NCBI GenBank assembly: GCA_030390025.1
Contig: CM059431.1
Coordinates: 126,048,001 to 126,112,000 of the forward strand
Length of the DNA: 64,000 nt
Direction: 5' to 3'
DNA from: Squalus acanthias
Lineage: Eukaryota
A program made the position numbers and the translations under genes. Under the pieces are notes generated by a model. The model was not told the origin of the DNA. It saw nothing but the letters and a program-made list of their open reading frames with translations, and did not search any database. Positions within the stretch are counted from its first letter, which is position 1. Every line of letters begins with the position of its first letter. This document shows, one piece after another, positions 1-64,000 of the stretch.

Positions 1-650
1 TGAAGGGAGGGGTTGAGAGGTGAACCGCGTGCGCGGGAGAGGCTGCGCGCACGCAGCGAACTTAGGTTTTTTTTCAGGTTTCTCCGGGAAGGTAACTATT
101 AAAGAAGCTGCGCTTTTAAAAAGGCGGTGCAAGACCCGTTTGTAACAAGGTAAGTGGTTAATTAATTACAATATTAAAACATTTTCAACAGGTTTATCTT
201 TTTAGATACTTTAAAGAAAGGTAAGTTTATTTTTAGCACTGTTAAAAAGTATTTTAATTTTTTCAAAAATTTTAATTTTTGTTTAAAGTAGTTAATTTAT
301 TTAACTTATAATAGTTATTTTAAAAATGTGATGTTTTTTATAAAAATTTATTTGAAGTTTAGGTGTTGTTTTGGGGCCGATTTCAATTCATAGATTTGAC
401 AGGTCTTCCTGTCAAATCTATGAATGAAAGATGGTCTGCTGCCATTGGCTCTCCATGGCCCACGTGATCCCAGGGGATGCATCGCACTAACTACGCCCCT
501 GGGTTACACAAGCACTGCGTGCCAGCAGCTGCAGGAGGCCCAGGAGCTGAAGTCCCTGTGGGCCCAGAGGTCAACGGCAGGCGCGGTAGGTAGGTGCGCG
601 CGGGATCCTTGCACCCACGGGAAGCCAGGGAGCCTAATTTCTGGAAATGG
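1..650 (+). mobile_element. Harbinger-type MITE, family A (5' end outside window)
   Basis: Closely similar to 24386-25149 (shared GATGGTCTGCTGCCATTGGCTCTCCATGGCCCACGTGATCCCAGGGGATGCATCGCACTAACTACGCCCCTGGG block); ends in a TIR-like AATTTCTGG. Confidence 0.75.
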
Positions 651-2199
651 ATAGAGGAACTACCAATAAGGAACCACTAAAGACATATGGAAGTAGCCAA
701 CAAACTCCACTCATAAAAGATAGTTGGACCAATTAAATTGTTCAGTTGTTTTTGAAAATTCTTTCACCTGCCGCCTTACTTTCTGCACTAAGGTGGAAGT
801 AAGGAGGGAAGTACGTGAATTTTCGTTAGGCATTTATACCATTTTTTGAGGGTATCTGTGGCTTTTCCGTCAAAGCTACAACAGACAAGCAGGAGAGCCC
901 CGACAGAAATTCACCCGCAAAGGTTTAAAGCCATAAAAAAACAAGACCAATAAGAAATTTACCTGTGCAATATAATTTTCTGTGTCAAAATACCTCTAAA
1001 GATGCTCTCTGTCAGCAGTCTGTGTCTAGGTGAAAAGTTGCAGCAACGGATCAGAAGCAGCTCTGAGGAAATTTCCGGTCCTTGTGCTTCTCGGTCCCAC
1101 CTGATTTTTCGCCCCCACCACTTTACCCAAGCCCTTTTTGTACTGGGATTCCATCCGAGGCCACGAATAAATTTAGAACCAACAATTCTAATATAATCAC
1201 CGAACATTCTGATATCGGATAAACTGCTGATATCAGATCGGCTGCCCGGTTATATACCCCGCTTGTTTGTCCTTTCCAGTGAAAAGAAGTCCCTGGTAGG
1301 GAAAATCGTGCGGAGTGTAGAAAGTGCGGTTGAGCCCCGCCAAAATTGAAAGTTCCGCTCAATGTTTGGGATTTATTTTCACCTATCTGACACTCCACCC
1401 TCCCACAAACTCTCTCTGACTGAGAAAGTGGTCTGAGAGAGTGAACAGATGATTTGTTTCCAGACCTGGCCAAATATATCTTACTTCTCTATAACTTGGT
1501 GTAAGCAATTAGGGGAATGTGAACAGGAGTAACCCTTGGCAACACCTCCTGATTTTCCCCTGCTGTCTGTTGGGGAAGTACCTACTATCTGTTCACAACC
1601 TCCCCCATCCCGAAACTTGTTTAATCTTCAATTTCTTGTTGAATGTAGCTTACACTGAATTATATCAAACATAGCTTAAAGAAGTATGATGAGATCATGG
1701 TGGACCAGCACATTTAAACCAGCAGCATCCCTTAATTAGCATTGTTGCTGCTGAAATCACAGAGGTGATACTTGTGGGCTGCATTATTACAGTACCAATT
1801 ATCTTGTCGTTTTACCAACATTCAGTAAGTTAAAAATATACAATAAAAATATTTAGTTTCTTAAATTAATTAATGAGAGACTATTTTCAATATGGGCAAG
1901 CTAAGTACTGCACAAATGCAAATTAAAGGCCAGCTGCAGTTTGACTTATCAGTATGCAGACCAATGACAAATGCAATAGGCTAGAAGTTATGGTCGCTGA
2001 TGTTATCATAAGAACTCTTATAATACTTGACTCTCTCTGCTGTTTTAAAAAAGTCTTTTATTCTTTTAAAATAGACAGAAGTGATAGTAACTTCTAGGCT
2101 AATGTTATATTTGATGTCAGCTGATCTGAAGTGTAGGGAAAGCAAATAGGTTAGAGTGACTAAAGAAATTAAAATTTCAAAGCATGCATATTTTTAATA

Positions 2200-2560
2200 T
2201 AGAATCATAGAATCATACAGCAGCGAAGGTGCCATTCGGCTCATTATGCCTGTGCCGGCTCTTTGAAAGAGCGATCCAATTAGTCCCACTCCTGCTCTTT
2301 CTCCAAAGCCCTGCAATTTTTTTCCCCATCAAGTATTTATTCAATTCGCTTTTGAAAGCTATTATTGAATTTGCTTCCACCACCCTTTCAGGCAGTGCAT
2401 TCCAGATCATAACAACTCGCTATGTAAAAAAAATTCTCATCTCCCCTCTGGTTCTTTGCCAATTACCCTAAGTCTGCCTCCTCTGATTACCAACCCCCTT
2501 GCCAGGGAAACAGTTTCTCCCTATTTACGCTATCAAAACCCCTCATAATTTTAAATACAT
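2200..2560 (-). mobile_element. CR1 LINE 3' fragment
   Basis: Minus-strand WNALPERVVEANSIIAFKSELNKYL (CR1 ORF2 C-terminus) and (ATTCTATG)n-type tail at ~2200-2217. Confidence 0.85.
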
Positions 2561-2924
2561 TACATAAATGTATGTATATTTTTAACATTATGTAGATTTT
2601 TAACTTATATTTTGTATCTCTGAAGGCCTACCCCTTTAAACTAGCAATTCCATGTAATATATTATAACAATCCTGAGGGGCAAAGCTGTGGGAAGGTGGT
2701 TGTGTGGTCCATTCCACTTCTGGAGAAGGGGCAGGAGAAGCTGGGTATAGAAGGAAATAAGCAGTATGTTTTGGGGGAGAGAGAGAGAGAGCACAACAGG
2801 GGAGGCAGAGAGCAGCTCAGTTGCTGACTTGTATCATTGGTACTGGTTATTGTTCCACACACTGTTCTACATATATAGCCATGTTTGGAGCTGTTCTGGA
2901 AGAAGTTGAAGACTTTCTTAACCA

Positions 2925-3118
2925 ATGTTTATGGTTACATTGGTGGAAGCTGAGACACTCAATGTTTTCAAGGGGAGACTGGATAGGCACTTGAGGGAAA
3001 TAAACTTGCAGGGCTACGGGGATAGAGCGGGGGAATGGGACTGACTGGATTGCTCTACAGAGAGCCGGCACGGACTCGATGGGCCGAAGGGCCTCCTTCT
3101 GTGCCGTTATGACTTTAT
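2925..3118 (+). mobile_element. CR1 LINE 3' fragment
   Basis: GTGGAAGC..TTTCAAGGGGAGACTGGATAGGCAC..GGGCTACGGGGATAGAGCGGGG..GGCCTCCTTCTGTGCCG, typical of a CR1 3' end. Confidence 0.8.
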
Positions 3119-3339
3119 GGGGGAAAAATATGGAGATCAGTGCCACATCTGTGTTCCTCTCAGTCAGAGATGGAGAGACAGGGAGCTCGCAGATAGCTGG
3201 TGACAGAATTACAAATATCTATGTCACATATCTGTTCACATTATTTCATCAATGACTGAACGATGAGAAGACTGATTATAGTAATTGTCAATATTGTGAC
3301 TTTGCCACGACTAAATCATCTCCCTTTCTTTTGTCTTCC

Positions 3340-4830
3340 AGAGCCTTCAAGTGTACAGCAAGTGTTGTAGGGCATTCAGGAGGACGATTCCTCAGAGGAC
3401 CTCATTCCTTCTGAGGGTGAACTGTCATAGGACGTACAGCCGTGCACCAGTGCAAATACTCGCACTTCATTGGGTCCACTCAGACAGTTTGTTGGGATTT
3501 CACCTGGTGATTCACACCTCACAAGTGAGCATGAGCAGACACTGGTGACAGGGACAGCTTTGGAAAGTTTGCGTCGAGGCCACATTCCTCTCCAAGCTCT
3601 GCTCAGATGGACAGAAATGCTGGGGGCTATCATTGAGAATGTCAATGCCCATTATCCTGGCAGCAATCATGATGTGTTCAAACTGCAGCAGTCCTCTATG
3701 GCAGCTGCATTTCAACCACCATGGCAAACCAGAGGGTGGCTACTGGGTGACAAGGGTTATCCACTCATGATATGGTTCCTGACTCAGGGTCAATATGGCT
3801 CATGACCCGTGCACAGCTTCCTCTATCACGGACCATCACATTGTTCTCTTTCCCACAATGCAAAAATAGAAGCCAACAGAAAATACACATTCCAATTCAA
3901 ATTTATAAATTAAATCATGCCACAGTGCATATAAAACTAAACTAAACACTCTTGTGCATTCCCTTAGTTCCTTTTCTGTGTGCCTTTCCTGTCCTAGTGC
4001 TCCTACGAGGTACTTCTCCAGTGGCTGCAGCATGCCTGGTTGAAGGCTGTTGACTTTCAGTGGAGAAGACTGCAGAGAGCCTTAGAGGGCGACCTTGAGC
4101 AGCTCTGGGCCTAGAAGGCCCGACTGCAGACTGCACCATCTTGGCCTGGGCTGCAGCAGTCTGGACTGGCTGGCTGACAGAAAACAGCAAGGGCACTGGC
4201 AGAGTGGCATGGGTGGGAAAGCACAAATGCTGTCATCCTGAGAGAGACAGTAGGTTCGTATTCCATGGAGCCACTGCCACTCCCGCGGGGCAGTGCCTCA
4301 GCAATCCTAGTACTCGGTTGGAGAACACATTGCTGGAGTGCTGTTGACACCCTGCAAGCCCCTTTGAACACTGGTAAACCCAGCCACGATGGCATCAGTC
4401 TGAGCTTCCATGCCAGCAAGCTGAGATGGTATAACAGCAGTCTGAGCTTCCATTGCAGCACTCAGACACTATATCATGGTTGGCTACACAGGTGTGTAGA
4501 TGGAGGTGACCCCAATGTTCCCTTTACACTGCACGGCTGCGCAGCTCTTAGGACCTCCTGTGCAGCTGGCTCGCCAGCTTTTCAATGTGAAAATCCGCGC
4601 ATGCGCCATGTTTTGAATGGACCGCGCAACCACTTAAAGGTGCCGCGCACCCAAAAGAAGTAAGAGTGAACAATAATGGCCACCCATTCCATGTTGGAAG
4701 GAATGGGCTCCAAACTCTACGCAAAGCCCTGTGCCAAGTTGGTGCTGGACTCCTCCATGCTCCTTGACATTGAATGCAGTGTTCCCAGTGCACCAAGCAT
4801 TAGGTGAGTACACCCATCAGCCGTTTTATG
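3340..4830. mobile_element. Decayed Harbinger transposon remnant (transposase fragment on +, Myb/SANT-gene C-terminal fragment on -)
   Basis: ORF 3470-3805 has VNAHYPGSNHD and [11 protein letters not shown] (HARBI1-type DDE motifs); minus-strand 3942-4461 resembles 21473-21793 (GPSRPRA..RRSTR). Confidence 0.75.
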
Positions 4831-4837
4831 TAGCCTT

Positions 4838-7698
4838 TCTTTTTTATTCGTTTATGGGATGTGGGTGTCGCTGGCAAGGCCAGCATTTCTTGCCCATCAC
4901 AAATTGCCCTTGAGATGGTGGTGGTGAGCCGCCGTCTTGAACCGCTGTAGTCCATGTGGTGAAGGTACTCCCACAGTGCTGTTAGGTAGGGAGTTCCAGG
5001 ATTTTGACCCAGCGACAATGAAGGATCGGCAATATATTTCTAAGTCAGGATGGTGTGTGACTTGGAGGGGAACTTGGAGGTGGTGGTGTTCCCATGCGCC
5101 TGCTGCCTTTGTCCTTCTAGGTGGATGAGATCGCGGGTTTGGGAGGTGCTGCCGAAGAAGCCTTGGCGAGTTGCTGCAGTGCATCTTGTAGACGGTACAC
5201 ACTGCAGCCATGGTGGTGGAGGGAGTGAATGTTTAAGGTGGTGGATGGGGTGCCAATCAAGCAGGCTGCTTTGTCCTAGATGGTGTCGAGCTTCTTGAGT
5301 GTTGTTGGAGCTGCACTCCTCCAGGCAAGTGGAGAGTATTCCATCACACTCATTACTTGTGCCTTGTAGATGGTGGAAAGGTTTCGGGGAGTCAGGAGGT
5401 GAGACGCTCATCGCAGAATACCTAGTGGCTGATCTGCTCTTGTTGCCACAGTATTTATGTGGCTGGTCCAGTTAAGTTTCTGATTGATGGTGACCCCCGG
5501 GATGTTAATGTTGGGGGATTCGGCTATGGTAATGCCGTTGAATGTCAAGGGGACATGGTTAGACTCTCGCTTGTTGGAGATAGTCATTGCCTGGCACATC
5601 TGTGGTGCGAATGTTATCTGCCACTTATCAGCCCAAGTCTGAACGTCGTCCAGGTCTTGTTGCATGCAGAACTTGGAGTAGGCTGATATGGATCATCCAC
5701 TCGGCACTTCTGGCTGAAGATGGTTGCAAATAATTCAGCCTTTTCTTTTGCACTAACATGCTGGGCTCCACCATCATTGAGGATGGGGATATTCATGGAG
5801 CCTCCTCCTCCTGTTAGTTGTTTAATGGTCCACCACCATTCACGACTGGATGTGGCAGGACTGCAGAGCTTTGATCTGATCCGTTGATTGTGAGATGGCT
5901 TTGCCCTGTCTATAGCATGCTGCTTCTGCTTTTTAGCATGCATGTAGTCCTGTGTTGCAGCTTCCCCAGATTGGCACCTCATTTTTAGGTACGCCTGCTG
6001 CTGCTGCTCCTGGCATGCTCTTCTACACTTCTTATTGAACCAGGGTTGATCCCCTGGCTTGATGGTAATGGTAAAGTGAGGAATATGCTGGGCCATGAGG
6101 TTACAGGTTGTGGTGGAATACAATTCTGCTGCTGCTGATGGCCCACAGTGCCTCATGGATGCCCAGTTTTGAGCTGCCAGATCTGTTCTGAATCTATCCC
6201 ATTTAGCACGGTGGTAGAGCCACACAACACAATGGAGGGTGTCCTCAGTGTGAAGACGTGACTTCGTCTCCACAATGACTGTGCAGTGGTCACTGCTACC
6301 AGCACTGTCATGGACAGATGCATCTGCGACAGGTAGATTGGTGAGGACGAGGTCAAGTAGGTTTTTCCCTCGTGTTGGCTCTCTCACCACCTGTCGCAGG
6401 CCCAGACTGGCAGTTATGTCCTTCAGGACTCGGCCAGCCCGGTCAGTAGTGGTGCTACCGAGCCACTCTTGGTGATGGACATTGAAGTCCCCCATCCAGA
6501 GTACCTTCTGTGCCCTTGCTACTCTCAGTGCTTCTTCCAAGTGGTGTTCAACATGGAGGAGTACTGATTCATCAGCTGAGGCAGGCGTTAGGTTGTAATC
6601 AGCAGGAGGTTTCCTTGCCCATGCTTGACCTGAAGCCATGAGACTTCATGGGGTCTGGAGTCAATGTTGAGGATTCCCAGGGCCACTCCTTCCCGACTGT
6701 ATACCTGGTGGGACGGGACATACCCAGGGATGGTGATGGAGGAGTTTGGGACATTGCCTGAAAGGTATGATTCTGTGAGTATGACTATGTTAGGCTGTTG
6801 CTTGACTGGTCTATGATTCAGCTCTCCCAATTTTGGCACAAGTCCCCAGATGTTGGCGAGGAGGACTTTGCAGGGTTGACTGGACTGGGTGTGCCATTGT
6901 CGTGTCCGTAGCCGGTGCCGAGGTCGATGCTGGGTCGTCCGTCCGGTTTCATTCTTATTATTGTGTTTTGTAACAGTTTGTTACAACTGAGTGACTTGCC
7001 AGGCCATTTCAGAGGGCAGTTAAGAGTGAACCACATTGCTGGGGGTCTGGAGTCACATATAGGCCAGACCAGGTCAGCATGGCAGATTTCCTTCCCTAAA
7101 GAACATTAGTGAACCAGATGGGTTTTTACGTCAATCCGATAGTTTCATGGTTACCATTACTGATCCAGGGACTTGAGCACATAAAGCTAGGCTGACACTC
7201 CGGTGCAGTGCTGATGGAGTCCTGCACTGTCGGAGGTGCCGTCTTTCGGATGAGACGTTAAACTGCACTCTCAGGTGGATGTAAAAAGATCCCATGGCAC
7301 TATGTCGAAGAAGAGCAGGGGAGTTATCCCCGGTTTCCTGGCCAATATTTATCCCTCAACCAACATAACAAAAACAGATTATCTGGTCATTATCACTTTG
7401 CTGTTTGTGGGACCATACTCTGCGCAAATTGGCTGCCGCGTTTCCCACATTACAACAGTGACTCCACTTCTAAAAGTACTTCATTGGCTGTGAAGCGCTT
7501 TGAGACGTCCAGTGGTCGTGAAAGGCACTATATAAATGCAAGTCTTTCTTTTCTTTTAATAATTATTCCAGATTTATTTAATTAACTGAATTTAAATTTC
7601 CCAGCTGCCGTGGTGGGATTTGAACTCACATCTCTGGATCATTAGTCCAGGCCTCTGGATTACTAGCCCAGTGACATTATCACTACATTACTGTTCCC
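4838..7698 (-). mobile_element. APE-type non-LTR retrotransposon (CR1/L2 superclade; exact clade uncertain) with tRNA-like 5' head, RT core deleted, SINE inserted
   Basis: Endonuclease motifs IVILTESYL, MGDFNVHH, LLDLVLTN, SDHC (5614-6839) join directly at ~5680 to post-RT sequence QQDLDDVQTWADKWQITF; A-rich tail ~4838-4850; paralogous to 62275-64000. Confidence 0.85.
7164..7556 (+). mobile_element. DeuSINE (SacSINE1/AmnSINE1-like), 5'-truncated, inserted in the LINE 5' region
   Basis: GGAGGTGCCGTCTTTCGGATGAGACGTTAAAC..GTAAAAGATCCCATGGCACTA Deu-domain-like core and ..CTATATAAATGCAAGTCTTTC tail. Confidence 0.85.
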
Positions 7699-7882
7699 AT
7701 CAAAGTCCCCATCTGAGTCCTCTGCAGCAGAACTAGGTTGCGATCTCGCCCTCTGGCAAGCAGGCACCTGTGCTATTCTTTTCCCCAGCCTGGCTCCAGC
7801 GCACTTGTGCCCAGTTTCTTACCACGTGCAGATCCCGCCTCTATACTACCCTTGGGGGCAATCCCAGGCAATCAGGAGGGGA

Positions 7883-7990
7883 GAAGGTCGGCTATTGTGA
7901 CTTGTGGAGGGCAAAGGTCAGCCATATCGATTTGTGGAGGGCAAAGGTCAGCCGTATCGACTTGTGGAGGCAGAAGGTCGGCCATCGTGG
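7883..7990 (+). repeat. 30-bp minisatellite, ~3.5 copies
   Basis: Unit approx. AAGGTCAGCCATATCGACTTGTGGAGGGCA repeated in tandem. Confidence 0.85.
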
Positions 7991-8818
7991 CAGAGAGTGA
8001 GATCAGAGATCGGGGCTGGTGGGGGGTGATCAGCAATCACAGCAGCGGGAGACAGAGGCCACGATCTTCAAGGTGGAGGTTGTAGGCTTCTTTGAGGGAC
8101 TGGGGAGCAGCATTACTGTGTTGATAAAAGCAGCTCCCACCTCCTTTTCACTGCTGGATATCCCAACCCCTGGGAAACCTGCAAAGTAGCAGTGAATTCC
8201 CGTGGGAAACCTGCAAAGTAGCAGTGAATTTTAAACTGAGGTTCCAATTACACAGTGCATGCCCGATTTAAATACGTTAATGATGTGCTCCCCCTCTTCA
8301 CGGCAGGACTCTCAGATGCCGCATTTCACGTGCACAACTTATTAGGGACATGTTCCCTGACATGAATCTGTCATTCATGGCTTATGAAATAATACTGAGT
8401 GGCCTGCGGGTGGCGCTGTCCAGGGAGAGTATAAATACTCGGGCACGGGCCCAGCTTGTGCAGGACATTCTTAACAGGAACCGGTGAAGGACACAACTAG
8501 ACCTCCATGTTGTAAAATAGTTGATTAAAGCTTTGTTTAATGCTTAGACCGAGTGCCTACTAGTTTTAATACGTCATTACCCATACTCAAAATTTTTGAT
8601 CTTCCCCCTCCCAACCCTCTCCTGCCTGTCATGGGGGCGGGGGTATTAATATCGAGGCCTTAGAGTCAACAGAATCCAAAAACTGGAGCAAAAGCTTGTC
8701 CACAATTAATCTACCATGGAAAAGCATTTTGACTGATGAACAGTAAATCAGTCAGAAAATAAGCACGTGGAAGAGATATTTGACAGTCAGATTACTTGAA
8801 CAAAGAAATAAAGTCCAT

Positions 8819-10411
8819 GGCCCAGAAATTCGAAATGTTTGCGCTGGCAGTTAAGGCCCGTTTTGGGGGGGAAAATGGCGGCAGGTCGGCAGCGCTGCCG
8901 TTGCCTGCGCTCACTGAAAGTATTGTAATTAGTCGGAGCTTGTTGTCAATCAGCGTGCAACGCAGAGTTGATGCCCGCTCATCCATTTTGGAGATCGCCG
9001 TTCCTCTTGCTGCCCTCTGCAAAGCACGCCCATGCATGCAGCTGCTGACAGCGCTTCACCATAGTATACAGCAATTCCCCGAGCACGCTTCAAGTGGCAA
9101 ATGTGACGTAGCCAGAATGTAAAGATCGAATTATCTCCTCGTAGTGTTTATATTAATCGCAAGCCTAGGTCTTGATAACTAATGCTTGAGATTTGTAAGT
9201 AAAGTTTAATTTATTTTTCAGTGGTTTGCTTATTTGAAACTGTCCTGCTTGAGATTGTAATACTGAATGTGTAACAAATGGGAAGATGCAGAATATTGCA
9301 AGTAATTACTTCTGAGTGACTCTAAGAGTAAGCTTGAGGTTTGGATTAGGAATCACCTACGGATGTTCAGTGTTTCGAGCTCTGAAAGCTGAAGTGTGAA
9401 TTCAAATTCTTGAAGTTATCAGCTATGAGCACTCTCTGCTCACCATGGAATAGTAAAAACCCTCAGCTGTCAGACCCTCCTAAGCCAGTGACTAAAGTGA
9501 CCTCAGCATATCGATGAAATTACAATATAATGGTTTCAAAAACTACAAAACACTGGATTTGATCGTTCCTGTGCTATATCTTTTTCTTCTTGCTTCATAA
9601 AAATTTAAACAAGCTTAGTCTCTATTCCTTTTGAATGAGATGTGTGGGTAAAGTGATGGGGAGAGTCATTGAAAGCATTAAATGGGCCATTTTGGCTCAA
9701 AGTAAAAATCAATGAACAGAGTTCCCTTTCAGCTATGGTGTCCGCAGGGTTCTCTTTAAACAACACTGAATGCTGCATTCCTTCTTCAGCGCAATGAGAG
9801 GTACAGACTTCAGTACAAACAAGATCATTAATTTGCCCTGTTTTACACCCACACCCTCCAACCTTCTCCCATAAAACCCGAAGTACGGTCAAACCACAGA
9901 CTTCCCCGGCGCAGACTCCCCACAAATGCATAAACAAGTTGCCGAACTCTTTTTCCATCTGTAGAAATTTTGCGAGCCGGAGCCTGAGCTGATTTAAAAG
10001 ATGACTTCCACAGACAGGTTCCAGAGCTTTGCTTGTGTCAATTTGCTGTGCTTTAAACAAGAGGGAGCTTTCTCCACAAAAAGTAAATTCAATGCTGTAG
10101 CATTGATTGGTGAGCGAGTGCCAGGTAAATTGCTAAAACAAATACAGAAACTGTTCCGTACCTGGGCTACAGGTTGAGTCATTCCTTCCTCATTCTCCTT
10201 AAATGCAAACGGGACACAAACGCGACCTTCAGCCTCCTGCTGAGCTTAGTGACAGAAAGAGCAGGTTACACCACAAATTCTCCGCATCGCTGATGTAAAT
10301 TAGCAGGCAGCACCAAAATACTGGTGCTGCCTGCGCTCTCTCTGCGGGCGGCCATTAGCCTTGGCCAGCGCTGTTACCGGCAGATTATCAGCCTACTCGA
10401 ATTTCTAGGTC
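8819..10411. mobile_element. Non-autonomous Harbinger-type DNA element
   Basis: TIRs GGCCCAGAAATTCG / CGAATTTCTAGGTC with 3-bp TSD CAT on both sides. Confidence 0.65.
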
Positions 10412-11031
10412 CATGACTTTGAACTATATATGGAGGGATTCTGTACTAGTATAATTATTGATTTGTTTAGCAGTTGGGTTTTTCATTTGGTTAGTGTTGC
10501 TGGAGTTAGTATTGAACAATAGGATTAGAGATGAGTAAGGTTAATTTTAGAGTTCAGTGCTCCAGGTGCACAGTTTCGCATGTCGGTCGCACATATCATG
10601 AATTTCAGCCGAATGCTCCCATGGTTTTCCATCCATTAATTTTAATTGACAGAAAATCATTGGGTTACACGTCTGAATTCCCCTTTTGCATATCCGGCAT
10701 GCGAAAATTGGATTGGGAGCACCGAGGACAAAAATTTAGAAGAAAACAAGAACTGAACAGAATGTGGGAACATGAAAAGACCTTGAGTAGCAGAAAGACG
10801 TAAAGAATATTAAAGAAAACTAGAAGTGGAGAAAAACGAAAATTAATGCAATTAGCTCCCAATGTATAAGCTATATAGTAACAAGAGAAGAATTCTACTG
10901 ACAAACTAGAAGAGGATTGAAACAATTCATTTGAAGAGGTAGATCCAAGGTGGAATCATAACTGTCAAAGAAGTCTGCACATACTAGCCTTGAAATTAGT
11001 GTGGCAAATGTTAGCGAACAAACATCTAATA

Positions 11032-11218
11032 GGGCTGATTTTCCGAAAGCATGATCCTGGCATGTAGCCTTGTTACCTGTGATATTTGGGAAATCACAGG
11101 TATGCTTGCTGCAATTTTCTGTGTATTATTGGATATACGTTCACGGAGAGCACGCCTGCGATTTCCAGTATGTGGTCACAGTGGGCGTGTCGGGAACACA
11201 TATTTGGAAAATCACCCC
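11032..11218. mobile_element. Short Harbinger-type MITE
   Basis: TIRs GGGCTGATTTTCC / GGAAAATCACCCC with TSD ATA/ATA. Confidence 0.7.
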
Positions 11219-12659
11219 ATAGGTGTTAACATAATATTCCTCTGTCCACTATTTTAACATTTAAAATAAAGATATTAGCAGCTCCTTTAAAACCATGACA
11301 GAAGAATGTGTCAAGTTAATATTGCCAACAGTAAATTCGAAACTATTGAGACTAAACTTCCACTAGAAAAATGAAATGATTAAGATCTTCATTTCAATCA
11401 AAATGGTTTCTGCAGTATTAACAATGGCACTCTAATTATGAATGTAATATGTCATGTTGAATTGAACCCAGGTAGTGTTATGTTTTGGTAATCTTGAGCT
11501 GAACTGCTGTTCTGTTGTAATGATTACATTAATAGTGATATGACCTTGCTCGTTAAAAGAAAATACACTTTTTTTAATATGTCATCGTGTCTGTGCAGCT
11601 GTTCATAACTCACGTAGTAGCTGTGTTAAATAGTACCTCAAGCTATGTTCCTGTTTATCACTGAATGGAGTTTGATATTTTAATCTGAGCCAAGTTTTTG
11701 TTGACTGACTCAGACTGAGCTAAATCTAGGATCCCGTTTTAAAACATTGGATAAATATAAATTCTCTTTTCCAATCCCATTGGTCTGTCTGAGCATAGAA
11801 CAGTGGGCATCTATGAAGTGTCCAAATCCTTTCCTCATGATGAGCTGTACTTGTTCTTCAAGCAAGTTGAAGCTGGCCATGGCTGCTTCTTGGAGCTTTG
11901 ACCTGAAGGTTTACAAAGCAGCAGTGGAAGCATTCATGAGAGATGCTCCTACTGTGCGACGGTCTGTATAACTAAGGCTTCCCATACAGATGCCATTGAT
12001 GTCGTCACATGCTCTGTGACAGACTTCAGGATGGACAACTGTTGCTATCATTCAGGTGAGTGATGGAAGCACAGCTCTGGATGTTGAATTCCTCCACCCT
12101 GCCAAGACCACTTTGACACTGTTATGTGTGAGAAGGCAAGCACTGCTGCTGCACTAGCCTCTGTTTGAAAGCACGCCCATCAAGGTCAGTATCACCATAC
12201 ATCTTAGGAGGGCACTTAGCACGCTACACCTCTGCATTGCACCACCACTGCTACCTCTAACTCACCATTGCTGGTGCCTCACTCTATGCTTCCTCCTCAA
12301 CATCGTCATCTCCTTCGCTCTTAGTATATGTAACTTTACTGGTGTCTGCTTCAAGCCAGAGTGCAGCCAGTTGGTGCAAGATGAATAGTGCTATTCAGGT
12401 GCACATATGCTATTATGCTTTGTTCAGATATTTCCTGTGCTACTACTTTATACCAGTAATTTTACCTTACTTTCATAACTTTTTCCAAACCTCCAGCTAG
12501 ATCCTTCTAGGCTGGTGTTACTTTTTTCAGTGACATAGCAGCATGTTTGGTGCCATAACCCTGTACCAAAAATGTTACCATGTATTTCCTTAACAGAAAT
12601 TGCCAACACATGGAGGGCCATATCAGTAAGGCAGGTCTTCTGTAATTTCACCCCTTGCT

Positions 12660-14830
12660 GTGTTCTCACTATTCCCTCTGACCTTCCCCTCTCTGATCCC
12701 AAACGATCAGTCCTCAGCAAAGGCGTCAGCTTCATCCCCTCAATGAATTTCGAACTTGGCACAAGGCTGAACTCTTCTGCAGTTGTCTTTGCCTCCACGC
12801 ACTCTTCTTTGGCCAGGAGTCTTCCCCCCGCACAACGGACCCTTTCTCCTGTCTTCAGAATTCTTGTTCCACCTGGACCTCTCCCTCTGGCCTCTTATCC
12901 TTTCTCGATCTTTTCATTGAGAACTGCCGGCGTGTATTTGGCTGTCTCAATTTCTCTGCTCACCTCACTCACTCTAACCTACCTCACTCTGAACTTGCAG
13001 CACTCCGTTCTCTCAGATCCAACCTTAACTTTATCATTAAACCTGCTGACAATGGTGACGCCATTGTTGTTTGGCGAATCGATCTCAACCTTGCGGAGGC
13101 TGAACGCCAACTCTCTGACACCTCCTCCTACCTCCCCCTGGACAATGACCCCACATCAAGCCATAATTTCCAAGACTGTCACTGAACTCATCACCTCTGG
13201 AGATCTTCCCTCCATGGTCTCCAACCTCATAGTCCCCCAACATCGCACAGCCCGTTTCTACCTCCTTCCCAAGATCCACAAACAGGACTGCCCTGGTAGA
13301 GCCATCGTTTCATCCTGTTTTTGCCCCACGGATCTGATTTCTTCCTAACTCAACTCTATTTTTTCTCCCCTTGTCCAGTTTCTTCCTATCTACATCCACA
13401 AATCTTCTGATGCCCTCCACCACTTTAACAGTTTCCAATTTCCTGGCCCTAACGGTTTCCTTTTCATCATGGACGTGCTACACCTCCATCCCCCACCAGG
13501 ACTGCTTGAGGGCTCTCCACTTCTTCCTTGAATGGAGTCCCAACCAGTCCCCATCCACCACCATCCTCCTCCTCTGCCTGGCTGAACTTGTTCTCACATT
13601 GAACAACTTCTCCTTTAACTCCACTCACTTCCTCCAAATAAAAGGTGTTGCTATGGAAACCCATATGGGTCCTAGCTATGTCTGCCTTTTCGTGGGATAT
13701 GTGGAACATTCTTTGTTCCAGTCCTACTCAGGACCCCTCCCTCACCTCTTTTTCTGGTACATTGATGACTGTATTGGTGTCATTTCCTGCTCGCGCCCCG
13801 AACTGGAAAATTTCATCAAATTTGCTTCCAATTTCCATCCTTCCTTGACTTCTCTGTCTCCAGTCTGGGGATAGGCTATCGCCTAATAACCAGTATAAGC
13901 CCACTGACTCCCACAGTTGCCTTGACTACACTTCATTCCACCCCACTTCCTGTAAGGACTCTATTCCATTCTCCCAGTTTCTCTGTCTCCATCGCATCTG
14001 TTCCGACGATGCCACCTTCCATACCAATGCTTCAGATATGTCTTCCTTTTTACTCAATCGAGAATTCCCCTCTACCGTTGTTGACAGGGCCCTCGATCAT
14101 GTCCATCCCATTTCCCACACTTCTGCTCTCACCCCTTCCCCTCCCTCCCAGAACCACAGTAGGGTTCCCCTTGTCCTCACCTTCCACACCACCAGCCTCC
14201 ACATTCAACGGATCATCCTCCACCATTTCCGCCATCTCCAGCGTGATTCTCCCACCAAACACATCTTCCCCCCCCTCCCCTTTCAGCATTCCGAAAGGCC
14301 CATTCCTTCCGTAACACCACTCCTCTATCACTCCCCAACAACCACTCCAATTCCCACAGCACCTTCCTGTGCCAGTGCAGGAGATGCAACGCCTGCCCTT
14401 TTACCTCCTCCCTTCCCACCGTCCAGGGCTCCAAACACTCCTTCCAGGTGAATCAGCGATTTACTTGTACTTCTTTCAATTTAATATACTTTATTCACTG
14501 CTCACGATGAGGTCTCTACATTGAGGAGACCAAACGCAGATTGGGTGACTGCTTTGTGGAACACCTCCTTTCCCATTACCATCTCCTTTTGCCTTGCACC
14601 ATCATCCCTTTTGCCATTTAATCTCTCCTGCCTTCCACCCTATCACAGACCTTCATGTTTTTTCCTCCCCTGCCCTCTTTCCCTGTCTCTGCACTTGCTT
14701 AAAACCTGTTACATCGCTAACTTTTTCCAGTTCTGGCAAAAAGTCATCGACCTGAAATGTTAACTCTGTTTCTCTCTCCACAGATGTTGCCTGACCTGCT
14801 GAGTATTTCCAGCATTTTCTGTTTTTATTT
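12660..14830 (+). mobile_element. Penelope-like retroelement (RT plus GIY-YIG remnant), frameshifted
   Basis: RTARFYLLPKIHKQDCPGRAIVS, QIKGVAMETHMGPSY, FWYIDD and RVPLVLTFH motifs across frames; PLE-type terminal sequence 14700-14830. Confidence 0.85.
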
Positions 14831-17800
14831 CTGTAATTGGCATTGAGCCATTTTGGACAATAGTTGTGGACTCCACAACCAGATTAGCAAACTTTTCGAC
14901 CTTCATATTGTTCTGATCAGCTGATGGTGAAATGTTAAAATATATTGTTGCAAGTATGTCCTGATTAGCTGACAGTTTTTCATTAGTGTTAATGAAATTG
15001 CATTTATGGGAATTGCATGTTTCTCAGTTACACCTCCCCGCCCCCCCCACCCCGTGATTATCTTATGAGGAAAGTCAGACATTGCTCGTAATTATCCAGA
15101 AAAAAAACCCTGGACCCCAAATGTTGCTGATATAATCTTAAATAAATCTCCAACATAATGCAAAGATGAAGGCGTGCAATTTCTTATGTTGGAACAATAG
15201 GAATAAGATAAACTAAACTGACACAAAATCTGTTGTTGTACAACGAACTGCCACAGAGCCTGTAATGCAGTGTGAGCTGTTGTAGAACTCATGCTGTTAT
15301 ATGGTCGATCAATGCGCTGATCACAGGTTCATTAGTTAATGACCATTAGATAAAATTGGCCATGTTTTTATCGTGACACAATCAATAGGCAGCTGCCCTG
15401 AAGAAAAATCTATATGTCTGTTGAAACTGGATTACAATCTTTTGAGCAGTGCAGTGTTTTGCAGATCCTTACTTGTAGGAACCCAAAGCAGTTTTGAAAT
15501 TTCAAGGAGCAATGAGCAACATTTGGTTATAATATTTCAGTTTTAGAAATGAGGTGTTAATCTCATTTTTTAAATTTTAATGGCAATGAAATGAAATGCT
15601 AGTTACTTTTATTTTACACGGCAGAGTTTGTTCAATAGGATTTTTGCTAACCTTACGGAAGAAATCTAACCAATCGTGAGTGGCCTGCAATCATGTGTAT
15701 TTTGCACCTCTCAAATGACTTAAAAGTCACTTAACTTGTCAAGTGATGGCTAAGAAGGTTAATCCAGGTCTGAAAAGCCAGTAATGAACAAAATTAAGCA
15801 AAGCAGCGATTCTGTACAGCTAGGTTACTGCCATAAATATTTCCAGATTTTGATTGACTGATTTATACAGCCAAGGGGATAAGAATCAAAGTAATTGCTC
15901 TTATGTGCATAATAAATCTCCAAATTTTGAATTCAGAAACAAAACTAATTAATTAAATTAAATTAAAATTCAAGTTTGAAAAATAATCATCAGTTTCTAA
16001 AGTTTATAATGAAAAATTCACTTAAATTAACATCATGATTATTTCTGGCACGGCTTTGTATTTGCCATGATTTATTTAAACAAGAAAAAAACCTTGATAT
16101 TTTCAAATTCTCTTGAGTCAGAATAAAATATACAGCATTTCAACACATGGCAGTTGGAGACTAAGCAATGCAGGGGGATTTTTAAATCGCTTACTGCTCA
16201 TCTATTTAAAGTGCTCATGAGCAGATCACTATGAGCTGGTCAGTCTCTGATTGAGCCTGGTTTCCTGAGAAACCCTCTTCCGCCAATGTATACACTGAAC
16301 CAGCAATGAAGCAATCACACCAACATCTATACTGAGTAGATACTCCATCACATAGTTGCGCTGCTTGTCTGTTTTAATAAGAGATGCCCTCAATGTGCCC
16401 TGGTCATTTTCATAACTACTAGCAGAAAACAGCACAAGTTTCTACTAGCCTTAGTAACTCCTTTAACAATTATAATCGCTTGTTTTAAAGGGACAAAACT
16501 GAGAATGACGAGACAAACAACATTTGCTGCCTTCAAATGCATGAATTGCTTGTGGAAGCGCAACAGGCAGCTCACACAAATAATGTTAATAAGGCTCGAG
16601 GCTCCATTTAGGGCCAGCCTCGGGTCTCTTATCTGCTGAAGAAGGGGCCGTAAACAGCTTTTACCCCTTGAAGTCAATTAAATGGCAATTGCAATTCCTT
16701 GTAAATTTCTTTCTCAAAAGGTCAGAAGAACCTATCATGAAATGACTGGCTTTCTTTCGTTTGTAAGATTGTTTTGCAGATGTAATACAGTGTGACTTTG
16801 GAAAGTGATGGAGGTAGACTAGAGACAAGGGGCGCAAAACTGGGTTTAGTTTGTACCTACAGCGCAAATACAACAACTTCACGCTGCTCATTGCATTTCA
16901 ATGATGAAGGAGACAGCAAGATACCGTTTTCGCGATGCCAATGGTGGCGTGGGGCAACTTGGACAGCAACTTTTGGATATTTACGTTTAACCGCGCATCT
17001 GCCCCTTGCCTGAAGTTGCTGTGCCATTTGCACATAAATAATGGAGAGCGTCATTAGCCTCATCGCTATTTTGACAGAAAAATCTCTCCCAATAGGTTTG
17101 TGAAAGAAATGTTCAGATATGGTGATAAGTCATTCTTACACAAATAAATAAATTATGACTTCCTTTCTCCTTGCAGGTAAATAAATAAATATGTTTGTTC
17201 CTCTCACATACTGCTGCTAAAATAGATCAATCAATCTGTGTATGTGCCATGTGGAAAGGGTGGCTCAGGGTGGAGAAGAGCAATTCAGAGGAGAGTAGGG
17301 TGATTCAGGTGCATTTGGCTACATAATGCTTTTGCCTAATGGGGTTGTTAAGGAATGGAAGCAAAATGACCATGTATTCCATTGCTAATCTATTTTAATT
17401 AAACCTCTGACAGAAAAAAATTAATGGACACATGAAGGTTAGATTGTCATCCTCACCATCTGGACAGTAATCTGGTGGAGTGAATTGCCCACCTGTTATA
17501 GAAACTACCTGAGCCAGTATTTCATTTCATTGATGTCAATAACGGGTTCTATAAAGGGTGGTCGATCCATTCCGCTAGATTACCATCCAGGCAATGAAGT
17601 TTAATCTTTTTTCTTGTAAATGTTATCATTTTTTATGTTTTTATATCTGTTGCCAATTCTTGTGGGTCCTTGTTGGGACAAAACCTCCATCCATCCCAAA
17701 CATGATGCCTTGGGGTACATGGGCTGTAGCTGGGTGAAGAGGCCTGTGATCCACTGGCAGCTGGTATGGTGGATGAAAAGAGGTCATCCTGGCCAGTGGA

Positions 17801-18486
17801 AGTGGGCCCAAAAGGAAATTTTGGTCTGGCCACCTGAAGACAAATGCTGCCTTTGATAGGCCCCAACCAAAAGGCTACTGGGGCCTATTCCAGCAGCAGG
17901 CCTACACTGCATTCCCTGCCCCACTCTCCCACCTTCGTGACGGGCCCCCAAGATGGGCCTGTAGTGGCATGGTTGCCTGCCAGGAATATTTAAAATAGGG
18001 AACATCGCCCTGACCCTGCAGGATCAGTGGCAGAGGTTACTGGCAGGAGGCTATTGGTGCTTACACTGGGATCAATGGACCTGCAGATGTTTGGACCCAA
18101 TGGGCTAAAAATTGGATTGTCCCAAAAAATGGGCGTGGGGACCGTGATGTGTGATCACCCGCGCCGGTTGAAAAGAATGCAGGCAGCATGCGACCTTTAT
18201 GCTCCCTGTTAATTATAATCATTGTAGCGTTCAACCCAACGCTGAACATGCTGCTGAGTGGCTGAATGCTCAGCAGGGGACCCAAATTATTGCAAGGCTA
18301 GCGCCAATAAAAACTAGCCTCCACTTCTTAAAGGCAGTCTGCACCTCTTAAAGGAGAAGTGCATTCTGCCTGCAGCATCTCATTCATTCGGCTGGGGAAG
18401 ACAGTGCAAAACAACTACTGATGTCACAACAGACAGAGAGCGAACACCAAGCTGACTGATCTATAATTCCCTGGTCATGTTCTATC

Positions 18487-18625
18487 TCACTTCTTAAATA
18501 TAAGTATTACATTAGCTATCCGCCAATCCTCTGGCACTACACCTTTTTCTAATGAAGTATTAAATATGTATAGTATAGCCTCTGCTATCTCTTCCCCTGA
18601 TTCTTTGAAAATGTGCGGATATGAT
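18487..18625 (-). mobile_element. CR1 ORF2 fragment
   Basis: EEIAEAILYIFNTSLEKGVVPEDWRIANVILIFKK. Confidence 0.8.
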
Positions 18626-19983
18626 CCGTCCTTGTTGCCTCTGCTCCATCTCGCTCTCATGCTGCAGGCCAAGATGGATGACAACTAGAGCACCCATGAC
18701 TGGGAGCAAGTAGTCTGACCAGAAGCCTTGAAATCAAAAGCAAGGCCTTCTCCACTTGCAGCACCCTTCCCTGTCACCTCACCAACTTTAAACAACTCTA
18801 GAAAGCTCCAAACACTTCCACAAACTTACACAGAGCCAGTAGAAATCCATCAGCAACTAATGTTAAAGTAGTTGCTGATCCCTTTAAATATCGCTGGTGG
18901 GGCGTCCTTGTTGATGCTGAATGCATGTTCAGCTGTACGAGTTTACGACAGGGCATTAGCTCAGGCGTTGAGGATGGAAATGGCAGCACTGCCATCAAAT
19001 CGGCATTGCACGTTGATTGACGTCACAATCTGCGCACTCTGCATACGCCCAGCGCCCGTGCACCCATCCTCATCAAGATGGCATCTGGTGCGGCACACAG
19101 CAGAAGTGTGCACACACTGCATGGACGCCATTTTCGGCACAAAATGCCATGTATAACGCCAAAAAATCGGAGCGCTACGGAGCCGAATTTTTCACCCAAT
19201 ATGTTTTTAACCAAATGTCAATGCAAAGAAACCCTGGGGAGCCTTAACGCATATTGGCCCAGAGTTAGCTGAGAAATTAATGGCGAGTTTAATGCACACA
19301 CCGTTCACAGTGTGTAAATAACCCAGCAGTTTGTGGTGAGGAAGAAATACACTGTGAGTTGCTGGACGATTAGCCTCATGATAGCGGAAGCTCACCATCA
19401 ACCTCCCCATGAATTTCATGAAATTACTGCATTTGCATTGCTAAACAAATTAAACTTGCTCCAGAAAGTTAGGGCTGGTACTTAACAATGTAAGAACCCT
19501 TTTAATCATGAGACTTATGTTCCTGCAATGTCACTCAATCTCTCTGGCCCAGAAAGGGAACTATTGAAATTGTGGAGTCTCATTCCTACAGGTAGAAAAA
19601 TGTTCCTTGAGGTTTTTAAAATTTATTGGGGGAGAATTTCATTATAGCCCAGGAATGGGCGGTAACTTCAGAAAAGTTTGAGATTTAGCACCAGGTACAA
19701 ATGAATCATGCTGCATGCAAAACTAAGTATCATCACTCAAGGAAAGGTTTGGAGTGCTAAATCAAGCACTAATGGCCGAGCTCAGTGGCGCTATACTCAA
19801 AGCACTATCCAATATCAGGTGCAGTCTAATTGCAAATGATCATTGCCAGAGGCTCTTTCCAGTTCTTAAAGGGGAGGTTTGTTGATGCGGCAGAACCTCA
19901 TTCTCAGCATTGCTGGCTGTGAACCTGTGTCAGCAAGCAAGAGCAGGCCAAGCCCAAGGAGCCGGATGACTCAAGTAGGTGTC

Positions 19984-21793
19984 ATGATTGCAGATCCACG
20001 CCCCAGGGAGAGAGCCAGCAGATTTTCAGACAAAGCATTGGAGGAGTTGGTGTCCGCTGTGGAGAGAGGGAGGGTGGTGCTCTACCTGACAAGTTGCAGG
20101 ATGCCCTCTCCATGCCATGTGGAGGGAGGATGCCTAGCATGTCTCGGGCAGCACTGTGGTCCCCAGGACCCAAATACAGTGCAGGAAGAAATTTAACGAC
20201 CTCACTCGGGTGGTTAGGGTGAATCAAAGCCTCAACAAATGCTACATACCACCGTCTGAACCACAGTCTGCATACACTGGCCAAAGCACCACACCCCCAA
20301 CACTCACTCACCAACAATCTCTACCGACCAACACTCACACCCACATCTCACACCTTGCACACAATGACAGCTATTCAACTATGGCAGACAAATCACCCAG
20401 ACACATTGCTCCACACTCACTCACACACTTGCCTTTCTCTTGCAGGCCAAGGTGGCTCACAAAAGGAGGGAGCAGGATCACACAGGCGGGGGACAAGCCG
20501 ACACCCAACCACTGTCTGCACTAGAAAATAGAGTGCTGGAGATTATTGGGCGCCAAGTGGTGGGCGCTGTAGCCATCGGCGACGTTGACCCCCTCGGGGA
20601 CAACAACACTATGTTCATCCCTACTCCTTCTTCTGACATCCCACTTCCTCCTCATCCCACAAGCGTTTCGCACTTTCCAGCTAATCATGCTGCGTGTATT
20701 CATGAGCAAGCACGTGAGCAGCCTGTCCCTGAGGGCACCATTGAGAGCGAGGCGGGAGAAGAGGAGGAGGAGGAAGACACCGCGTCACTGCATGTCTCAC
20801 CTGCAGGCACCAGCTCAGATACTGGCACTACGTGTTCTTTACAGGCTAGTATAGTAGCGGGATCTGCACAGGGTGATGCACCGGGGACGAGCGGGCTGCA
20901 GCACGGCCAGGGGGAAAGGGTAGCTCGGGGGCCAGCCCCCTGGAGGGTGAGTTCGCGCGCGAGTTCTGCTGCACAGGACTCAGATGAGGACCTCGATAGA
21001 CAGGCCTTTAGAAGAACAGTGCTTGGCATGCACACGGAGATGATAGGTGCAATGGCAAAGGTGTCCGAGAGCCTGTCGGCAATGGTGAGGAGTGTGGAGG
21101 AGTCTGCCTCCAACATTGCACAAAGCTCTGCGCACACCATGGAGGCCATCATTTCCAGTCTGGAAAGGGTGGTCAACTCCCAGAGAGACCCTGGCTACCC
21201 TGACCTGATGCCGCGTGTGATGGGCGATCTGGCAGCTTCCATTGCAGCACAGGAAGCAACACAACATCTTAGTGCTATAATGCAGTCTATGGTTGGTGCC
21301 ATTTAATCTCAGACTGCTCTCATTCAGTCTCAGCTTGATGCCACGAAAGCTCTGACTGCTGCCATCGTGGCTTGGTCTACCATCATTGACTGGGGCTTTC
21401 ACGGTGTCGCAGTAGGCTGCGACAGATTGCTAGGGATGCTGAGGTGCTGCCCCGGGGGAGTGGCAGTGGTCAGTGGAGCAGGAACCTGCTGTCCTCTCTC
21501 AGGATAACAGCATTTCTGCTCCCACCACTGCCACTGTCTTTTGTCGCTGCCTGTCATCCAGCCAGCCCAGACTGCTGCCGCCCCATGCTGAAGTAGTGCA
21601 GTCTACAGCCGGGCCTTCCAGGCCCAGAGCTGGTCGAGGGTGTCCTGCAAGGCCATCTGAAGTCTCCCGCACGGACACTCAGCAGCCTTCCACCAGCTGT
21701 GCTGCAGCCGCTCGGGAGACACTACGTAGGAGCACTAGAGTAGGCAAAGGCACAGTAACAAGAGGCACTAAGGGATTGCACAAGGGTGAATAG
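19984..21793 (+). pseudogene. Harbinger Myb/SANT-like DNA-binding protein gene, intron-containing, disrupted
   Basis: RERASRFSDKALEELV..PRTQIQCRKKFNDL SANT-like motif, probable intron ~20219-20445 (GTGAAT..TTGCAG), then acidic and coiled segments. Confidence 0.75.
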
Positions 21794-21966
21794 TTAATAT
21801 TGTTGTTGTAAATATGTGTTCAGTGATTATTGATAAATTTATTAATTCAGTTTGTATTATTTTGTGGTGTGTCTCTTTTCATCTTTTCATCTTTGCGCTG
21901 TGATATGGCCTGCAACAGATTTGGAATGATGGGGATGTGGTGAGCAATGGGGATCTGGGGTTTAAT

Positions 21967-23022
21967 TTATTGGAACCTCAGTCTGATGAGGCGGTCATGG
22001 ACTGACCTTCCAGAAGGCCAATTAAGTGGCTGCCTCCTCCCTCGCTCCTGTTCCTCCTCCTCCTCATCCTCCTTGTCTTCCTCTTCCTCCTCCTGAGGTG
22101 GTCCCGCAATCCCTGGTGGCAAGGGCTGGGTCTTCATGATGGCCAAGTTGTAGAGCATGCAGCAGACCATGACGAAATGCAACAGCCACTCAGCCGAGTA
22201 CTGGAGGGCTCCTCCCGAGCGGTCAAGGCAGTGGAACCATTGCTTGAGCACCCCAATGGTCTGCTCAATGATGTTCCTGGTGGCAGCATGGCTCTCATTA
22301 TATGAGTGCTGGGCAGGAGTGTTGGGGTTGCGGAGAGGAGTCATGAGCCAGGTGGAGAGCGGACAGCCCTTGTCTCCGACCAGCCAGCCGCGAGCTTGAC
22401 GTGGTGGCTGGAAGAGTGCTGGTGCAGGATGAAGGCGTCGTGGCTGCTGCCAGGATAGCAGGCATTGACATTGAGAACTCAGTGTGTGTGGTCACACACC
22501 AATTGCACATTAAGTGAGTGGTAGCCTTTGCGGTTACAGAAGAGGTCAGGATTGTTATGCAGTGCCCGCAAAACTACATGGGTGCAGTCAATGGCGCCCT
22601 GCACCATGGGGATTCCCACTACCCTGCAAAGCCACATGCATGCTCGTCCTGCTTCTCTCTGGTGATGGGGAAGGAAATGTAATCCTTCTCCTACTGTGAA
22701 GACTCTCTGTGACCTATCGATGCAGCGATGGACGGCGAACTGCGAGATGTTAGTTATGTCTCCTGTTGCATCTGCTGGTGAAGAACTTGACTGCCACTGA
22801 GAGAGCCGTGGTCACCCTGATCTGAGGCTCGAGGTCTGGGAGGCTGAGCTCTGTGACCACCTCCTTGGTGAAGCAGAGCCTTCTAATACACTGCTCCTCG
22901 CTTAATTGAAGGTAGAAGTGCTGTCGGAATACTCTCGGAGGCTGAGGCCTCCTGTTGAGAGCCTCCTCCTCCCTATGGCCACATGTTTGTTTCTTTCTCG
23001 CTGCCTGCGCTCCCTCGGCCAT
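21967..23022 (-). pseudogene. Harbinger DDE transposase (HARBI1-like), frameshifted
   Basis: [63 protein letters not shown]. Confidence 0.85.
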
Positions 23023-23589
23023 AGATCCTGGAGGGTGAGGTCGACTGCCAGTACAGCCTCCGTTAATGTAACCAAGTGTAGCACTTTGCTATGTTGTGGG
23101 AATAAATGTAACTAACTTTTAGTAGCCACAACACTCAGGAGACTAAACAACCTTTAAATAATTTGAACTGTTGCACAATATCAAACTGACAAGGAAGCAG
23201 TGAAACATCACGAACCTGAGAGCTGCGACTCATTACCCATCATCCCTTTAAGTAGCGCCCCTGGAGCCGGCTACCGACTGCTTCATGCCTCCTCTCCCTG
23301 TCGCTGTCGGGCGAGGCGCTAAGGCAGGGGGCGGTAATCAATTTTGCAGATATGGCTCCCAGTGAGCATTGTATGATCACTGACGTCACGATCTGCTTGG
23401 CGCTGAAGTCCCCGGCGTTAACTCATAGCGGCAGCACTACTGGGGTGCTAGATGTGGCATGAGTCGCTGGATTTGCCTCGCTGTTGCGTTACTGCCTCAG
23501 CGCCCCATTAGCGCCCCCGCCAGGTGCTAACTGGAGGCGCTAAGGTACCAAATTTCTCCCCCATTATTTTTAATTTTTTAATTTTCTTC

Positions 23590-23845
23590 TTAGAATCATC
23601 GAATCATAGAATGGTTACGGAAGGAGACCATTCGGCCCGTCGAGTCCACTTCAGCTAGTCCCACTCCCCCCGCCCTTTCCCCGTAGCCCTGTACATTTCT
23701 GTCCTTCAGATACTTATCCACTCCATTTTGAAAGCCGTGATTGAATCTGCCTCCACCACCCTTTCAGGCAGTGCATTCCAAACCTAACCACTCACTGCGT
23801 AAAAAAGTTTTTCTTACGTCACCTTTGGTTCTTTTTCCAATCACT
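23590..23845 (-). mobile_element. CR1 LINE 3' fragment
   Basis: TAGAATCAT repeat tail and CCACCACCCTTTCAGGCAGTGCATTCCA, shared with 2200-2560. Confidence 0.75.
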
Positions 23846-24385
23846 AACTTTTCTTTTCTCTCTTTTATTTATCTCTTTTTTAATCCAATCTTTCATTCCC
23901 TCTCTTTATTTCTATTTCTGTATTTAATTTGACTCTAATTCACCCTGTTCCTCTGTTTCTTTCTCTATCCTTAAATGTAATTGATTAAGGAGATGGACTG
24001 TTGGCCCTGTCATTCACCAAGGTCCCAGATGCCCCACTGACCTCACCATGCCGTTATCAGCTCGCACTTCCAGCAATTTGTAGCACAAACATTTTTCAAG
24101 CAGTACAGTGAGGAAAAAAATCTAACAAACGATGCCCCAATCCAACAAATTCTGGGCAGTTATCTGATGATATTGAACAGGTTTTCGAATATAAAGTAAT
24201 AAAATAAAGAATATAATGTAAAGCTACCTGAGGCGATGAGCAGTATTTATGTGGACCACCCATAAGTCTTATTTGAAGTCTTAATCAGAAAGCTAATGTG
24301 ACATTTTTGTTTTAGATTTCTGAATTTCTGTATTACGGAAGGAAGAAAGAAATGAAGAACCATATTTAAGCATCATAATAATATT

Positions 24386-25149
24386 GGGACAGAAATTAGG
24401 CTCGCCACGGGTGAGTATGTACTGTGTACTCACCCGTGGACAGAACGAAAGTGCCGGTTTCTTGCATGCATTGCGCATGCGCGGGAAACCGGCACTTCCA
24501 TTCCCCTGAGGAAAGGGGTTCAGAGGTCGAACGCACACGCCGGAGGGCCAGCGCGTTCGCCTCGCACTTCGGGTTTTTTTTACAGGTTCCTCCGTGAGGG
24601 TAAGCACGGAGAAGATACACTTTTAAAAAGGATGCGCAAGGCCTTTTTTTAACAAGGTAAGTGTTGATTTATTAAAATTTAAACATTTTTTTCACAGATT
24701 TATCTTTTTTAATTACTTTAAAGAAAGGTAAGTTTAGTTTTAATCCCGTTAAAAAGTGTAATTAATTTTTTCAAAAATTTAAATTTTAGTTTAAAATAGT
24801 TAATTACTGTAATATAGTTATTTTAAAAATATGTGATTTTTTTAAAAAATTTATTTGTAGTTTTAGGGATGTTTTGGGGCCGATCTGTATTCATAGATTT
24901 GACAGATCTTCCTGTAAATCTATGAATGAAAGATGGTCTGCTGCCATTGGCTCTCCATGGCCCACGTGATCCCAGGGGATGCATCGCACTAACTACGCCC
25001 CTGGGATATGCAAGCACTGCGCGCCGGCAGCTGTAGGAGGCCCAGGACCCGAATTCCTCGTGGGCCCAGGGGTCAACGGCAGGCGCGGTAGGTAGGTGCC
25101 CGCGCGATCCTTGCACCCGCGGGAAGCCAGGGAGCCGAATTTCTGGCCC
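24386..25149 (+). mobile_element. Harbinger-type MITE, family A (complete)
   Basis: TIRs GGGACAGAAATTAGGCTC / GAGCCGAATTTCTGGCCC; homologous to 1-650 and 38908-39635. Confidence 0.8.
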
Positions 25150-26353
25150 AATAATTGAACACTGAGAATTAAGAGTTGACATGACAGAAATCAACTCATT
25201 CTGCTTGACAATTTGTTTAAGAACCTAAAAAGGAAGATACTACAGATGCTGGTAACTCAAAATAGAACAGAAAATGTTGTCAGAACTCTGGGTGTTGCTG
25301 AGTTATTTCAGCATTTTCTCTTTTTCTTTGTTCAGAAATCCAATATTCTGGAGGAAGAAGCACCAGAGAGAAACAGTTATAACCGAGATTGTAGTAAGCC
25401 AGAGAGCTAAATAATACAAAGCATTAAACCAGTACTGGTAACTAACTCGGCTGACAACTCCTCCGCCTTCTAGATAACTTGATGTAGTCAGTCACAGTGA
25501 CTTACAAAGCTTTATGTAGGTCTCAGCTCCTGTTCTCATTATTCATATTTATGTTTCTCACATCTCCAAAGCATGACATTTAAAAAGTAATTTACAGACT
25601 GTTATACTAGGGAAGAAAAGGTTAATTGTATAGTTTTGTATTTTCTTTTAAATTGATTGTTCTTTGGTTCCTAAATTGTATTGTACAAGCCTACTGCAGC
25701 AGTTGGGTCATTTTTACAAACATGACAAATTCAGGTATGATTTTTTATTCTCATCAATTTTCTCTGGAGTTTCCCTCCCTTCCCTTCCTTTTCTGAATAT
25801 ATTAACTTCCTGCTGGGGTCGATTAGAGGGCACTGGCAGCCCTCTAGCACCTTGCCCAAGTAACCATTGTTCACCTCTGAGCCATGACAGTGAGGGCTGC
25901 AAAGCTATTGCAAGACTATTCATCTGTGAGACCGAGCTAAATCTATCTTCAGCTGACATCCACATACATGTGGTTTCAGCAGAGAATGTTTGATTGCAAA
26001 CAGGAGCAAAAACAGGATTGCTGAGGCCAATTAAAACAACACTACTGCCAACCCAGCTAAGATTAACTAACTCGCCACAGACTGTGGTTCAAACCTGAGA
26101 CCATCTCGGTCTACATGGTTGAGCCACTCGTTGGCTAGACTTGGCAAACAGCCTGAACCGTAGGTTTCTAGAAAGAACAGGGAACTTCAAATATAGAAAC
26201 TCTCAGATTTTTATAACATTGATACAACTAGGGGTTGTAGAATTCGCAATTATCGCGATTTCATTTTAATAAGGAGAAAACACAAGTTTCGTTCAAAACA
26301 GCTTTTATTTCAACGGAATGCTGTCAGGTTTAAATTGGACACAAGCAGCCTGT

Positions 26354-26834
26354 AAAATGGCCGCCGCACCGCGTGACAGAACATTCGAGACTTTTCGGCA
26401 GGCAGACAAGATGGCGTTCCAATAAACATTTTTGCAGGATCGATAACGATTCAGCACAGTGAAGACAATACACAGGACATTATGGGTTTACAGTATAAAC
26501 ATCGATACTGGGATCGGTCTCCCAGGTACAAAGGAAAGCCATCAAGGGCCCATCCAAAGGACATTAATATGTAAACTCCCAACGGCTCTACGATGAGAGA
26601 GCCGTTAGCAGGTAGTTATACAGGACACTTGGAAGCCCCAAACCCCTCCAGGGGGAACACCGACCGATTTGACAATGGGAGAAATATTAACAGGTACTCA
26701 AACATTCAGGAGTAGCCCCGAAACCCATTAAGGACAGAGATCACCCATACAGGACATTTTTTTGGGCGCCAAACCTTAAACAAAAGAATGGACATTGTAG
26801 TTGGGCGGGAAACGGAAGAACTGTGCACTATAAT
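26354..26834 (+). promoter_or_regulatory. Candidate LTR U3 promoter/enhancer
   Basis: YY1-like AAAATGGCCGCC (26354) and CAAGATGGCG (26407), CCAAT 26419, TATAAA 26494, GC box 26803, TATAAT 26829, recurring AGGACA motif. Confidence 0.5.
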
Positions 26835-27013
26835 TGCAGGCCCAAACCGTCCATTCGCTCTCTTGCCTCGTGTTCGTGACTCTTGCCGCTTGCTGCTGTT
26901 ATCATCGTGGCTGCTCCTGTGTTTTATCCGGTCGATTCGTAACCTCGTGGCTGCTCCTGGGTAAAAGACTGTTGCAAAGACCTATGTTGGTAGCTGGCAG
27001 CGGAACCAAAGGC

Positions 27014-27068
27014 CCGAGATGAGATGAGATGAGATGAGATGAGAGGAGATGAGAGGAGAAGAGAAGAA
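27014..27068 (+). repeat. (GAGAT)n/purine microsatellite inside the LTR (also at ~38020-38074)
   Basis: GAGATGAGATGAGATGAGATGAGATGAGAGGAGATGAGAGGAGAAGAGAAG. Confidence 0.9.
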
Positions 27069-27868
27069 GACCTTATCCATCGCCACGGTCAGTAAATCCC
27101 GACCGCGCCTGTAGGTCGATCAGCCAAGTCTTCTCGACAGGAAGTTTTCTTCTTTAACAAGACATATTGCATCGACGATAACTGGACTGTGCAAACACAT
27201 CGTATCAGCGATATTGACAACGGTGCTCCACCATACCCTGTATCCAACCAACAGAGGTCTTCACTACAGCGGACGGTCCAGCCGACTGACCGAGCAGCAG
27301 AAGCAGTAAACAAGTGGGACCAGGAGATCTCCTGACCAACACGTGGGTGCTGCGGTGAAAAACATCCGATCAGCTATTCGGGATTTTCTCCGAGTTATTA
27401 CGAGTGGTGAGCATGAGTCTCGGGATCCTACGAAGCTAGTTTTAGGATAGTTATTGATAGGGGAGGGTTGAAGTTTAAGGATATTTGTAATGTGTGCCCT
27501 ATTTACGTTGTGCTGGTCGTTCCTCGTTTCCCTAAGAGTGATTATAACTGGTTGTAAGATTGTACTGTCATTAATCTGTGCATATGACATGTATTTCATA
27601 ATTTTAAGTATCATGCAATAAAGATTTTCCATTTCGTACCGTTCAAACCAAGTCTACATGAGTTTTATCTCCATTACTGCTCTCGCATCTAAGTCCAGTG
27701 TCTAGAACCGTAAGGGAGAGTGATTCGAACCACTCACAGGGGTGTCTAGTGTTCCCAGACTGGCTGGAGACCAGGCCTAGACCCGCACTGACATACAGGC
27801 TGCACAGAGCCGCGTGAACCTCACAGGCCACGAGACACGCAGGGTCAGGAGAGTATCCCTTACAGAAA

Positions 27869-29680
27869 ATGGCGACCGCGGCAGGACACTGGCAGCGAGA
27901 GGGTAGTGTGTTAGATTTTGGAATGACTGTACGAAATGTGATGCAGGAAAAGATAGCGGATTACGTATTTGGAAAGGTTAATCTAACGAAAAAGTGGATA
28001 AGCGAACTGTTAGCGGATAAGAGCCCACTAGAGGCAGCTGAAAGGTGGACGGATAGTAAGGAGCATAAAAAGGCAGTTGAGAAAGCAGTCTGGCTTATGT
28101 GCTACAAAAGGCAGGTTCAGATTTCAAACCAGACCAATACAGCGCTAACCGCTCGAATCAAGCATCTAGAGGAGGAAATGGAGGAGAAGGTTTCTGGAGG
28201 GGAGGTGCTCATTAAGAGTTTAAATGAGTTACGCCAGGAAAGCCAGGAAGTCTCCAGTTACCTTAAAACAAGGGTAGAGTATCTCGAGTGCCAGATCACT
28301 GAAGCAAAATTAAACGAGAGTAGGATGAAGGAAAGATGTAACCGTCAAGCTGCCCAGATAAGAACTCAAGAAGAGAGCTTAATGGGGGTTAGGTCGGCGT
28401 ATAAGTTGGCCCTTGAGGATAAGTTTCAGGGAGCCGACCATAGCGCCTGCGAAAAAGAGATAGAGAGCCTCAAAAAGGCCGTGAATAATGCGAACGGCAT
28501 GGTGTGCCTTATTAATCCGTCGGCACGCCAGCCGCTAGTAAATGAGAGATTTAGAAATTCCCCACCAAGTAAAGCAGAAGAAGTAGTAGCCACTGCGCCC
28601 TCCGCGCCACCCAGCTATTCAGAAACCTGGGTTAGGGAGGAAGCAACGGAAGAAGCGAAAGAGCCCGTTGAAAAAGAGGTAGAAAAGGGATCGTTGTATC
28701 CAGTAACGGGGATTAAAAGGGGCCCAAGCAGAAACGGTGGGGAAGAACCGGGGGATCTCCTCGGACAGCTGGTGTTGCCTCACAGTTCACATCAGCTGAG
28801 GGCTATGATAAACCACGTAAGGAAGCTGACCGAGATAGACGACCCTTCCGTACATTTTAGGGAAGTTGAGCAAGCCGCAGCCATCAACGGCTGCGATGAT
28901 GGGGAGACAGCAAAAATGCTGCTGTTCTCTTTAGATAGCTCGGTCCTTCAGTGTCTCTCAGGCGATAGCAAGAGGGGTAATAAAAGTTATGAGGAATTGA
29001 AAAATGAGGTCCTAGAAGTAGTGGGAGCGAACGACGGAGGTCCGTTTGCTAGAGTGGGACAGACAGTGCAGATGGAGGGAGAACCCCCGAAGGTTTTTGC
29101 CGACAGGCTGTGGCCAGTATATGAGCGCAGCTGTCTAGGTGCGCCCGAGCGCGAAGATGTGGAAGGCGCCGCTTTAATTCATTGGCTTAGGTGCATAATA
29201 GCCAACAGTTTACCAGCCGTTAGAGAGCAGGCAAAAGCCTGGTTCGATCCCAATGACCTCAACCTTACGGAAGAGTCGGTCTTGAATCGACTCACGTTAG
29301 GTTACCGTAACATAAGGGGTATGGCAACACGTCCCTTTAAGGGAAGAGTACATGAGGTACGACCCGCAGCCCCGGCTCAAAGAGAGTGGCATCAGGAGGG
29401 TAATCGCGCCCCACAGGCAAGTAATGCCTGTTACGGGTGTGGGAAGACAGGGCACTGGCGCAAGCACTGCAGGAACCCTTGGAAGGATTCCAAGGATAAA
29501 AATCCCGCGGTCCGAACCCAGGCGCCTGTCCCGGCTAAGGAAGCAAAGGCACCCACCTCTCCCGAAGACCTCGAGGCAGTGTTAGGAGTCATGCGCAAGA
29601 TGGTTTTGAATGCGCGTGGACAGGTGGCGGTCGCAACCGGCCCCGTAGGTGCCGCAGGACCGTCTAATAGTGCCCCATGA
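27869..29680 (+). CDS. gag: Gag polyprotein (603 aa): coiled-coil N-terminal region, PSAPPSY late domain, probable capsid, single CCHC knuckle
   Basis: Position after LTR/PBS; CYGCGKTGHWRKHC (29429-29470). The true start could be a downstream Met. Confidence 0.92.
   Translation: MATAAGHWQREGSVLDFGMTVRNVMQEKIADYVFGKVNLTKKWISELLADKSPLEAAERWTDSKEHKKAVEKAVWLMCYKRQVQISNQTNTALTARIKHLEEEMEEKVSGGEVLIKSLNELRQESQEVSSYLKTRVEYLECQITEAKLNESRMKERCNRQAAQIRTQEESLMGVRSAYKLALEDKFQGADHSACEKEIESLKKAVNNANGMVCLINPSARQPLVNERFRNSPPSKAEEVVATAPSAPPSYSETWVREEATEEAKEPVEKEVEKGSLYPVTGIKRGPSRNGGEEPGDLLGQLVLPHSSHQLRAMINHVRKLTEIDDPSVHFREVEQAAAINGCDDGETAKMLLFSLDSSVLQCLSGDSKRGNKSYEELKNEVLEVVGANDGGPFARVGQTVQMEGEPPKVFADRLWPVYERSCLGAPEREDVEGAALIHWLRCIIANSLPAVREQAKAWFDPNDLNLTEESVLNRLTLGYRNIRGMATRPFKGRVHEVRPAAPAQREWHQEGNRAPQASNACYGCGKTGHWRKHCRNPWKDSKDKNPAVRTQAPVPAKEAKAPTSPEDLEAVLGVMRKMVLNARGQVAVATGPVGAAGPSNSAP
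27870..27887 (+). other. Primer-binding site, tRNA-Arg(TCG)
   Basis: TGGCGACCGCGGCAGGAC is complementary to ..GTCCTGCCGCGGTCG-CCA, the vertebrate tRNA-Arg(TCG) 3' end as I recall it; lies 5 nt (GAAAA) after the LTR. Confidence 0.85.
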
Positions 29681-32600
29681 CTAGAACCAGCACAGCCCGT
29701 CTACCTGTGTCCGCTCAGCTATGATGCGTGGAGGCGACCTGTGGTGGAGATGGAGGTAGAGAAACAAAAGGGCAGTTATTTGTTGGACACGGGAGCTTCT
29801 TGCACCATAATCCATACAGATGACCCTTTTGACTCGCCGCTATCTACCAAGGTCCCATTCACGCTAGCAGGGTTCACAGGGAAAGAACAGGCTGGCACGT
29901 TTTCCCTCCCGCTATCCATTCGTTTAGGGACACTTCGCCTTAAGTGGAAGTGTATGCTAATGGCATGGCAAAAGGGGGGTGGAAGAGGTATTCTCGGGTC
30001 CGATCTGCTAGCGGGACACGGGATCCTCGTGGACCTCAGAAATCACTGTCTCTGGGGGGCTAAAGGGGAAAAAGGCGAGGTAATGGTAATTCAAGGGGAG
30101 GAAGAAACAGGGGTCCTGTGTACCGTACAGCCATCCGGAGGCTACGACCTCAGGCTTATGGTCGCAGATGTCCCAACGGACATGCAAACGTACGTGACAG
30201 ATAATATGCACGCGTTTGCAACCCACAAGCACGATTGTGGGAGGGTGGTCGGGTTTGAGGTCAGCGTAGATGGGGACCCCATGACCCGACCCCAAAAGCA
30301 GTATAACTTCCCCAAAGAAGCAGAACCCGATATGGAGGCAGCAATGTCTTCCTTGGTGCAGCAGGGCGTGTTGAGGCCGATAGCCACACACGTGAACTCC
30401 CCATTATGGCCGGTTAGGAAGCCGGATAATTCGTGGAGAGCCACGGTGGACTACAGAGTCCTTAACAGTAACATCCCCGCCTGCGCGCCCACAGTAGCAG
30501 CAGTTGCTGACCTAATAGGGAGCATCCCAGCGTCCGCGACCACGTTCACGGTGCTGGATATCTCGAACGGTTTTTGGTCCATCCCGCTGCGGCGAGAGGA
30601 CCAGTACAAGTTTGCCTTTACGTTTAAAGGGCAACAGTACACGTGGAACTGCTTGCCACAAGGTTTCCACAATAGCCCCAGTATTTTTCACCAGTGTATG
30701 GCAGGAAGTTTAAAGGAGTTTAGTCAGCCCAATCAGATAGTACAGTATGTGGATGATTTGCTCCTATTTACGGACTCAAGGGAGGAGCACGGACCACTGC
30801 TGGACGAGTTATTGGAGCTGTTAGCGAGAAAGGGTTTTAAAGTAAACCCAAAGAAAGCACGTATCGGTCAGCAGGAAGTAAAATTCCTGGGACTGACCCT
30901 ACGCGCTGGGGAAAGAGCCATAGACAAAGCAAGGAGGGAGTCGGTACAAGAATTACCGATTCCCAACAACGTAAGGGGTGTGAGGTCCTTCTTGGGACTG
31001 ACCGGTTACTGCAGGGATTTTATCGAGGATTATGCGGCCACAGCGGCGCCGCTCCTCCGACTCCTCCATAAGGGAGTAGAGTGGCTTTGGGACGAGGGCT
31101 GCCAAGCAGCCTTCGAGAAGTTAAAAAGGGATCTGCAGACCGCGCCAGCCTTAGGGGCCATAGATGGGGGGAAGGAGTTTTTCCTGGAGGTAGCTGCCAG
31201 CGGAGACAGCTTAAGCGCCGTGCTGCTCCAAGAGCGTCACGGCAAGCTAAGGCCGGTTGTCTATTCATCCAGGGTATTAACGGATGTGGAGAGAAGTTTT
31301 TCCAATTGCGAAAGGCACCTTTTAGCCACGCATTGGGCTGTGAAAAGATCAGCGATCTTCACAGGGCTCTCTCCCATCACTCTCCTCACACATCACACAC
31401 CAACTAAGATGCTTCTGGATGGGAGGATTAAAGACGGGACCGTAAGCAGCGCACGCATTGCGCGTTGGACCCTTCTTCTCTCCCAGTTGGACATCAGAGT
31501 AAAAGGTCTTTGCGAGCCCAGGCTTGCGGCCAATTTGGTATACCCCGGTACAGCCCACCGGTGTTCGGTGGAGGGGGTGTGGGACGTCAACATAGGTTTA
31601 CGGGCCGGGATACATCCCACTGGGCGCGAGATTTATGTTGATGGGTCTAGCACAGTATCTGCTGGCGAGCGACTCACAGGGTGTGGAGTTTATGACCCTG
31701 CGGCAGACCTTGCCCTGGCGATCAAGCTCCCTAGCACCATGAGCGCGCAGCAGGCTGAGCTGTCTGCCGTGGTGTACGTGGTAACCCACCCAGACATTTT
31801 CCCAACCCCATACACGATTTGCTCGGACAGTATGTTCACCTGCAATTCGTGTACGGAATACCTGGCCATTTGGTCCCGCCGTGGATACACCTCCGCGGAC
31901 GGGCGACCTTTAACGGTAAAGCCCTTGCTGGAGAAGATCTTAGCAGCAGCAGTAGGGGAGGAAGGGGAGATTTTCATCCATAAGGTGAAAGCTCACTCCT
32001 CCACAGAGCCCCGTGGGGAGGGCAACCGGCAGGCGGATGCGCTAGCCAGGGAGGGTGCCCGCGACGGTACTTTCTGGAACCCCTATAGAACCGGACCCAT
32101 AGCAGCGGTCCGAGGTGGGGACGGGAATACCGGGAACACCAGGGTAGCATTGCCCCTAGACCTCAAGACCGTCCAAGCCCAGGATCCCGCCCTAAAAGCA
32201 GTCCTAAAAACGATTGCTGAGGGGAGGCAGGTAGAAGGTCCGTACAGTACGGCAACCCTCTCAGTTAAGGAAGGCATGCTGTTCCGCGAGGAGCAGTGGG
32301 TTGTGCCGCAGCAGCACAGGAGGGAATTCCTCCAGTTGGCTCACGAGGGACCAGGGGCAGGGCACCCCGGGCCCGAGGTTACCTGGCAACGGGTAGAGCA
32401 AGCGGGATGGTGGCCAGGGCTCAGGGAACAAGTCCGCGAGTTCTGTGCAAACTGTCTTGTGTGCGCTGCAAACAACCCAGACCCCCAGAAAAGGAAGGTG
32501 CCCATGGGACACGTAAGAAGGGTAGAGGGACCATGGCAGTCGATACAGATCGACTATATAGGACCCCTGCCCACCACCCAGGGAGGTTATAAGTACTGCC

Positions 32601-34183
32601 TCGTCCTGGTGGATGTGTTTTCCAAGTGGGTGGAAGCCTTCCCTTGTCGAACAGCTACGGCACTGGGTACAGCAAAAATCTTGGTCCGGGAAGTGTTCTC
32701 GCGGTGGGGACTCCCCCGTTTCGTGGAGTCAGACCAAGGGAGTCATTTCACCGGCCAGGTGATGCAGAACACCCTCATGCTTTTGGGCATTGAAGGGAAG
32801 TGGCACGTAGCACACAATCCCCAGTCATCCGGGATTGTTGAACGTATGAACCGGACCCTGAAGGAGAAATTGAGGAAAGAGACTAGGAACTCGCCCCAAA
32901 AGTGGGCGGAAGTTCTGCCTTTAGTCCTCATGGGGGTCCGGGCCAGTCAGTCAAAAAGTACGGGGTACTCCCCGCACGAGGTAATGACCGGCAGGCTCAT
33001 GCGAACCCCCACCCATGTGCTAGCCCCGGTGCTCACTGAGGGTCAGCTTCAAGAGATCAGCAGGGACAAGTTCGCCCAAACTCTCTTGGAGCGCCTGAAG
33101 CAAGTTTATGAGCAGGCGGCTGGGAACATGGGAAGGCAGCACCAGGGCAATCGCTTGTTGCTGGAACCCCGCAAAACGCGGGAGTGGGAAGTAGGAGACC
33201 AGGTCATGGTCAGAAACTACGCCAGAGTAGGGAGTCTGGAACCACTGTATATGGGACCCTACAACATTGTAGACAAGGCGAGTCCCATGGTTTACGCCGT
33301 AAAAGTACCTCGGCGCACTAAGTGGTTCCACATAAACCAATGTAAACTGTACCAGCCGGGTGCGCAAGGGAAAACTACAGGGGTAAATCCCGCCAATGGG
33401 AAAACACAGCCCCAGGTAGGACCACAAGGCACACAGGCAGGCGTAGCAGCTTGCATCAGGGGAAGGGACATCCCGGACGATCATGCAGCGTTTTTCTGGA
33501 GTTGGGGGTTAGATGACGAGGACCCCAGGGTACCCTGGTCAGATGAGGATAGTGCAGATGAGCATAGTGATGATGACGGGTGGTTTCAGAGGAACGGTCT
33601 GGAAGGATTGGGGCCGCTAGGTAGAGATCCATACGGGGTGGACACACAAGCTGCAGGTCCCGACAGCAGGAGGAAGGAGCTAGAGGAGGCCGGACCAGCC
33701 GCTATGTGGTTCCCAGAGGTGTGGCCGCCCGCTTTGAACGTCCAGTCCTCAGGGGAGGCAGAGTTCGCGAGTGAAGGGCCGCCTGCTGGGCCGAGCAGGG
33801 CGGGGCCCCGAACTGCCAGCCCCGAGGTTAGGGAGGCGGAGTCAGCGGAGGCGGGGCTGGCGCCTGTGATGGAACCCCAGGTCATCCCGTTGAAGGTCTC
33901 GGGACCCGGTCCGTCCGTCACGGAGCCCCCGCCCATAGCAATTCCCCGTAGGTCAAGCAGAGTACCCCAGCCCAGGAAGACGTGGTCAGGTCCACAGGCT
34001 GCCCCAGGGCGTAAGTTTCAGGTTAAGATAACCCGGGTAGAGACAGGCCACATCGAAGCAGTAACAGGCTGCGGCAGATCAGAGGAAAGGGTCAGCGCAG
34101 CAACAGGCTGCGGCAGATCAGAGGGAAGGGTCAGTGCCCTCCCACCGTCGGGAAGAGCTCGCAGCAGCCTTCTCAGGATTTAA
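29681..34183 (+). CDS. pol: Pol polyprotein: PR-RT-tether-RNase H-IN plus C-terminal extension; in-frame with gag
   Basis: LLDTGAS (PR); LPQGFHNSP and YVDD (RT); YVDGS..AQQAEL..SDS..GNRQAD (RNase H); HHCC and D,D(35)E; GPY motif. Frame is open from 29681. Confidence 0.96.
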   Translation, partial: LEPAQPVYLCPLSYDAWRRPVVEMEVEKQKGSYLLDTGASCTIIHTDDPFDSPLSTKVPFTLAGFTGKEQAGTFSLPLSIRLGTLRLKWKCMLMAWQKGGGRGILGSDLLAGHGILVDLRNHCLWGAKGEKGEVMVIQGEEETGVLCTVQPSGGYDLRLMVADVPTDMQTYVTDNMHAFATHKHDCGRVVGFEVSVDGDPMTRPQKQYNFPKEAEPDMEAAMSSLVQQGVLRPIATHVNSPLWPVRKPDNSWRATVDYRVLNSNIPACAPTVAAVADLIGSIPASATTFTVLDISNGFWSIPLRREDQYKFAFTFKGQQYTWNCLPQGFHNSPSIFHQCMAGSLKEFSQPNQIVQYVDDLLLFTDSREEHGPLLDELLELLARKGFKVNPKKARIGQQEVKFLGLTLRAGERAIDKARRESVQELPIPNNVRGVRSFLGLTGYCRDFIEDYAATAAPLLRLLHKGVEWLWDEGCQAAFEKLKRDLQTAPALGAIDGGKEFFLEVAASGDSLSAVLLQERHGKLRPVVYSSRVLTDVERSFSNCERHLLATHWAVKRSAIFTGLSPITLLTHHTPTKMLLDGRIKDGTVSSARIARWTLLLSQLDIRVKGLCEPRLAANLVYPGTAHRCSVEGVWDVNIGLRAGIHPTGREIYVDGSSTVSAGERLTGCGVYDPAADLALAIKLPSTMSAQQAELSAVVYVVTHPDIFPTPYTICSDSMFTCNSCTEYLAIWSRRGYTSADGRPLTVKPLLEKILAAAVGEEGEIFIHKVKAHSSTEPRGEGNRQADALAREGARDGTFWNPYRTGPIAAVRGGDGNTGNTRVALPLDLKTVQAQDPALKAVLKTIAEGRQVEGPYSTATLSVKEGMLFREEQWVVPQQHRREFLQLAHEGPGAGHPGPEVTWQRVEQAGWWPGLREQVREFCANCLVCAANNPDPQKRKVPMGHVRRVEGPWQSIQIDYIGPLPTTQGGYKYCLVLVDVFSKWVEAFPCRTATALGTAKILVREVFSRWGLPRFVESDQGSHFTGQVMQNTLMLLGIEGKWHVAHNPQSSGIVERMNRTLKEKLRKETRNSPQKWAEVLPLVLMGVRASQSKSTGYSPHEVMTGRLMRTPTHVLAPVLTEGQLQEISRDKFAQTLLERLKQVYEQAAGNMGRQHQGNRLLLEPRKTREWEVGDQVMVRNYARVGSLEPLYMGPYNIVDKASPMVYAVKVPRRTKWFHINQCKLYQPGAQGKTTGVNPANGKTQPQVGPQGTQAGVAACIRGRDIPDDHAAFFWSWGLDDEDPRVPWSDEDSADEHSDDDGWFQRNGLEGLGPLGRDPYGVDTQAAGPDSRRKELEEAGPAAMWFPEVWPPALNVQSSGEAEFASEGPPAGPSRAGPRTASPEVREAESAEAGLAPVMEPQVIPLKVSGPGPSVTEPPPIAIPRRSSRVPQPRKTWSGPQAAPGRKFQVKITRVETGHIEAVTGCGRSEERVSAATGCGRSEGRVSALPPSGRARSSLLRI

Positions 34184-34466
34184 AGGGGCCGCCCTGAGAA
34201 CGGGCGGCATTGTAAAGTTATTAGTTTAAGGTTTTAAGTTTTAGTTTAAAGTTTTAAGTAGTTTTAATAAGTTTAAGTTTGTAGTGTTTTTAACAGATAA
34301 CGACAAATGATGGGAGTTTTAAGGCTAGGTTTAGAGGAAGTCTATTTAGCAAACGTTGAAGTTTACGTGAGGCGAGGTCAGGGGACCCGCTCACCCGTCA
34401 CAAAAGCCAGAGACTTTTTGCGAGGCTGGCTACCTCATTCTATCTGATCACAGGAACCAAGGAAGG

Positions 34467-36818
34467 ATGGAACGACTTCTAGTTTTGCTCGTGGCAATCG
34501 GATGTGGATTGGCCTATCGGGGCCTCACCAAGGATGTCGTGGTGTTTGGATGTTCCGGGGACACGGCCCCCATCGCGGTGGATGGGACCGGAAGACGGAA
34601 GGCAGAAGGGACCAGCACCTATTTCCACAAGGGAAGGTGGCCAGGATGGCTGGGAACGAACTCAACGGAGTATTCCAGCACATCGGGGTTCGCCTACAAA
34701 GAGACTTCTTTAATGTGCCCCAAAGTACGGATCATCGCACCCAGGATCAGCGTCACCGTCGGCAAACGGATTTGTTTGACTTGCAGTGGGAATGTCCCAT
34801 TGAGCCGATGGTGGTGGCTGCGAAAGCTGAGCAAAACTATGAGGAACTCTTCGGTTGAGTGGGAGCGACTGGGTAATAATACCCATCGGACAATTACGGG
34901 GACAGATGGACAAGTGAAAGTCTGTTGGGACAAATGGTGGGAACCAGATGAGGGGATTTATGTTTGTATGTGGGGGTCAAAGTACGTTTGCCCCAAAGGC
35001 ATCTCCATATTCTTTATTAACCAGTGGCAGGATAACGGACAGGGGATGAGGTGGGATGCGAGCACCAGGGGGTGCGGAGCCCCATACTCTCCGATCCCAG
35101 TAAATGCCACTGAGCTCATTACGCGCCCACGCAAAGCCCCGCCCACGATTCCGGTAGTTCTAACTGAAGAGGAAGGGTGCCCTAAAACTAGTAAGGGACC
35201 CGGGAACGGTTTGGTACTGGTCCCCACAGACCAGATACTATTTCAGGGGGTACATTACGCGGTGGCCTCGGTGATTTTAAATCTCACTGAGGTACGGTTA
35301 CCAGAGTGGTGCCCCAAAAAGACGGAACAGTTGTACCAGGTCCTGTTGACCAAGATGTTCAGGCAATTTTACGAGTTTGATTTTGCAGAAATCGATAAGA
35401 CAAGTTTATACACCGCACCGCAGGAAGTTTTGGACCAAGTAGGGAGGCAAAGAAGGGGTTTGGTGAACGATGCGTTCACTGCTTTTAACACAGGGACATC
35501 TGTGGTCAACGCTCTAGACAGTGTGGAGCTGCAGACCCAGATTAATGGTTTAAAAACACAGTTAAAGGATATTCTTACAGATGAGAATAAAGTGGTAGGG
35601 TCGGGTCTGCACGAGGACCAAGCCATGACACTACACTTAAAAGAGATTATAGCAGAGCTGGAGAAACATGCGCGTACGGTAAATGCCCTGATCAGGGAAG
35701 ATCGGAATGCATCCGATCAGGCTGCGCAGAACGAGGTGTGCGTGCTTTACGGGGCGTGGTTACTGGGCGAGGGCCGCAGTAATTTGGAGGATTTAAAACA
35801 AGGTTTGGTCCCGTCCTGGATAAGTAACAAACACCTGCGGGCGCTCCACCCTTTTCAGAATGCATTAAGTCCGTGCCAGCTCAGGCTAGCTTCAGAAGCT
35901 TACCCAGTCCCCGTGGACTGCGGACGTTCAAACCATACTATTATGGGAATAGTATTACGCATGCCGGTTTTGGGCAACACAGCAAAGCCCGCCCCGGTGT
36001 ATCGGGTAGAGAACATTGGTGTCATTCAGGGGGGAGCCCACATTCGTTATGCAGCGGTTCCACCTTACGTCATCCGCTGGGAGCAAACGATGACAGGTAC
36101 AGATCTCTCTGGTTGTCGTGGCAGGGGAGCACACATAATACTGTGCCCCCAGCACTTGAATGCCTTTTTAACACCACAGTGCGGGTTCAGAACGGCTGGC
36201 GCCAAGTCCATGAATTGCACCATGGAGGCAATGGCACAAGATCATGTGCCTCCGCAGGTAGCATACATCGGGGGTGGAACATATTGTGTTACCACTGCAG
36301 CGCAACACTACCAGCATGGAAACCGTAGCCGGTGTCCGGTGAGTGACAGCAGTTTCTGTTTTAAACCCAGGGCTGAAGTTCAAGTAGCACAACAGCGAAT
36401 TATCCCAATCCCTGAACCATCCACTGTTCATCTCACAGTAAAAGAGAATTTTACCGACTTGCAGCGATTTGTCGCACATTTTGGGTACCTCATTCCCCCT
36501 CTCCCCGAGCATTTAACCAAACTTCTGAAAGCCGTCGCGGTGTCACAAAAGCATTTTTATACCTTAGAGCAGAAAACTGTCGAGATAGGTACAGACATTT
36601 TGGACATAGTGGTTCCACCGTGGTGGAATCTGTTCACGAATATTGAAGTGCCCTCATGGGTCAGAATAGCCTCCCACATTTTAGTCGTCTGTCAAGTGTT
36701 TATTGTAGTATACCTTTTGTTCATACATTGTAAAAGAGACAAGCGCCTCACCAAGCATGAGAACACGGGAGAGTGGCGAGAACGTTACGTGCGCGTGCAC
36801 GATGAGAGCGCAGTGTAA
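34467..36818 (+). CDS. env: Envelope glycoprotein (783 aa), F-type class I fusion protein with N-terminal Ig-like domain
   Basis: Signal peptide, RQRR furin site (35445-35456), fusion peptide and heptad repeats, Cys-rich region, C-terminal TM (~36657-36731), multiple N-x-S/T sequons. Confidence 0.9.
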   Translation: MERLLVLLVAIGCGLAYRGLTKDVVVFGCSGDTAPIAVDGTGRRKAEGTSTYFHKGRWPGWLGTNSTEYSSTSGFAYKETSLMCPKVRIIAPRISVTVGKRICLTCSGNVPLSRWWWLRKLSKTMRNSSVEWERLGNNTHRTITGTDGQVKVCWDKWWEPDEGIYVCMWGSKYVCPKGISIFFINQWQDNGQGMRWDASTRGCGAPYSPIPVNATELITRPRKAPPTIPVVLTEEEGCPKTSKGPGNGLVLVPTDQILFQGVHYAVASVILNLTEVRLPEWCPKKTEQLYQVLLTKMFRQFYEFDFAEIDKTSLYTAPQEVLDQVGRQRRGLVNDAFTAFNTGTSVVNALDSVELQTQINGLKTQLKDILTDENKVVGSGLHEDQAMTLHLKEIIAELEKHARTVNALIREDRNASDQAAQNEVCVLYGAWLLGEGRSNLEDLKQGLVPSWISNKHLRALHPFQNALSPCQLRLASEAYPVPVDCGRSNHTIMGIVLRMPVLGNTAKPAPVYRVENIGVIQGGAHIRYAAVPPYVIRWEQTMTGTDLSGCRGRGAHIILCPQHLNAFLTPQCGFRTAGAKSMNCTMEAMAQDHVPPQVAYIGGGTYCVTTAAQHYQHGNRSRCPVSDSSFCFKPRAEVQVAQQRIIPIPEPSTVHLTVKENFTDLQRFVAHFGYLIPPLPEHLTKLLKAVAVSQKHFYTLEQKTVEIGTDILDIVVPPWWNLFTNIEVPSWVRIASHILVVCQVFIVVYLLFIHCKRDKRLTKHENTGEWRERYVRVHDESAV

Positions 36819-37230
36819 TGGGAAAATGGCGTCACTCCCGCTCGCCACGTGCGCCGCGGAAGTTTGTACTCAGTGTAAATACGTTGGAAACTCGACATGT
36901 TTAAGAGTTGGGATTTGTTTATTTTGGTGATGGTGTTGATTGTTTGGTTTTTTGGGTTTTGTTTTTCCTTTCCCTGAATAAAAGATAAATGTACAGGTGA
37001 TGCGTGAGGTATCGGCCTGGTTACGCCGGGAAGGAAGACAAGTGGTGTAAGTTTAAGGGCAAATGATGCCTATGGTGATATAAAGTGTGATTTTCTTGGG
37101 AAATAAGGACGACACAGAGACCCTAGTGAAGTTAAAATTTTATGGGATTAATTTACTGGATTCGGAGTGAAATCGAGATAAGATTGCTCACCACTGAGTT
37201 TTTGATACGATAAGCGGAGTTATTCGCATC

Positions 37231-37242
37231 AACAGGAGGGAC
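37231..37242 (+). other. Polypurine tract
   Basis: AACAGGAGGGAC immediately before the 3' LTR TG. Confidence 0.8.
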
Positions 37243-38870
37243 TGTAGAATTCGCAATTATCGCGATTTCATTTTAATAAGGAGAAAACACAAGTTTCGTT
37301 CAAAACAGCTTTTATTTCAACGGAATGCTGTCAGGTTTAAATTGGACACAAGCAGCCTGTAAAATGGCCGCCGCACCGCGTGACAGAACATTCGAGACTT
37401 TTCGGCAGGCAGACAAGATGGCGTTCCAATAAACATTTTTGCAGGATCGATAACGATTCAGCACAGTGAAGACAATACACAGGACATTATGGGTTTACAG
37501 TATAAACATCGATACTGGGATCGGTCTCCCAGGTACAAAGGAAAGCCATCAAGGGCCCATCCAAAGGACATTAATATGTAAACTCCCAACGGCTCTACGA
37601 TGAGAGAGCCGTTAGCAGGTAGTTATACAGGACACTTGGAAGCCCCAAACCCCTCCAGGGGGAACACCGACCGATTTGACAATGGGAGAAATATTAACAG
37701 GTACTCAAACATTCAGGAGTAGCCCCGAAACCCATTAAGGACAGAGATCACCCATACAGGACATTTTTTGGGCGCCAAACCTTAAACAAAAGAATGGACA
37801 TTGTAGTTGGGCGGGAAACGGAAGAACTGTGCACTATAATTGCAGGCCCAAACCGTCCATTCGCTCTCTTGCCTCGTGTTCGTGACTCTTGCCGCTTGCT
37901 GCTGTTATCATCGTGGCTGCTCCTGTGTTTTATCCGGTCGATTCGTAACCTCGTGGCTGCTCCTGGGTAAAAGACTGTTGCAAAGACCTATGTTGGTAGC
38001 TGGCAGCGGAACCAAAGGCCCGAGATGAGATGAGATGAGATGAGATGAGAGGAGATGAGAGGAGAAGAGAAGAAGACCTTATCCATCGCCACGGTCAGTA
38101 AATCCCGACCGCGCCTGTAGGTCGATCAGCCAAGTCTTCTCGACAGGAAGTTTTCTTCTTTAACAAGACATATTGCATCGACGATAACTGGACTGTGCAA
38201 ACACATCGTATCAGCGATATTGACAACGGTGCTCCACCATACCCTGTATCCAACCAACAGAGGTCTTCACTACAGCGGACGGTCCAGCCGACTGACCGAG
38301 CAGCAGAAGCAGTAAACAAGTGGGACCAGGAGATCTCCTGACCAACACGTGGGTGCTGCGGTGAAAAACATCCGATCAGCTATTCGGGATTTTCTCCGAG
38401 TTATTACGAGTGGTGAGCATGAGTCTCGGGATCCTACGAAGCTAGTTTTAGGATAGTTATTGATAGGGGAGGGTTGAAGTTTAAGGATATTTGTAATGTG
38501 TGCCCTATTTACGTTGTGCTGGTCGTTCCTCGTTTCCCTAAGAGTGATTATAACTGGTTGTAAGATTGTACTGTCATTAATCTGTGCATATGACATGTAT
38601 TTCATAATTTTAAGTATCATGCAATAAAGATTTTCCATTTCGTACCGTTCAAACCAAGTCTACATGAGTTTTATCTCCATTACTGCTCTCGCATCTAAGT
38701 CCAGTGTCTAGAACCGTAAGGGAGAGTGATTCGAACCACTCACAGGGGTGTCTAGTGTTCCCAGACTGGCTGGAGACCAGGCCTAGACCCGCACTGACAT
38801 ACAGGCTGCACAGAGCCGCGTGAACCTCACAGGCCACGAGACACGCAGGGTCAGGAGAGTATCCCTTACA
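37243..38870 (+). repeat. 3' LTR (1628 bp)
   Basis: Direct repeat of the 5' LTR, one T fewer in a T-run; followed by TSD GGGT. Confidence 0.97.
38623..38628 (+). terminator. Candidate proviral polyadenylation signal AATAAA (5' LTR equivalent 27617-27622)
   Basis: The only AATAAA I found downstream of the TATA candidates in the LTR; preceded by a U-rich tract. Confidence 0.55.
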
Positions 38871-38907
38871 GGGTATAAATTCTCTGAATAGAGGATAAAA
38901 TTACATT

Positions 38908-39635
38908 GGCCCAGAAATTAAACATGGATGGTTCCCGCGGGGGTAAGGATTCCCCGCGATATCGCACTCCGCGCCTACCTTTTTGCTCCGGGCCCACACG
39001 AACTTTAGTTTCAAAGGTTCTCTCTGTTGGAACCGTGCAGTGTTTGCGTGACCCAGAGGCGCAATTAGTTCGTGCGAGCTCTGGGATCACGTGATTCAGT
39101 TAGAGCCAATGGCAGCACACCATCTTTCATTCATAGTTTTGACAGGAAGACCTGTCAAAGCTATGAATACTACACCCCCCCAAAAGAACAGCTAAACCTC
39201 AATTAAATTTTAAAAAAGCCATCACATTAATAAAATAAGTATAGTTAAATAAATTAACCACTTTAAACAAAAAATTAAATTTTTGAAAAAATTTAAAATC
39301 TTTTTAAAAGTTATAAAAATAAACTTACCTTTCTTTAAAGTCTCTAAAAAAGATAAACCTGTTGAAAAAAATTTAAAATAACACTTAATTAACTACTTAC
39401 CTTGTTAAAAGGGGGTCCTACGCCTGCTTTCTTTGTGTGTAAAATCTTCACCACTTACCTGCGCGTTCAAAGCTGGAAAAATAACTAAAAATCACTTAGG
39501 AACCGCCCCCTTTTCAATTCACGAAGTGCCGGTTTCCCGCGCATGCGCAGTGCATGCAGGAAACCGGCAATTCGGGATCTAATACGCGAGAGTACACAGT
39601 GCGTACTCTCGCGTATTAGGTTTAATTTTCGGGCC
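38908..39635 (-). mobile_element. Harbinger-type MITE related to family A, inverted
   Basis: TIRs GGCCCAGAAATTAAAC / GTTTAATTTTCGGGCC; reverse-complement similarity to 140-430 and 24440-24800. Confidence 0.8.
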
Positions 39636-39809
39636 AATATCTGTACATATAGTTAAATGCATTGATAGCAAAATGAGAAAAGCAAGACCTTGGAATGGGG
39701 TCCATAAATAGTGGAGAAATGGAATCTCAAACTGTAATGATTACGATGTCAGTTGAGGAAGTTCAAAAGGACACAGCATTGATTATGTTGTTAAAATGCG
39801 AATGCAAAC

Positions 39810-40330
39810 TGGTTTCCCAGTACAAAGAAGGATATACTTGCATTGGAAGCAGTTCAGAGAAGGTTCACGAGGTTGATTCCGGAGATGAAGGAGTTGTCTT
39901 ATGAAGAAAGGTTGAGCAGGTTGGGCCTATACTCATTGGAGTTTAGAAGAATGAGAGGGGATCTTATTGAAACATATAAGATTCTGAAGGGGCTTGACAG
40001 GGTACATGCAGAGAGGATGTTTCCCCTCGTGGGGGAATCTAGAACTAGGGGGCATAATTTCAGAATAAGGGGGCACCCTTTTAAATCGGAAATGAGGAGG
40101 AATTTCTTCTCTCAGAGGGTTGTAAATCTTTGGAATTCTCTTCTCCAGAGAGCTGTGTCATTGAATATATTTAAGGTGGAGATAGTCAGATTTTTGAATG
40201 GTAAGGGAGTCAAGTGTTATGGGGAGTGGGCAGGGAAGTGGAGTTGAGTCCAAGATCAGATCAGCCATGATCTTATTGAATGGTGGAGCAGGCGCGAGGA
40301 GCCAATTGACCTACTTCTGCTCCTATGTCT
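39810..40330 (+). mobile_element. CR1 LINE 3' fragment
   Basis: EAVQRRFTRLIPEMKELSYEERLSRLGLYSLEFRRMRGDLIETYKI. Confidence 0.9.
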
Positions 40331-40867
40331 TACGTTCTCTTCTATACAAGAGCAGATAGTTACCGTATCATAAAGATTTTAAAATGTCTTCCAAAGTTCT
40401 GTGATGTTTTTATTCCAGGATACAAGAGATCAATTTCAACGCAAGCCATGGCTTCATTTTCACTAGTGATAAGAGTTTGCAGTGATAAGCCCCTCTTCTC
40501 CAAATATCCTACCTTAGCCGAGGAGAGCTATTATAGATTGAGTGATTGTACCTTCAAAAACAACCAGGAAAACTAGCAACAGCTGACAAACTTCAACAAA
40601 GCTGACAAACTCCACAGGGACTATTCCATCACTTATGTCGCAAGGAAAAACTGAAGTGCAATTTTGCTGCTCTGTATTTAGAAAATTCTGAATGGGGAGG
40701 CAAGAACTGACAAAATAAGGTTTGGTGACAAACCCCCCCCCCCCAGAATTTTAGATTTTTCTTTATACTTTTTTGATGAATTTTCTATCACCTTGGAATC
40801 TATTGTAATTCTGCCTTTCAGACCAAAAATTATTTATCTTGCACAAGTCAGAGATATCTTAAATACC

Positions 40868-41282
40868 TGTGTTCGCTGACCTACATTGGTTCCCAGTCCA
40901 CCAATGGCTCAATTTTAAATTTCTTATCATGTTCAAATCATTCCATTGCTTTGCCCCTCCCTATCTCTGTAACCTCATTCAGCCCTATGACACTCCTAAA
41001 CTCTGCATTCCTCCAACTCTGGCTTCCTGTGCACCCCACATCCTTCAGCCCACCATTGTCGGCCGTACTTTCAGCCATCTATGTCCTAAATTCTGAGATT
41101 TCCTCACCAAACCTCTTTGCCTCTCCACCTCTCTCTTTTCCTTTAAGGTGCTGCTACACACCTGTCCTAATGTCTCCTACTTTGGCTCGGTGTCAATTTA
41201 TGTATCATTACACTAATTAGAAGCACCTTGGGACATTTTACTACGTTGAAGGCACTATATAAATGCAAGTTGTTGCTGTTGT
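40868..41282 (+). mobile_element. L2-type LINE 3' fragment
   Basis: ADLHWFPVHQWLNFK..APPYLCNL motif and GCACTATATAAATGCAAGTTGTTG tail. Confidence 0.75.
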
Positions 41283-41349
41283 AAATAACAATGGGCTGTC
41301 AGCTTACTTAAAAGTAAATTAATTAAAATAGTCATGTAACTAATATAAT

Positions 41350-42060
41350 GGCACGTATTTTGCAACCCCTACGGGTGCGTACGAGGTGTGTACGCGAGTT
41401 CCGGGTTTAGGCATGCAAAGCACATGCACTGAAACCCGGCACTTGCGATCTGTCAAGAATCCTCTTGGCAGATCCTCCGCATCCCCGGGAGACGGGCCTC
41501 TGCGGGTGGAGAGCTGTGCTATTTGCACAACTTCCGCCCGCTGAATGCCTGTCAAATTCTTACGCCTGGTAAAAGCCTTACGCCTGCTTTTACCAGCATA
41601 AGTGTTTAAAAAAATAGAAAAATAAAATTATCAGTCATTTATAAATTAAAAGTACTCTTCAATAAGGTAAGTTTATTTTTAGCACTGTAAGAACATATAA
41701 TTTTATTTCTTCAAAAAATTAAATTTTTGTTTAAAATATTTAATTAAATGGCATTTTAATTCATTTTAAATATTTAATATTTTTTAAATTTATTTCATGT
41801 GTGTGTGTTTTTTAAGTGATCCCCATTCATACTTACAGGAGTTCCGTACGTACGGAACTCCAATAAGTATGAATGGGGATCCCCTTCTTTTATTGGTTGG
41901 GCCGGCCCATGTGATCCCAGGGGCGCCTACGAACCGCCTGCGCCCCTGGGATATGTGGGCCTCTGCCTGCGCGTATCCAGAGAGGCCCAGGATCTCAAGC
42001 CTCTGTATCTCTTGGGCCACCAGGTACATTCGTAGATTTTTTGCAGGTCGGAGGTTGAAT
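41350..42060 (+). mobile_element. MITE related to family A, with a long internal palindrome
   Basis: Shares GAAACCCGGCACTT, AAGGTAAGTTTATTTTTAGCACTGT and GTGATCCCAGGGG blocks with family A. Confidence 0.65.
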
Positions 42061-42273
42061 CAAGAAACATTGATATAAAATACATAAGAACTTAAAATTT
42101 TATAATGCTCCTCATGTGCATGTTGATGTCTCAAAGAATTTTACTTATATTTTCAAATTGATAAACATTTCCATAATTGAGTCCAGCTTGCAATATTTTG
42201 GTTCTCTCTTTAGCTGTGACCAGGATTTAGTTGCAGGATATTTTCCACTGTATATTGCTAGACTGATTGGTAC

Positions 42274-42593
42274 GAAAGAAAGAAATAACTTATATGGTGT
42301 CTTTCACAACCTTAGGACATCCTAAAGTGTTTTACAACAAAGTACATTTGAATTGTAATCACTATTGTAATGTAGAAAATGCAGCAGCCAATTTGTGCAC
42401 AGCAAGGTCCCACTAACAGCAATATGATAATGACCAAATTATTTGTTTTAGTAGTGTTGGCTGATGGATAAATGTTAGCCAGGACACCTGGAGCACCTTT
42501 CTGCTCTTCTTTGAAATAGTGCCATAATAGTGCCATAAGATCCTTTATGCCCACATGAGAGGGCAGTTGATTTAACATCTCATCCGAAAGACG
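42274..42593 (-). mobile_element. DeuSINE fragment
   Basis: Reverse-complement similarity to 7240-7550. Confidence 0.75.
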
Positions 42594-43745
42594 ATATTGG
42601 GAATGTATCTGTGTCTGTGTGCATCGCCTAGGCTCTGCACTAATGTGTTGATGCATCTATTCTATGGGGGAAATAACGGATGATAATCCATTATTGATTG
42701 CCATTGAGCCATTGATATAGGGTTTTGCAAGCACAGGTAATTTCCTAGAGCGAGAGAGGGAGGGAGGGAAAGTTAGTTTGTAAGTGAATTCAGCCACTTT
42801 CATCCACTTCTTAGTAATAATTACAGTGCCGTTGTCAGAAGCCTTTGAGAAAGTTGCCCACGTAGCCTTGTGACCAGAAAGAGGGTCAGTCTGGGGTGGA
42901 AGGGGGGGCAAACTAAAAGAGGACTAAAAGCACAAAAAGCAAAAGCAAACCTCTTTGTGCTGTGTCAAAATTTGATATGGCAAATAAGGCCTCCCTCTAT
43001 TAAATAAAAATTCTGTACCTCTGCTGCTGATAGATTTTATATAGCAGATCAGTTTCAAATTATATCAATTTCTCTAAGTGTCAAAGAGGACTGAGGTGGA
43101 TTTATTTGAAGGCTCCTTACCAGTTGATCCAGGGTGAGACTCAAGTAATTGTGTATTAACAAGCTTAGGTTTGCACATGGCCAGAAAAGAATTGGGGAGA
43201 GCTGTGAGCCAGAGCTTGGTGAAGCCAGATTTGGGTGAATCTGCGAAGGCTTGCTAAACAAAGTGGCAGTGGGAATTTGATGAGAGTGGGATTTCACTGG
43301 TAAGTAGCGTATTGCTATCAAACTGAAATTTAACCTAGTTTTCTGACTTTAAAACTTTACTTTAAAACTGCAGTTAACAGCTAACCAGCTGCCATTGGAT
43401 CCCTGACTAGGTGTTAATTATTGTGGCTGGCAGTTGACTGACCAGTTGTAACTAGTGTGTTTCTAAAAGGTATATATTAGAGGGATATCGGCTGAAGCAC
43501 AGAGCTGTGAATACAGAGCTTGGTGAATCTAATAAATGGAGTGGTTTGCTAACCAGAGTGATAATGGGAATTTGGTGGGAGTGGTAATTTGGTGCTCTCT
43601 AATTTAAACCAAGAGGCAACAGTAAATAAGTAAATATATAAATAATCAGTATTTCATTAACTTTAAGACGATAAAATTAAAATTAACTAGGTAGAGGATA
43701 CCAACATTAACAGAATCTGAATTGCATTAAATAAAAACCTGGTAT

Positions 43746-44212
43746 AAAGAAAGACTTGGATTTATATAGCGCCATTCACGACCAACAGACATCTCAAAGT
43801 GCTTTACAGCCAATTAAGTACTTTTGGATTGTAGTCACTGTTGTAATGTAGGAAACGTGGCAGCCAATCTGTGCACAGCAAGCTCCCACAAACAGCAATG
43901 TGATAATGACCAAATAATCAGGTTTTTTTTTTAAGTTGATTGTGGGATAAATATTGGACAGGACACCAGGGATAACTCCCCTGCTCTTCTTCAAAATAGT
44001 GTCATGGGATCTTTTATGTCCATCTTGAGAGAGCAGATAGGGCCTCGGTTTAACGTCTCATCTGAAAGATGGCACCTCCGACAGTGCAGCACTCCCTCAG
44101 CACTGCACTGGAGTGTCAGCCTGGATTTTTGTGCTCAAGTCCCTGGAGTGGGACGTGAACCTTACAACCTTCTGACTCAGAGGCGAGAGTGCTACCCACT
44201 GAGCCACAGCTA
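43746..44212 (-). mobile_element. Full-length DeuSINE (SacSINE1-like, tRNA-derived head)
   Basis: Minus strand GTGGCTCAGTGGGTAGCAC (A box)..GGTTCACGTCCC (B box), Deu core and CTTTCTTT tail. Confidence 0.9.
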
Positions 44213-44309
44213 ACACACTGTGTACTTAAATAATGAATAGGAGTAAGGGGATATTAAACTAAAAAAATATATATACATAAATATCGTAAGCAGCTAAGCG
44301 TTAAAGCAA

Positions 44310-47300
44310 AATGATGGGACAGCTGAGACCTATTGCCTGCTATTCCTGTCATATTGGAACTTCAGGACGCTTCATGTGTCCTGGATAACCACGTGTGCAG
44401 AAAGTGCCTCCAATTGCTCAAATTAAACCTTAGGATTTCTGAGCTTGAAGAGTGAGTGGAGTTATCGCAGGGCATACAGGAAGCTGAGAATTTCCTGGAA
44501 AGCACGTTCTAGGAGGTGGTCATCCCACAGCTACAGAGAGTTTAGGAGGATAGTAAGTGGGTGGCCATCCGATAGGATAGGAAGCGACAGGCAGTACAGG
44601 AATCCTTCAGGAGCGTGGCACTCTCAAACTGGTTTTCAGTGCTGAATATCAGTGAGGTTGACAACACCTCGTAGGGCAAATGACTGCACAGTGTAGAAAT
44701 GCAGTGGTTATAAGGGATTCGATATTCAAGGGGATAGACGGCATTTCTGCAACTGCTGGCGTGAGTCTCGCACAGAATGTGGCCTCCCTGGTGCCAGGGT
44801 ATAGAATATCACTGAACGGGAGCAGAAGTCTTTGCGGGGGGGAAGGGGAACAGCCAGAAGTCTTGGTCAATGTTAGAACCAATGACGTAGCTAGGAAAAG
44901 GGTTGCAGTCATACAGATAGAGTTTTGGAAACTAGGTAGAAAGTTAAAGAGCAGGACCTCAACGGTAGTAATCTCTGGATTATGCCCAGTGCTATGTGCT
45001 AGTGTGTATAGGAGCAGTAAGACAGGTTAATGCGTGGCTGGAGAAATGGTGCAGGAGGGAGGGCTTCAGATTCCTAGGGCATTGGGGCCAATTCTGGGGA
45101 AAGAGGGACCTGTACAAGCTGGATGGTAGGTACCGCAACAGGGTTGGAACCAATGTCCTTGCGTGAAGGTTAACTAATGCTGTGGGGGAGGGTTTAAACT
45201 AATTTGGCAGGGGGAGGGGCACCAGGATGCAGCATAAGAGAGGAGACACAAGGTGCACAGAGGACTGAGAGACAAACATAATTTGAATAAAGATGTAGAT
45301 CAGAAATGGGAGGGATCAGACTGGGGGGAATGCGAGGCAGACTAAGATGGGTTTGGAGTGCATGTGTGCAAATGTATGGAGTGTGCTAAATAAGGGTGGT
45401 GAGCTGCATACACAAGTAGCTACATAGGATTATAATATAGTGGCAATAACAAAGACCTGGTTCAAACAAGGGGCGAATGGGCACTTAATATTCCTGGCTA
45501 CAATGTGTTCAAGAAAGATAGGAAAGGACAAAAAATGAGGGAGGATGTCAGTTTTGATCAGAGATACTGTTACAGCATTCGAAAGGGATGATATACTTGT
45601 AGGTTCAATTACAGAATCTATTTGTTTGGAATTAAAGAAAAATAGAGGAGCTATTATGCTGCTGGGTGTATACTATTGACCAGTATACAAATAATGGGAA
45701 AGAGATAGAGGAACAAATTGCAGAAAGATGCATGAACTTTAGAGTAGTAAAAATTGGGACTTCAATTATCCAAATATAGACAGGGAAAATAACAGCATAA
45801 AGGGCAAAGAGGAAGAGGAATTCCTGAAATGTATGCAAGAGAACTTTCTTGATCAGTATGTTTCCAGTCCAACGAGGAAGGAAGCAATGCTGATCTCATT
45901 TTGGTGTAAGTTGAGCATGTTTCAGTGGGATAGCATCTGGGAACAGTGATCACAATATCATTAAATTTACAGTAGTTATGCAAAAGGACAAAGAAATTCA
46001 AATGGAGGAGGGCTAATTTCAGTGAGTTGAAAAGGGATCTGACCCAGATGGATTGGAGTCTAAGATTGGCAAGACAAACAGTAAATGAGCAATGGGAGGT
46101 CTTCAAAGAGGAAATAGTTCAGTACAATCTAGACACATTCCCATGTGAGGGAAAGGAAGGGCATCCAAAGCCAGAGCTCCCTGGATGATTGAAGATAGAG
46201 GGCTGGATTTTGTCAATGGAAGCTTTTGGAGGCGGGACTGCTGCTTGCTGGCTTTCAATCCCACCTCCATCAGCTTGTGGCCAACCAACGGGATTTTTCC
46301 CTGATTGACCTTGTTAAGCTCACCCAGCGGGCTCAGCAGGCCAATTAGGGGGAAGTCAGTGACAGAGCACGTCAATATCTGACGTGCCATCTGTCAAGAT
46401 TTCTTGAAAGAAGAAATGTCAGCGTTTGACAGCTCTGTGAAGCTGTCAAACACTGACATTCTGTGTAGTTTGATGAGTCTGTGTGTTCAGGACTCCTCAA
46501 ACCTTTCAACTTTGCAGAAATCACCTGGCTGTTGGTTTGGAGGATCCAACAGCCAGTCTGTGAAACCTACAATGAAGATGTCGGGACTCCAGATCCACAG
46601 CGGCTGAAGGCAGAAACAAAGGTAAGTGAACATTTTATAACACTTAACACTCAGCTTACATACATACTACTCCACACTTGCACACATCACTCACCTCTAC
46701 ATCGCACTTTCAGACCCCTCCAAACCCCGCAGACCTCCTTCTTGTCTCCTACACCCTGGTGGGGTTTTCCGAGGTCTGGAAGCCTGCACTTCAGAGCTAA
46801 AAATAGGGATAATCCTATTTTCTGCCTGTTAACTACTGGTTAACAAGCAGTTAATAGGCTTTAATCCCTTTCCCGCCTTGAGGAGATGGGACCCGGGGCA
46901 GGACGGCTTCCTGCCTCCTGGCAAGAGGGCACGGAGGCAGGATGGGGGCGGGTTTGCCACCCGCCCCCAAATCTTGTAACTTTACCGGCAGTCCCGCCTC
47001 CATACCCGCCCCCTCGGGGCTGACAAAATCCAACCCATAGAGATTAAAATGAAACAGAAAAAGGAGGCATATGATTAATGTCTGGTTCATAATTCAGTAG
47101 AGAACCAAGCTGAATAAATGAAGTACAGAGGAGAACTGAAAAAGGAACTAAAAGGGGAAAGAGAGAATATGAGGAGAGAGTTGCAGGTAACATAAAAGAG
47201 AACCCAAAAGTCTCTTAAAAGCATATGAATAGTGAAAGGGTGGGACTGATTAGGGACCAAATAAGAGATCTTGTGGCGGCAGAGGCATGGCTGAGGTACT

Positions 47301-47513
47301 AAAAAAGTAGTTTGCTTTTATCTGGTCTTTACTAGATAAAGAGGAGGTACTTAAAAGGTTGGCAGTGCTCAAAGTAGAAAAGTCACCCGGTCCGGATGGG
47401 ATACATCATTGGTTGCTGAAGGAAGGAAGGGTGGAAATTGCAGAGCCTCTGCCACAATCTTGCAATCCGCCTTTAGATATAGGAGTGGTGCCAGAGGACT
47501 GGAGCATTGCTAA
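44310..47513 (+). mobile_element. Older CR1 LINE, 5' portion (ORF1 zinc-finger/esterase and ORF2 endonuclease remnants)
   Basis: AVVIRDSIFKGID..VNVRTNDV esterase remnant; degenerate EN; ends at GVVPEDWSIAN where a younger CR1 is inserted. Confidence 0.8.
46200..47036. mobile_element. Harbinger-type MITE inserted in the older CR1
   Basis: TIRs GGGCTGGATTTTGTCA / TGACAAAATCCAACCC; CR1 sequence resumes on both sides. Confidence 0.8.
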
Positions 47514-50500
47514 TAGTGGCTAAGAGCAATAGTGGTAGGGGATTCAATAGTGAGGGGAGCAGACAGGCGTTTCTGCGGCCACAGACGTGACTCCAGGATG
47601 GTATGTTGCCTCCCTGGTGCCAGGGTCAAGGATGTCACTGAACGGCAGCAGCGCATTCTGGGGGGAGAGGGTGAACAGCCAGATATCGTGGTCCATATCG
47701 GTACCAATGACATAGGTAGAAAGAGGGATGAGGTCCTGCAGGCAGAATTTAGGGAGCTAGGAGTCAGATTAAAAAACAGGACCTCAAAGGTAGTAATCTC
47801 CGGATTACTCCCGGTGCCACGTGCTAGTGAGTCCAGAAATAGGAGGATAGAGCAGATGAATGCGTGGCTGGAAGGATGGTAGAGAGAGGGAGGGCTTCAG
47901 ATTCCTGAGGCATGGGGACCATTTCTGGGGGAGGTGGGACCTGTACAAGCTGGACGGGTTGCACCTCAACAGAGCTGGGACCATAATACTCATGGGCGGG
48001 GTGGGGGTTGCTAGTGCTGTTGGGGAGGGTTTAAACTAGCTTGGCAGGGGGATGGGAACCGAAGAGTAGAGTCAGTAGGGAGGGAAGAAAAACTGGAATT
48101 GGAAAACAAAAACGTAGAAAGTAAATTGGAAGGACAGAGGAATCAAGGGCTAGATAGTAGTCAACAAGGAGGTTTGCCTGTACTAAATGGTATATACTTC
48201 AATGCAAGGAGTATAGCGAACAAGGCAGATGAGCTGAGGGCACATGTAGATACTCGGGACTATGATATTATAGCTATTACAGAGACGTGGCTGAAAGAGG
48301 GGCAGGTATGGCAGCTCAACATTCCTGGTTACAGGATTTTCAGACGGGATAGAGAGGGATGTATAAAGGGAGGGGGGGGTTTGCGGTATTGATTAAAGAA
48401 ACTGTGAGGAGGGATGATATGTTGGAGGGATCATCAAACAAGGCCATATGGGTTGAATTGAAAAACAAAAATGGGGCGATCACACTGCTGGGAGTGTACT
48501 ACAGACCCCCAAACAATGAGAGGGAGATAGAAGAGCAAATATGTAGACAAATCTCTGAGAAGTACAAAAACTATAGGGCAGTAATAGTAGGGGATTTCAA
48601 CTACCCCAATATTAACTGGGATAAAATTAGTGTGAAGGGGATAGAGGGTGCGGAATTCCTAAAATGCATCCAGGAGAACTTTTTTAACCAGTATGTAGCA
48701 AACCCAACAAGGGAGGGGGTGGTTCTGGACTTAGTTTTAGGGAATGAAGCTGGGCAGGTAGAAGCCATATCAGTGGAGGAGTATTTTGGTGCTAGTGACC
48801 ATAATTCAGTTAGATTTAAGGTAGTTATGGAAAAGGACAAGGATAGACCAGGAGTAAAAATTCTAAATTGGGGAAAAGCAAATTTTGCTAAGCTCAGTGG
48901 GGATTTAGCCATAGTGGACTGGAAACAGCTACTTGAAGGTAAATCAGTGTCAGAGCAATGGGAGGCATTCAAGGAGTAGATCTGGAGGGTTCAGACTAAA
49001 TATCTGTCCTTAAAGAAGAAAGGTGGGACTAACAAATCTAGAGCCCCCTGGATGTCTAGGGACATACAGGGTAGGATAAAGAAAAAAAGGGAGGCGTATG
49101 ACAGATACCGAGGGCTAAATACTGCAGAATTTTCAGAGGAGTACAGAAAGTGCAGGGGTGCAATTAAAAAGGATATTAGGAAAGCAAAGAGAGAGCATGA
49201 AAAATTCTTGGCACGTAAAATCAAGGAAAACCCAAAGATGTTTTATAAATATATTAAGAGTAAGAGGATAACTAAAGAAAGGGTAGGGCCTATTAGAGAT
49301 CATGAGGGTAATCTGTGTGTGGAGGCAGGAGACACCGGTAGGGTTCTTAATGAATACTTTGCGTCTGTTTTCACAAAGGAGAGGGGCGAAGCAGACATTG
49401 CTATCAGGGAGGAGGAATGTGAAATATTAGATGAAATAAACATAGTGAGAGAGGAAGTAATAAGGGGTTTAGCAGCTTTAAAAGTGGATAAATCCCCAGG
49501 CCCGGATGAAATGTATCCCAGGCTGTTAAGCAAAGCAAAAGAGGAAATAGTGGAGGCCCTGACCATCATTTTCAATCCTCTCTGGCTTCAGGTGTGGTGC
49601 TGGAGGACTGAAGGACTGCTAATGTGCTACCCTTGTTTAAAAAGGGAGAAAAGGATAGACCGAGTAATTACAGGCCAGTCAGCCTAACCTCGGTGGTGGG
49701 AAAATTATTGGAAAGAATTCTGAAGGACAGGATAAATCTTCATTTAGAAAGACACGAATTAATCAAGGATAGTCAGCACAGATTTGTTAAGGGAAGGTCG
49801 TGTCTGACAAACTTCATTGAATTTTTTGAGGAGGTAACAAGGAGGGTAGATGAGGGTAGTGCGTTTGATGTAGTGTATATGGACTTTAGCAAGGCTTTTG
49901 ATAAGGTTCCACATGGCAGACTGGTCACGAAGTTAAAAGCCCATGGGATCCAGGGCAAAGTGTCAAGTTGGATTCAAAACTGGCTCGGAGGCAGGAAGCA
50001 GAGGGTAATGGTTGATGGGTGTTTTTGTGACTGGAAGGCTGTTTCCAGTGGGGTTCTGCAGGGCTCAGTACTAGGTCCCTTGCTTTTTGTGGTATATATC
50101 AATGATCTAGACTTGAATATAGGGGGTATGATTAAGAAGTTTGCAGATGATACTAAAATCGGCTGTGTGGTTGATACTGAAGAAGGAAGTTGTAGACTGC
50201 AGGAAGATATCAATAAATTGGTCAAGTGGGCAGAACAGTGGCAAATGGAATTCAATCTGGAGAAGTGTGAGTTAATGCATTTGGGGAGGGCTAACAAGGA
50301 AAGGGAATACACATTAAATGGTAGGGCACTGAGTAGTGTAGAGGAACAAAGGGACCTTGGAGTGCATGTCAACAGATCCCTGAAGGTAGCAGGCCAGGTA
50401 GATAAGGTGGTTAAGAAGGCATATGGAATGCTTGCCTTTATTAGCCATGGCATAGAATACAAGAGCAGTGGGGCTATGCTTCAACTGTATAAAACACTAG

Positions 50501-51066
50501 TTAGGCCTCAGCTAGAGTACTGCGTGCAGTTCTGGTCACCATATTACAGGAAAGATGTGATTGCACTAGAGAGGGTACAGAGGAGATTTACAAGGATGTT
50601 GCCGGGAGTAGAGAATCTTAACTATGAGGAAAGACTGGATAGGCTGGGTTTGTTTTCCTTGGAACAGAGGAGGCTGAGGGGAGAACTTATTGAGGTGTAT
50701 AAAATTATGAGGGGCCTAGATAAAGTGGATAGAAAAGGACCTACTTCCCTTAGCAGAGGGGTCAAAAACCAGGGGACATAGATTTAAATGAATTGGTGGA
50801 AGGTTTAGAGGGGATTTGAGGAGAAATGTTTTCACCCAGAGGGTTGTGGGGGTCCGGAACTCACTGCCTGAAAGGGTGGTAGAGGCAGAAACCCTAACCA
50901 CATTTAAAAAGTACTTGGATGTGCACTTGGGATGCTGTAACCTGCAGGGCTACGGACCAAGAGCTGGGAAGTGGGATTAGGCTGGATAGTTCTTTGTTGG
51001 CTGGCGCGGACATGATGGGCCGAAATGGCCTCCTTCCGTGCCGTAACTTTCTATGATTCTATGATT
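47514..51066 (+). mobile_element. Younger CR1 LINE, 5'-truncated in ORF1; ORF2 with a few stops and frameshifts
   Basis: VGDSIVRG..VHIGTND (SGNH esterase); YFNARS, ITETW, GDFN, SDH (APE); DFSKAFD, QGSVLGP, FADD (RT); CTATGATTCTATGATT tail. Confidence 0.93.
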
Positions 51067-52412
51067 TAAAGAAGGGGAAATGCACAAACCCGGCACTTAC
51101 AGGCCAGTCAATCTAACACCAGTGGTGGGGACATTTTTAGAGACGTTAATCAAGGACAAAATGACTTGTCACTTGGAAAAATGGGTTAATAAATGCAAGT
51201 CAGCACAGATTTATTAAAGGCAAATCGTGTTTGACTAAATTGATTGAGTTCTTTGAAGTAATGGAGAGGGTGGATGAAGGTAGTACGGTTGATGTTGTGT
51301 ATATGGACTTTCAAAAGGTGTTTGACAAAGTACCACATAATAGACTTGTTAGCAAAATTGAAGCACTTGGTTTTTGACCCCTCTGCTGAGGGATATCTAT
51401 GCAACCACTGCTCAGTGGTTGCATAGATACAAAATTGGCTAAGGGACAGAAAGCAGAGGTGTTCCCCCAGGGATTGGTGTTGGGACCATTGCTCTTTTTG
51501 ATATATAGTAATGACCTGGAAATGGGTATACAGGGCATAATTTCAAAGTTTGCAGATGACTTGAAATTCGGCAATGTAGTAAACGGTGAGGGAGGATAGT
51601 AACAGACTTCAGGAGGACATAGACTGGTGAAATGGGCAGACACATGGCCAATGAAATTTAATGCAGAGAAATGTGAAGTATTATATTTTGGTCAGAAGAA
51701 TGAGGAGAAGCAATATAAACTAAATGGTACAATTTTAAAGGGGATTCCGGAACAGACAGACCTTGGGGTGTATGTACACAAATCTTTGCAAGTGGCAGGA
51801 CAAGTTGAAAAGGCTCTTAATAAAAGCACATGAAATCCTTGGCTTTATAAATAGAGGCATAAAAGGCAAGGATGTTATACTAAACCTTTATAAAACACTG
51901 GTTAGACCCCAGCTGGAGTATTGTGGCCAAATCTGGACACAAGACTTTAAGAAGGATGTCATGGCCTAAGAGAGGTTGCAGAGGGGATTTACTAGAATAA
52001 TACCAGGGATAAAACATTTCAGTTACATGGCGAGACTAGAGAAACTGAGGTTGTTCTCCTTAGAGCAGAGAAGGTTAAGGGGCGATTTGATAGAGGTTTT
52101 CAAAATCTTCAAGTTTTGAGAGAATAAATAAAGAGAAACGGTTTCCAGTGTCAGAAGGGTCAGTAACCAGAGGACACGGATTTAAGTTAATTGGCAAAAG
52201 AACTGGAGGCGACATGAGGAAAAAAAAGTGTTCTGCAGCGATTTGTTATGCACTGCATGACAGGGTAGTGGAAGCAGATTCACTAATAACTTTCAAAAGG
52301 GAATTGGATAAACACTTGAAAAGGAAAATTTGCAGGGCTATGCGGAACGAGCAGAGGCACGATGGGTCAAATTGCTTCCTTCTGTACTGTATCATCCTAT
52401 GATTCTATGATT
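51067..52412 (+). mobile_element. Older CR1 LINE, 3' portion (decayed RT)
   Basis: Resumes at KKG..YRPVNL; PQGLVLGP..KFADD; ends CTATGATTCTATGATT. Confidence 0.85.
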
Positions 52413-54649
52413 TCTGAGGTAATCAGTCGGGGACACTCATTGCTGTGCACATGTGCAAGGTCTGGCATGTGTGTGCATAGAAGAAAATTACCTGGCATTT
52501 TGGAGCAAACTGATGGCTCAGGCCAAAGATTACAAGAAGTGCTGATTTATTCAGCAAACACTGCCATGTAGACATAACACTGCAAACACAAACTGTCAGC
52601 TTGCATGCAGATTGTACACCCATTCTTTCAATAGCCCATACTTATCCTGAGTCTTTCTATCAAACTATCTCTCATTTCCTCTATCAAAAATATTTGTTCA
52701 TCTGACCAGTGTGGTGCGAATAGGTTGGTTGTGAACATTAGTATTTTCTTCTTGGGCCTGTAAGCAGAAAGAGATATCCAAGAACTGTTAGCATAGAAGT
52801 ATTGGCAATCTCTTTTAGAGAAGTGTAAAGCCCCTACACCAAAAACTCATATGCAGGTGACTTGCCAGCAACATACATACCACCTTCTCCTTTACATCTA
52901 AAGCAGACCCAAGAGCGATTTATCCTTTTCCGTCTGTGGTGACCAACATTGCAGACGTTACCTGAATAATTTTGGGGAACATCAGTGCTAAAAAATAGGA
53001 AGAGCTTCCTGGTTTTAGTATGATTGTTGCATTAAATAGTCCATCAAGGACAGAATGCCACAGATGCAAAGTAAAGTTCCTTTTAATCAGACCACTAATG
53101 TGCCTTAACCATTGAATAAGTCCTCTCCCTATTGTACCAGCATGGATTTTTCACAGGTTGTCTGCAATCTTCATGTATGAATTATGGAAATCAAGACCCA
53201 AAGGATAAAGCACAGCCACATGTGCTGAAACTCTCCAGAAATATTAGCTATTGGAAAGGTCAGGCAGGTAATGTGTGGGTAATTAAGTTGAGTGTCTGAT
53301 TTCAGCTTTTATTTGACCTGATTGATTTAACCTTCCACTAGCAGAATTACCACTATACTGGAAGCATAGAACACTGTTCACACACACTTGCAATTAATTG
53401 GTAGAGTTACTCCACATTTAATACTTTAAAAAATGAAACCCCATCAAAAGTGAAACTCATATCTATGCCTTCCCTATTGGTAGAAATTGGGTTATGGCTC
53501 ATTTCCAGGTGCATAACCAATGGGGGTGCAGTCAGCAGGAGCCCGACTTGGGAGGCCCGAGGCTTGCCTTAAATTAGGCTTGAGCCTTATTTCAATAACT
53601 ATGGTGTGCTGCTGGCACCTGTCGTGCCTTCAGGGGCAGCTCGCCTATGTCAAGGGGATCAATTTCGGGCCACCCGCCTCGCCAGAAGCGGCCCTCCGGT
53701 AAATCTCTGGGGATGGGGGGGGGGGGGGTGGGGGAAGGAGAATATGGAAGAGGGCCGATTGCAGGCAAGCAGCAGCCCTCAGGAGTGTTGTGGAGCCAGG
53801 AGTAGCATCAAACTTTAAAAATCAATGTACTTACATTTTTGTTGGCGGTCACTGTTTAGTTGTAGCAATCGCTGAAGGTTCCTGAGTGAAGCAGCCCCTC
53901 CACTCACTGCTGTCTAATTTAGGAGAAGGATCCTAAAACAGGTGTTAGGCCCAGCATTTACATATGTAAGGAGCCGAACGCCTGATTTAGGGGTACCTGC
54001 AAAATCGCATAACCCAATTTAGAATTGGACATATTTCAGGTGGTCTTGGGGTGTGGGAGACAGCAGCATGAAATTGATGCTTTTTACCCCATTCTGCACC
54101 CAGAAAATAGATGCAGTGTGGTTCAGTTTCACCTCCGATATTTATCTTTTTGTGAAATTATTCACCTGGAAAAAATACATACAAGACAAAATAACAATTA
54201 AGATGAATTAAAATACGTTTAACATGATTTTTATTATGAGAAAACATTTTGGAACAATGCATGTTATTGCGTGGAGAAAATCTGCTTTGTTGCAATTTAC
54301 TCAACTATTAAATTGCCTCCACTCTCCCTTCCTCCTCCCTTGCTGGAAAAATCAAAATGCAAGAAAAACCAAAGGTTTGTTAGGGAAGGTAAAAGATTGT
54401 GTAATTTGCACCTACTTTTCTTTTATGTGTGTAAATTTTGACCCAAAATTATGTGATTGAATTCATTCAATGAATATTGCCAGGAATATCCTTGCTCTGT
54501 TGTTGTAACATTGGCAGACGTTCAGCGAAAATGGGGCTTCACAACAATAACAAGACGGTGTAGTACGACAGTCTATTGAAACACATATATGCCAATCTAG
54601 AATACTGGCGAAAGCTGATCAACTGCTCTGATAAAGCTGATAGAACCGC

Positions 54650-55121
54650 TTCCCCCCGCACCACCGCTAACCCCCCACCACCGCTCCTCCCCACCCCACC
54701 ACCGCTCTCCCCCCCACCACCGCTCCCCCCCACACCGCTCTCCCCCCCACCACTGCTAACCCCCAACACCACTCCTCCCCCCCCACCGCTCCCCCCCCAC
54801 CGCGCTCCCCCCCCACCGCTCCCGCTCCCCTCCCTCCCCCCCCTCTTCCTCCCCCCCTCTCCCCCTCCCCCATCCTCCCCCGCTCCCCTTCCCCCCGCTC
54901 CTCCTCCGCTCCCCTCCCCCCTCCTCCCCCGCTCCCCTCCCCCCCCCTCCCCCCCGCTCCTCCCCCCCCTCCTCCTCCACTCCCCCCCCCATCCCCTCCC
55001 CCCCCGCTCCTCCCCCCCCTCCTCCTCCACTCCCCCCCCCCCAATCCCCTCCCCCCCCGCTCCTCCCCCCCCTCCTCCTCCACTCCCCCCCCCCGCTCCC
55101 CCCACCACTCCCCAACTCCCC
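54650..55121. repeat. C-rich low-complexity tract (G-rich on minus strand)
   Basis: ~470 bp of degenerate CCCCCCGCT/CCTCCT units. Confidence 0.95.
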
Positions 55122-56645
55122 AAAAGCTTAAAACTCAACAAGGGTCTGTGAAATGTAGTTAGGTGGAAATCGTAACTTATGCTGTAGGTATATCCAACAT
55201 TCCTTAATTTGTACTGGGGAAAAAAACAAGCTTAAGTACACAAAAGCCTGTGGAAGGAAATACAAAGATTGCAGGCATCAAACTGGTGGGGGTAGAAGTC
55301 GGTATGTGTGTGTAAAATGGGCGCAACGCTGACCAGTTTAGCATTGAGATAGCCTGCATCCAGTGTGCACAGATGGTCAGTCCACTGCTAAATTTGTCGG
55401 GCTCATGGGTGTTAGGCCCATTGCATTTGTTACTTAGGGGCCTAACACCTGTTGAAGAAGCAGTCTGAGAACTTTGTTTCCGCTCAGAGGGACTGGCGTT
55501 AGGATTCTGCAGCTGCCAATTAAAGGTAAGTTTCTCATTTAAAACAAACATGCCTGTAGAGCCTGGTGTTTTGCCACCTAGCCCATGTTAACACGTTACC
55601 TTTCTTTTTATGTTGGATGCAGGAGGCTCCCAAGTCAACGTAGCTGGCACCAGGGAGAAGGAGAAAGCTGGCCCATTATGTTAGCAGATGTCAAGCACTC
55701 CTCGGCATACAAGTACCAGCAGATATACATCTACTTCAAAGGAATCTGATAGAGGAAGCCAGGAGGCAGCATCTGCTGATGGGCCCAGAACAAGTGAAGG
55801 AGATCAATTGCAGGTGACAGCGAGTGATCAGAAACAATAGGAAGGGAGGACTATCACCCTCCGTCCGTCTGCCTGCTCCTTGAAATAGTGCTAGCCCCAT
55901 GAATTGGCACAAGGTGAAGTCATGAAGGCTGCTGCCGGGATATCATGCACTATTCTTGTGGTCCAACACCATCTGCGCATTGAATAAATGAGGGCCTTTC
56001 CTATTCATACCTGTATATGCCACAGAATTGTTGTTACGGACCTAGATGGCTACATGGTACCATCCATGTGGCTCTGTACTTTAGGGAAGTCTACTACCTG
56101 GTAAAGTGTTGCGCTCTCTTGTCATGTCTTCTTTGCATGGGAAAAGTGACAAAAATGTTTCCCCTGGAAAACAAGGCTTTTGCGACCTCACAGTGAGAAA
56201 TGATACCATTGGTGGCTTGAAAGGTTCTGGTGACATAAAAATTCAATGCTACGTGACTTTCACTATAATTAAAAGGATTATCCTTATGGTAGCTCTTATA
56301 TGTAGGCCAGGTTTCATTAGATAGCATAATTCATTTACAGTTTCTCTCAGCTATAGCCACATAGGCCTTGAATTTAATTGACTTCAGAGGGCGGGTTTGG
56401 ATGCGGGTCGGTTGCAAAAATCGGAAAAATTGCCAGCGGGCTGCGAACCTGCCTCCATCCCGCCTCCACGCTACTTTAGCAAGTGTTGGGTCAGCCGGTC
56501 CTGAACTGACCCGACACCAAACGGTGGGAGAGGTAGTTAAGGCAGTTAACAGCTTGTTAACTGCCTGGATAATCCTATCAGCGGCATCTCCCAGTCGGCT
56601 GCACACACCTGCATCACACTGACTACTGATGCCCTCTTTGCAAAG

Positions 56646-57418
56646 GTGCACAATTACATCCACTTCTCCACGGATGAAGCAAGTGTAGCTGTGCATGCGG
56701 TTGGCTTTGCAAATATGGCAGGCTTCCCAAGGGTGCAGGGCATTGTAGACTGCACACATGTGGCCATTAGGGCACCCCATCACAACCCAGCTGTATTTGT
56801 CAACCACAAGGGATTCCACTCCCTTAACGTCCAGCTGGTGTGTAACCACAAGAAGATCATCATGCATGTTTGCGCAAAGTACCCTGGCAGTTGCCATGAC
56901 TCCTTCATCCTGCGGCAGCCTACTGTGCTCAGCTCTTCAATCCGCCAACCCAACTTCCCGGATGGCTACTTGGTGACAAGGGCTATCCCCCGAAAAAGTG
57001 GCTCATGATACCGATGAGGAGACCATCAAACGAGGCTGAGGAGCGGTACAATGTGAGCCACATTTCCACCAGAAGCATCATAGAGCAAACCATTGGCTCT
57101 CTCAAAATACGATTCCGATGCCTCGACAGATCAGGTGGAGCCCTGCAGTATGCACCAGCCAGGGTGTCCAGAATCATCTTTTTCTGCTGTGCCCTGCACA
57201 ACATCGCACAGCAGCGTGGCTTAGCGCTGCCTGAGGATCAAGTGGCTCAGCGCAGAGCCTCCTCGGAAAAAGAGGGGGAGGATGAGGAGGCGGCCAAGGA
57301 GGAGGATGAGGACGAGGAGGCATGCCTTGCGGGGCCGGCTGTGGACAATGCAGCAGCACTCGACCAGATTGCTGGCCGTCACGCAAGGGATGCACTCATC
57401 CATGCCAGATTCGCGTAA
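56646..57418 (+). pseudogene. Harbinger DDE transposase (HARBI1-like), one frameshift, N-terminally truncated
   Basis: [61 protein letters not shown]. Confidence 0.88.
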
Positions 57419-57705
57419 GGTTACGCTTCAACCACAGGTGGCTGGCATATGGCTATGAATGTATGGATGACCTTCTTAACATGCCATACATCATCTCTCC
57501 AATAAACAGTGCTTTCCTATCACTCTCAGCACCATCATTACAAATGCAAGTCGCCCTGAGCCCTCAATGTGCAACTTCTATTTTCCAGAACACATAGGCA
57601 GAACAGTTGAAGTTCTGGCCTATCACCTTTGTTTAATATCATCACAAAAGGATGACAATCGAAAATATGCAACAGAACAAAACACCCAAGTGACTACCCT
57701 TGTGA

Positions 57706-59620
57706 TTATTTGTGTGTTAGCTTCCTCTTACGCGTGCTTCTACATGATGCTTCCCCTGTGGCTTCAGCAGATGTAGAGACACCTTGCTCACTTTGATGCT
57801 GCACCTGCTTAGACACCTTTGGCGGGTGTCCTCTGGGTTTGGGACCCTGGGAGGGCTCCTCCACAGTCTGCTCTTCCTGCGGCTGTGCAGGGGCTGAGAC
57901 AGCCATCTCAGTTGGGTGAGGAATCTGGGGCACTGACCGAGGGCTCCACAGTGGCATGGTCTTGTGAGCGCTTGGAGAGGAGCCCACACTTCCTTGTTGT
58001 TGGCCACCACCATCCCTCTCATGGGTCACCCACACTTCAGTGCTAGCAAGTGGCTGGAGAGCACCTTTGCTGCACATCAGTGGGGCCATGAGGACCCGTC
58101 TCTGTACTGACAATCCTTATAACGGGGATTTCCATGTACCTCTGGTGTCTCTCCACAATAGATGACCATCTATCCTCCATAGCAGACCATCTATTTAGAA
58201 GAGTCATCTTATTCTCCTGAGTCTGGCGACTTATGTCCTCCATGGAGGTTGCCACCCTCTCCATGGCGGCACGTTCATGCATCATTGCCTCGACAAAGGC
58301 AGTGCTCATGTTTGAGATGGACTCCTCCATTCTCTCCACACTCGCTGTTACCCTGGATGCAAACTCTGTCAGAGACTCCTGCACTTGTACCTGGAGTTCC
58401 AGCACCGCTCTCTTTCTGGATGGCCCCAGAGTCACAGCGTCTACATGCAGCTGAGCAGAGCTAGGAGCGTCCTGCGACCTCCGACGAGGACTCTCCTCTG
58501 CTGTCGCTGTCTCCACCATCTGCTGATGCTCTCGTGAGCTGTGATACACCAGGTGACAACACTACTCTATCTCGCGATGGCCTCACCGAGGTGTGCATTG
58601 CTGCGCTGGTGCTGGGTGCGCTGGTGCTGGTGCCACTTCTCCCTCAGAGGCTGCAGGTTCCTCTGAGGAGTCATCCAGCTCTTCCGCCTGGACAGTGGGG
58701 AGGGGGACTCTTGATGGTCCTGTGGGAGAGTAAAGGCATGAGTTAGACATCTGATTTTTAGGTAGCAGACACATCCTATTGTGCAGATGATCCAAAGTCA
58801 ATCTCTATAAACATCATATGCCATTGCAGTCAATCATGAAATCTAAATGTGAGGGTTCAAAACCTATTCTGTCACCAGCTTAGTTTAGTGCACCCATTTC
58901 TCTGTCCCCCACTTCCAGCTCCTAGCCACCTCCCACGATCTCGTGCGCAGCCTCCTCAGCACTTGTCAATGTCACCAGGGATGGTGGGCCTCCTCCTGTC
59001 TTCGCTCTCTCCCTCTTATTGTGGGCTATCTTTTCCTGCAAGGAAGGAGACAAGCGGAGTTTCAACGAGAGTGATGGAGTGACTGTGAAGCATCCACAAC
59101 ATGAAGCTTAGAGGGAGAACAAGATGGAGTGAGGTGCCAAGAGGAAGCTGCCTCCCTGTGCTTTGTTAGTTGTTGTCATTGCATAACAGTGAGAGCAAGT
59201 GTGAGGGGTGCATAGTAGGATGGTGAGGTGATTCAGTACAGAGAGAGAGATGGATAGGTAAGGGTGAAAGGGAAGTAAGGGTAAGGTGGAATGTGGAGGA
59301 ACAGGCTTACAAAGCAGTGTGCTGGTGATGAGAAGAGAAGGGAAGCAGATTGAAGGTAAGTGTGATGTGATATTCACTTTGGATGATCGCAGAAGATCAT
59401 TAAACCGTTTCCGGCACTGGATCCAGGAGCGTGAATAAATGGACCTAGCACTGACCTCCTCAGCAATGTGTAGCCAGACTGACTAGTGTTTGCTGAGGAG
59501 GCTTCCTCCGGCCATTGGGAGGGAACAGAATCTCCCTGAGCCCTCTTACTCCCTCCACAAGAGCTTGGAGGGAGTCCTCATTAAACCTTGGATCAGCCTA
59601 GGCTTTGGCAGCACTCATTG
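57706..59620 (-). pseudogene. Harbinger Myb/SANT-like gene, intron-containing, disrupted
   Basis: Minus-strand RSWIQCRKRFNDL at ~59395-59433; coiled segment 58043-58549; C-terminal RSTRKRK. Confidence 0.7.
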
Positions 59621-61302
59621 TAGCGTGGGCCCATTCAAACAGCAGCAAAAAGGAGAAATGAGAGGCTGAGGCTGCATGGGCCCCTTAAAAACAACTGCAG
59701 CAATGATGTCATCAGAGGCGAGTAACAGACCCGATCCCACTCATTGGACCGGGCAACGCGCATGACGGGACTTAATAGGCCACTTAAATTCAAATCTCAA
59801 TTCGGGAGCTGCTGAAACTGGCAGCAGGATTGGAACCCGCCCACCAGGCAACCCGACTCCAACCCGCCGCCTCTATTAAATTCGCGGCCTTAGGGTTTCC
59901 TGGATCAGAAAACATGGTTTCCTGAGCCAATTGTGGGTGGGTGGCAGATGCCAGAGGTGCAAATCCACCTGTCTTTCTTCCCTCTGCCAGATTCCTTCCT
60001 GTTTCAAATACAGGTTAGTTGTTGATGGCCACAGTACAATGTCTGGGCTCAGCATTGTGTTTGGAATTGAGGTTGGCAGCTGGCAGCAACAACAATACTG
60101 TGGCTGAGAGTCAGTATTGCAAAAGATCAGCTACAAGCACTGGAAAATAACTATTGCACAAGCAATAATGCAGACACAACATCATGACAAGTCAAAGAAA
60201 GCAAATTCCCCAAAATTAGTCACTCAGCTTTAAGAATGGATGCTCCATAGCAAACAACGTTGAAGCCTAGAAGTGCCAGTATTAATTGGCAAACACTGCT
60301 TTTAAAAAGTAGACCAGCAAGGAGAGACAGGGAATTTATTTTTTCTCCTTGTCGGCCTACATTTTGTGTTAACATGTATTCAAACAATTTTTCGGTCTAT
60401 AATGAGGCCTGTCCATGTTTGCATGACCTCAAAAAAAAATCAAAATTATTCTCCTGTGGAATCATGAGTGCAGTGTGCTCCTGCTAAATTCTGCACTTCA
60501 TACATACTGGGTGCAAAGGTTGCTCTCCAAGCAAGACAGTGGGGAACTGGCCTCACTCTCTTCCACCCCCCGGCCATTTTTCCAGTTAAGACCGACACTC
60601 TTCTCCCTCTAGCTCATCAATTCCATCTGACACACTTCTTCCATCCTTAATTAAACCTGGCCGTCTTCTCTCTCTTCAATGCAGTTTTAGCTAGTATTCT
60701 TCTTCCTCCCCTGATTGACGTTGGCATTATTCTCCCCCTTCCATTAAACCTGGCACTCGATTTCCCTCTGTTCAAACTGGCACTCTACCCTCAGGTCAAG
60801 CTGATTCTTTCCCCTCAACCTCCCCAGTATACATTGCCACTCTTCCTCTCCCCCAGATCAGGTTGCCATTCTGCTTGGTATGTATAAAACAACAATTAGC
60901 ATATTCTTCGGTAGGCCAATCTACTGGCAAAAAACAATATTGTGAGGGGTATAATGTGTTGCGTCAAAAGACAAACCTTTTTGCCTTTATGTCAAAGGTT
61001 AGTTTGATCGCACATTTAGCAGAATAGTATAACCGATTGTAATGTTCCTCAAAAGAAATATGAGGATCTGGGATTTGACTCATCATCCATCAAGTGAGTA
61101 GATTCAGATATTCTTATGAGAAGTAACTGAAAGAGAATGAATGAAACATACTACTGAGATCCTGATGACAGTTTGAGCATCACAAACAATCTCCCTGCTC
61201 AATAAATGGTATTCCTTCCTTTTATGGTACAATTTATGAAAGGGACATGTCATTCTCTATATGCTTTGCTTTGGCTCCCAGGACCCCTAGGAAGCCAGTA
61301 AT

Positions 61303-61520
61303 CTAATAAAATATTGGAACTGTTTGTTCGTGCTGATCATAGTCCCATGGGAAGCAGAGAGTGTGGCCTGCTACCTTAACCAAGGCAGCTGTGACCCGAC
61401 TTATGTAATTAGACTTGGTGAACTGATTTATAGTAAAGACATCACCCAGAGTTTGAAAGGTGTTAGCAGCATGGAAGGCAAATGATGTTGTCACTTTCAC
61501 AGCTACAGGCAAAGATGCAC
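61303..61520 (-). pseudogene. Highly decayed Harbinger transposase N-terminal fragment
   Basis: LPVAVKVTTSFAFHAANTFQTLGD..ISRVTAAL resembles the HARBI1 N-terminal helix-turn-helix region. Confidence 0.5.
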
Positions 61521-61876
61521 TTACTGATGTCTCATTTTCTGAAGCTGCTTGCAGTTACTGTCACAGACTTCGCTAATAAATATTCCAATACTGTACATCT
61601 CAACTTCCAATTTAGATGTTGAGGATGCAGATCTTCTAAATTTAGTTTGAATTTAACATGTTCATGTGCTAAGCAGAAAATAATTTTAACATGATACTAC
61701 CAATAAGTCATAAATCCAATGGGATGAATGTGCAAATTTTAGTTTGGGAAGGAGAGGTAACCTTGTGGTAATGGTGAGACATTGTTAAGTCCAATTTCTG
61801 TCGGTCCACAATTCACACAGAGAACTAAATGCTACTGGATATTGCAGGAAATGTTGTTTCTCTGAAAACAAAACAA

Positions 61877-61880
<4 letters not shown>

Positions 61881-61908
<28 letters not shown>
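61881..61908. repeat. (TA)n microsatellite
   Basis: ~13 TA units. Confidence 0.95.
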
Positions 61909-61917
<9 letters not shown>

Positions 61918-62274
61918 CACATGACTCCATTAGGCCTCGACTGCTATTTTAACCAGTGGCCTGAGCAGGGAAGCCATTGTGACTTTCCCGCCAGATGAAG
62001 ACAGCAGGAAGAGAAGTCGAGGCCAGAAGAGGTCCAAACAGGTAAGATTTTTAAGAACTTTTTTAAACTTTCCCTGTGGGACTAGGAGGAGCATGAGTGG
62101 CACTCCAGGCCTCAAAGGAAAGCTTAGGCCTCCCCTGGACCCGCCTCCACCCTTCTCAAATGCGAGGCCTTGCTGAAACCTACTCCCCATTATTTACGAG
62201 AGTGTTGGCAAACATTGCTTCGATTTGGGTGGGTATGTAACTGTGGCCAGGGATCTAAAATTACGCAGGATAAA

Positions 62275-64000
62275 GGGAAAGGTAGCATAGTGGTTATGTT
62301 ACTGGACTAATAATCCAGAGGCCTGGCCTAATGATCAGGAGACATGAGATCAAATCCCACCACGGCAGTAAGGAATTTAAATGCAGTTATTTAAATAAAT
62401 CTGGAATAAAAAGCTGGCATCAGTGTTACTACCGCATTGTCGTAAAAACCCATCTGGTTCACTAATGTCCTTTAGGGAAAGAAATCTGCCGTCCTTACCC
62501 GGTCCAGCCTATATGTGATGACAGACCCACAGCAATGTGGTTGACTCTTAACTGCCCTCTGAAATGGCCTATCAAGCCACTCAGTCGTAACAAACCGCGA
62601 CAGAAAACAATAATAAGAATAAAACCGGATCAACTTCGGACACGACGAAGGCACACCCAGCCCAGTCGAGCCTGCAAAGTCCTCCTCACTAACATCTGGG
62701 GACATGTGCCAAAATTGGGAGAGCTTCCCCACAGACTAGTCACACAACAGCCTGACATAGTCATGCTCACAGAATCATACCTTTCAGCCAGTGTCCCAGA
62801 CTCCTCCATCACCATCCTTGGGTATTTCCTGTCTCACCAGCAGGAAAGACCCACCAGAGGTCATGGTATATAGGTAGGAGGGAGTGGCCCTGGGAGTCTC
62901 ATGGCATCAGATCAAACATGGGCAAGATTACCATCTACCGCCCTCCCTCAGCTGATGAATCAGTACTCCTCCATGTTGAACACCACTTCGAAGTAGTACT
63001 GCGGGTACAGAATGTACTCTGTGTGGGGGACTTCAATGTCCATCACCAAGAGTGGCTCAGTAGCACCACTACTGACTGAGCTGGCCTAGTCCTGAAGGAT
63101 TAAGCTGCCAGACTGGACCTGCCACAGGTGGTGAGAGAACCAACACGAGGGAAAAACCGACTTGACCTCGTCCTCACCAATTTACCTGTCACAGATGCAT
63201 CTGTCCATGACAGTATTGGTAGGAGTGACCACCGCACAGTCCTTGCAGAGATGAAGTCCCTTCTTCACACAGAGGACACCCTCCATCATGTGTGGCTCTA
63301 CCAATGTGCTAAATGGGATAGATTCAGAACAGATCTAGCAGCTTAAAACTGGGCATCCATGAGGCGCTGTGGGCCATCAGCAGCAGCAGAATTGTATTCC
63401 ACTATAATCTCATGGCCTGGCATATCCCTCACTCTACCATCACCATCAAGCCAGGGGACCAACCCTGGTTCAACAACGAGTGTAGAAGAGCATGCCGGGA
63501 GCAGCACCAGGCGTACCTAAAAATGAGGTGCCAACCTGGGTAAGCTGCAACACAGGACTACATGCATGCTGAAAAACGGAAGCAGCATGCTATAGACAGG
63601 GCTAAGCAATCCCACAATCAACGGATCAGATTAAAGCTCTGCAGTCCTGCCACATCCAGTCGTGAATGGTGGTGGACCATTAAACAACTGACGGGAGGAG
63701 GAGACTCCAAGAATGTCCCCATCCTCAATGATGGTGGAGCCCAGAATGTGAGTGCAAAAGACAAGGCTGAAGCGTTTGCAACCAACATCAGCCAGAAGTG
63801 CCGAGTGGATGATCCATATCGGCCTACTCCCGAGGTCCCCACCATCACTGAAGCCAGTCTTCATTCCACGTGATATCAAGAAATGGCTGAACACACTGAA
63901 TACAGCAAAGGCTATGGGCCCCGACAACACCCTGGCTATCGTGCTGAAGACTTTTGCTCCAGAACTAGCCACGCCTCTAGCCAAGCTGTTCCAGTACAGC
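62275..64000 (+). mobile_element. APE-type non-LTR retrotransposon with tRNA-like head (same family as 4838-7698), runs off window
   Basis: TAGCATAGTGG and GATCAAATCCC head, then LTNIWG..IVMLTESYL..GDFNVHH..LDLVLTN..SDH endonuclease. Confidence 0.88.

Follow-up and report, generated by a model that had tools for sequence, protein, structure and literature searches.

Nearly all retroviruses known from cartilaginous fishes are ancient fossils; those of the elephant shark, for instance, date back tens of millions of years, with ages of about 55-75 My given in the accessible part of the literature. Lineage I of these elephant-shark elements (CmiERV) has been included in the clade of Orthoretrovirinae around the snakehead retrovirus, SnRV (‘clade Huo’; Xu et al., 2018, in excerpt), and the hosts of this clade comprise fish, amphibians, reptiles and birds, with a SnRV-related endogenous retrovirus (ERV) in a chimaera (PMC12193657, PMC6001957 and PMC4422223, each in the portion available). 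SnRV possesses accessory open reading frames (ORFs), and the available text of PMC1224870 reports one Cys-His box and gag-pol read-through for it. Spumaretrovirinae are characterized in the accessible sections of PMC1224870 and PMC5210030 by a Gag without Cys-His box, a Pol which is not made as a Gag-Pol fusion, and accessory genes 3' of env. Lokiretroviruses, finally, were described as a sister lineage of the canonical retroviruses with an Env derived from mononegaviral F proteins (Wang & Han, 2020/2021; PMC7947760); their integrase is nearest to CGIN1/NYNRIN, young copies are present in some hosts, and none was found in the six chondrichthyan genomes surveyed. A survey of germ-line-invading retroviruses (ERVi) in 2004 vertebrates, for which 13 cartilaginous fishes were screened, has no chondrichthyan among its 37 listed host orders, as far as the accessible part of the report extends (Wang et al., 2023; PMC10435555).

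In the present study a window of 64,000 nucleotides from contig CM059431.1 of Squalus acanthias was analyzed, which contains a complete provirus at positions 26236-38870. We consider it likely that this is a full-length member of a very young, high-copy ERV family with a canonical polymerase, with SnRV as nearest labelled relative and with an Env of the F type, which spread by infection or reinfection. All features given below lie on the + strand. The 5' LTR (26236..27864, 1629 nt) and the 3' LTR (37243..38870, 1628 nt), delimited by LTR alignment and reading, both run from TG to CA; TATAAA is situated at 26494 and AATAAA at 26421 and 27617. The target-site duplication GGGT, 4 bp in length, was read directly at 26232..26235 and 38871..38874, as was the polypurine tract AGGAGGGAC (37234..37242), which adjoins the 3' LTR. 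Over 1628 positions the LTRs display no mismatch and a single 1-nt gap (T7 versus T6, at ~26757 and ~37764), so that the initial annotation, which had matched them by eye except for one T and had noted the perfect duplication, was right on both. Two further alignment mismatches, at 26234 and 26235, are flank positions outside the LTR. Layout and near identity of the LTR pair mark a recent insertion of an intact provirus, as had been proposed; if the lineage evolves slowly, identical LTRs would still be compatible with an insertion as old as a few million years. The objection that the identity of the LTRs might be an assembly collapse is improbable, since LTRs of different copies of the element differ by 1-5% and in length, and if two copies had been joined into a chimera, identical LTRs flanked by a matching duplication would not result.

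The primer-binding site (PBS; 27870..27887) is the complement of the 3' end of host tRNA-Arg(TCG) plus CCA and overlaps the first in-frame ATG of gag (27869). The exact 18 nt occur 2835 times in the host genome, and in one unit of a tandem array ARAGORN found a tRNA-Arg(tcg) gene whose 3' end matches the PBS; at four loci where the complement of the PBS is not followed by C no tRNA was detected. Reverse transcription would be primed by host tRNA-Arg(TCG), and the 4-bp duplications would be made on integration. Five Rfam matches to the element (E 0.27-0.37) all lie far under the gathering scores and were taken as chance.

Genes were called stop to stop with the standard code. The frame of gag is open at 27818-29680 (27869..29680 from the first in-frame ATG) and encodes a protein with an N-terminal part rich in coiled coil and with one Cys-His box (CX2CX4HX4C). 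For this box zf-CCHC reached only E 0.33 in Pfam, no Pfam family was assigned to Gag, and comparison with the PDB gave only zinc-knuckle-sized, non-significant matches (nucleocapsid chains, E about 0.1; all >= 0.08). Pol (29681..34183) continues in the same frame behind a single TGA at 29678-29680, in the context TGA-CTAG. This context promotes read-through of stop codons, and Gag-Pol is presumably produced in this way, as judged from the context; a single Cys-His box and gag-pol read-through are likewise features of SnRV. Within pol the protease (about 29729-30016), reverse transcriptase (RT; about 30413-30901), a tether of degenerate RNase H (about 31088-31486), RNase H (about 31628-32059), the integrase zinc domain (about 32303-32479), the integrase core (about 32531-32821) and a SH3-like domain (about 33224-33352) are followed by a tail of 260 aa under low constraint (33398-34180). 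Pfam recognized RVP, RVT_1 (E 9.7e-36), RT_RNaseH_2/RT_RNaseH, RNase_H PF00075 (2e-19), Integrase_H2C2 and rve, and DTG, YVDD and the D,D,E residues of integrase are readable in the translation, in agreement with the earlier statement that gag, pol and env are open with catalytic motifs intact.

The env frame is open at 34371-36818 and encodes 783 aa from the first Met (34467..36818): a signal peptide, an N-terminal part of ~230 aa without confident model, a F2-like and F1-like fusion machine with a furin-type site RQRR (35445-35456) and a membrane anchor (about 36657-36737), and a short tail; ten N-glycosylation sequons were counted. The tail comprises ~30 aa, versus 136 aa given for SnRV in the available source, and the element leaves no room for accessory ORFs like those of SnRV after env, the gap to the 3' LTR being 424 nt only, with no ORF of at least 130 aa in this gap or in the LTRs. 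The LTRs of 1.6 kb further set the element apart from the SnRV clade, as may the F-type Env. According to its structural model, Env has a paramyxovirus-F-like fold, the model being mediocre overall (mean pLDDT 59, pTM 0.43) and confident only at residues about 270-345 and 440-680. Foldseek returned 238 PDB matches at E <= 0.001 (hPIV3 F, E 2.8e-11), and those listed were all F proteins of paramyxoviruses or pneumoviruses; VIA-align gave a Z of 12.2 with Langya virus F (rmsd 6.7 over 339 residues) and of 8.8 with the post-fusion foamy virus fusion protein. In BFVD the model matched mononegaviral glycoproteins, baculovirus F, paramyxovirus F0 and the walleye retrovirus Env. SnRV Env was absent among the best 50 BFVD matches listed, and hence Env and Pol may differ in history. 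For entry the virus would use a class I fusion protein of the paramyxovirus F type that is cleaved by furin, with the extra N-terminal domain probably binding the receptor.

The resemblance of Env to mononegaviral fusion proteins, to which the initial annotation referred, holds by fold, but not by sequence: Env has no Pfam family, PF00523 (fusion glycoprotein F0) gave no match even at E <= 10, and it matched none of the 20 scanned out of 49 Env relatives. Named relatives of Env come from a skate, a sawshark, a houndshark, a bamboo shark and frogs, Xenopus tropicalis included, which makes a cartilaginous-fish host plausible for what had been called, more narrowly, an apparent shark genome.

The provirus had been called lokiretrovirus-like, and the element indeed displays their LTR-gag-pol-env-LTR layout, dual RNase H and furin-cleaved Env with F-like fusion machine, and Xenopus tropicalis is listed among their hosts (PMC7947760). 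The F fold is not diagnostic of this lineage, however, because it is common to foamy virus Env, baculovirus F and errantivirus F, and for lokiretroviral Env a PF00523 match at E 2.2e-7 was reported (PMC7947760), which is missing here. The assignment is contradicted above all by the polymerase. In a tree of 57 RT rows (‘quick’ search; compiled without SnRV, foamy viruses, ERV-L, alpha-, beta-, delta- and lentiviruses) a clade with dual RNase H received a support of 100, with P0137/P0143/P0146 as its basal branch, and the window RT was placed in the remaining clade of 35 rows (support 100), together with gamma-like ERVs and Pol proteins of bird ERVs. The supplement of the lokiretrovirus paper (PMC7947760) contains a 12-mer of P0137 in 15 places, in the Loki consensus and in alignment rows, and these matches identify the P0137/P0143/P0146 branch as lokiretroviruses; the canonical retrovirus clade is their sister in the tree. 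Forcing the window RT into the lokiretrovirus clade was rejected in the AU test (p-AU 0.005, lnL difference 55), the group tested having been defined with the tree already in view. The RT motifs LPQGF and QYVDDLL are likewise those of canonical retroviruses, versus CPFGY and IYVDDIL in Loki rows. Considering also that lokiretroviruses were lacking in the chondrichthyan genomes surveyed, we regard a lokiretroviral origin as highly improbable; RT grouping within the Retroviridae proper was, in spirit, an outcome which the initial annotation itself had named as speaking against it.

On its sequence, with dual RNase H and a RT inside the canonical clade, the polymerase is assigned to canonical Retroviridae. 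Ty3/Gypsy (Metaviridae) was considered as well and rejected, as 19 Gypsy rows are set off on the outgroup side by a branch of support 100 and RNase_H PF00075 is present besides the tether. Within the canonical clade the window forms a sub-clade with coelacanth and frog sequences (SH-aLRT 88%), one of four sub-clades in a polytomy. In the database the element comes closest to Pol proteins from frog and coelacanth ERVs, which are labelled ‘NYNRIN-like’ by NCBI; among 94 matches those so labelled were ERV Pol with RT and RNase H, and no bona fide NYNRIN was among them. As nearest labelled relative SnRV is suggested, by one motif and by-eye identity only: a 10-mer of the window RT occurs three times in the same lokiretrovirus supplement, each time in a SnRV row, and identity with the printed SnRV row amounts to ~44% over ~259 residues.

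A foamy-like, spumavirus-related ERV has to be weighed as well, since such elements were reported from cartilaginous fishes and foamy Env is F-like. Endogenous foamy viruses of cartilaginous fishes are reportedly the subject of a J Virol paper of 2023, in which the present element may already be described. The F-like fusion subunit (PMC11468914, in excerpt) is shared with foamy viruses, as are similarities in integrase, for which PFV integrase was the best match in the PDB (118 bits), and the long LTRs and 4-bp duplication, which the available part of PMC5210030 gives for foamy-like ERVs of fish; moreover, foamy gp130 was the best PDB profile match of the Env family (E 0.0063). In contrast to foamy viruses, as the excerpts cited above describe them, the element has a zinc knuckle in Gag and a pol in the gag frame behind one stop, and it has neither space for accessory genes between env and the 3' LTR nor a match to any foamy Pfam family. 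Pol scored 239 bits with MuLV/XMRV RT-RNase H and less, 217 bits, with foamy PR-RT-RNase H (Ty3 RT, 145 bits), and by eye the printed rows of ZFERV-2 and AciFLERV resemble the window RT less than SnRV does. A foamy-like origin therefore appears unlikely.

The provirus had been taken for a single recent integration. Copies were counted in the host assembly as patterns with <= 2 mismatches in 49 nt, with a reversed control giving 0 each time, and 1468 close matches were obtained for a segment of pol RT, 547 for a segment of env and 383 for a marker of a pol-deleted gag-env derivative. The provirus belongs to a very young ERV family whose copies exceed a thousand. Every one of the 55 env protein matches scored is full-length and without stops, and 42 of them tie with the score of the window copy itself. 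LTR pairs could be scored in nine fetched copies, with 0/1604, 0/1611, 0/1614, 1/1623, 0/1592, 0/1498, 4/1592, 4/1659 and 4/840 mismatches; six of the nine have their own perfect 4-bp duplication, one has three of four bases, and two lie in tandem arrays. The same copies are only 98.0-99.5% identical to the window copy (LTRs 95-99%) and represent separate, young insertions. Pol was missing from five of ten copies, and three of ten had a 1-nt indel in gag. The nearly identical LTR pairs distinguish this family from the old elephant-shark elements. Of the three marks of ERVi in the accessible part of PMC10435555, two are found here, apart from one homopolymer indel, and the third is insertional polymorphism; the copy number far exceeds the handful that is typical of ERVi according to the same portion of the text. 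Among the 15 of 67 joints listed at the window locus none was an empty-site joint, and one contig stops 4 nt before the LTR, the contigs being fragmentary and of low coverage. A collection of viral contigs contained no relative by Pol alignment, with 0 of 34 pattern matches confirmed. Among 20 sequencing runs that contain the stretch none is listed as RNA; one run, which may be RNA, has a coverage of the element that is higher in env than in pol and far higher in the LTR than in pol, a pattern not distinguishable from low-pass DNA.

The high copy number, the tandem arrays and the pol-less derivative could also be expected of an intracellular retrotransposon, whose intact env would be a passenger or kept for a function in the host, no infectious virus being involved. 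Selection on the genes speaks for a different course. Nei-Gojobori dN/dS was 0.058 in env, 0.08 in pol and 0.21 in gag, and env is under strong purifying selection (about 0.06), the strongest of the three genes; dS in env was about 2.7 times that in pol. In seven copies picked by LTR similarity, and hence not chosen on env, this gene was complete throughout, with synonymous to non-synonymous codon differences of 8:1, 5:1, 10:1, 27:3, 23:5, 27:4 and 25:3; two further copies, picked by pol, had an open env with 40:5 and an env with 46:12 and one stop, so that a stop occurred in one of the nine copies not selected on env. Ten other copies displayed no amino-acid change at 48 variable env sites, a figure which is biased, because these copies were picked by env protein identity. 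Such constraint across young insertions is expected only if env is needed in each replication round, a reasoning found in the available part of PMC5210030, and speaks for a spread through infection or reinfection, while co-option by the host would keep one locus, not hundreds. Purely intracellular retrotransposition is thus judged quite unlikely.

In the preferred reading of a young family spread by infection or reinfection, the insertions would have been seeded independently, in large number and very recently by a replicating virus population which needed env as it diversified, through infection or reinfection of the germ line, and the pol-deleted gag-env derivative would have been copied in trans alongside the full-length element. 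Infectivity and activity at the present day are inferences, as are read-through and the precise placement with respect to SnRV, while anatomy, copy numbers, LTR identity, selection on the genes, Env fold, primer tRNA and the exclusion from the lokiretrovirus clade were shown. The family is apparently active and a candidate for the first ongoing germ-line invasion in cartilaginous fishes. A wider proposal, which we regard as tentative and rather doubtful, is that a SnRV-related retrovirus with F-type fusion protein circulates now, or did so until very recently, in elasmobranchs and colonises their germ line, with more than a thousand insertions, a trans-complemented gag-env satellite and near-identical copies in several host species. 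If true, an ongoing retroviral invasion would thereby be documented for the first time in cartilaginous fishes, and the finding would suggest that the F-type Env is ancestral to, or was widely exchanged among, early-branching lineages such as lokiretroviruses, foamy viruses and SnRV-like viruses. Through its intact genes and constrained env, such a family would make a virus of these fishes, still living or only just extinct, accessible to study, and the tolerance of a genome to a large recent burst could be examined as well. The combination of a canonical polymerase with a F-type fusion protein also bears on the origin of retroviral envelopes and on whether the Env fold can serve as a lineage marker; here it misled the earlier assignment.

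Next to the provirus the window contains fragments of LINE endonuclease/RT and of Harbinger-type DDE transposases, which fits the heavily decayed neighbours noticed at the outset.

The provirus (LTR-gag-pol-env-LTR, 26236–38870 of the window) is delimited by two long direct repeats lying ~11 kb apart, which in pairwise alignment correspond to a 5' LTR of 1629 nt (26236–27864) and a 3' LTR of 1628 nt (37243–38870). Over 1628 aligned positions the pair displays no substitution, and its only gap, of one base, lies where a T7 run faces T6; two further aligned mismatches fall in the flank just beyond the LTR. The LTRs start with TG and finish with CA, GGGT is present on both sides of the provirus, the purine tract AGGAGGGAC adjoins the 3' LTR, and TGGCGACCGCGGCAGGAC starts six bases past the 5' LTR. 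With the standard code, gag, pol and env all read as long open frames, pol continuing in the gag frame beyond one stop codon; Pfam domains in pol comprise protease, RT, a degenerate RNase H ('tether'), RNase H, the integrase zinc domain and the integrase core. The surroundings contain broken LINE-type endonuclease/RT frames and fragments of Harbinger-type DDE transposases (5614–6645 and 21967–22491, minus strand; 48353–50781 and 56900–57418, plus strand). The initial annotation, which had described LTRs identical save for one T, a perfect GGGT target-site duplication, open gag, pol and env, and decayed neighbours, was thus right in every particular of its observation. The right flank (38852–39800) is a very high-copy repeat in sequencing runs, with a summed depth above that of the element. 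GC and AT skew are strong at 12001–16000 and 44001–52000 (GC skew -0.33 to -0.23 and +0.27 to +0.38), the latter stretch overlapping a LINE fragment.

The primer-binding site was found to be complementary to the 3' end (plus CCA) of the host tRNA-Arg(TCG), and a gene with the matching 3' end was located by ARAGORN inside a tandem tRNA array. On host contig C26 (40.46–40.89M) long tandem arrays of a 1623-bp unit carry one tRNA-Arg(TCG) gene per unit. Gag ends at a TGA codon followed by CTAG (TGA-CTAG), a context that promotes read-through in vertebrates and was kept in all seven anchor-matched copies. Within 27866–27890, gag's first in-frame ATG (27869) shares two bases with the primer-binding site; the element then has either almost no leader or a Gag that starts further along, at the Met in position 19 or 25 of the frame.

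In comparisons with PDB sequences, Pol matched the MuLV/XMRV RT-RNase H with 239 bits, the foamy PR-RT-RNase H with 217 and the Ty3 RT with 145, and the best integrase match was PFV integrase. Among named database entries, those closest to the RT-RNase H region are 'NYNRIN-like' proteins from the coelacanth and three frogs (43–45% identity), followed by gamma-like ERVs (30–35%) and Ty3/Gypsy (25–30%). An RT tree of 57 rows was calculated from 136 hits with at least 330 RT positions covered (IQ-TREE quick search, LG+C20 PMSF); 22 Gypsy rows were picked as outgroup, the tree was rooted on 19 Gypsy rows, and its rows exclude SnRV (snakehead retrovirus), foamy and ERV-L sequences. Sequences with dual RNase H form one clade (support 100), whose basal branch consists of the killifish protein P0137 together with P0143 and P0146 (support 97). 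All other dual-RNase-H rows, the window included, form a clade with support 100, in which four groups arise from a polytomy: the window's own, with coelacanth and frog proteins (88), a Xenopus-containing, a bird and a gamma-like-ERV-containing group. Branches were labelled by motif search in the supplement of the lokiretrovirus paper, with the consensus proteins and RT alignments printed there. Since the P0137 12-mer spanning YVDD has 15 occurrences in that supplement, in Loki rows, the basal branch represents the lokiretroviruses; the motifs taken from the proteins of coelacanth, bullfrog and Xenopus had none. The published topology, with lokiretroviruses as sister to canonical retroviruses, was hence recovered. 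The earlier designation of the element as lokiretrovirus-like did not survive this analysis, as its RT falls in the support-100 clade beside the Loki branch, and uniting the window and its 89%-identical relative with that branch, a grouping named after the tree had been seen, was rejected by the AU test (p 0.005, lnL difference 55).

A 10-mer of the window RT occurs three times in the same supplement, in each case in the SnRV row, and identity to the printed SnRV row, judged by eye, is ~44% over ~259 residues, clearly above that to the printed Loki, ZFERV-2 and MuLV rows. As far as its sequence tells, the element has one Cys-His box in Gag and a predicted gag-pol read-through frame, both of which were reported for SnRV (PMC1224870); it differs in both from foamy viruses, which lack them according to the available text of PMC1224870 and PMC5210030. 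Placement as SnRV-like is the best reading of the shared motif and the by-eye comparison, both of which stand outside the computed tree. The SnRV clade, 'clade Huo' in PMC6001957, includes ERVs of fish, amphibians, reptiles and birds (PMC12193657), and an SnRV-related ERV lineage was reported in the elephant shark (PMC4422223).

Env comprises 783 aa from the first Met, with a signal peptide, ten N-glycosylation sequons, a furin-type site RQRR (residues 327–330), a membrane anchor (residues ~731–757) and a short tail. Word-based and exhaustive HMMER searches yielded 49 hits, including many fragments and chimeric gene models, confined to cartilaginous fishes and frogs: Rhinoraja (74–75% identity), Pristiophorus (52–59%), Mustelus (32%), Chiloscyllium (28%), Pelodytes (21%), Mantella (19%) and also Xenopus. 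PF00523 was detected in none of the 20 relatives scanned, and one of these 20 showed a weak Baculo_F match (E 0.0011). Among PDB sequences, foamy gp130 was matched best (E 0.0063) by a profile built from the query, one cluster member and 34 of the 49 hits (36 sequences in all). The AlphaFold2 model on that alignment is mediocre overall (pLDDT 59) and confident at residues ~270–345 and 440–680. Foldseek returned 238 PDB matches at E <= 0.001, those listed being all paramyxovirus or pneumovirus F, with hPIV3 F as the best (2.8e-11). VIA-align gave Z 12.2 for Langya virus F (rmsd 6.7, 339 residues; model residues 277–739), Z 10.9–12.1 for Nipah, NDV, hPIV3 and RSV F, and Z 8.8 for the foamy post-fusion protein, and BFVD matches were mononegaviral glycoproteins, baculovirus F, paramyxovirus F0, walleye retrovirus Env and feline foamy virus gp130. 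On the strength of these matches the modelled fusion machine is F-type, preceded by an N-terminal part of ~230 aa without a model. Such an Env explains the initial impression of a lokiretrovirus; it is no lineage marker, because the fold is also found outside lokiretroviruses.

The provirus is not a lone one. A six-frame search of the 3.71-Gb host assembly with the Env protein gave 55 scored candidates, all full-length without stops and 42 of them scoring equal to the window's own copy, besides 13,076 loose, unscored ones. Pattern counts over the whole assembly (at most two mismatches in 49 nt; reversed control 0 every time) amounted to 1468 for a pol RT segment and 547 for an env segment, and the 18-nt primer-binding site had 2835 exact matches. 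The env count is an undercount, because two copies with a pol but no env segment match do carry env, at ~95% nucleotide identity.

Ten copies were fetched, picked from the list of env protein matches, five of which are full-length. Mismatches between paired LTRs in the nine scorable copies were 0/1604, 0/1611, 0/1614, 1/1623, 0/1592, 0/1498, 4/1592, 4/1659 and 4/840; six of the nine have their own perfect 4-bp duplication, one retains three of the four bases, and two lie in LTR-sharing tandem arrays. Overall identity to the window copy is only 98.0–99.5%, and that of the LTRs (1498–1659 nt) 95–99%. Since LTR pairs are near-identical within copies, yet the copies differ, the differences between copies predate integration and arose in a replicating lineage, and the insertions themselves are young. 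Seven clean pairs, including that of the window, show one mismatch in ~11,170 nt, giving a mean age of the order of 0.2 My at 2.2e-10 per site per year, the rate assumed for the elephant shark (PMC4422223). Taking the window copy by itself, 3 events in 1628 nt set the 95% upper bound, which is ~4 My at this rate and ~0.9 My at 1e-9 per site per year; the insertion is thus very recent, as had been claimed, in substitutions and not necessarily in years.

Compared with the window, env of the ten env-selected copies, a biased set picked for identical protein, differs at 48 sites, all of which are third-position and synonymous. Copies not picked on env point the same way: env is complete in all seven copies picked by LTR similarity, a set unbiased as to env, with synonymous to non-synonymous codon differences of 8:1, 5:1, 10:1, 27:3, 23:5, 27:4 and 25:3, and of two copies picked by pol, one has an open env and a ratio of 40:5, the other one stop and 46:12. 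Nei-Gojobori dN/dS was 0.058 in env, where 45 variable codons are synonymous-only and 10 change an amino acid, 0.08 in pol and 0.21 in gag. Purifying selection on env among individually young insertions is the pattern expected from infection or reinfection, not from intracellular copying, following the logic laid out in PMC5210030. Constraint is weak in the 260-aa pol tail, where 9 codons are synonymous-only and 14 change an amino acid, and three of the ten fetched copies have a 1-nt indel in gag. Synonymous divergence in the same copies (window 27869–36815 and the fetched full-length copies) is 0.033 in env, 0.023 in gag and 0.012 in pol; the ~2.7-fold excess of env over pol may be due to lineages having recombined or to one pol having swept recently.

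At least 54% of sampled 31-mers from the first 10 kb were present in each of 20 public runs from ten studies and seven organism codes. Organism B contigs show 0–8 letter differences from the window copy per 300–540 nt, no more than copies inside the assembly differ from each other; these matches may stem from sister species or from spread between species. A lokiretrovirus survey found none in six chondrichthyan genomes (PMC7947760), the passages checked in the literature on lokiretroviruses in sharks or cartilaginous fishes report none, and a survey of invading ERVs, in which 13 cartilaginous fishes were screened, names no chondrichthyan order among 37 host orders (PMC10435555). The element may nonetheless have been described before, for instance among cartilaginous-fish endogenous foamy viruses or in repeat libraries. 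It is best read, from its sequence, as a canonical, SnRV-like endogenous retrovirus, notable for its youth, copy number, strongly conserved F-type env and a pol-less satellite.

This satellite is represented by the other five fetched copies, which share a deletion of element positions ~3477–7162, whereby protease, RT, RNase H and integrase are almost entirely lost. The deleted part is replaced by one 342-nt filler, 96–99% alike among the five; gag, an in-frame 386-aa ORF beyond the gag stop (filler and pol tail) and env are retained. The assembly contains 383 occurrences of one 49-mer from the filler, and comparison of the filler with the window gave no match. One example lies on contig C4 (43.74M), with the filler at ~3477 of the element as in the four others; the filler contains an imperfect internal repeat of ~90 nt (75–79% identity). 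LTR-sharing tandem arrays were observed at C3:64286060–64318191, C3:117.09–117.10M and C3677:120706–139695; one array on C3 has six filler matches at ~6417 bp spacing, and another is laid out as LTR-internal-LTR-internal-LTR.

Follow-up and report, generated by a model that had tools for sequence, protein, structure and literature searches.

The gag and pro-pol genes of a young provirus of Squalus acanthias share one reading frame and are divided by a single stop codon in the type II readthrough context, TGA-CTAG. Judged from the sequence, programmed readthrough of this stop is very probably the best explanation of the gag-pol junction: its neighbourhood contains no slippery site, and the protease starts ahead of the first ATG in pol. 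The provirus is situated in a window (the whole stretch of DNA that was analysed) of 64,000 nucleotides, with the features listed in Table 1. A preliminary description had noted the TGA, the adjoining CTAG and an open run into the protease, all of which are present; the pol start it had called (GTG 29741) lies 1872 nt from the gag ATG in an identical frame. Its proposal of an unusual readthrough to a Gag-Pol of about 2100 aa stands as the best-supported reading, except that UGA and readthrough are not unusual, only the CUAG context is.

Table 1. Features of the Squalus acanthias provirus, with positions in the window
Feature	Position	Strand	Remarks
Provirus	26236-38870	+	young element
5' LTR	26236-27864	+	1629 nt, TG...CA; GGGT just before (target-site duplication)
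Primer-binding site	27870-27887	+	sequence seen; overlapped by first gag ATG (27869)
gag ORF	27869-29680	+	603 codons from ATG 27869; ends with TGA
TGA-CTAG, type II readthrough context	29678-29684	+	gag stop 29678-29680, CTAG 29681-29684
Stem-loop, predicted, possible stimulator	29687-29747	+	begins 6 nt past the stop; high pair probabilities
pro-pol frame	29681-34183	+	1500 codons, open up to TAA 34181-34183
env ORF	34467-36818	+	ATG 34467
3' LTR	37243-38870	+	1628 nt; GGGT just after

The provirus is regarded as young because its LTRs are identical but for one of 1629 positions (a T within a T run) and because the gag, pol and env frames are unbroken apart from the gag TGA. The 5' LTR possesses TATAA at 26829 and AATAAA at 27617, presumably with a long R region, and donor-like sites at 27407, 27554 and 27710. 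Since the first gag ATG overlaps the primer-binding site, which we take to be tRNA-Arg-like, the true gag start may be 27923 or 27941; depending on the start, Gag may comprise 579-603 aa and Gag-Pol about 2080-2104 aa. Gag contains a coiled-coil region, a capsid-like region and one CCHC knuckle. Pol consists of protease, RT, tether, RNase H, integrase and SH3, followed by a low-complexity tail of about 270 aa, and its RT scores (MLV 211 bits, foamy 196, Ty3 145) support membership of the retrovirus type. Env has a signal peptide-like start, a weak Ig-like part, an RQRR furin-type site, a region resembling F-type fusion proteins and a TM; its Atlas features reach 0.94-0.95 to the Gypsy env, Baculo_F and Fusion_gly clusters, without a match in Pfam and with a best match of E=1 in a sequence search of PDB. 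A single-sequence fold of Env has a pLDDT of 34.6. Searches for related loci returned 5 pattern matches in viral contigs and 299 in metagenomes, 0 of them confirmed.

Type II sites combine UGA followed by CUA or CGG with a downstream ORF in the same frame that lacks an adequate start of its own, stop and context being kept in relatives; a 3' stimulatory stem-loop is a conditional feature for UGACUA. The junction has UGA-CUA, and the pro-pol frame, which begins with LEPAQPVYLCPLSYDAWRRPVVEMEV after the stop, has no adequate start: its first in-frame ATG (29750, G at -3 and +4) occurs 69 nt past the gag stop, and the match to Pfam RVP reaches 26.0 bits over profile positions 2-96 (cut-off 20.7) when the 23 residues after the stop are included, but 17.6 bits over 11-97 for a protease from the first Met, hence the protease starts upstream of that ATG. 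The two other frames are each closed by several stops across 29400-30000. No XXXYYYZ slippery site is found from 29334 to 29823, and -1 frameshifting is ruled out by this lack and by the frame that gag and pol already share. As a measure of chance, CTAG follows 3 of the 1170 TGA triplets in the window. In published human data, CUAG is the best of 256 stop contexts in three genes, with CUAA as sole rival in one. Where the preliminary description suggested a search for a 3' stimulatory structure, a stem-loop is indeed predicted, yet it is not exceptional: its z ranges from -1.1 to -2.1, 50 of 156 gag-pol windows score a lower z, a common variant at 29689 breaks one of its predicted pairs, and Rfam gives 0 matches. 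A stimulatory role of this hairpin is plausible as a model and is not supported by the statistics.

The stop is retained in relatives. Related contigs come from four runs with four organism labels and four studies. Among the 40 of 148 differences listed, none falls within 29678-29684, while every one of the four runs shows variation at 29672, 29676, 29689 and 29692; one related contig covers 29642-29766 and differs solely at 29716. Each run also contains a contig whose Gag tail differs and which begins matching at 29676/77, directly before the stop. Seven Gag relatives of 35-52% identity (three skate proteins, three ENA proteins and P0085), compared by their protein ends, terminate at this point, give or take one or two residues. 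Longer proteins checked for a fused Gag-Pol, a weak test, include none, and the protease motif occurs in 2 of 149 new profile matches, both matched through the zinc knuckle only. The contigs thus vary around the TGA and not at it, and the Gag relatives end there too, so the stop looks inherited rather than a lesion. The TGACTAG, the conservation of which the preliminary description proposed to check, is unaltered in the close relatives among the differences listed, and no sense codon is seen there; neither of the two outcomes that would have refuted the preliminary reading, a sense codon in relatives or a spliced pol RNA, was observed, the second in a weak test. In one coelacanth gene model (P0008, 45% identical in Pol), Gag-like sequence runs on into Pol without a stop, which may reflect either a copy with a sense codon here or an error of the model.

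Under readthrough, gag would be translated from unspliced genomic RNA, and the majority of ribosomes would halt at the UGA and release Gag. The CUAG would weaken termination, perhaps assisted by the hairpin 6 nt downstream, so that a few per cent of ribosomes decode the UGA by a near-cognate tRNA; this level we infer from other UGA-CUAG sites. These ribosomes would go on to translate protease, RT, RNase H and integrase, thereby yielding Gag-Pol, and readthrough would in this way set the Gag:Gag-Pol ratio, like the gammaretroviral UAG plus pseudoknot.

Production of Pol from a spliced RNA is improbable. It would employ either an acceptor at 29718 together with a separate pol start at ATG 29750, as in foamy viruses, or a splice that keeps the frame, with the stop inside the intron and the AG of TGACTAG as 3' site. 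The acceptor-like AG at 29718 is preceded by 15 pyrimidines in 20, ranks seventh in the provirus interior, equals the env candidate at 34453 and sits 32 nt upstream of the good-context ATG, and the long LTR offers its donor-like sites. Translation from this Met24 would, however, lose the first protease strand; Met24 is absent from coelacanth P0008 and from P0010/P0012, and the YAG at 29718 is missing in divergent relatives among the 22 of 32 contig loose ends listed. Pyrimidines are sparse ahead of the AG at 29684 (11/20), and its equivalent is AA in Loki-Bsp and in one bullfrog provirus, in which UGA-CUA is kept and the acceptor lost. Among 24 runs none is listed as RNA; splice joints within 29250-30150 are not listed in two runs only guessed to be RNA, which makes a weak test and does not count as evidence on splicing or expression. 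The foamy virus type itself is ruled out by the common frame, the CCHC knuckle and the protease start ahead of the ATG.

Still less probable is termination at the UGA with re-initiation, or internal initiation, at ATG 29750: the good-context ATG 69 nt past the stop would permit it, but the protease would be truncated, Pol would be untethered to Gag, the Met is not conserved and the conserved CUA is left unexplained. It is just as hard to believe that the TGA arose by nonsense mutation of a formerly continuous gag-pol ORF, in a family that spreads helped by other copies. Continuous ORFs do occur in 10 of 24 lokiretrovirus sequences and possibly in P0008; against this, of the 802 single-base routes to a stop in the gag-pol frame, 27 lie in the stretch from zinc knuckle to protease and just one yields TGA-CTAG, Gag relatives with 35-52% identity terminate at the same place, the stop is kept in contigs with unrelated Gag tails, and the remainder of the element is intact.

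The provirus appears, by its sequence, snakehead-retrovirus-like, with an Env that looks to be of fusion-protein type. Its RT is identical to that of SnRV at 69 of 132 residues (ungapped, counted by eye). SnRV has an Arg-type primer-binding site and a coiled-coil Gag. In SnRV and SnRV-like ERVs (clade Huo; CmiERV lineage I) a stop likewise splits same-frame gag and pol, and Gag has one zinc knuckle; unlike them, the provirus possesses a 1.63-kb LTR, a gag ATG at the primer-binding site and a long Pol tail. THKHDCG, PACAP and LDISNGFWSIPL are shared, by eye, with CmiERV of the elephant shark (scaffold 2), where an in-frame TGA-C is read by eye at the gag-pol junction; CmiERV differs in its primer-binding site and in an Env that is gamma-type by eye. 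The junctions are UAG-GGC in SnRV, UGA-CAU in CmiERV and UGA-CUAG in the provirus. An RT tree (quick method; no SnRV or Loki row) places the provirus outside the 41-row gamma/epsilon clade, and a gamma- or epsilonretrovirus is ruled out by this position outside class I and by a junction with UGA, not UAG. Assignment to the lokiretroviruses, the first reading, was dropped after a motif search of their published alignments, since the RT is not Loki-like: in the lokiretrovirus supplement, NGFWS has 9 occurrences, only in SnRV, ZFERV-2 and CoEFV, and KHDCG has 0. Lokiretroviruses (PMC7947760) resemble the provirus in dual RNase H, a coiled-coil Gag and an Env with an RXXR site, which in the provirus looks F-like as well, and differ in RT, protease and Gag tail.

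The earlier contrast between gamma/epsilonretroviruses reading through UAG and others that frameshift or splice proves too sharp. UGA gag-pol junctions are in print for the fish and frog retroviruses SSSV (UGAAGA), ZFERV (UGACGA), RMEV (UGAAGU) and XtERV-S (UGA-CAG), and in-frame UAG suppression has already been presumed for snakehead retrovirus and OVEX1. The former four resemble the provirus in a UGA between in-frame gag and pol with presumed suppression, but lack CUA after the stop and belong to epsilon-related or ERV-L-related lineages. UGA-CUA(G) in frame, as here, is known from the alphavirus nsP3/nsP4 opal, PSIV and human AQP4, MDH1, LDHB and OPRL1; these alphavirus, PSIV and human sites also have a predicted stem-loop a few bases 3', whereas the site of the provirus, with a hairpin that is predicted only, is a retroviral gag-pol junction. 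MoMLV is alike in purpose and position, with the stop after the knuckle and ahead of the protease DTG, and differs in its type III signal: UAG-G, 8-nt spacer and pseudoknot against UGA-CUAG and a simple predicted hairpin.

In-frame gag-pol TGA-CTAG is found by eye in the lokiretroviruses Loki-Ofa, -Cne, -Pyo and -Sau, and TGA-CTAA in Loki-Bsp (sequences from PMC7947760); Loki-Ape, with the junction absent from the published sequence, and eight elements with separate pol were left aside, and the TGACTAG of Loki-Lch is out of frame and a chance occurrence. The signal is not universal among lokiretroviruses, as 10 of the 24 published sequences are annotated as a single gag-pol ORF (PMC7947760). 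Two bullfrog ERV-L-like proviruses, relatives of XtERV-S, have by eye in-frame UGA-CUAG and UGA-CUAA junctions. The main texts of the lokiretrovirus and bullfrog papers do not remark on the UGA-CUA signal, no literature report of a type II UGA-CUA(G) signal in retroviruses was found, and this context looks to be the new part. It is slightly more likely than not that UGA-CUA(G/A), the readthrough signal of the host type, is a recurrent Gag-Pol signal of aquatic retroviruses that arose independently three or more times: in cartilaginous-fish SnRV-like ERVs, in a teleost lokiretrovirus subclade and in ERV-L-like frog proviruses. Their sister elements possess a continuous ORF, UAG-G or UGA in another context.

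A type II signal in retroviruses would join two readthrough classes so far kept apart, and the natural variants CUAG, CUAA, CAG and CAU are comparable with human deep-mutagenesis data. Annotation screens that discard elements with internal stops, or take the first ATG as the pol start, misread such young ERVs. The mode of pol expression serves retrovirus classification, and according to a review only the gammaretroviral UAG-pseudoknot signal is verified by experiment; if the origins are separate, the signal for gag-pol recoding would behave as a module that is readily exchanged and not as a fixed trait of a genus.

The first 603 codons from the ATG at 27869 end, as the preliminary description had it, in TGA with CTAG next to it, and its reading of gag and pol as sharing one frame is also borne out: the frame stays open over 1500 codons 3' of the stop and contains protease, RT, tether, RNase H, integrase and SH3-like domains. 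Its called pol start is in that frame, but the codon is a GTG (29741), and the first ATG of the pol frame is at 29750. Both other frames are closed around the junction. CTAG follows 3 of 1170 TGA triplets across the window. Single-base routes to a stop in the gag-pol frame (n = 802) yield TGA-CTAG once and place the stop between knuckle and protease 27 times.

Features of the provirus and its surroundings, in window positions
Feature	Position	Strand	Remark
Provirus	26236-38870
LTR	26236-27864
TATAA	26829		in LTR
(GAGAT)n array	27016-27064		in LTR
AATAAA	27617		in LTR
gag ORF	27869-29680
First gag ATG and primer-binding site	27869-27887		overlapping
Stop codon TGA	29678-29680	+	sequence, end of gag
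CTAG	29681-29684	+	sequence, directly 3' of stop
pro-pol frame	29681-34183
Predicted hairpin	29687-29747
Strongest folding	30829-30908		inside RT
Pol C-terminal tail	~33370-34183
39-nt tandem repeat	34058-34134		inside Pol tail
env ORF	34467-36818		downstream of pol; ORF call
Broken LINE (endonuclease-RT) fragments	5614-6645 and 48353-50781		provirus flanks
Short repeats	103-644, 24610-25146, 41645-41733		window

Conservation in relatives, proposed earlier as a check, is indicated by the DNA differences listed and by seven agreeing Gag ends. At least half of the gag-pol words are present in 20 of the 24 runs listed (12 studies, 8 organism labels). Contigs of four runs (four organism labels, four studies), compared over 29250-30150 at 80% likeness, have no change in the stop and CTAG among the 40 listed of 148 differences; positions 29672, 29676, 29689 and 29692 are variable in all four runs. 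One contig spans 29642-29766, with a sole difference at 29716. Among the 22 listed of 32 loose ends, four fall before 29676/77, one in each run, and six behind 29710/12. Distant family members apparently share a short island starting at the stop, with differing Gag tails before it, the stop letters in those contigs being deduced from the match start rather than printed. Gag ends at most 1-2 residues from the provirus Gag end in three skate and three ENA relatives; a seventh family member (skate, 334 aa) has a different end, and the Gag relative P0085 ends at the same place. No fused Gag-Pol was found among the longer proteins, in a search weak by its own warning; a protease motif occurs in 2 of 149 new profile matches, both aligning through the knuckle alone. 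Against an inherited stop, Gag-like sequence and Pol are joined directly in the coelacanth RefSeq gene model P0008, which at protein level may be either a sense-codon copy or a gene-model artefact. P0008 has a QG dipeptide at the position of the UAG-G of SnRV (snakehead retrovirus).

Stop-codon readthrough is very probably the way in which Pol is made: ribosomes would read through the UGA in its type II UGA-CUA context and produce Gag-Pol. It is consistent with the frame, the protease start, the splice-site variation and the UGA-CUA context. Frameshifting was rejected, as gag and pol are already in one frame and no slippery site is nearby; XXXYYYZ heptamers are absent from 29300-29900 except at 29333 and 29824. 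An independent start at the first Met of Pol is unlikely, since the Pfam RVP match of 26.0 bits (profile positions 2-96), obtained when the first 23 residues of the pol frame are included, falls to 17.6 bits, below the cut-off, from that Met, which is moreover absent in several relatives. Foamy viruses express pol from a spliced RNA. A spliced Pol RNA remains as a rival here, with two possible acceptors. The acceptor-like AG at 29718 is missing in divergent relatives, and the AG inside CTAG is AA in two published elements retaining UGA-CUA. No splice joint is listed in the four runs, a result given no weight because none of them is recorded as RNA. For readthrough itself, the consulted parts of a 2026 review class UGA-CUA as a type II signal; published work gives at least about 1.3% readthrough of UGACUAG in human genes and, among 765 variants at +1 to +4, CUAG surpassed only by CUAA, in one gene.

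For the 3' structure sought after the preliminary description there is a predicted 61-nt hairpin, its pair probabilities mostly >0.95, but it is not exceptional: 15 of 500 shuffles fold equally well in the tight window and 49 of 500 in an 80-nt window, and z is lower in 50 of the 156 windows across gag-pol. Three variants near it keep one pair as G-U, break one pair and fall in the loop, respectively. As a readthrough stimulator, the modelled hairpin is a candidate only. The strongest folding among gag-pol windows (z -7.3, 40 shuffles) lies inside RT.

The provirus is very young, given LTRs (1629 and 1628 nt) one T apart, TG..CA LTR ends and a flanking GGGT duplication. The LTR is very long (1.63 kb); TATAA and AATAAA imply an R region of ~0.75 kb, within which the GAGAT array lies. 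The first gag ATG has a good context, a leader between LTR and gag is absent, and the primer-binding site is presumably of tRNA-Arg type. A MAT start is also called for skate and ENA Gag relatives, but the primer-binding site dictates these letters. Beyond the integrase SH3 domain Pol carries an acidic Pro-rich tail of ~270 aa, whereas Pol of frog and coelacanth relatives ends directly after SH3.

SnRV has an Arg primer-binding site and a coiled-coil Gag. The provirus is likely SnRV-like, judging from RT motifs and from a by-eye comparison of the first 132 residues of RT, of which 69 are identical to SnRV. The closest named Gag relative is a skate protein (51% identity), which, with the LINE fragments of the flanks, makes a cartilaginous fish the probable host. 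Lokiretrovirus identity, first assumed from the likeness of Env to F-type fusion proteins (Atlas 0.94-0.95), was dropped on the RT motifs. Env has no match in a Pfam search; a possible Ig-like N-terminal part is weak (E=1). By eye, the Env of CmiERV (elephant-shark ERV) is gamma-type by its motif, whereas that of the provirus resembles F-type fusion proteins, which suggests an envelope swap in an SnRV-like provirus. CmiERV scaffold 2 has several motifs in common with the provirus (by eye), and is grouped with SnRV in Han 2015. In the supplement of the lokiretrovirus paper PMC7947760 (300 of 318 pages, where line breaks may conceal matches), NGFWS occurs 9 times, confined to SnRV, ZFERV-2 and CoEFV, and KHDCG 0 times. 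A quick RT tree of 61 rows without SnRV or lokiretroviruses places the provirus outside a 41-row gamma/epsilon-like clade, its position unsettled among frog, coelacanth and other relatives.

On the same pages TGACTAG stands at the gag end, in frame with a protease motif ~60 codons on, in 4 of 17 matches (by eye), namely the lokiretroviruses Loki-Ofa, Loki-Cne (gag end placed by analogy), Loki-Pyo and Loki-Sau. Loki-Bsp has TGA-CTAA at the equivalent place, and its frame slips further on. The 24 published Loki sequences, as far as covered, comprise 10 annotated with a single gag-pol ORF, five with the UGA-CUA signal, one without the junction and eight outside this tally. The junction of XtERV-S, a frog ERV-L-related provirus, is TGA-CAG, and the homologous position reads TGA-CTAG in one and TGA-CTAA in the other of two African bullfrog relatives, old defective copies by description (PMC8278194 supplement). 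CmiERV scaffold 2 has an in-frame TGA-CAT, unlike the provirus.

The consulted parts of the 2026 review give UAG-G junctions for gammaretroviruses and SnRV (UAGGGC) and UGA junctions for SSSV (UGAAGA), ZFERV (UGACGA) and RMEV (UGAAGU), limit experimental evidence for retroviral junction readthrough to gammaretroviruses, and mention UGACUAG in six passages, all on human genes. Suppression at the junction is presumed in the XtERV-S and OVEX1 papers. Neither "readthrough" nor "stop codon" occurs in the main text of PMC7947760, of PMC9040795 or of PMC4422223, and CUAG, CUA and opal do not appear in PMC8278194. The literature drawn on includes further items (PMC13517186, PMC12440569, PMC10435555, PMC2717909, PMC3835772, PMC6001957; preprints 10.1101/2023.10.26.564294, 10.1101/2024.03.25.586437, 10.64898/2026.07.14.738498). 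No report of a retroviral UGA-CUAG was found in this mostly open literature, Repbase-type annotations being outside its scope, which does not prove absence from print. The unusual recoding proposed in the preliminary description thus survives as the most likely route, but a less strange one than claimed, with UGA junctions and suppression already in print; to judge from the published elements, the type II UGA-CUA signal is more general than that description knew.

Follow-up and report, generated by a model that had tools for sequence, protein, structure and literature searches.

A predicted V-type immunoglobulin-like head on the F-type envelope protein of a young endogenous retrovirus of Squalus acanthias

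Organization of the provirus

The window analysed here, a stretch of 64,000 nucleotides of the Squalus acanthias genome, carries a full-length provirus in the order LTR-gag-pol-env-LTR (Table 1). The direct repeats in the window lie 11006-11007 bases apart and GGGT at each flank of the provirus is a candidate 4-bp target-site duplication. The 5' and 3' LTRs are identical except for a sole difference of 1 bp inside a T run. The provirus is a very young, highly amplified endogenous retrovirus in the genome of Squalus acanthias, a cartilaginous fish. No tRNA genes were found in the 64,000 nucleotides.

The gag ORF stops at a TGA codon in the same frame as pol. Its product has no Pfam or PDB match at E <= 0.05 (best E 0.086 and E 0.07), and its single knuckle matches zf-CCHC at E 0.31 only and the HIV nucleocapsid in the PDB at E 0.12. 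Pol is assigned by Pfam (RVT_1 9.5e-36, RT_RNaseH_2 2e-21, RNase_H 2e-19, Integrase_H2C2 1.6e-17, rve 5.4e-15) and has its best PDB matches in Ty3 (4.7e-72), MLV-type RT (5e-70) and foamy virus PR-RT (1.8e-63). Its C-terminal tail of about 280 residues hits 0 Pfam families. No second glycoprotein ORF is seen among the ORFs listed in the gag-to-env span of the provirus.

Contigs from four runs, three guessed to be RNA and one of unclear kind, cover the provirus, with a depth that cannot rank its genes. No leader-to-env joint is seen in these contigs and no RNA source containing env is listed.

Table 1. Features of the provirus and of its env gene, in window coordinates.
Feature	Position	Strand	Basis
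Full-length provirus, LTR-gag-pol-env-LTR	26236..38871	+	Direct repeats, LTR alignment and ends
5' LTR, 1630 bp, TG...CA	26236..27865	+	LTR alignment
gag ORF, 603 codons, one CCHC-like knuckle	27869..29680	+	
pol ORF: protease, RT, RNase H-like tether, RNase H, integrase, C-terminal tail	29741..34183	+	Pfam, PDB
env ORF, 783 codons plus stop	34467..36818	+	
Signal-peptide-like hydrophobic N-terminus, aa 1-16	34467..34514	+	Read from sequence; helix 2-11 in model
N-terminal subdomain of the extension, aa 17-87	34515..34727	+	Conserved columns, n=30 relatives
Predicted Ig-like V-type domain, aa 88-176	34728..34994	+	Motif, conservation, Ig_3, predicted fold
Conserved post-Ig stretch, aa 177-205, and Pro-rich linker, aa 206-237	34995..35177	+	Sequence, alignment
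F2-like segment, aa 238-330	35178..35456	+	Env-lineage alignment, F structural match from 243-245
F1-like ectodomain, aa 331-732	35457..36662	+	Predicted fold
Transmembrane segment, aa 733-755	36663..36731	+	Hydropathy; helix 730-765 in model
Short cytoplasmic tail, aa 756-783	36732..36815	+	Translation
3' LTR	37243..38871	+	Direct repeats, LTR alignment

Layout of the Env protein

Window positions 34719-35018 (+ strand), which an earlier note took for an Ig-like domain fused to the N-terminus of a viral envelope protein, correspond to codons 85-184 of the env ORF. In support of the note, this ORF is the env of a provirus with LTRs, gag and pol.

The N-terminal subdomain of the extension features a conserved C29, a G-R-W-P-G-W-L-G motif, a glycosylation sequon at N65 and a conserved C84; its pLDDT is below 50 in both AlphaFold models. 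The Ig-like domain that follows is modelled with strands at residues 93-96, 101-108 (C103, C106), 115-120 (WWW), 131-135, 141-146, 148-155 (C153), 161-171 (Y165, C167) and 174-180, and has two N-glycosylation sequons, N127 and N137. The post-Ig stretch carries W189, W196 and C203, and the Pro-rich linker an N213 sequon. Both have pLDDT below 50 and, because of this low value in the linker, the placement of the head relative to the body is missing from the models.

The F2-like segment opens with a C-P-x-x-x-x-G-P motif that is common to all env lineages in the alignment. It is modelled with pLDDT 83-92 at aa 240-300 and closes at the furin-type site RQRR (aa 327-330, positions 35445-35456). The hydrophobic peptide G-L-V-N-D-A-F-T-A-F lies directly behind this candidate cleavage site. 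In the F1-like ectodomain, a fusion-peptide-like start is followed by a long heptad-repeat helix (383-444); residues 477-645 form beta-rich domains, and a further helix at 681-708 lies close to the membrane. The transmembrane segment reaches Kyte-Doolittle values of up to 2.47 in 19-residue windows.

An F-type fusion protein body

Residues 243-660 are predicted with good confidence to have the class I fusogen fold of paramyxovirus and pneumovirus F proteins. The pLDDT is 80-94 across most of aa 240-650. Foldseek matches the body to hPIV3 F (1ztm) at E 1.3e-10 and gives 229 matches at E <= 0.001. The best 50 rows of the VIA alignment are all paramyxovirus or pneumovirus F proteins, with Z from 11.4, for postfusion Nipah F, to 8.1. 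They start at model residue 243-245 and at chain residue 6-38 in 49 of 50 cases (72 in the remaining one). The match begins at the mature N-terminus of F, and therefore aa 17-242, about 225 residues, are an added head. The env thus departs from the layout of solved F proteins, whose mature N-terminus lies directly at F2, while the sequence has the basic site in front of a hydrophobic fusion peptide, RQRR being the predicted cleavage site, and the C-terminal transmembrane anchor. The F-type fusogen body that the earlier note placed behind a Pro-rich linker (aa 206-237) is supported by the predicted fold (match from 243-245).

The relationship is hardly visible in sequence profiles. The Pfam family PF00523 has no match at E <= 1 in the window env or in nine relatives; another env lineage of the Squalus acanthias genome (L066) matches it at E 0.036 with 12.8 bits versus a cut-off of 29.8.

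Evidence for an Ig-like domain in the head

The env translation reads G99-K-R-I-C103-L-T-C106, then W115-W-W117, V-K-V-C153-W and D161-E-G-I-Y-V-C167. It has the hallmark of V- and I-type domains of the immunoglobulin superfamily (IgSF): a B-strand Cys, a C-strand Trp about 10-15 residues later and an F-strand D-x-G-x-Y-x-C. C103, R114, W117 and K120 are invariant in 30 relatives with 36-71% identity to the window copy, and at least 90% of these relatives keep C106, W115, W116, C153, G163, Y165, C167 and C175. Cys106, Trp115-117 and D-E-G-I-Y-V-Cys167 are found where the earlier note had placed them, and the pattern goes beyond what chance would give.

The Pfam family Ig_3 aligns to aa 88-167 of the window copy (profile positions 5-74 of 78) with E 0.08-0.43. 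The score of 13.9 bits misses the gathering cut-off of 30, and the Ig match is thus sub-threshold in sequence terms. Ig_3 nevertheless turns up at E <= 1 in 24 of the 30 relatives, at best with 6.9e-4, and no other Pfam family recurs among them. In neither the window env nor the 30 relatives does a Pfam Ig model come up to its gathering cut-off. A phmmer search of the PDB with the whole env gave only non-significant matches, among them JAM (E 0.99) and an antibody VL domain (E 1.2), and a profile of the whole N-terminus gave 0 matches at E <= 10 in the PDB (hmmsearch). A profile restricted to the Ig segment matches the V domain of CRTAM from end to end and cysteine on cysteine (E 0.056), with FcRL5 (E 0.69) and VEGFR3 (E 0.86) lower down.

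The AlphaFold model of the N-terminus has a mean pLDDT of 44.5, with 53-76 within the Ig-like domain; the values at the domain are 40-60 in the full-length model. Its eight strands fall on the expected positions of the Ig motif, and the two-sheet Greek-key sandwich of 7-9 strands is thus seen in the predicted model only. VIA-align against 48,161 chains ranks TREM-1 first, with Z 7.3 and an rmsd of 2.5 for 86 residues (model 74-166, which is env 90-182), followed by NKp44 (Z 6.9) and then TREM2, scFv, VNAR, CD8alpha and NITR; no Z reached 8, and according to the tool a Z below 8 may mean no more than a common arrangement. Foldseek of the head model has no match at E <= 0.001, and the rows listed are antibody, TCR, VNAR and CD147 domains (best E 2.6e-3). 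The ESM-Atlas feature clusters closest to the head are Ig families, at 0.90.

Taken with moderate confidence, these predictions indicate that aa ~88-176 form a V-type Ig-like beta-sandwich. The proposal of an Ig domain in the N-terminal extension is upheld for its motif and, with that same reserve, for the sandwich predicted by AlphaFold, whose best fold matches are V-type Ig domains; the sequence profile falls short of it.

Alternatively, the segment could be a beta region rich in Cys and Trp with another or novel fold, its Ig-like spacing biasing AlphaFold and the Ig profiles in favour of the most common sandwich. The sub-threshold sequence matches, the low to moderate model confidence and the modest best values of Foldseek and VIA-align fit this idea, as do the W-W-W and W-D-K-W-W runs, which are unusual in Ig domains. 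The best PDB match of the Ig-only profile, ahead of all Ig matches, is moreover the ArfGAP1 zinc finger (E 0.0022). This hit is judged to be due to chance, driven by the B-strand C-x-x-C, and a zinc finger is implausible because the segment stands behind a signal peptide and among glycosylation sites. Hallmark residues on the right predicted strands, in correct order and spacing, the recurrence of Ig_3 among the relatives with no rival shared family, and the agreement of two aligners and ESM features on Ig make a non-Ig fold unlikely.

Conservation and origin of the Ig-like domain

N-termini of the window type recur in other envs: a skate has one at 71% identity and a sawshark one at 53%, another comes from a metagenome fragment, and at least four subfamilies of the Squalus acanthias genome carry them (48-61%). 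The domain is thus kept in related envs, the point on which the earlier note had called for a check. In cartilaginous fishes, the lineage with the Ig-like head seems to have been active until recently. Among the three segments of the extension, dN is lowest for the Ig segment in 10 of 10 pairs, the segments flanking it varying more, and its dN/dS is 0.07-0.11 in the seven pairs with computable dS. Between the env subfamilies, synonymous divergence is close to saturation or past it, and the smallest dS of any pair is 0.49.

Ig-like motifs occur at the same place in farther shark and frog envs. The comparisons with these distant N-termini are confined to the Ig segment, the profile of the whole N-terminus being confounded by one full-length row, and misaligned sets (mixed shark and frog N-termini; whole distant proteins) were left out of folding. 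With hhalign, E ranges from 0.017 to 0.12 and the probability from 0.5 to 2.7%, all non-significant: a five-sequence profile gives E 0.017 (2.7%) with strands B through F in register, a bamboo-shark fragment E 0.04 (1.3%), another Squalus acanthias env lineage E 0.096 and a frog fragment E 0.12. The bamboo-shark fragment matches the Pfam families Ig_3 (0.098) and Ig_2 (0.1). Pfam finds no Ig family in two frog N-termini, with none at E <= 10, or in two other lineages. A frog N-terminus reaches Ig clusters of the ESM-Atlas at 0.84 only, which is no more than a lead.

The earlier note regarded the domain as captured from the host. If this virus had recently captured a host IgSF exon, to serve as an immune decoy or to imitate a host receptor, this would be in line with the general knowledge that viruses do capture IgSF genes and with the best fold matches, which are the innate immune receptors TREM-1, NKp44 and TREM2 along with shark and skate Ig-type domains. 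Such a recent capture is nonetheless very improbable. The domain is in register in skate, sawshark and the Squalus acanthias subfamilies across a near-saturated synonymous divergence, and it is joined in cis to the entry protein, ahead of the predicted cleavage site, and is not a separate secreted product. The phmmer search of 1.84 billion representatives returned only env relatives, with no host protein at E <= 0.001, and the profile of the Ig segment again only env relatives, with no host protein at E <= 0.1. The word-based donor search scored only 8000 candidates, and its failure to find a host donor is for that reason weak evidence. The Ig-like domain is old and conserved in the env clade, and recent capture from the host is therefore unlikely.

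A capture of a host IgSF domain in ancient times is possible. Its most explicit form, in which the ancestor of the shark, coelacanth and frog F-like Envs of lokiretrovirus type took the head from a host V-type IgSF receptor gene, and an F-type fusogen dependent on an attachment protein became autonomous by binding a receptor with it, is unlikely. If true, retroviruses would have solved entry here independently of gamma-type Envs, yet in convergence with the Ig-like domain by which these bind their receptors.

Possible function of the head

The reading that we favour, with a probability of roughly 0.55, is that of a V-type Ig-like, receptor-binding head, anciently fixed on the F-type env of a young lokiretrovirus-like element. 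Furin-type cleavage at RQRR330 would yield an N-terminal subunit made of the extension and the F2-like piece. This subunit would stay tethered to the F1-like subunit, as F2 does in paramyxoviruses, C282 and C425 being candidate bridging cysteines. The Ig-like head would be the receptor-binding part of a single-gene entry machine, and its engagement would release the refolding of the F-like body, a task performed in paramyxoviruses by a separate attachment protein. The Ig-like domain would then be an old fixed component of the env clade rather than a recent host capture.

Paramyxovirus F depends on a separate attachment protein (HN, H or G), and none is seen among the ORFs listed in the gag-to-env span of the provirus. 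The earlier note extended this dependence, as the normal case, to F-type fusogens in general. This holds for paramyxoviruses and is too broad otherwise, as the F-type proteins of pneumoviruses, baculoviruses and errantiviruses can work with no domain reserved for binding.

The strong conservation of the Ig segment is atypical for a receptor-binding domain, such regions being variable in most retroviruses. The domain might be real without being a receptor binder, and sit atop the F-like trimer to cap it structurally, to shield it with glycans or to clamp it in the prefusion state, while receptor contact is made by aa 17-87, aa 177-237 or the F-like body. A least variable segment with the lowest dN in every pair and a dN/dS of about 0.1 suits a structural role better than an arms-race interface, and the more variable flanks and the N127 and N137 sequons in the Ig segment agree with it. 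A V-type Ig domain at the membrane-distal tip is, on the other hand, a typical binding module, and a conserved receptor would likewise yield a conserved binder. A role of this kind, with no receptor binding, is rather unlikely, though it carries some weight beside the favoured receptor-binding head.

Relation to known viral and host proteins

Lokiretroviruses are the closest described counterpart. According to Wang and Han (2020, PMC7947760), their Env has a signal peptide, an R-x-K/R-R site, a fusion peptide, a coiled coil and a transmembrane anchor and is related to the F proteins of Mononegavirales, while their pol has a dual RNase H. The provirus in the window shares the order LTR-gag-pol-env and a pol with RNase H-like tether and RNase H. 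Its Env is of the Mononegavirales F kind by predicted fold and not by Pfam sequence match, whereas that paper reports a PF00523 match at E 2.2e-7. Relatives of the window env are named from coelacanth and frogs, both reported as hosts of lokiretroviruses. Placement among lokiretroviruses is hinted at only indirectly, by the similar strength of the pol matches to Ty3, MLV-type and foamy virus RT. The main text of PMC7947760 has none of the words 'immunoglobulin', 'N-terminal', 'shark', 'cartilaginous' or 'Chondrichthyes', and the Ig-like head and the cartilaginous-fish hosts are accordingly not described in that main text.

The paramyxovirus and pneumovirus F proteins (hPIV3 1ztm, Nipah 8dmj, RSV 3rki, NDV 3maw) have the same predicted fold over aa 243-660, and likewise a furin-type site before the fusion peptide and a C-terminal anchor, at an identity to the window env of only 6-16%. 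They are without the 225-residue head since they begin where env residue 243 aligns.

Host V-type IgSF domains (TREM-1 1u9k, NKp44 1hkf, TREM2 5eli, CRTAM 4h5s, antibody and VNAR V domains) agree with the head model in strand order, B-strand Cys, C-strand Trp and F-strand Y-x-C. About 86 of their about 95 residues superpose on it within 2.5-3 Angstrom, with an identity of 12-23% and no significant sequence search. The env head differs from them by its extra invariant cysteines C103, C153 and C175, its Trp runs and its location within a viral fusion protein.

The receptor-binding domain of gammaretroviral SU and herpes simplex gD are viral modules that bind a receptor and have an Ig-like beta-sandwich at their core. 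The TM that carries gammaretroviral SU is of gamma type and not an F-type body, and gD is separate from its fusogen. What the env head would share with them is the proposed working principle only.

F-like retroviral Envs are known from sequence mining only, and the passages of PMC7947760 used here do not address how they find a receptor. The conserved and presumably membrane-distal Ig-like domain would be a concrete candidate for their binding module, and aa 17-240 provide a defined fragment for expression, structure determination and probing for the receptor. The predicted architecture suggests that a fusion machine of the paramyxovirus type can have a head of its own in cis, a point of relevance to the shuffling of fusogens and attachment functions between RNA viruses and retroelements. 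A very young and abundant element of cartilaginous fish, a host group absent from the main text of PMC7947760, is also useful material for studying this env type.

The earlier note knew of no such architecture among described retroviral Envs. This agrees with the literature searched, which holds no description of an Ig-like head on an F-type retroviral Env. The UniRef name of one bamboo-shark relative, 'Ig-like domain-containing protein', is an automatic label and touches this point weakly.

Organization of Env and its F-type body

The Env protein combines in a single-gene entry protein a carboxyl-terminal F-type refolding machine, which makes up two-thirds of the polypeptide, and a 225-residue amino-terminal head with an Ig-like best-conserved core. 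Its translation features ten N-glycosylation sequons and a hydrophobic amino terminus, while the cleavage motif is found directly ahead of the fusion peptide.

Features of the provirus and of its env gene (nucleotide positions in the window; aa, Env residues)
Feature	Position	Strand	Remarks
Provirus	26236-38871	+	env ORF is the third gene
LTR pair			1630 bp, TG...CA ends; sole difference 1 base in a T run
GGGT	both provirus ends		flanking
gag	27869-29680	+	stop TGA, same frame as pol
pol	29741-34183	+	protease, RT, RNase H-like tether, RNase H, integrase
Ig-like segment	34719-35018	+	codons 85-184 of the 783-codon ORF 34467-36818
Ig hallmarks	G99-K-R-I-C103-L-T-C106; W115-W-W117; V-K-V-C153-W; D161-E-G-I-Y-V-C167		from translation
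Conserved stretch	aa 177-205		
Pro-rich stretch	aa 206-237		
Furin-type site RQRR	aa 327-330		hydrophobic peptide immediately C-terminal
Transmembrane segment	aa 733-755		one, strong

The full-length AlphaFold model, built on an alignment of 42 relatives, has a mean pLDDT of 59.6, with values of 80-94 across most of aa 240-650. Foldseek against the PDB gave the hPIV3 F protein (1ztm) as best match (E 1.3e-10), followed by F of RSV, Langya, NDV, PIV5 and Nipah; in all, 229 matches reach E <= 0.001. VIA-align superposed 291 residues on postfusion Nipah F (Z 11.4), and all 50 rows listed are paramyxo- or pneumovirus F proteins. In every row listed, the alignment begins at model residue 243-245. 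Its partner is chain residue 6-38 in 49 of the rows and chain residue 72 in the remaining one, in most cases close to the beginning of the solved F chain; env aa 17-242 are therefore without counterpart in solved F proteins. As modelled, the Env body is an F-type fusogen. Its sequence has no PF00523 match at E <= 1, and one other env lineage of the same genome reaches E 0.036 for this family. The Pro-rich linker followed by a fusion-protein body, as described in the earlier note, agrees with the Pro-rich aa 206-237 and the F-type fold that Foldseek and VIA-align place from aa 243-245.

The probable Ig-like domain of the head

The residues from which an Ig domain was first proposed (C106, W115-117 and D161-E-G-I-Y-V-C167, within 34719-35018) are all present in the translation. 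With a probability of about 0.8 this segment is an Ig-like V-type sandwich, as judged from a model of moderate confidence and from profile matches below threshold. The model of env aa 17-245, built on 30 relatives, has a mean pLDDT of 44.5, and 53-76 over env 76-176. It predicts eight strands (env 93-96, 101-108, 115-120, 131-135, 141-146, 148-155, 161-171 and 174-180) with the hallmark Cys, Trp and Y-x-C located on predicted strands B, C and F. Among 48,161 chains, VIA-align ranked TREM-1 at the top (Z 7.3, rmsd 2.5, 86 residues, env 90-182), followed by NKp44 (6.9), TREM2, scFv, VNAR, CD8alpha, NITR and CD79b; 152 chains have Z >= 5 and none Z 8. The rows listed by Foldseek are all V-type domains (best E 2.6e-3), with no match at E <= 0.001. 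The non-Ig structure that the earlier note set against its own proposal did not emerge from the prediction.

Sequence evidence for an Ig domain is consistent yet sub-threshold. Pfam Ig_3 aligns env aa 88-167 with profile positions 5-74 of 78 (E 0.08-0.43); it is the sole Pfam family common to more than one of the 30 relatives, 24 of which match it at E <= 1 (best 6.9e-4). The score of the window env, 13.9 bits, misses the cut-off of 30. In the PDB, phmmer gave JAM and antibody VL as best matches (E about 1) and the Ig-only family profile aligned the entire CRTAM V domain (E 0.056), while the whole-N-terminus profile had no match. The top PDB match of the Ig-only profile, the ArfGAP1 zinc finger (E 0.0022), was attributed to the strand-B C-x-x-C. 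In ESM-Atlas features, env aa 80-185 has Ig families as its neighbours (0.90).

Conservation and origin of the head

A phmmer search of 1.84 billion representatives yielded 49 proteins at E <= 0.001, the named relatives being from six sharks, a skate, coelacanth and three frogs. Only eight of the 49 align with the Env amino terminus, all of them env fragments or gene models fusing env pieces with host genes; in the five distant full-length relatives examined, alignment does not set in before about aa 221-237. The public gene models P0003, P0004, P0016 and P0017 combine env fragments with host genes or with other ERV parts, as in the sawshark models named 'Niban 1-like' and 'zinc finger protein ZFP2-like'. 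Such chimeras are probably annotation artefacts.

The presence of the domain across related envs, a point raised in the earlier note, is supported by the 30-sequence alignment, in which the Ig hallmarks and six more extension cysteines are either invariant or shared by at least 90% of the sequences. Of the three extension parts, the Ig segment shows the lowest dN in all ten subfamily pairs (0.05-0.32 vs 0.08-0.44 and 0.21-0.61). Its dN/dS is 0.07-0.11 in the seven pairs with computable dS, six of which have dS >1.8, the sole clean estimate being the pair with dS 0.49 (dN/dS 0.11). Presence across relatives and subfamilies, conservation and dN/dS indicate that the Ig-like domain is a long-standing selected part of the env clade. 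The six proteins that the Ig-segment profile search returned at E <= 0.1 are without exception env relatives, and neither this search nor phmmer against the 1.84 billion representatives detected a host donor. The suggestion of a captured host IgSF domain is not supported by the donor searches; its capture as an immune decoy is unlikely.

The comparison with more distant lineages took in a bamboo-shark protein, frog proteins and two other lineages from the same genome. Their envs have N-terminal extensions of similar size immediately ahead of the common C-P-x-x-x-x-G-P start of the F2-like part, with the spacing G-x-x-V/I-x-V/I-x-C, then W, then G-x-I/V-x-C. The bamboo-shark-type W-P-x-F-W-x-x-H-x-G-x-I-x-C aligns with W-D-K-W-W-x-x-x-x-G-I-Y-V-C of the window env. 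ESM features of these lineages reach 0.84, Pfam Ig matches in their N-termini are weak or absent, and head homology is not significant (hhalign E 0.017-0.12, probability 0.5-2.7%). On these statistics, a single origin of the head across the whole env family is no more than plausible.

Relation to described Envs and possible role

Among described systems, the lokiretrovirus Env (PMC7947760) comes closest, judging from main text, and the element likely belongs to the lokiretroviruses. The main texts of PMC7947760 and PMC9040795 do not contain 'immunoglobulin', 'shark' or 'cartilaginous', nor that of the former 'N-terminal' or 'Chondrichthyes'. The accessible text of a 2026 eLife paper on F-type errantivirus envs and of a 2026 review of ERV structures has neither 'immunoglobulin' nor 'Ig-like'. 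Full-text searches of main articles listed no paper that describes an F-type retroviral Env topped by an Ig-like head. The earlier view that this layout is not known from described retroviral Envs holds for the literature so covered, but the bamboo-shark relative bears the automatic UniRef name 'Ig-like domain-containing protein'. Overall, the earlier observation is confirmed and its interpretation partly supported.

Cleavage would yield an N-terminal subunit, composed of the head and the F2-like part, that stays attached to the F1-like subunit. By binding a host surface molecule, the membrane-distal Ig-like domain might then trigger fusion, a task that in paramyxoviruses falls to a separate attachment protein. 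The ORFs listed in the gag-to-env span include no evident second glycoprotein ORF. Once the fold is granted, the odds of receptor binding are about even, the main rival being that the domain is a structural cap or shield. As a receptor-binding module of F-like retroviral Envs, the Ig-like head is a concrete and testable candidate.

The provirus and its spread

Similarity of pol to Ty3, MLV-type and foamy virus enzymes is about equal (E 4.7e-72, 5e-70 and 1.8e-63). After the gag TGA the pol frame runs on without further stop (29678-29741), as would be expected if pol were expressed by stop-codon readthrough and not by frameshifting. About 280 pol residues C-terminal to integrase (33341-34183), rich in Pro, Gly, Glu and Asp, have no Pfam match. 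The gag ATG as listed is just 4 bases past the 5' LTR end and overlaps a TGG-starting stretch at the expected primer-binding site position (27866-27890), so the true gag start may be further downstream.

In the 3.7 Gb genome, 150 of 6073 first-look candidates were scored as matches to env aa 17-240; every one of these is 100% identical, and 120 of them keep the 815-codon stop-to-stop frame of the window copy. The provirus looks extremely young and its family highly amplified; many env-intact near-identical copies suggest very recent spread, and the element appears to have been active very recently. Older env subfamilies of the same genome are 48-61% identical with the window copy and 59-67% identical among themselves. 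Loci L031-L078 of this genome include at least three further window-type env subfamilies (48-61% identity) and degraded bamboo-shark-type env copies with stops (66-80% identity). In another lineage, whose 784-codon env is open, the F-strand position reads G-E-Y-Q-W and lacks the Cys. Of sampled 31-letter words of env (34467-36818), 52-80% are present in 14 public runs (X1-X14; seven organism codes, eight studies), hence near-identical env sequence occurs under several organism labels. An ORF fragment immediately downstream of the provirus (39843-40247) appears, from its translation, to be similar to the C-terminal portion of a LINE-type reverse transcriptase.
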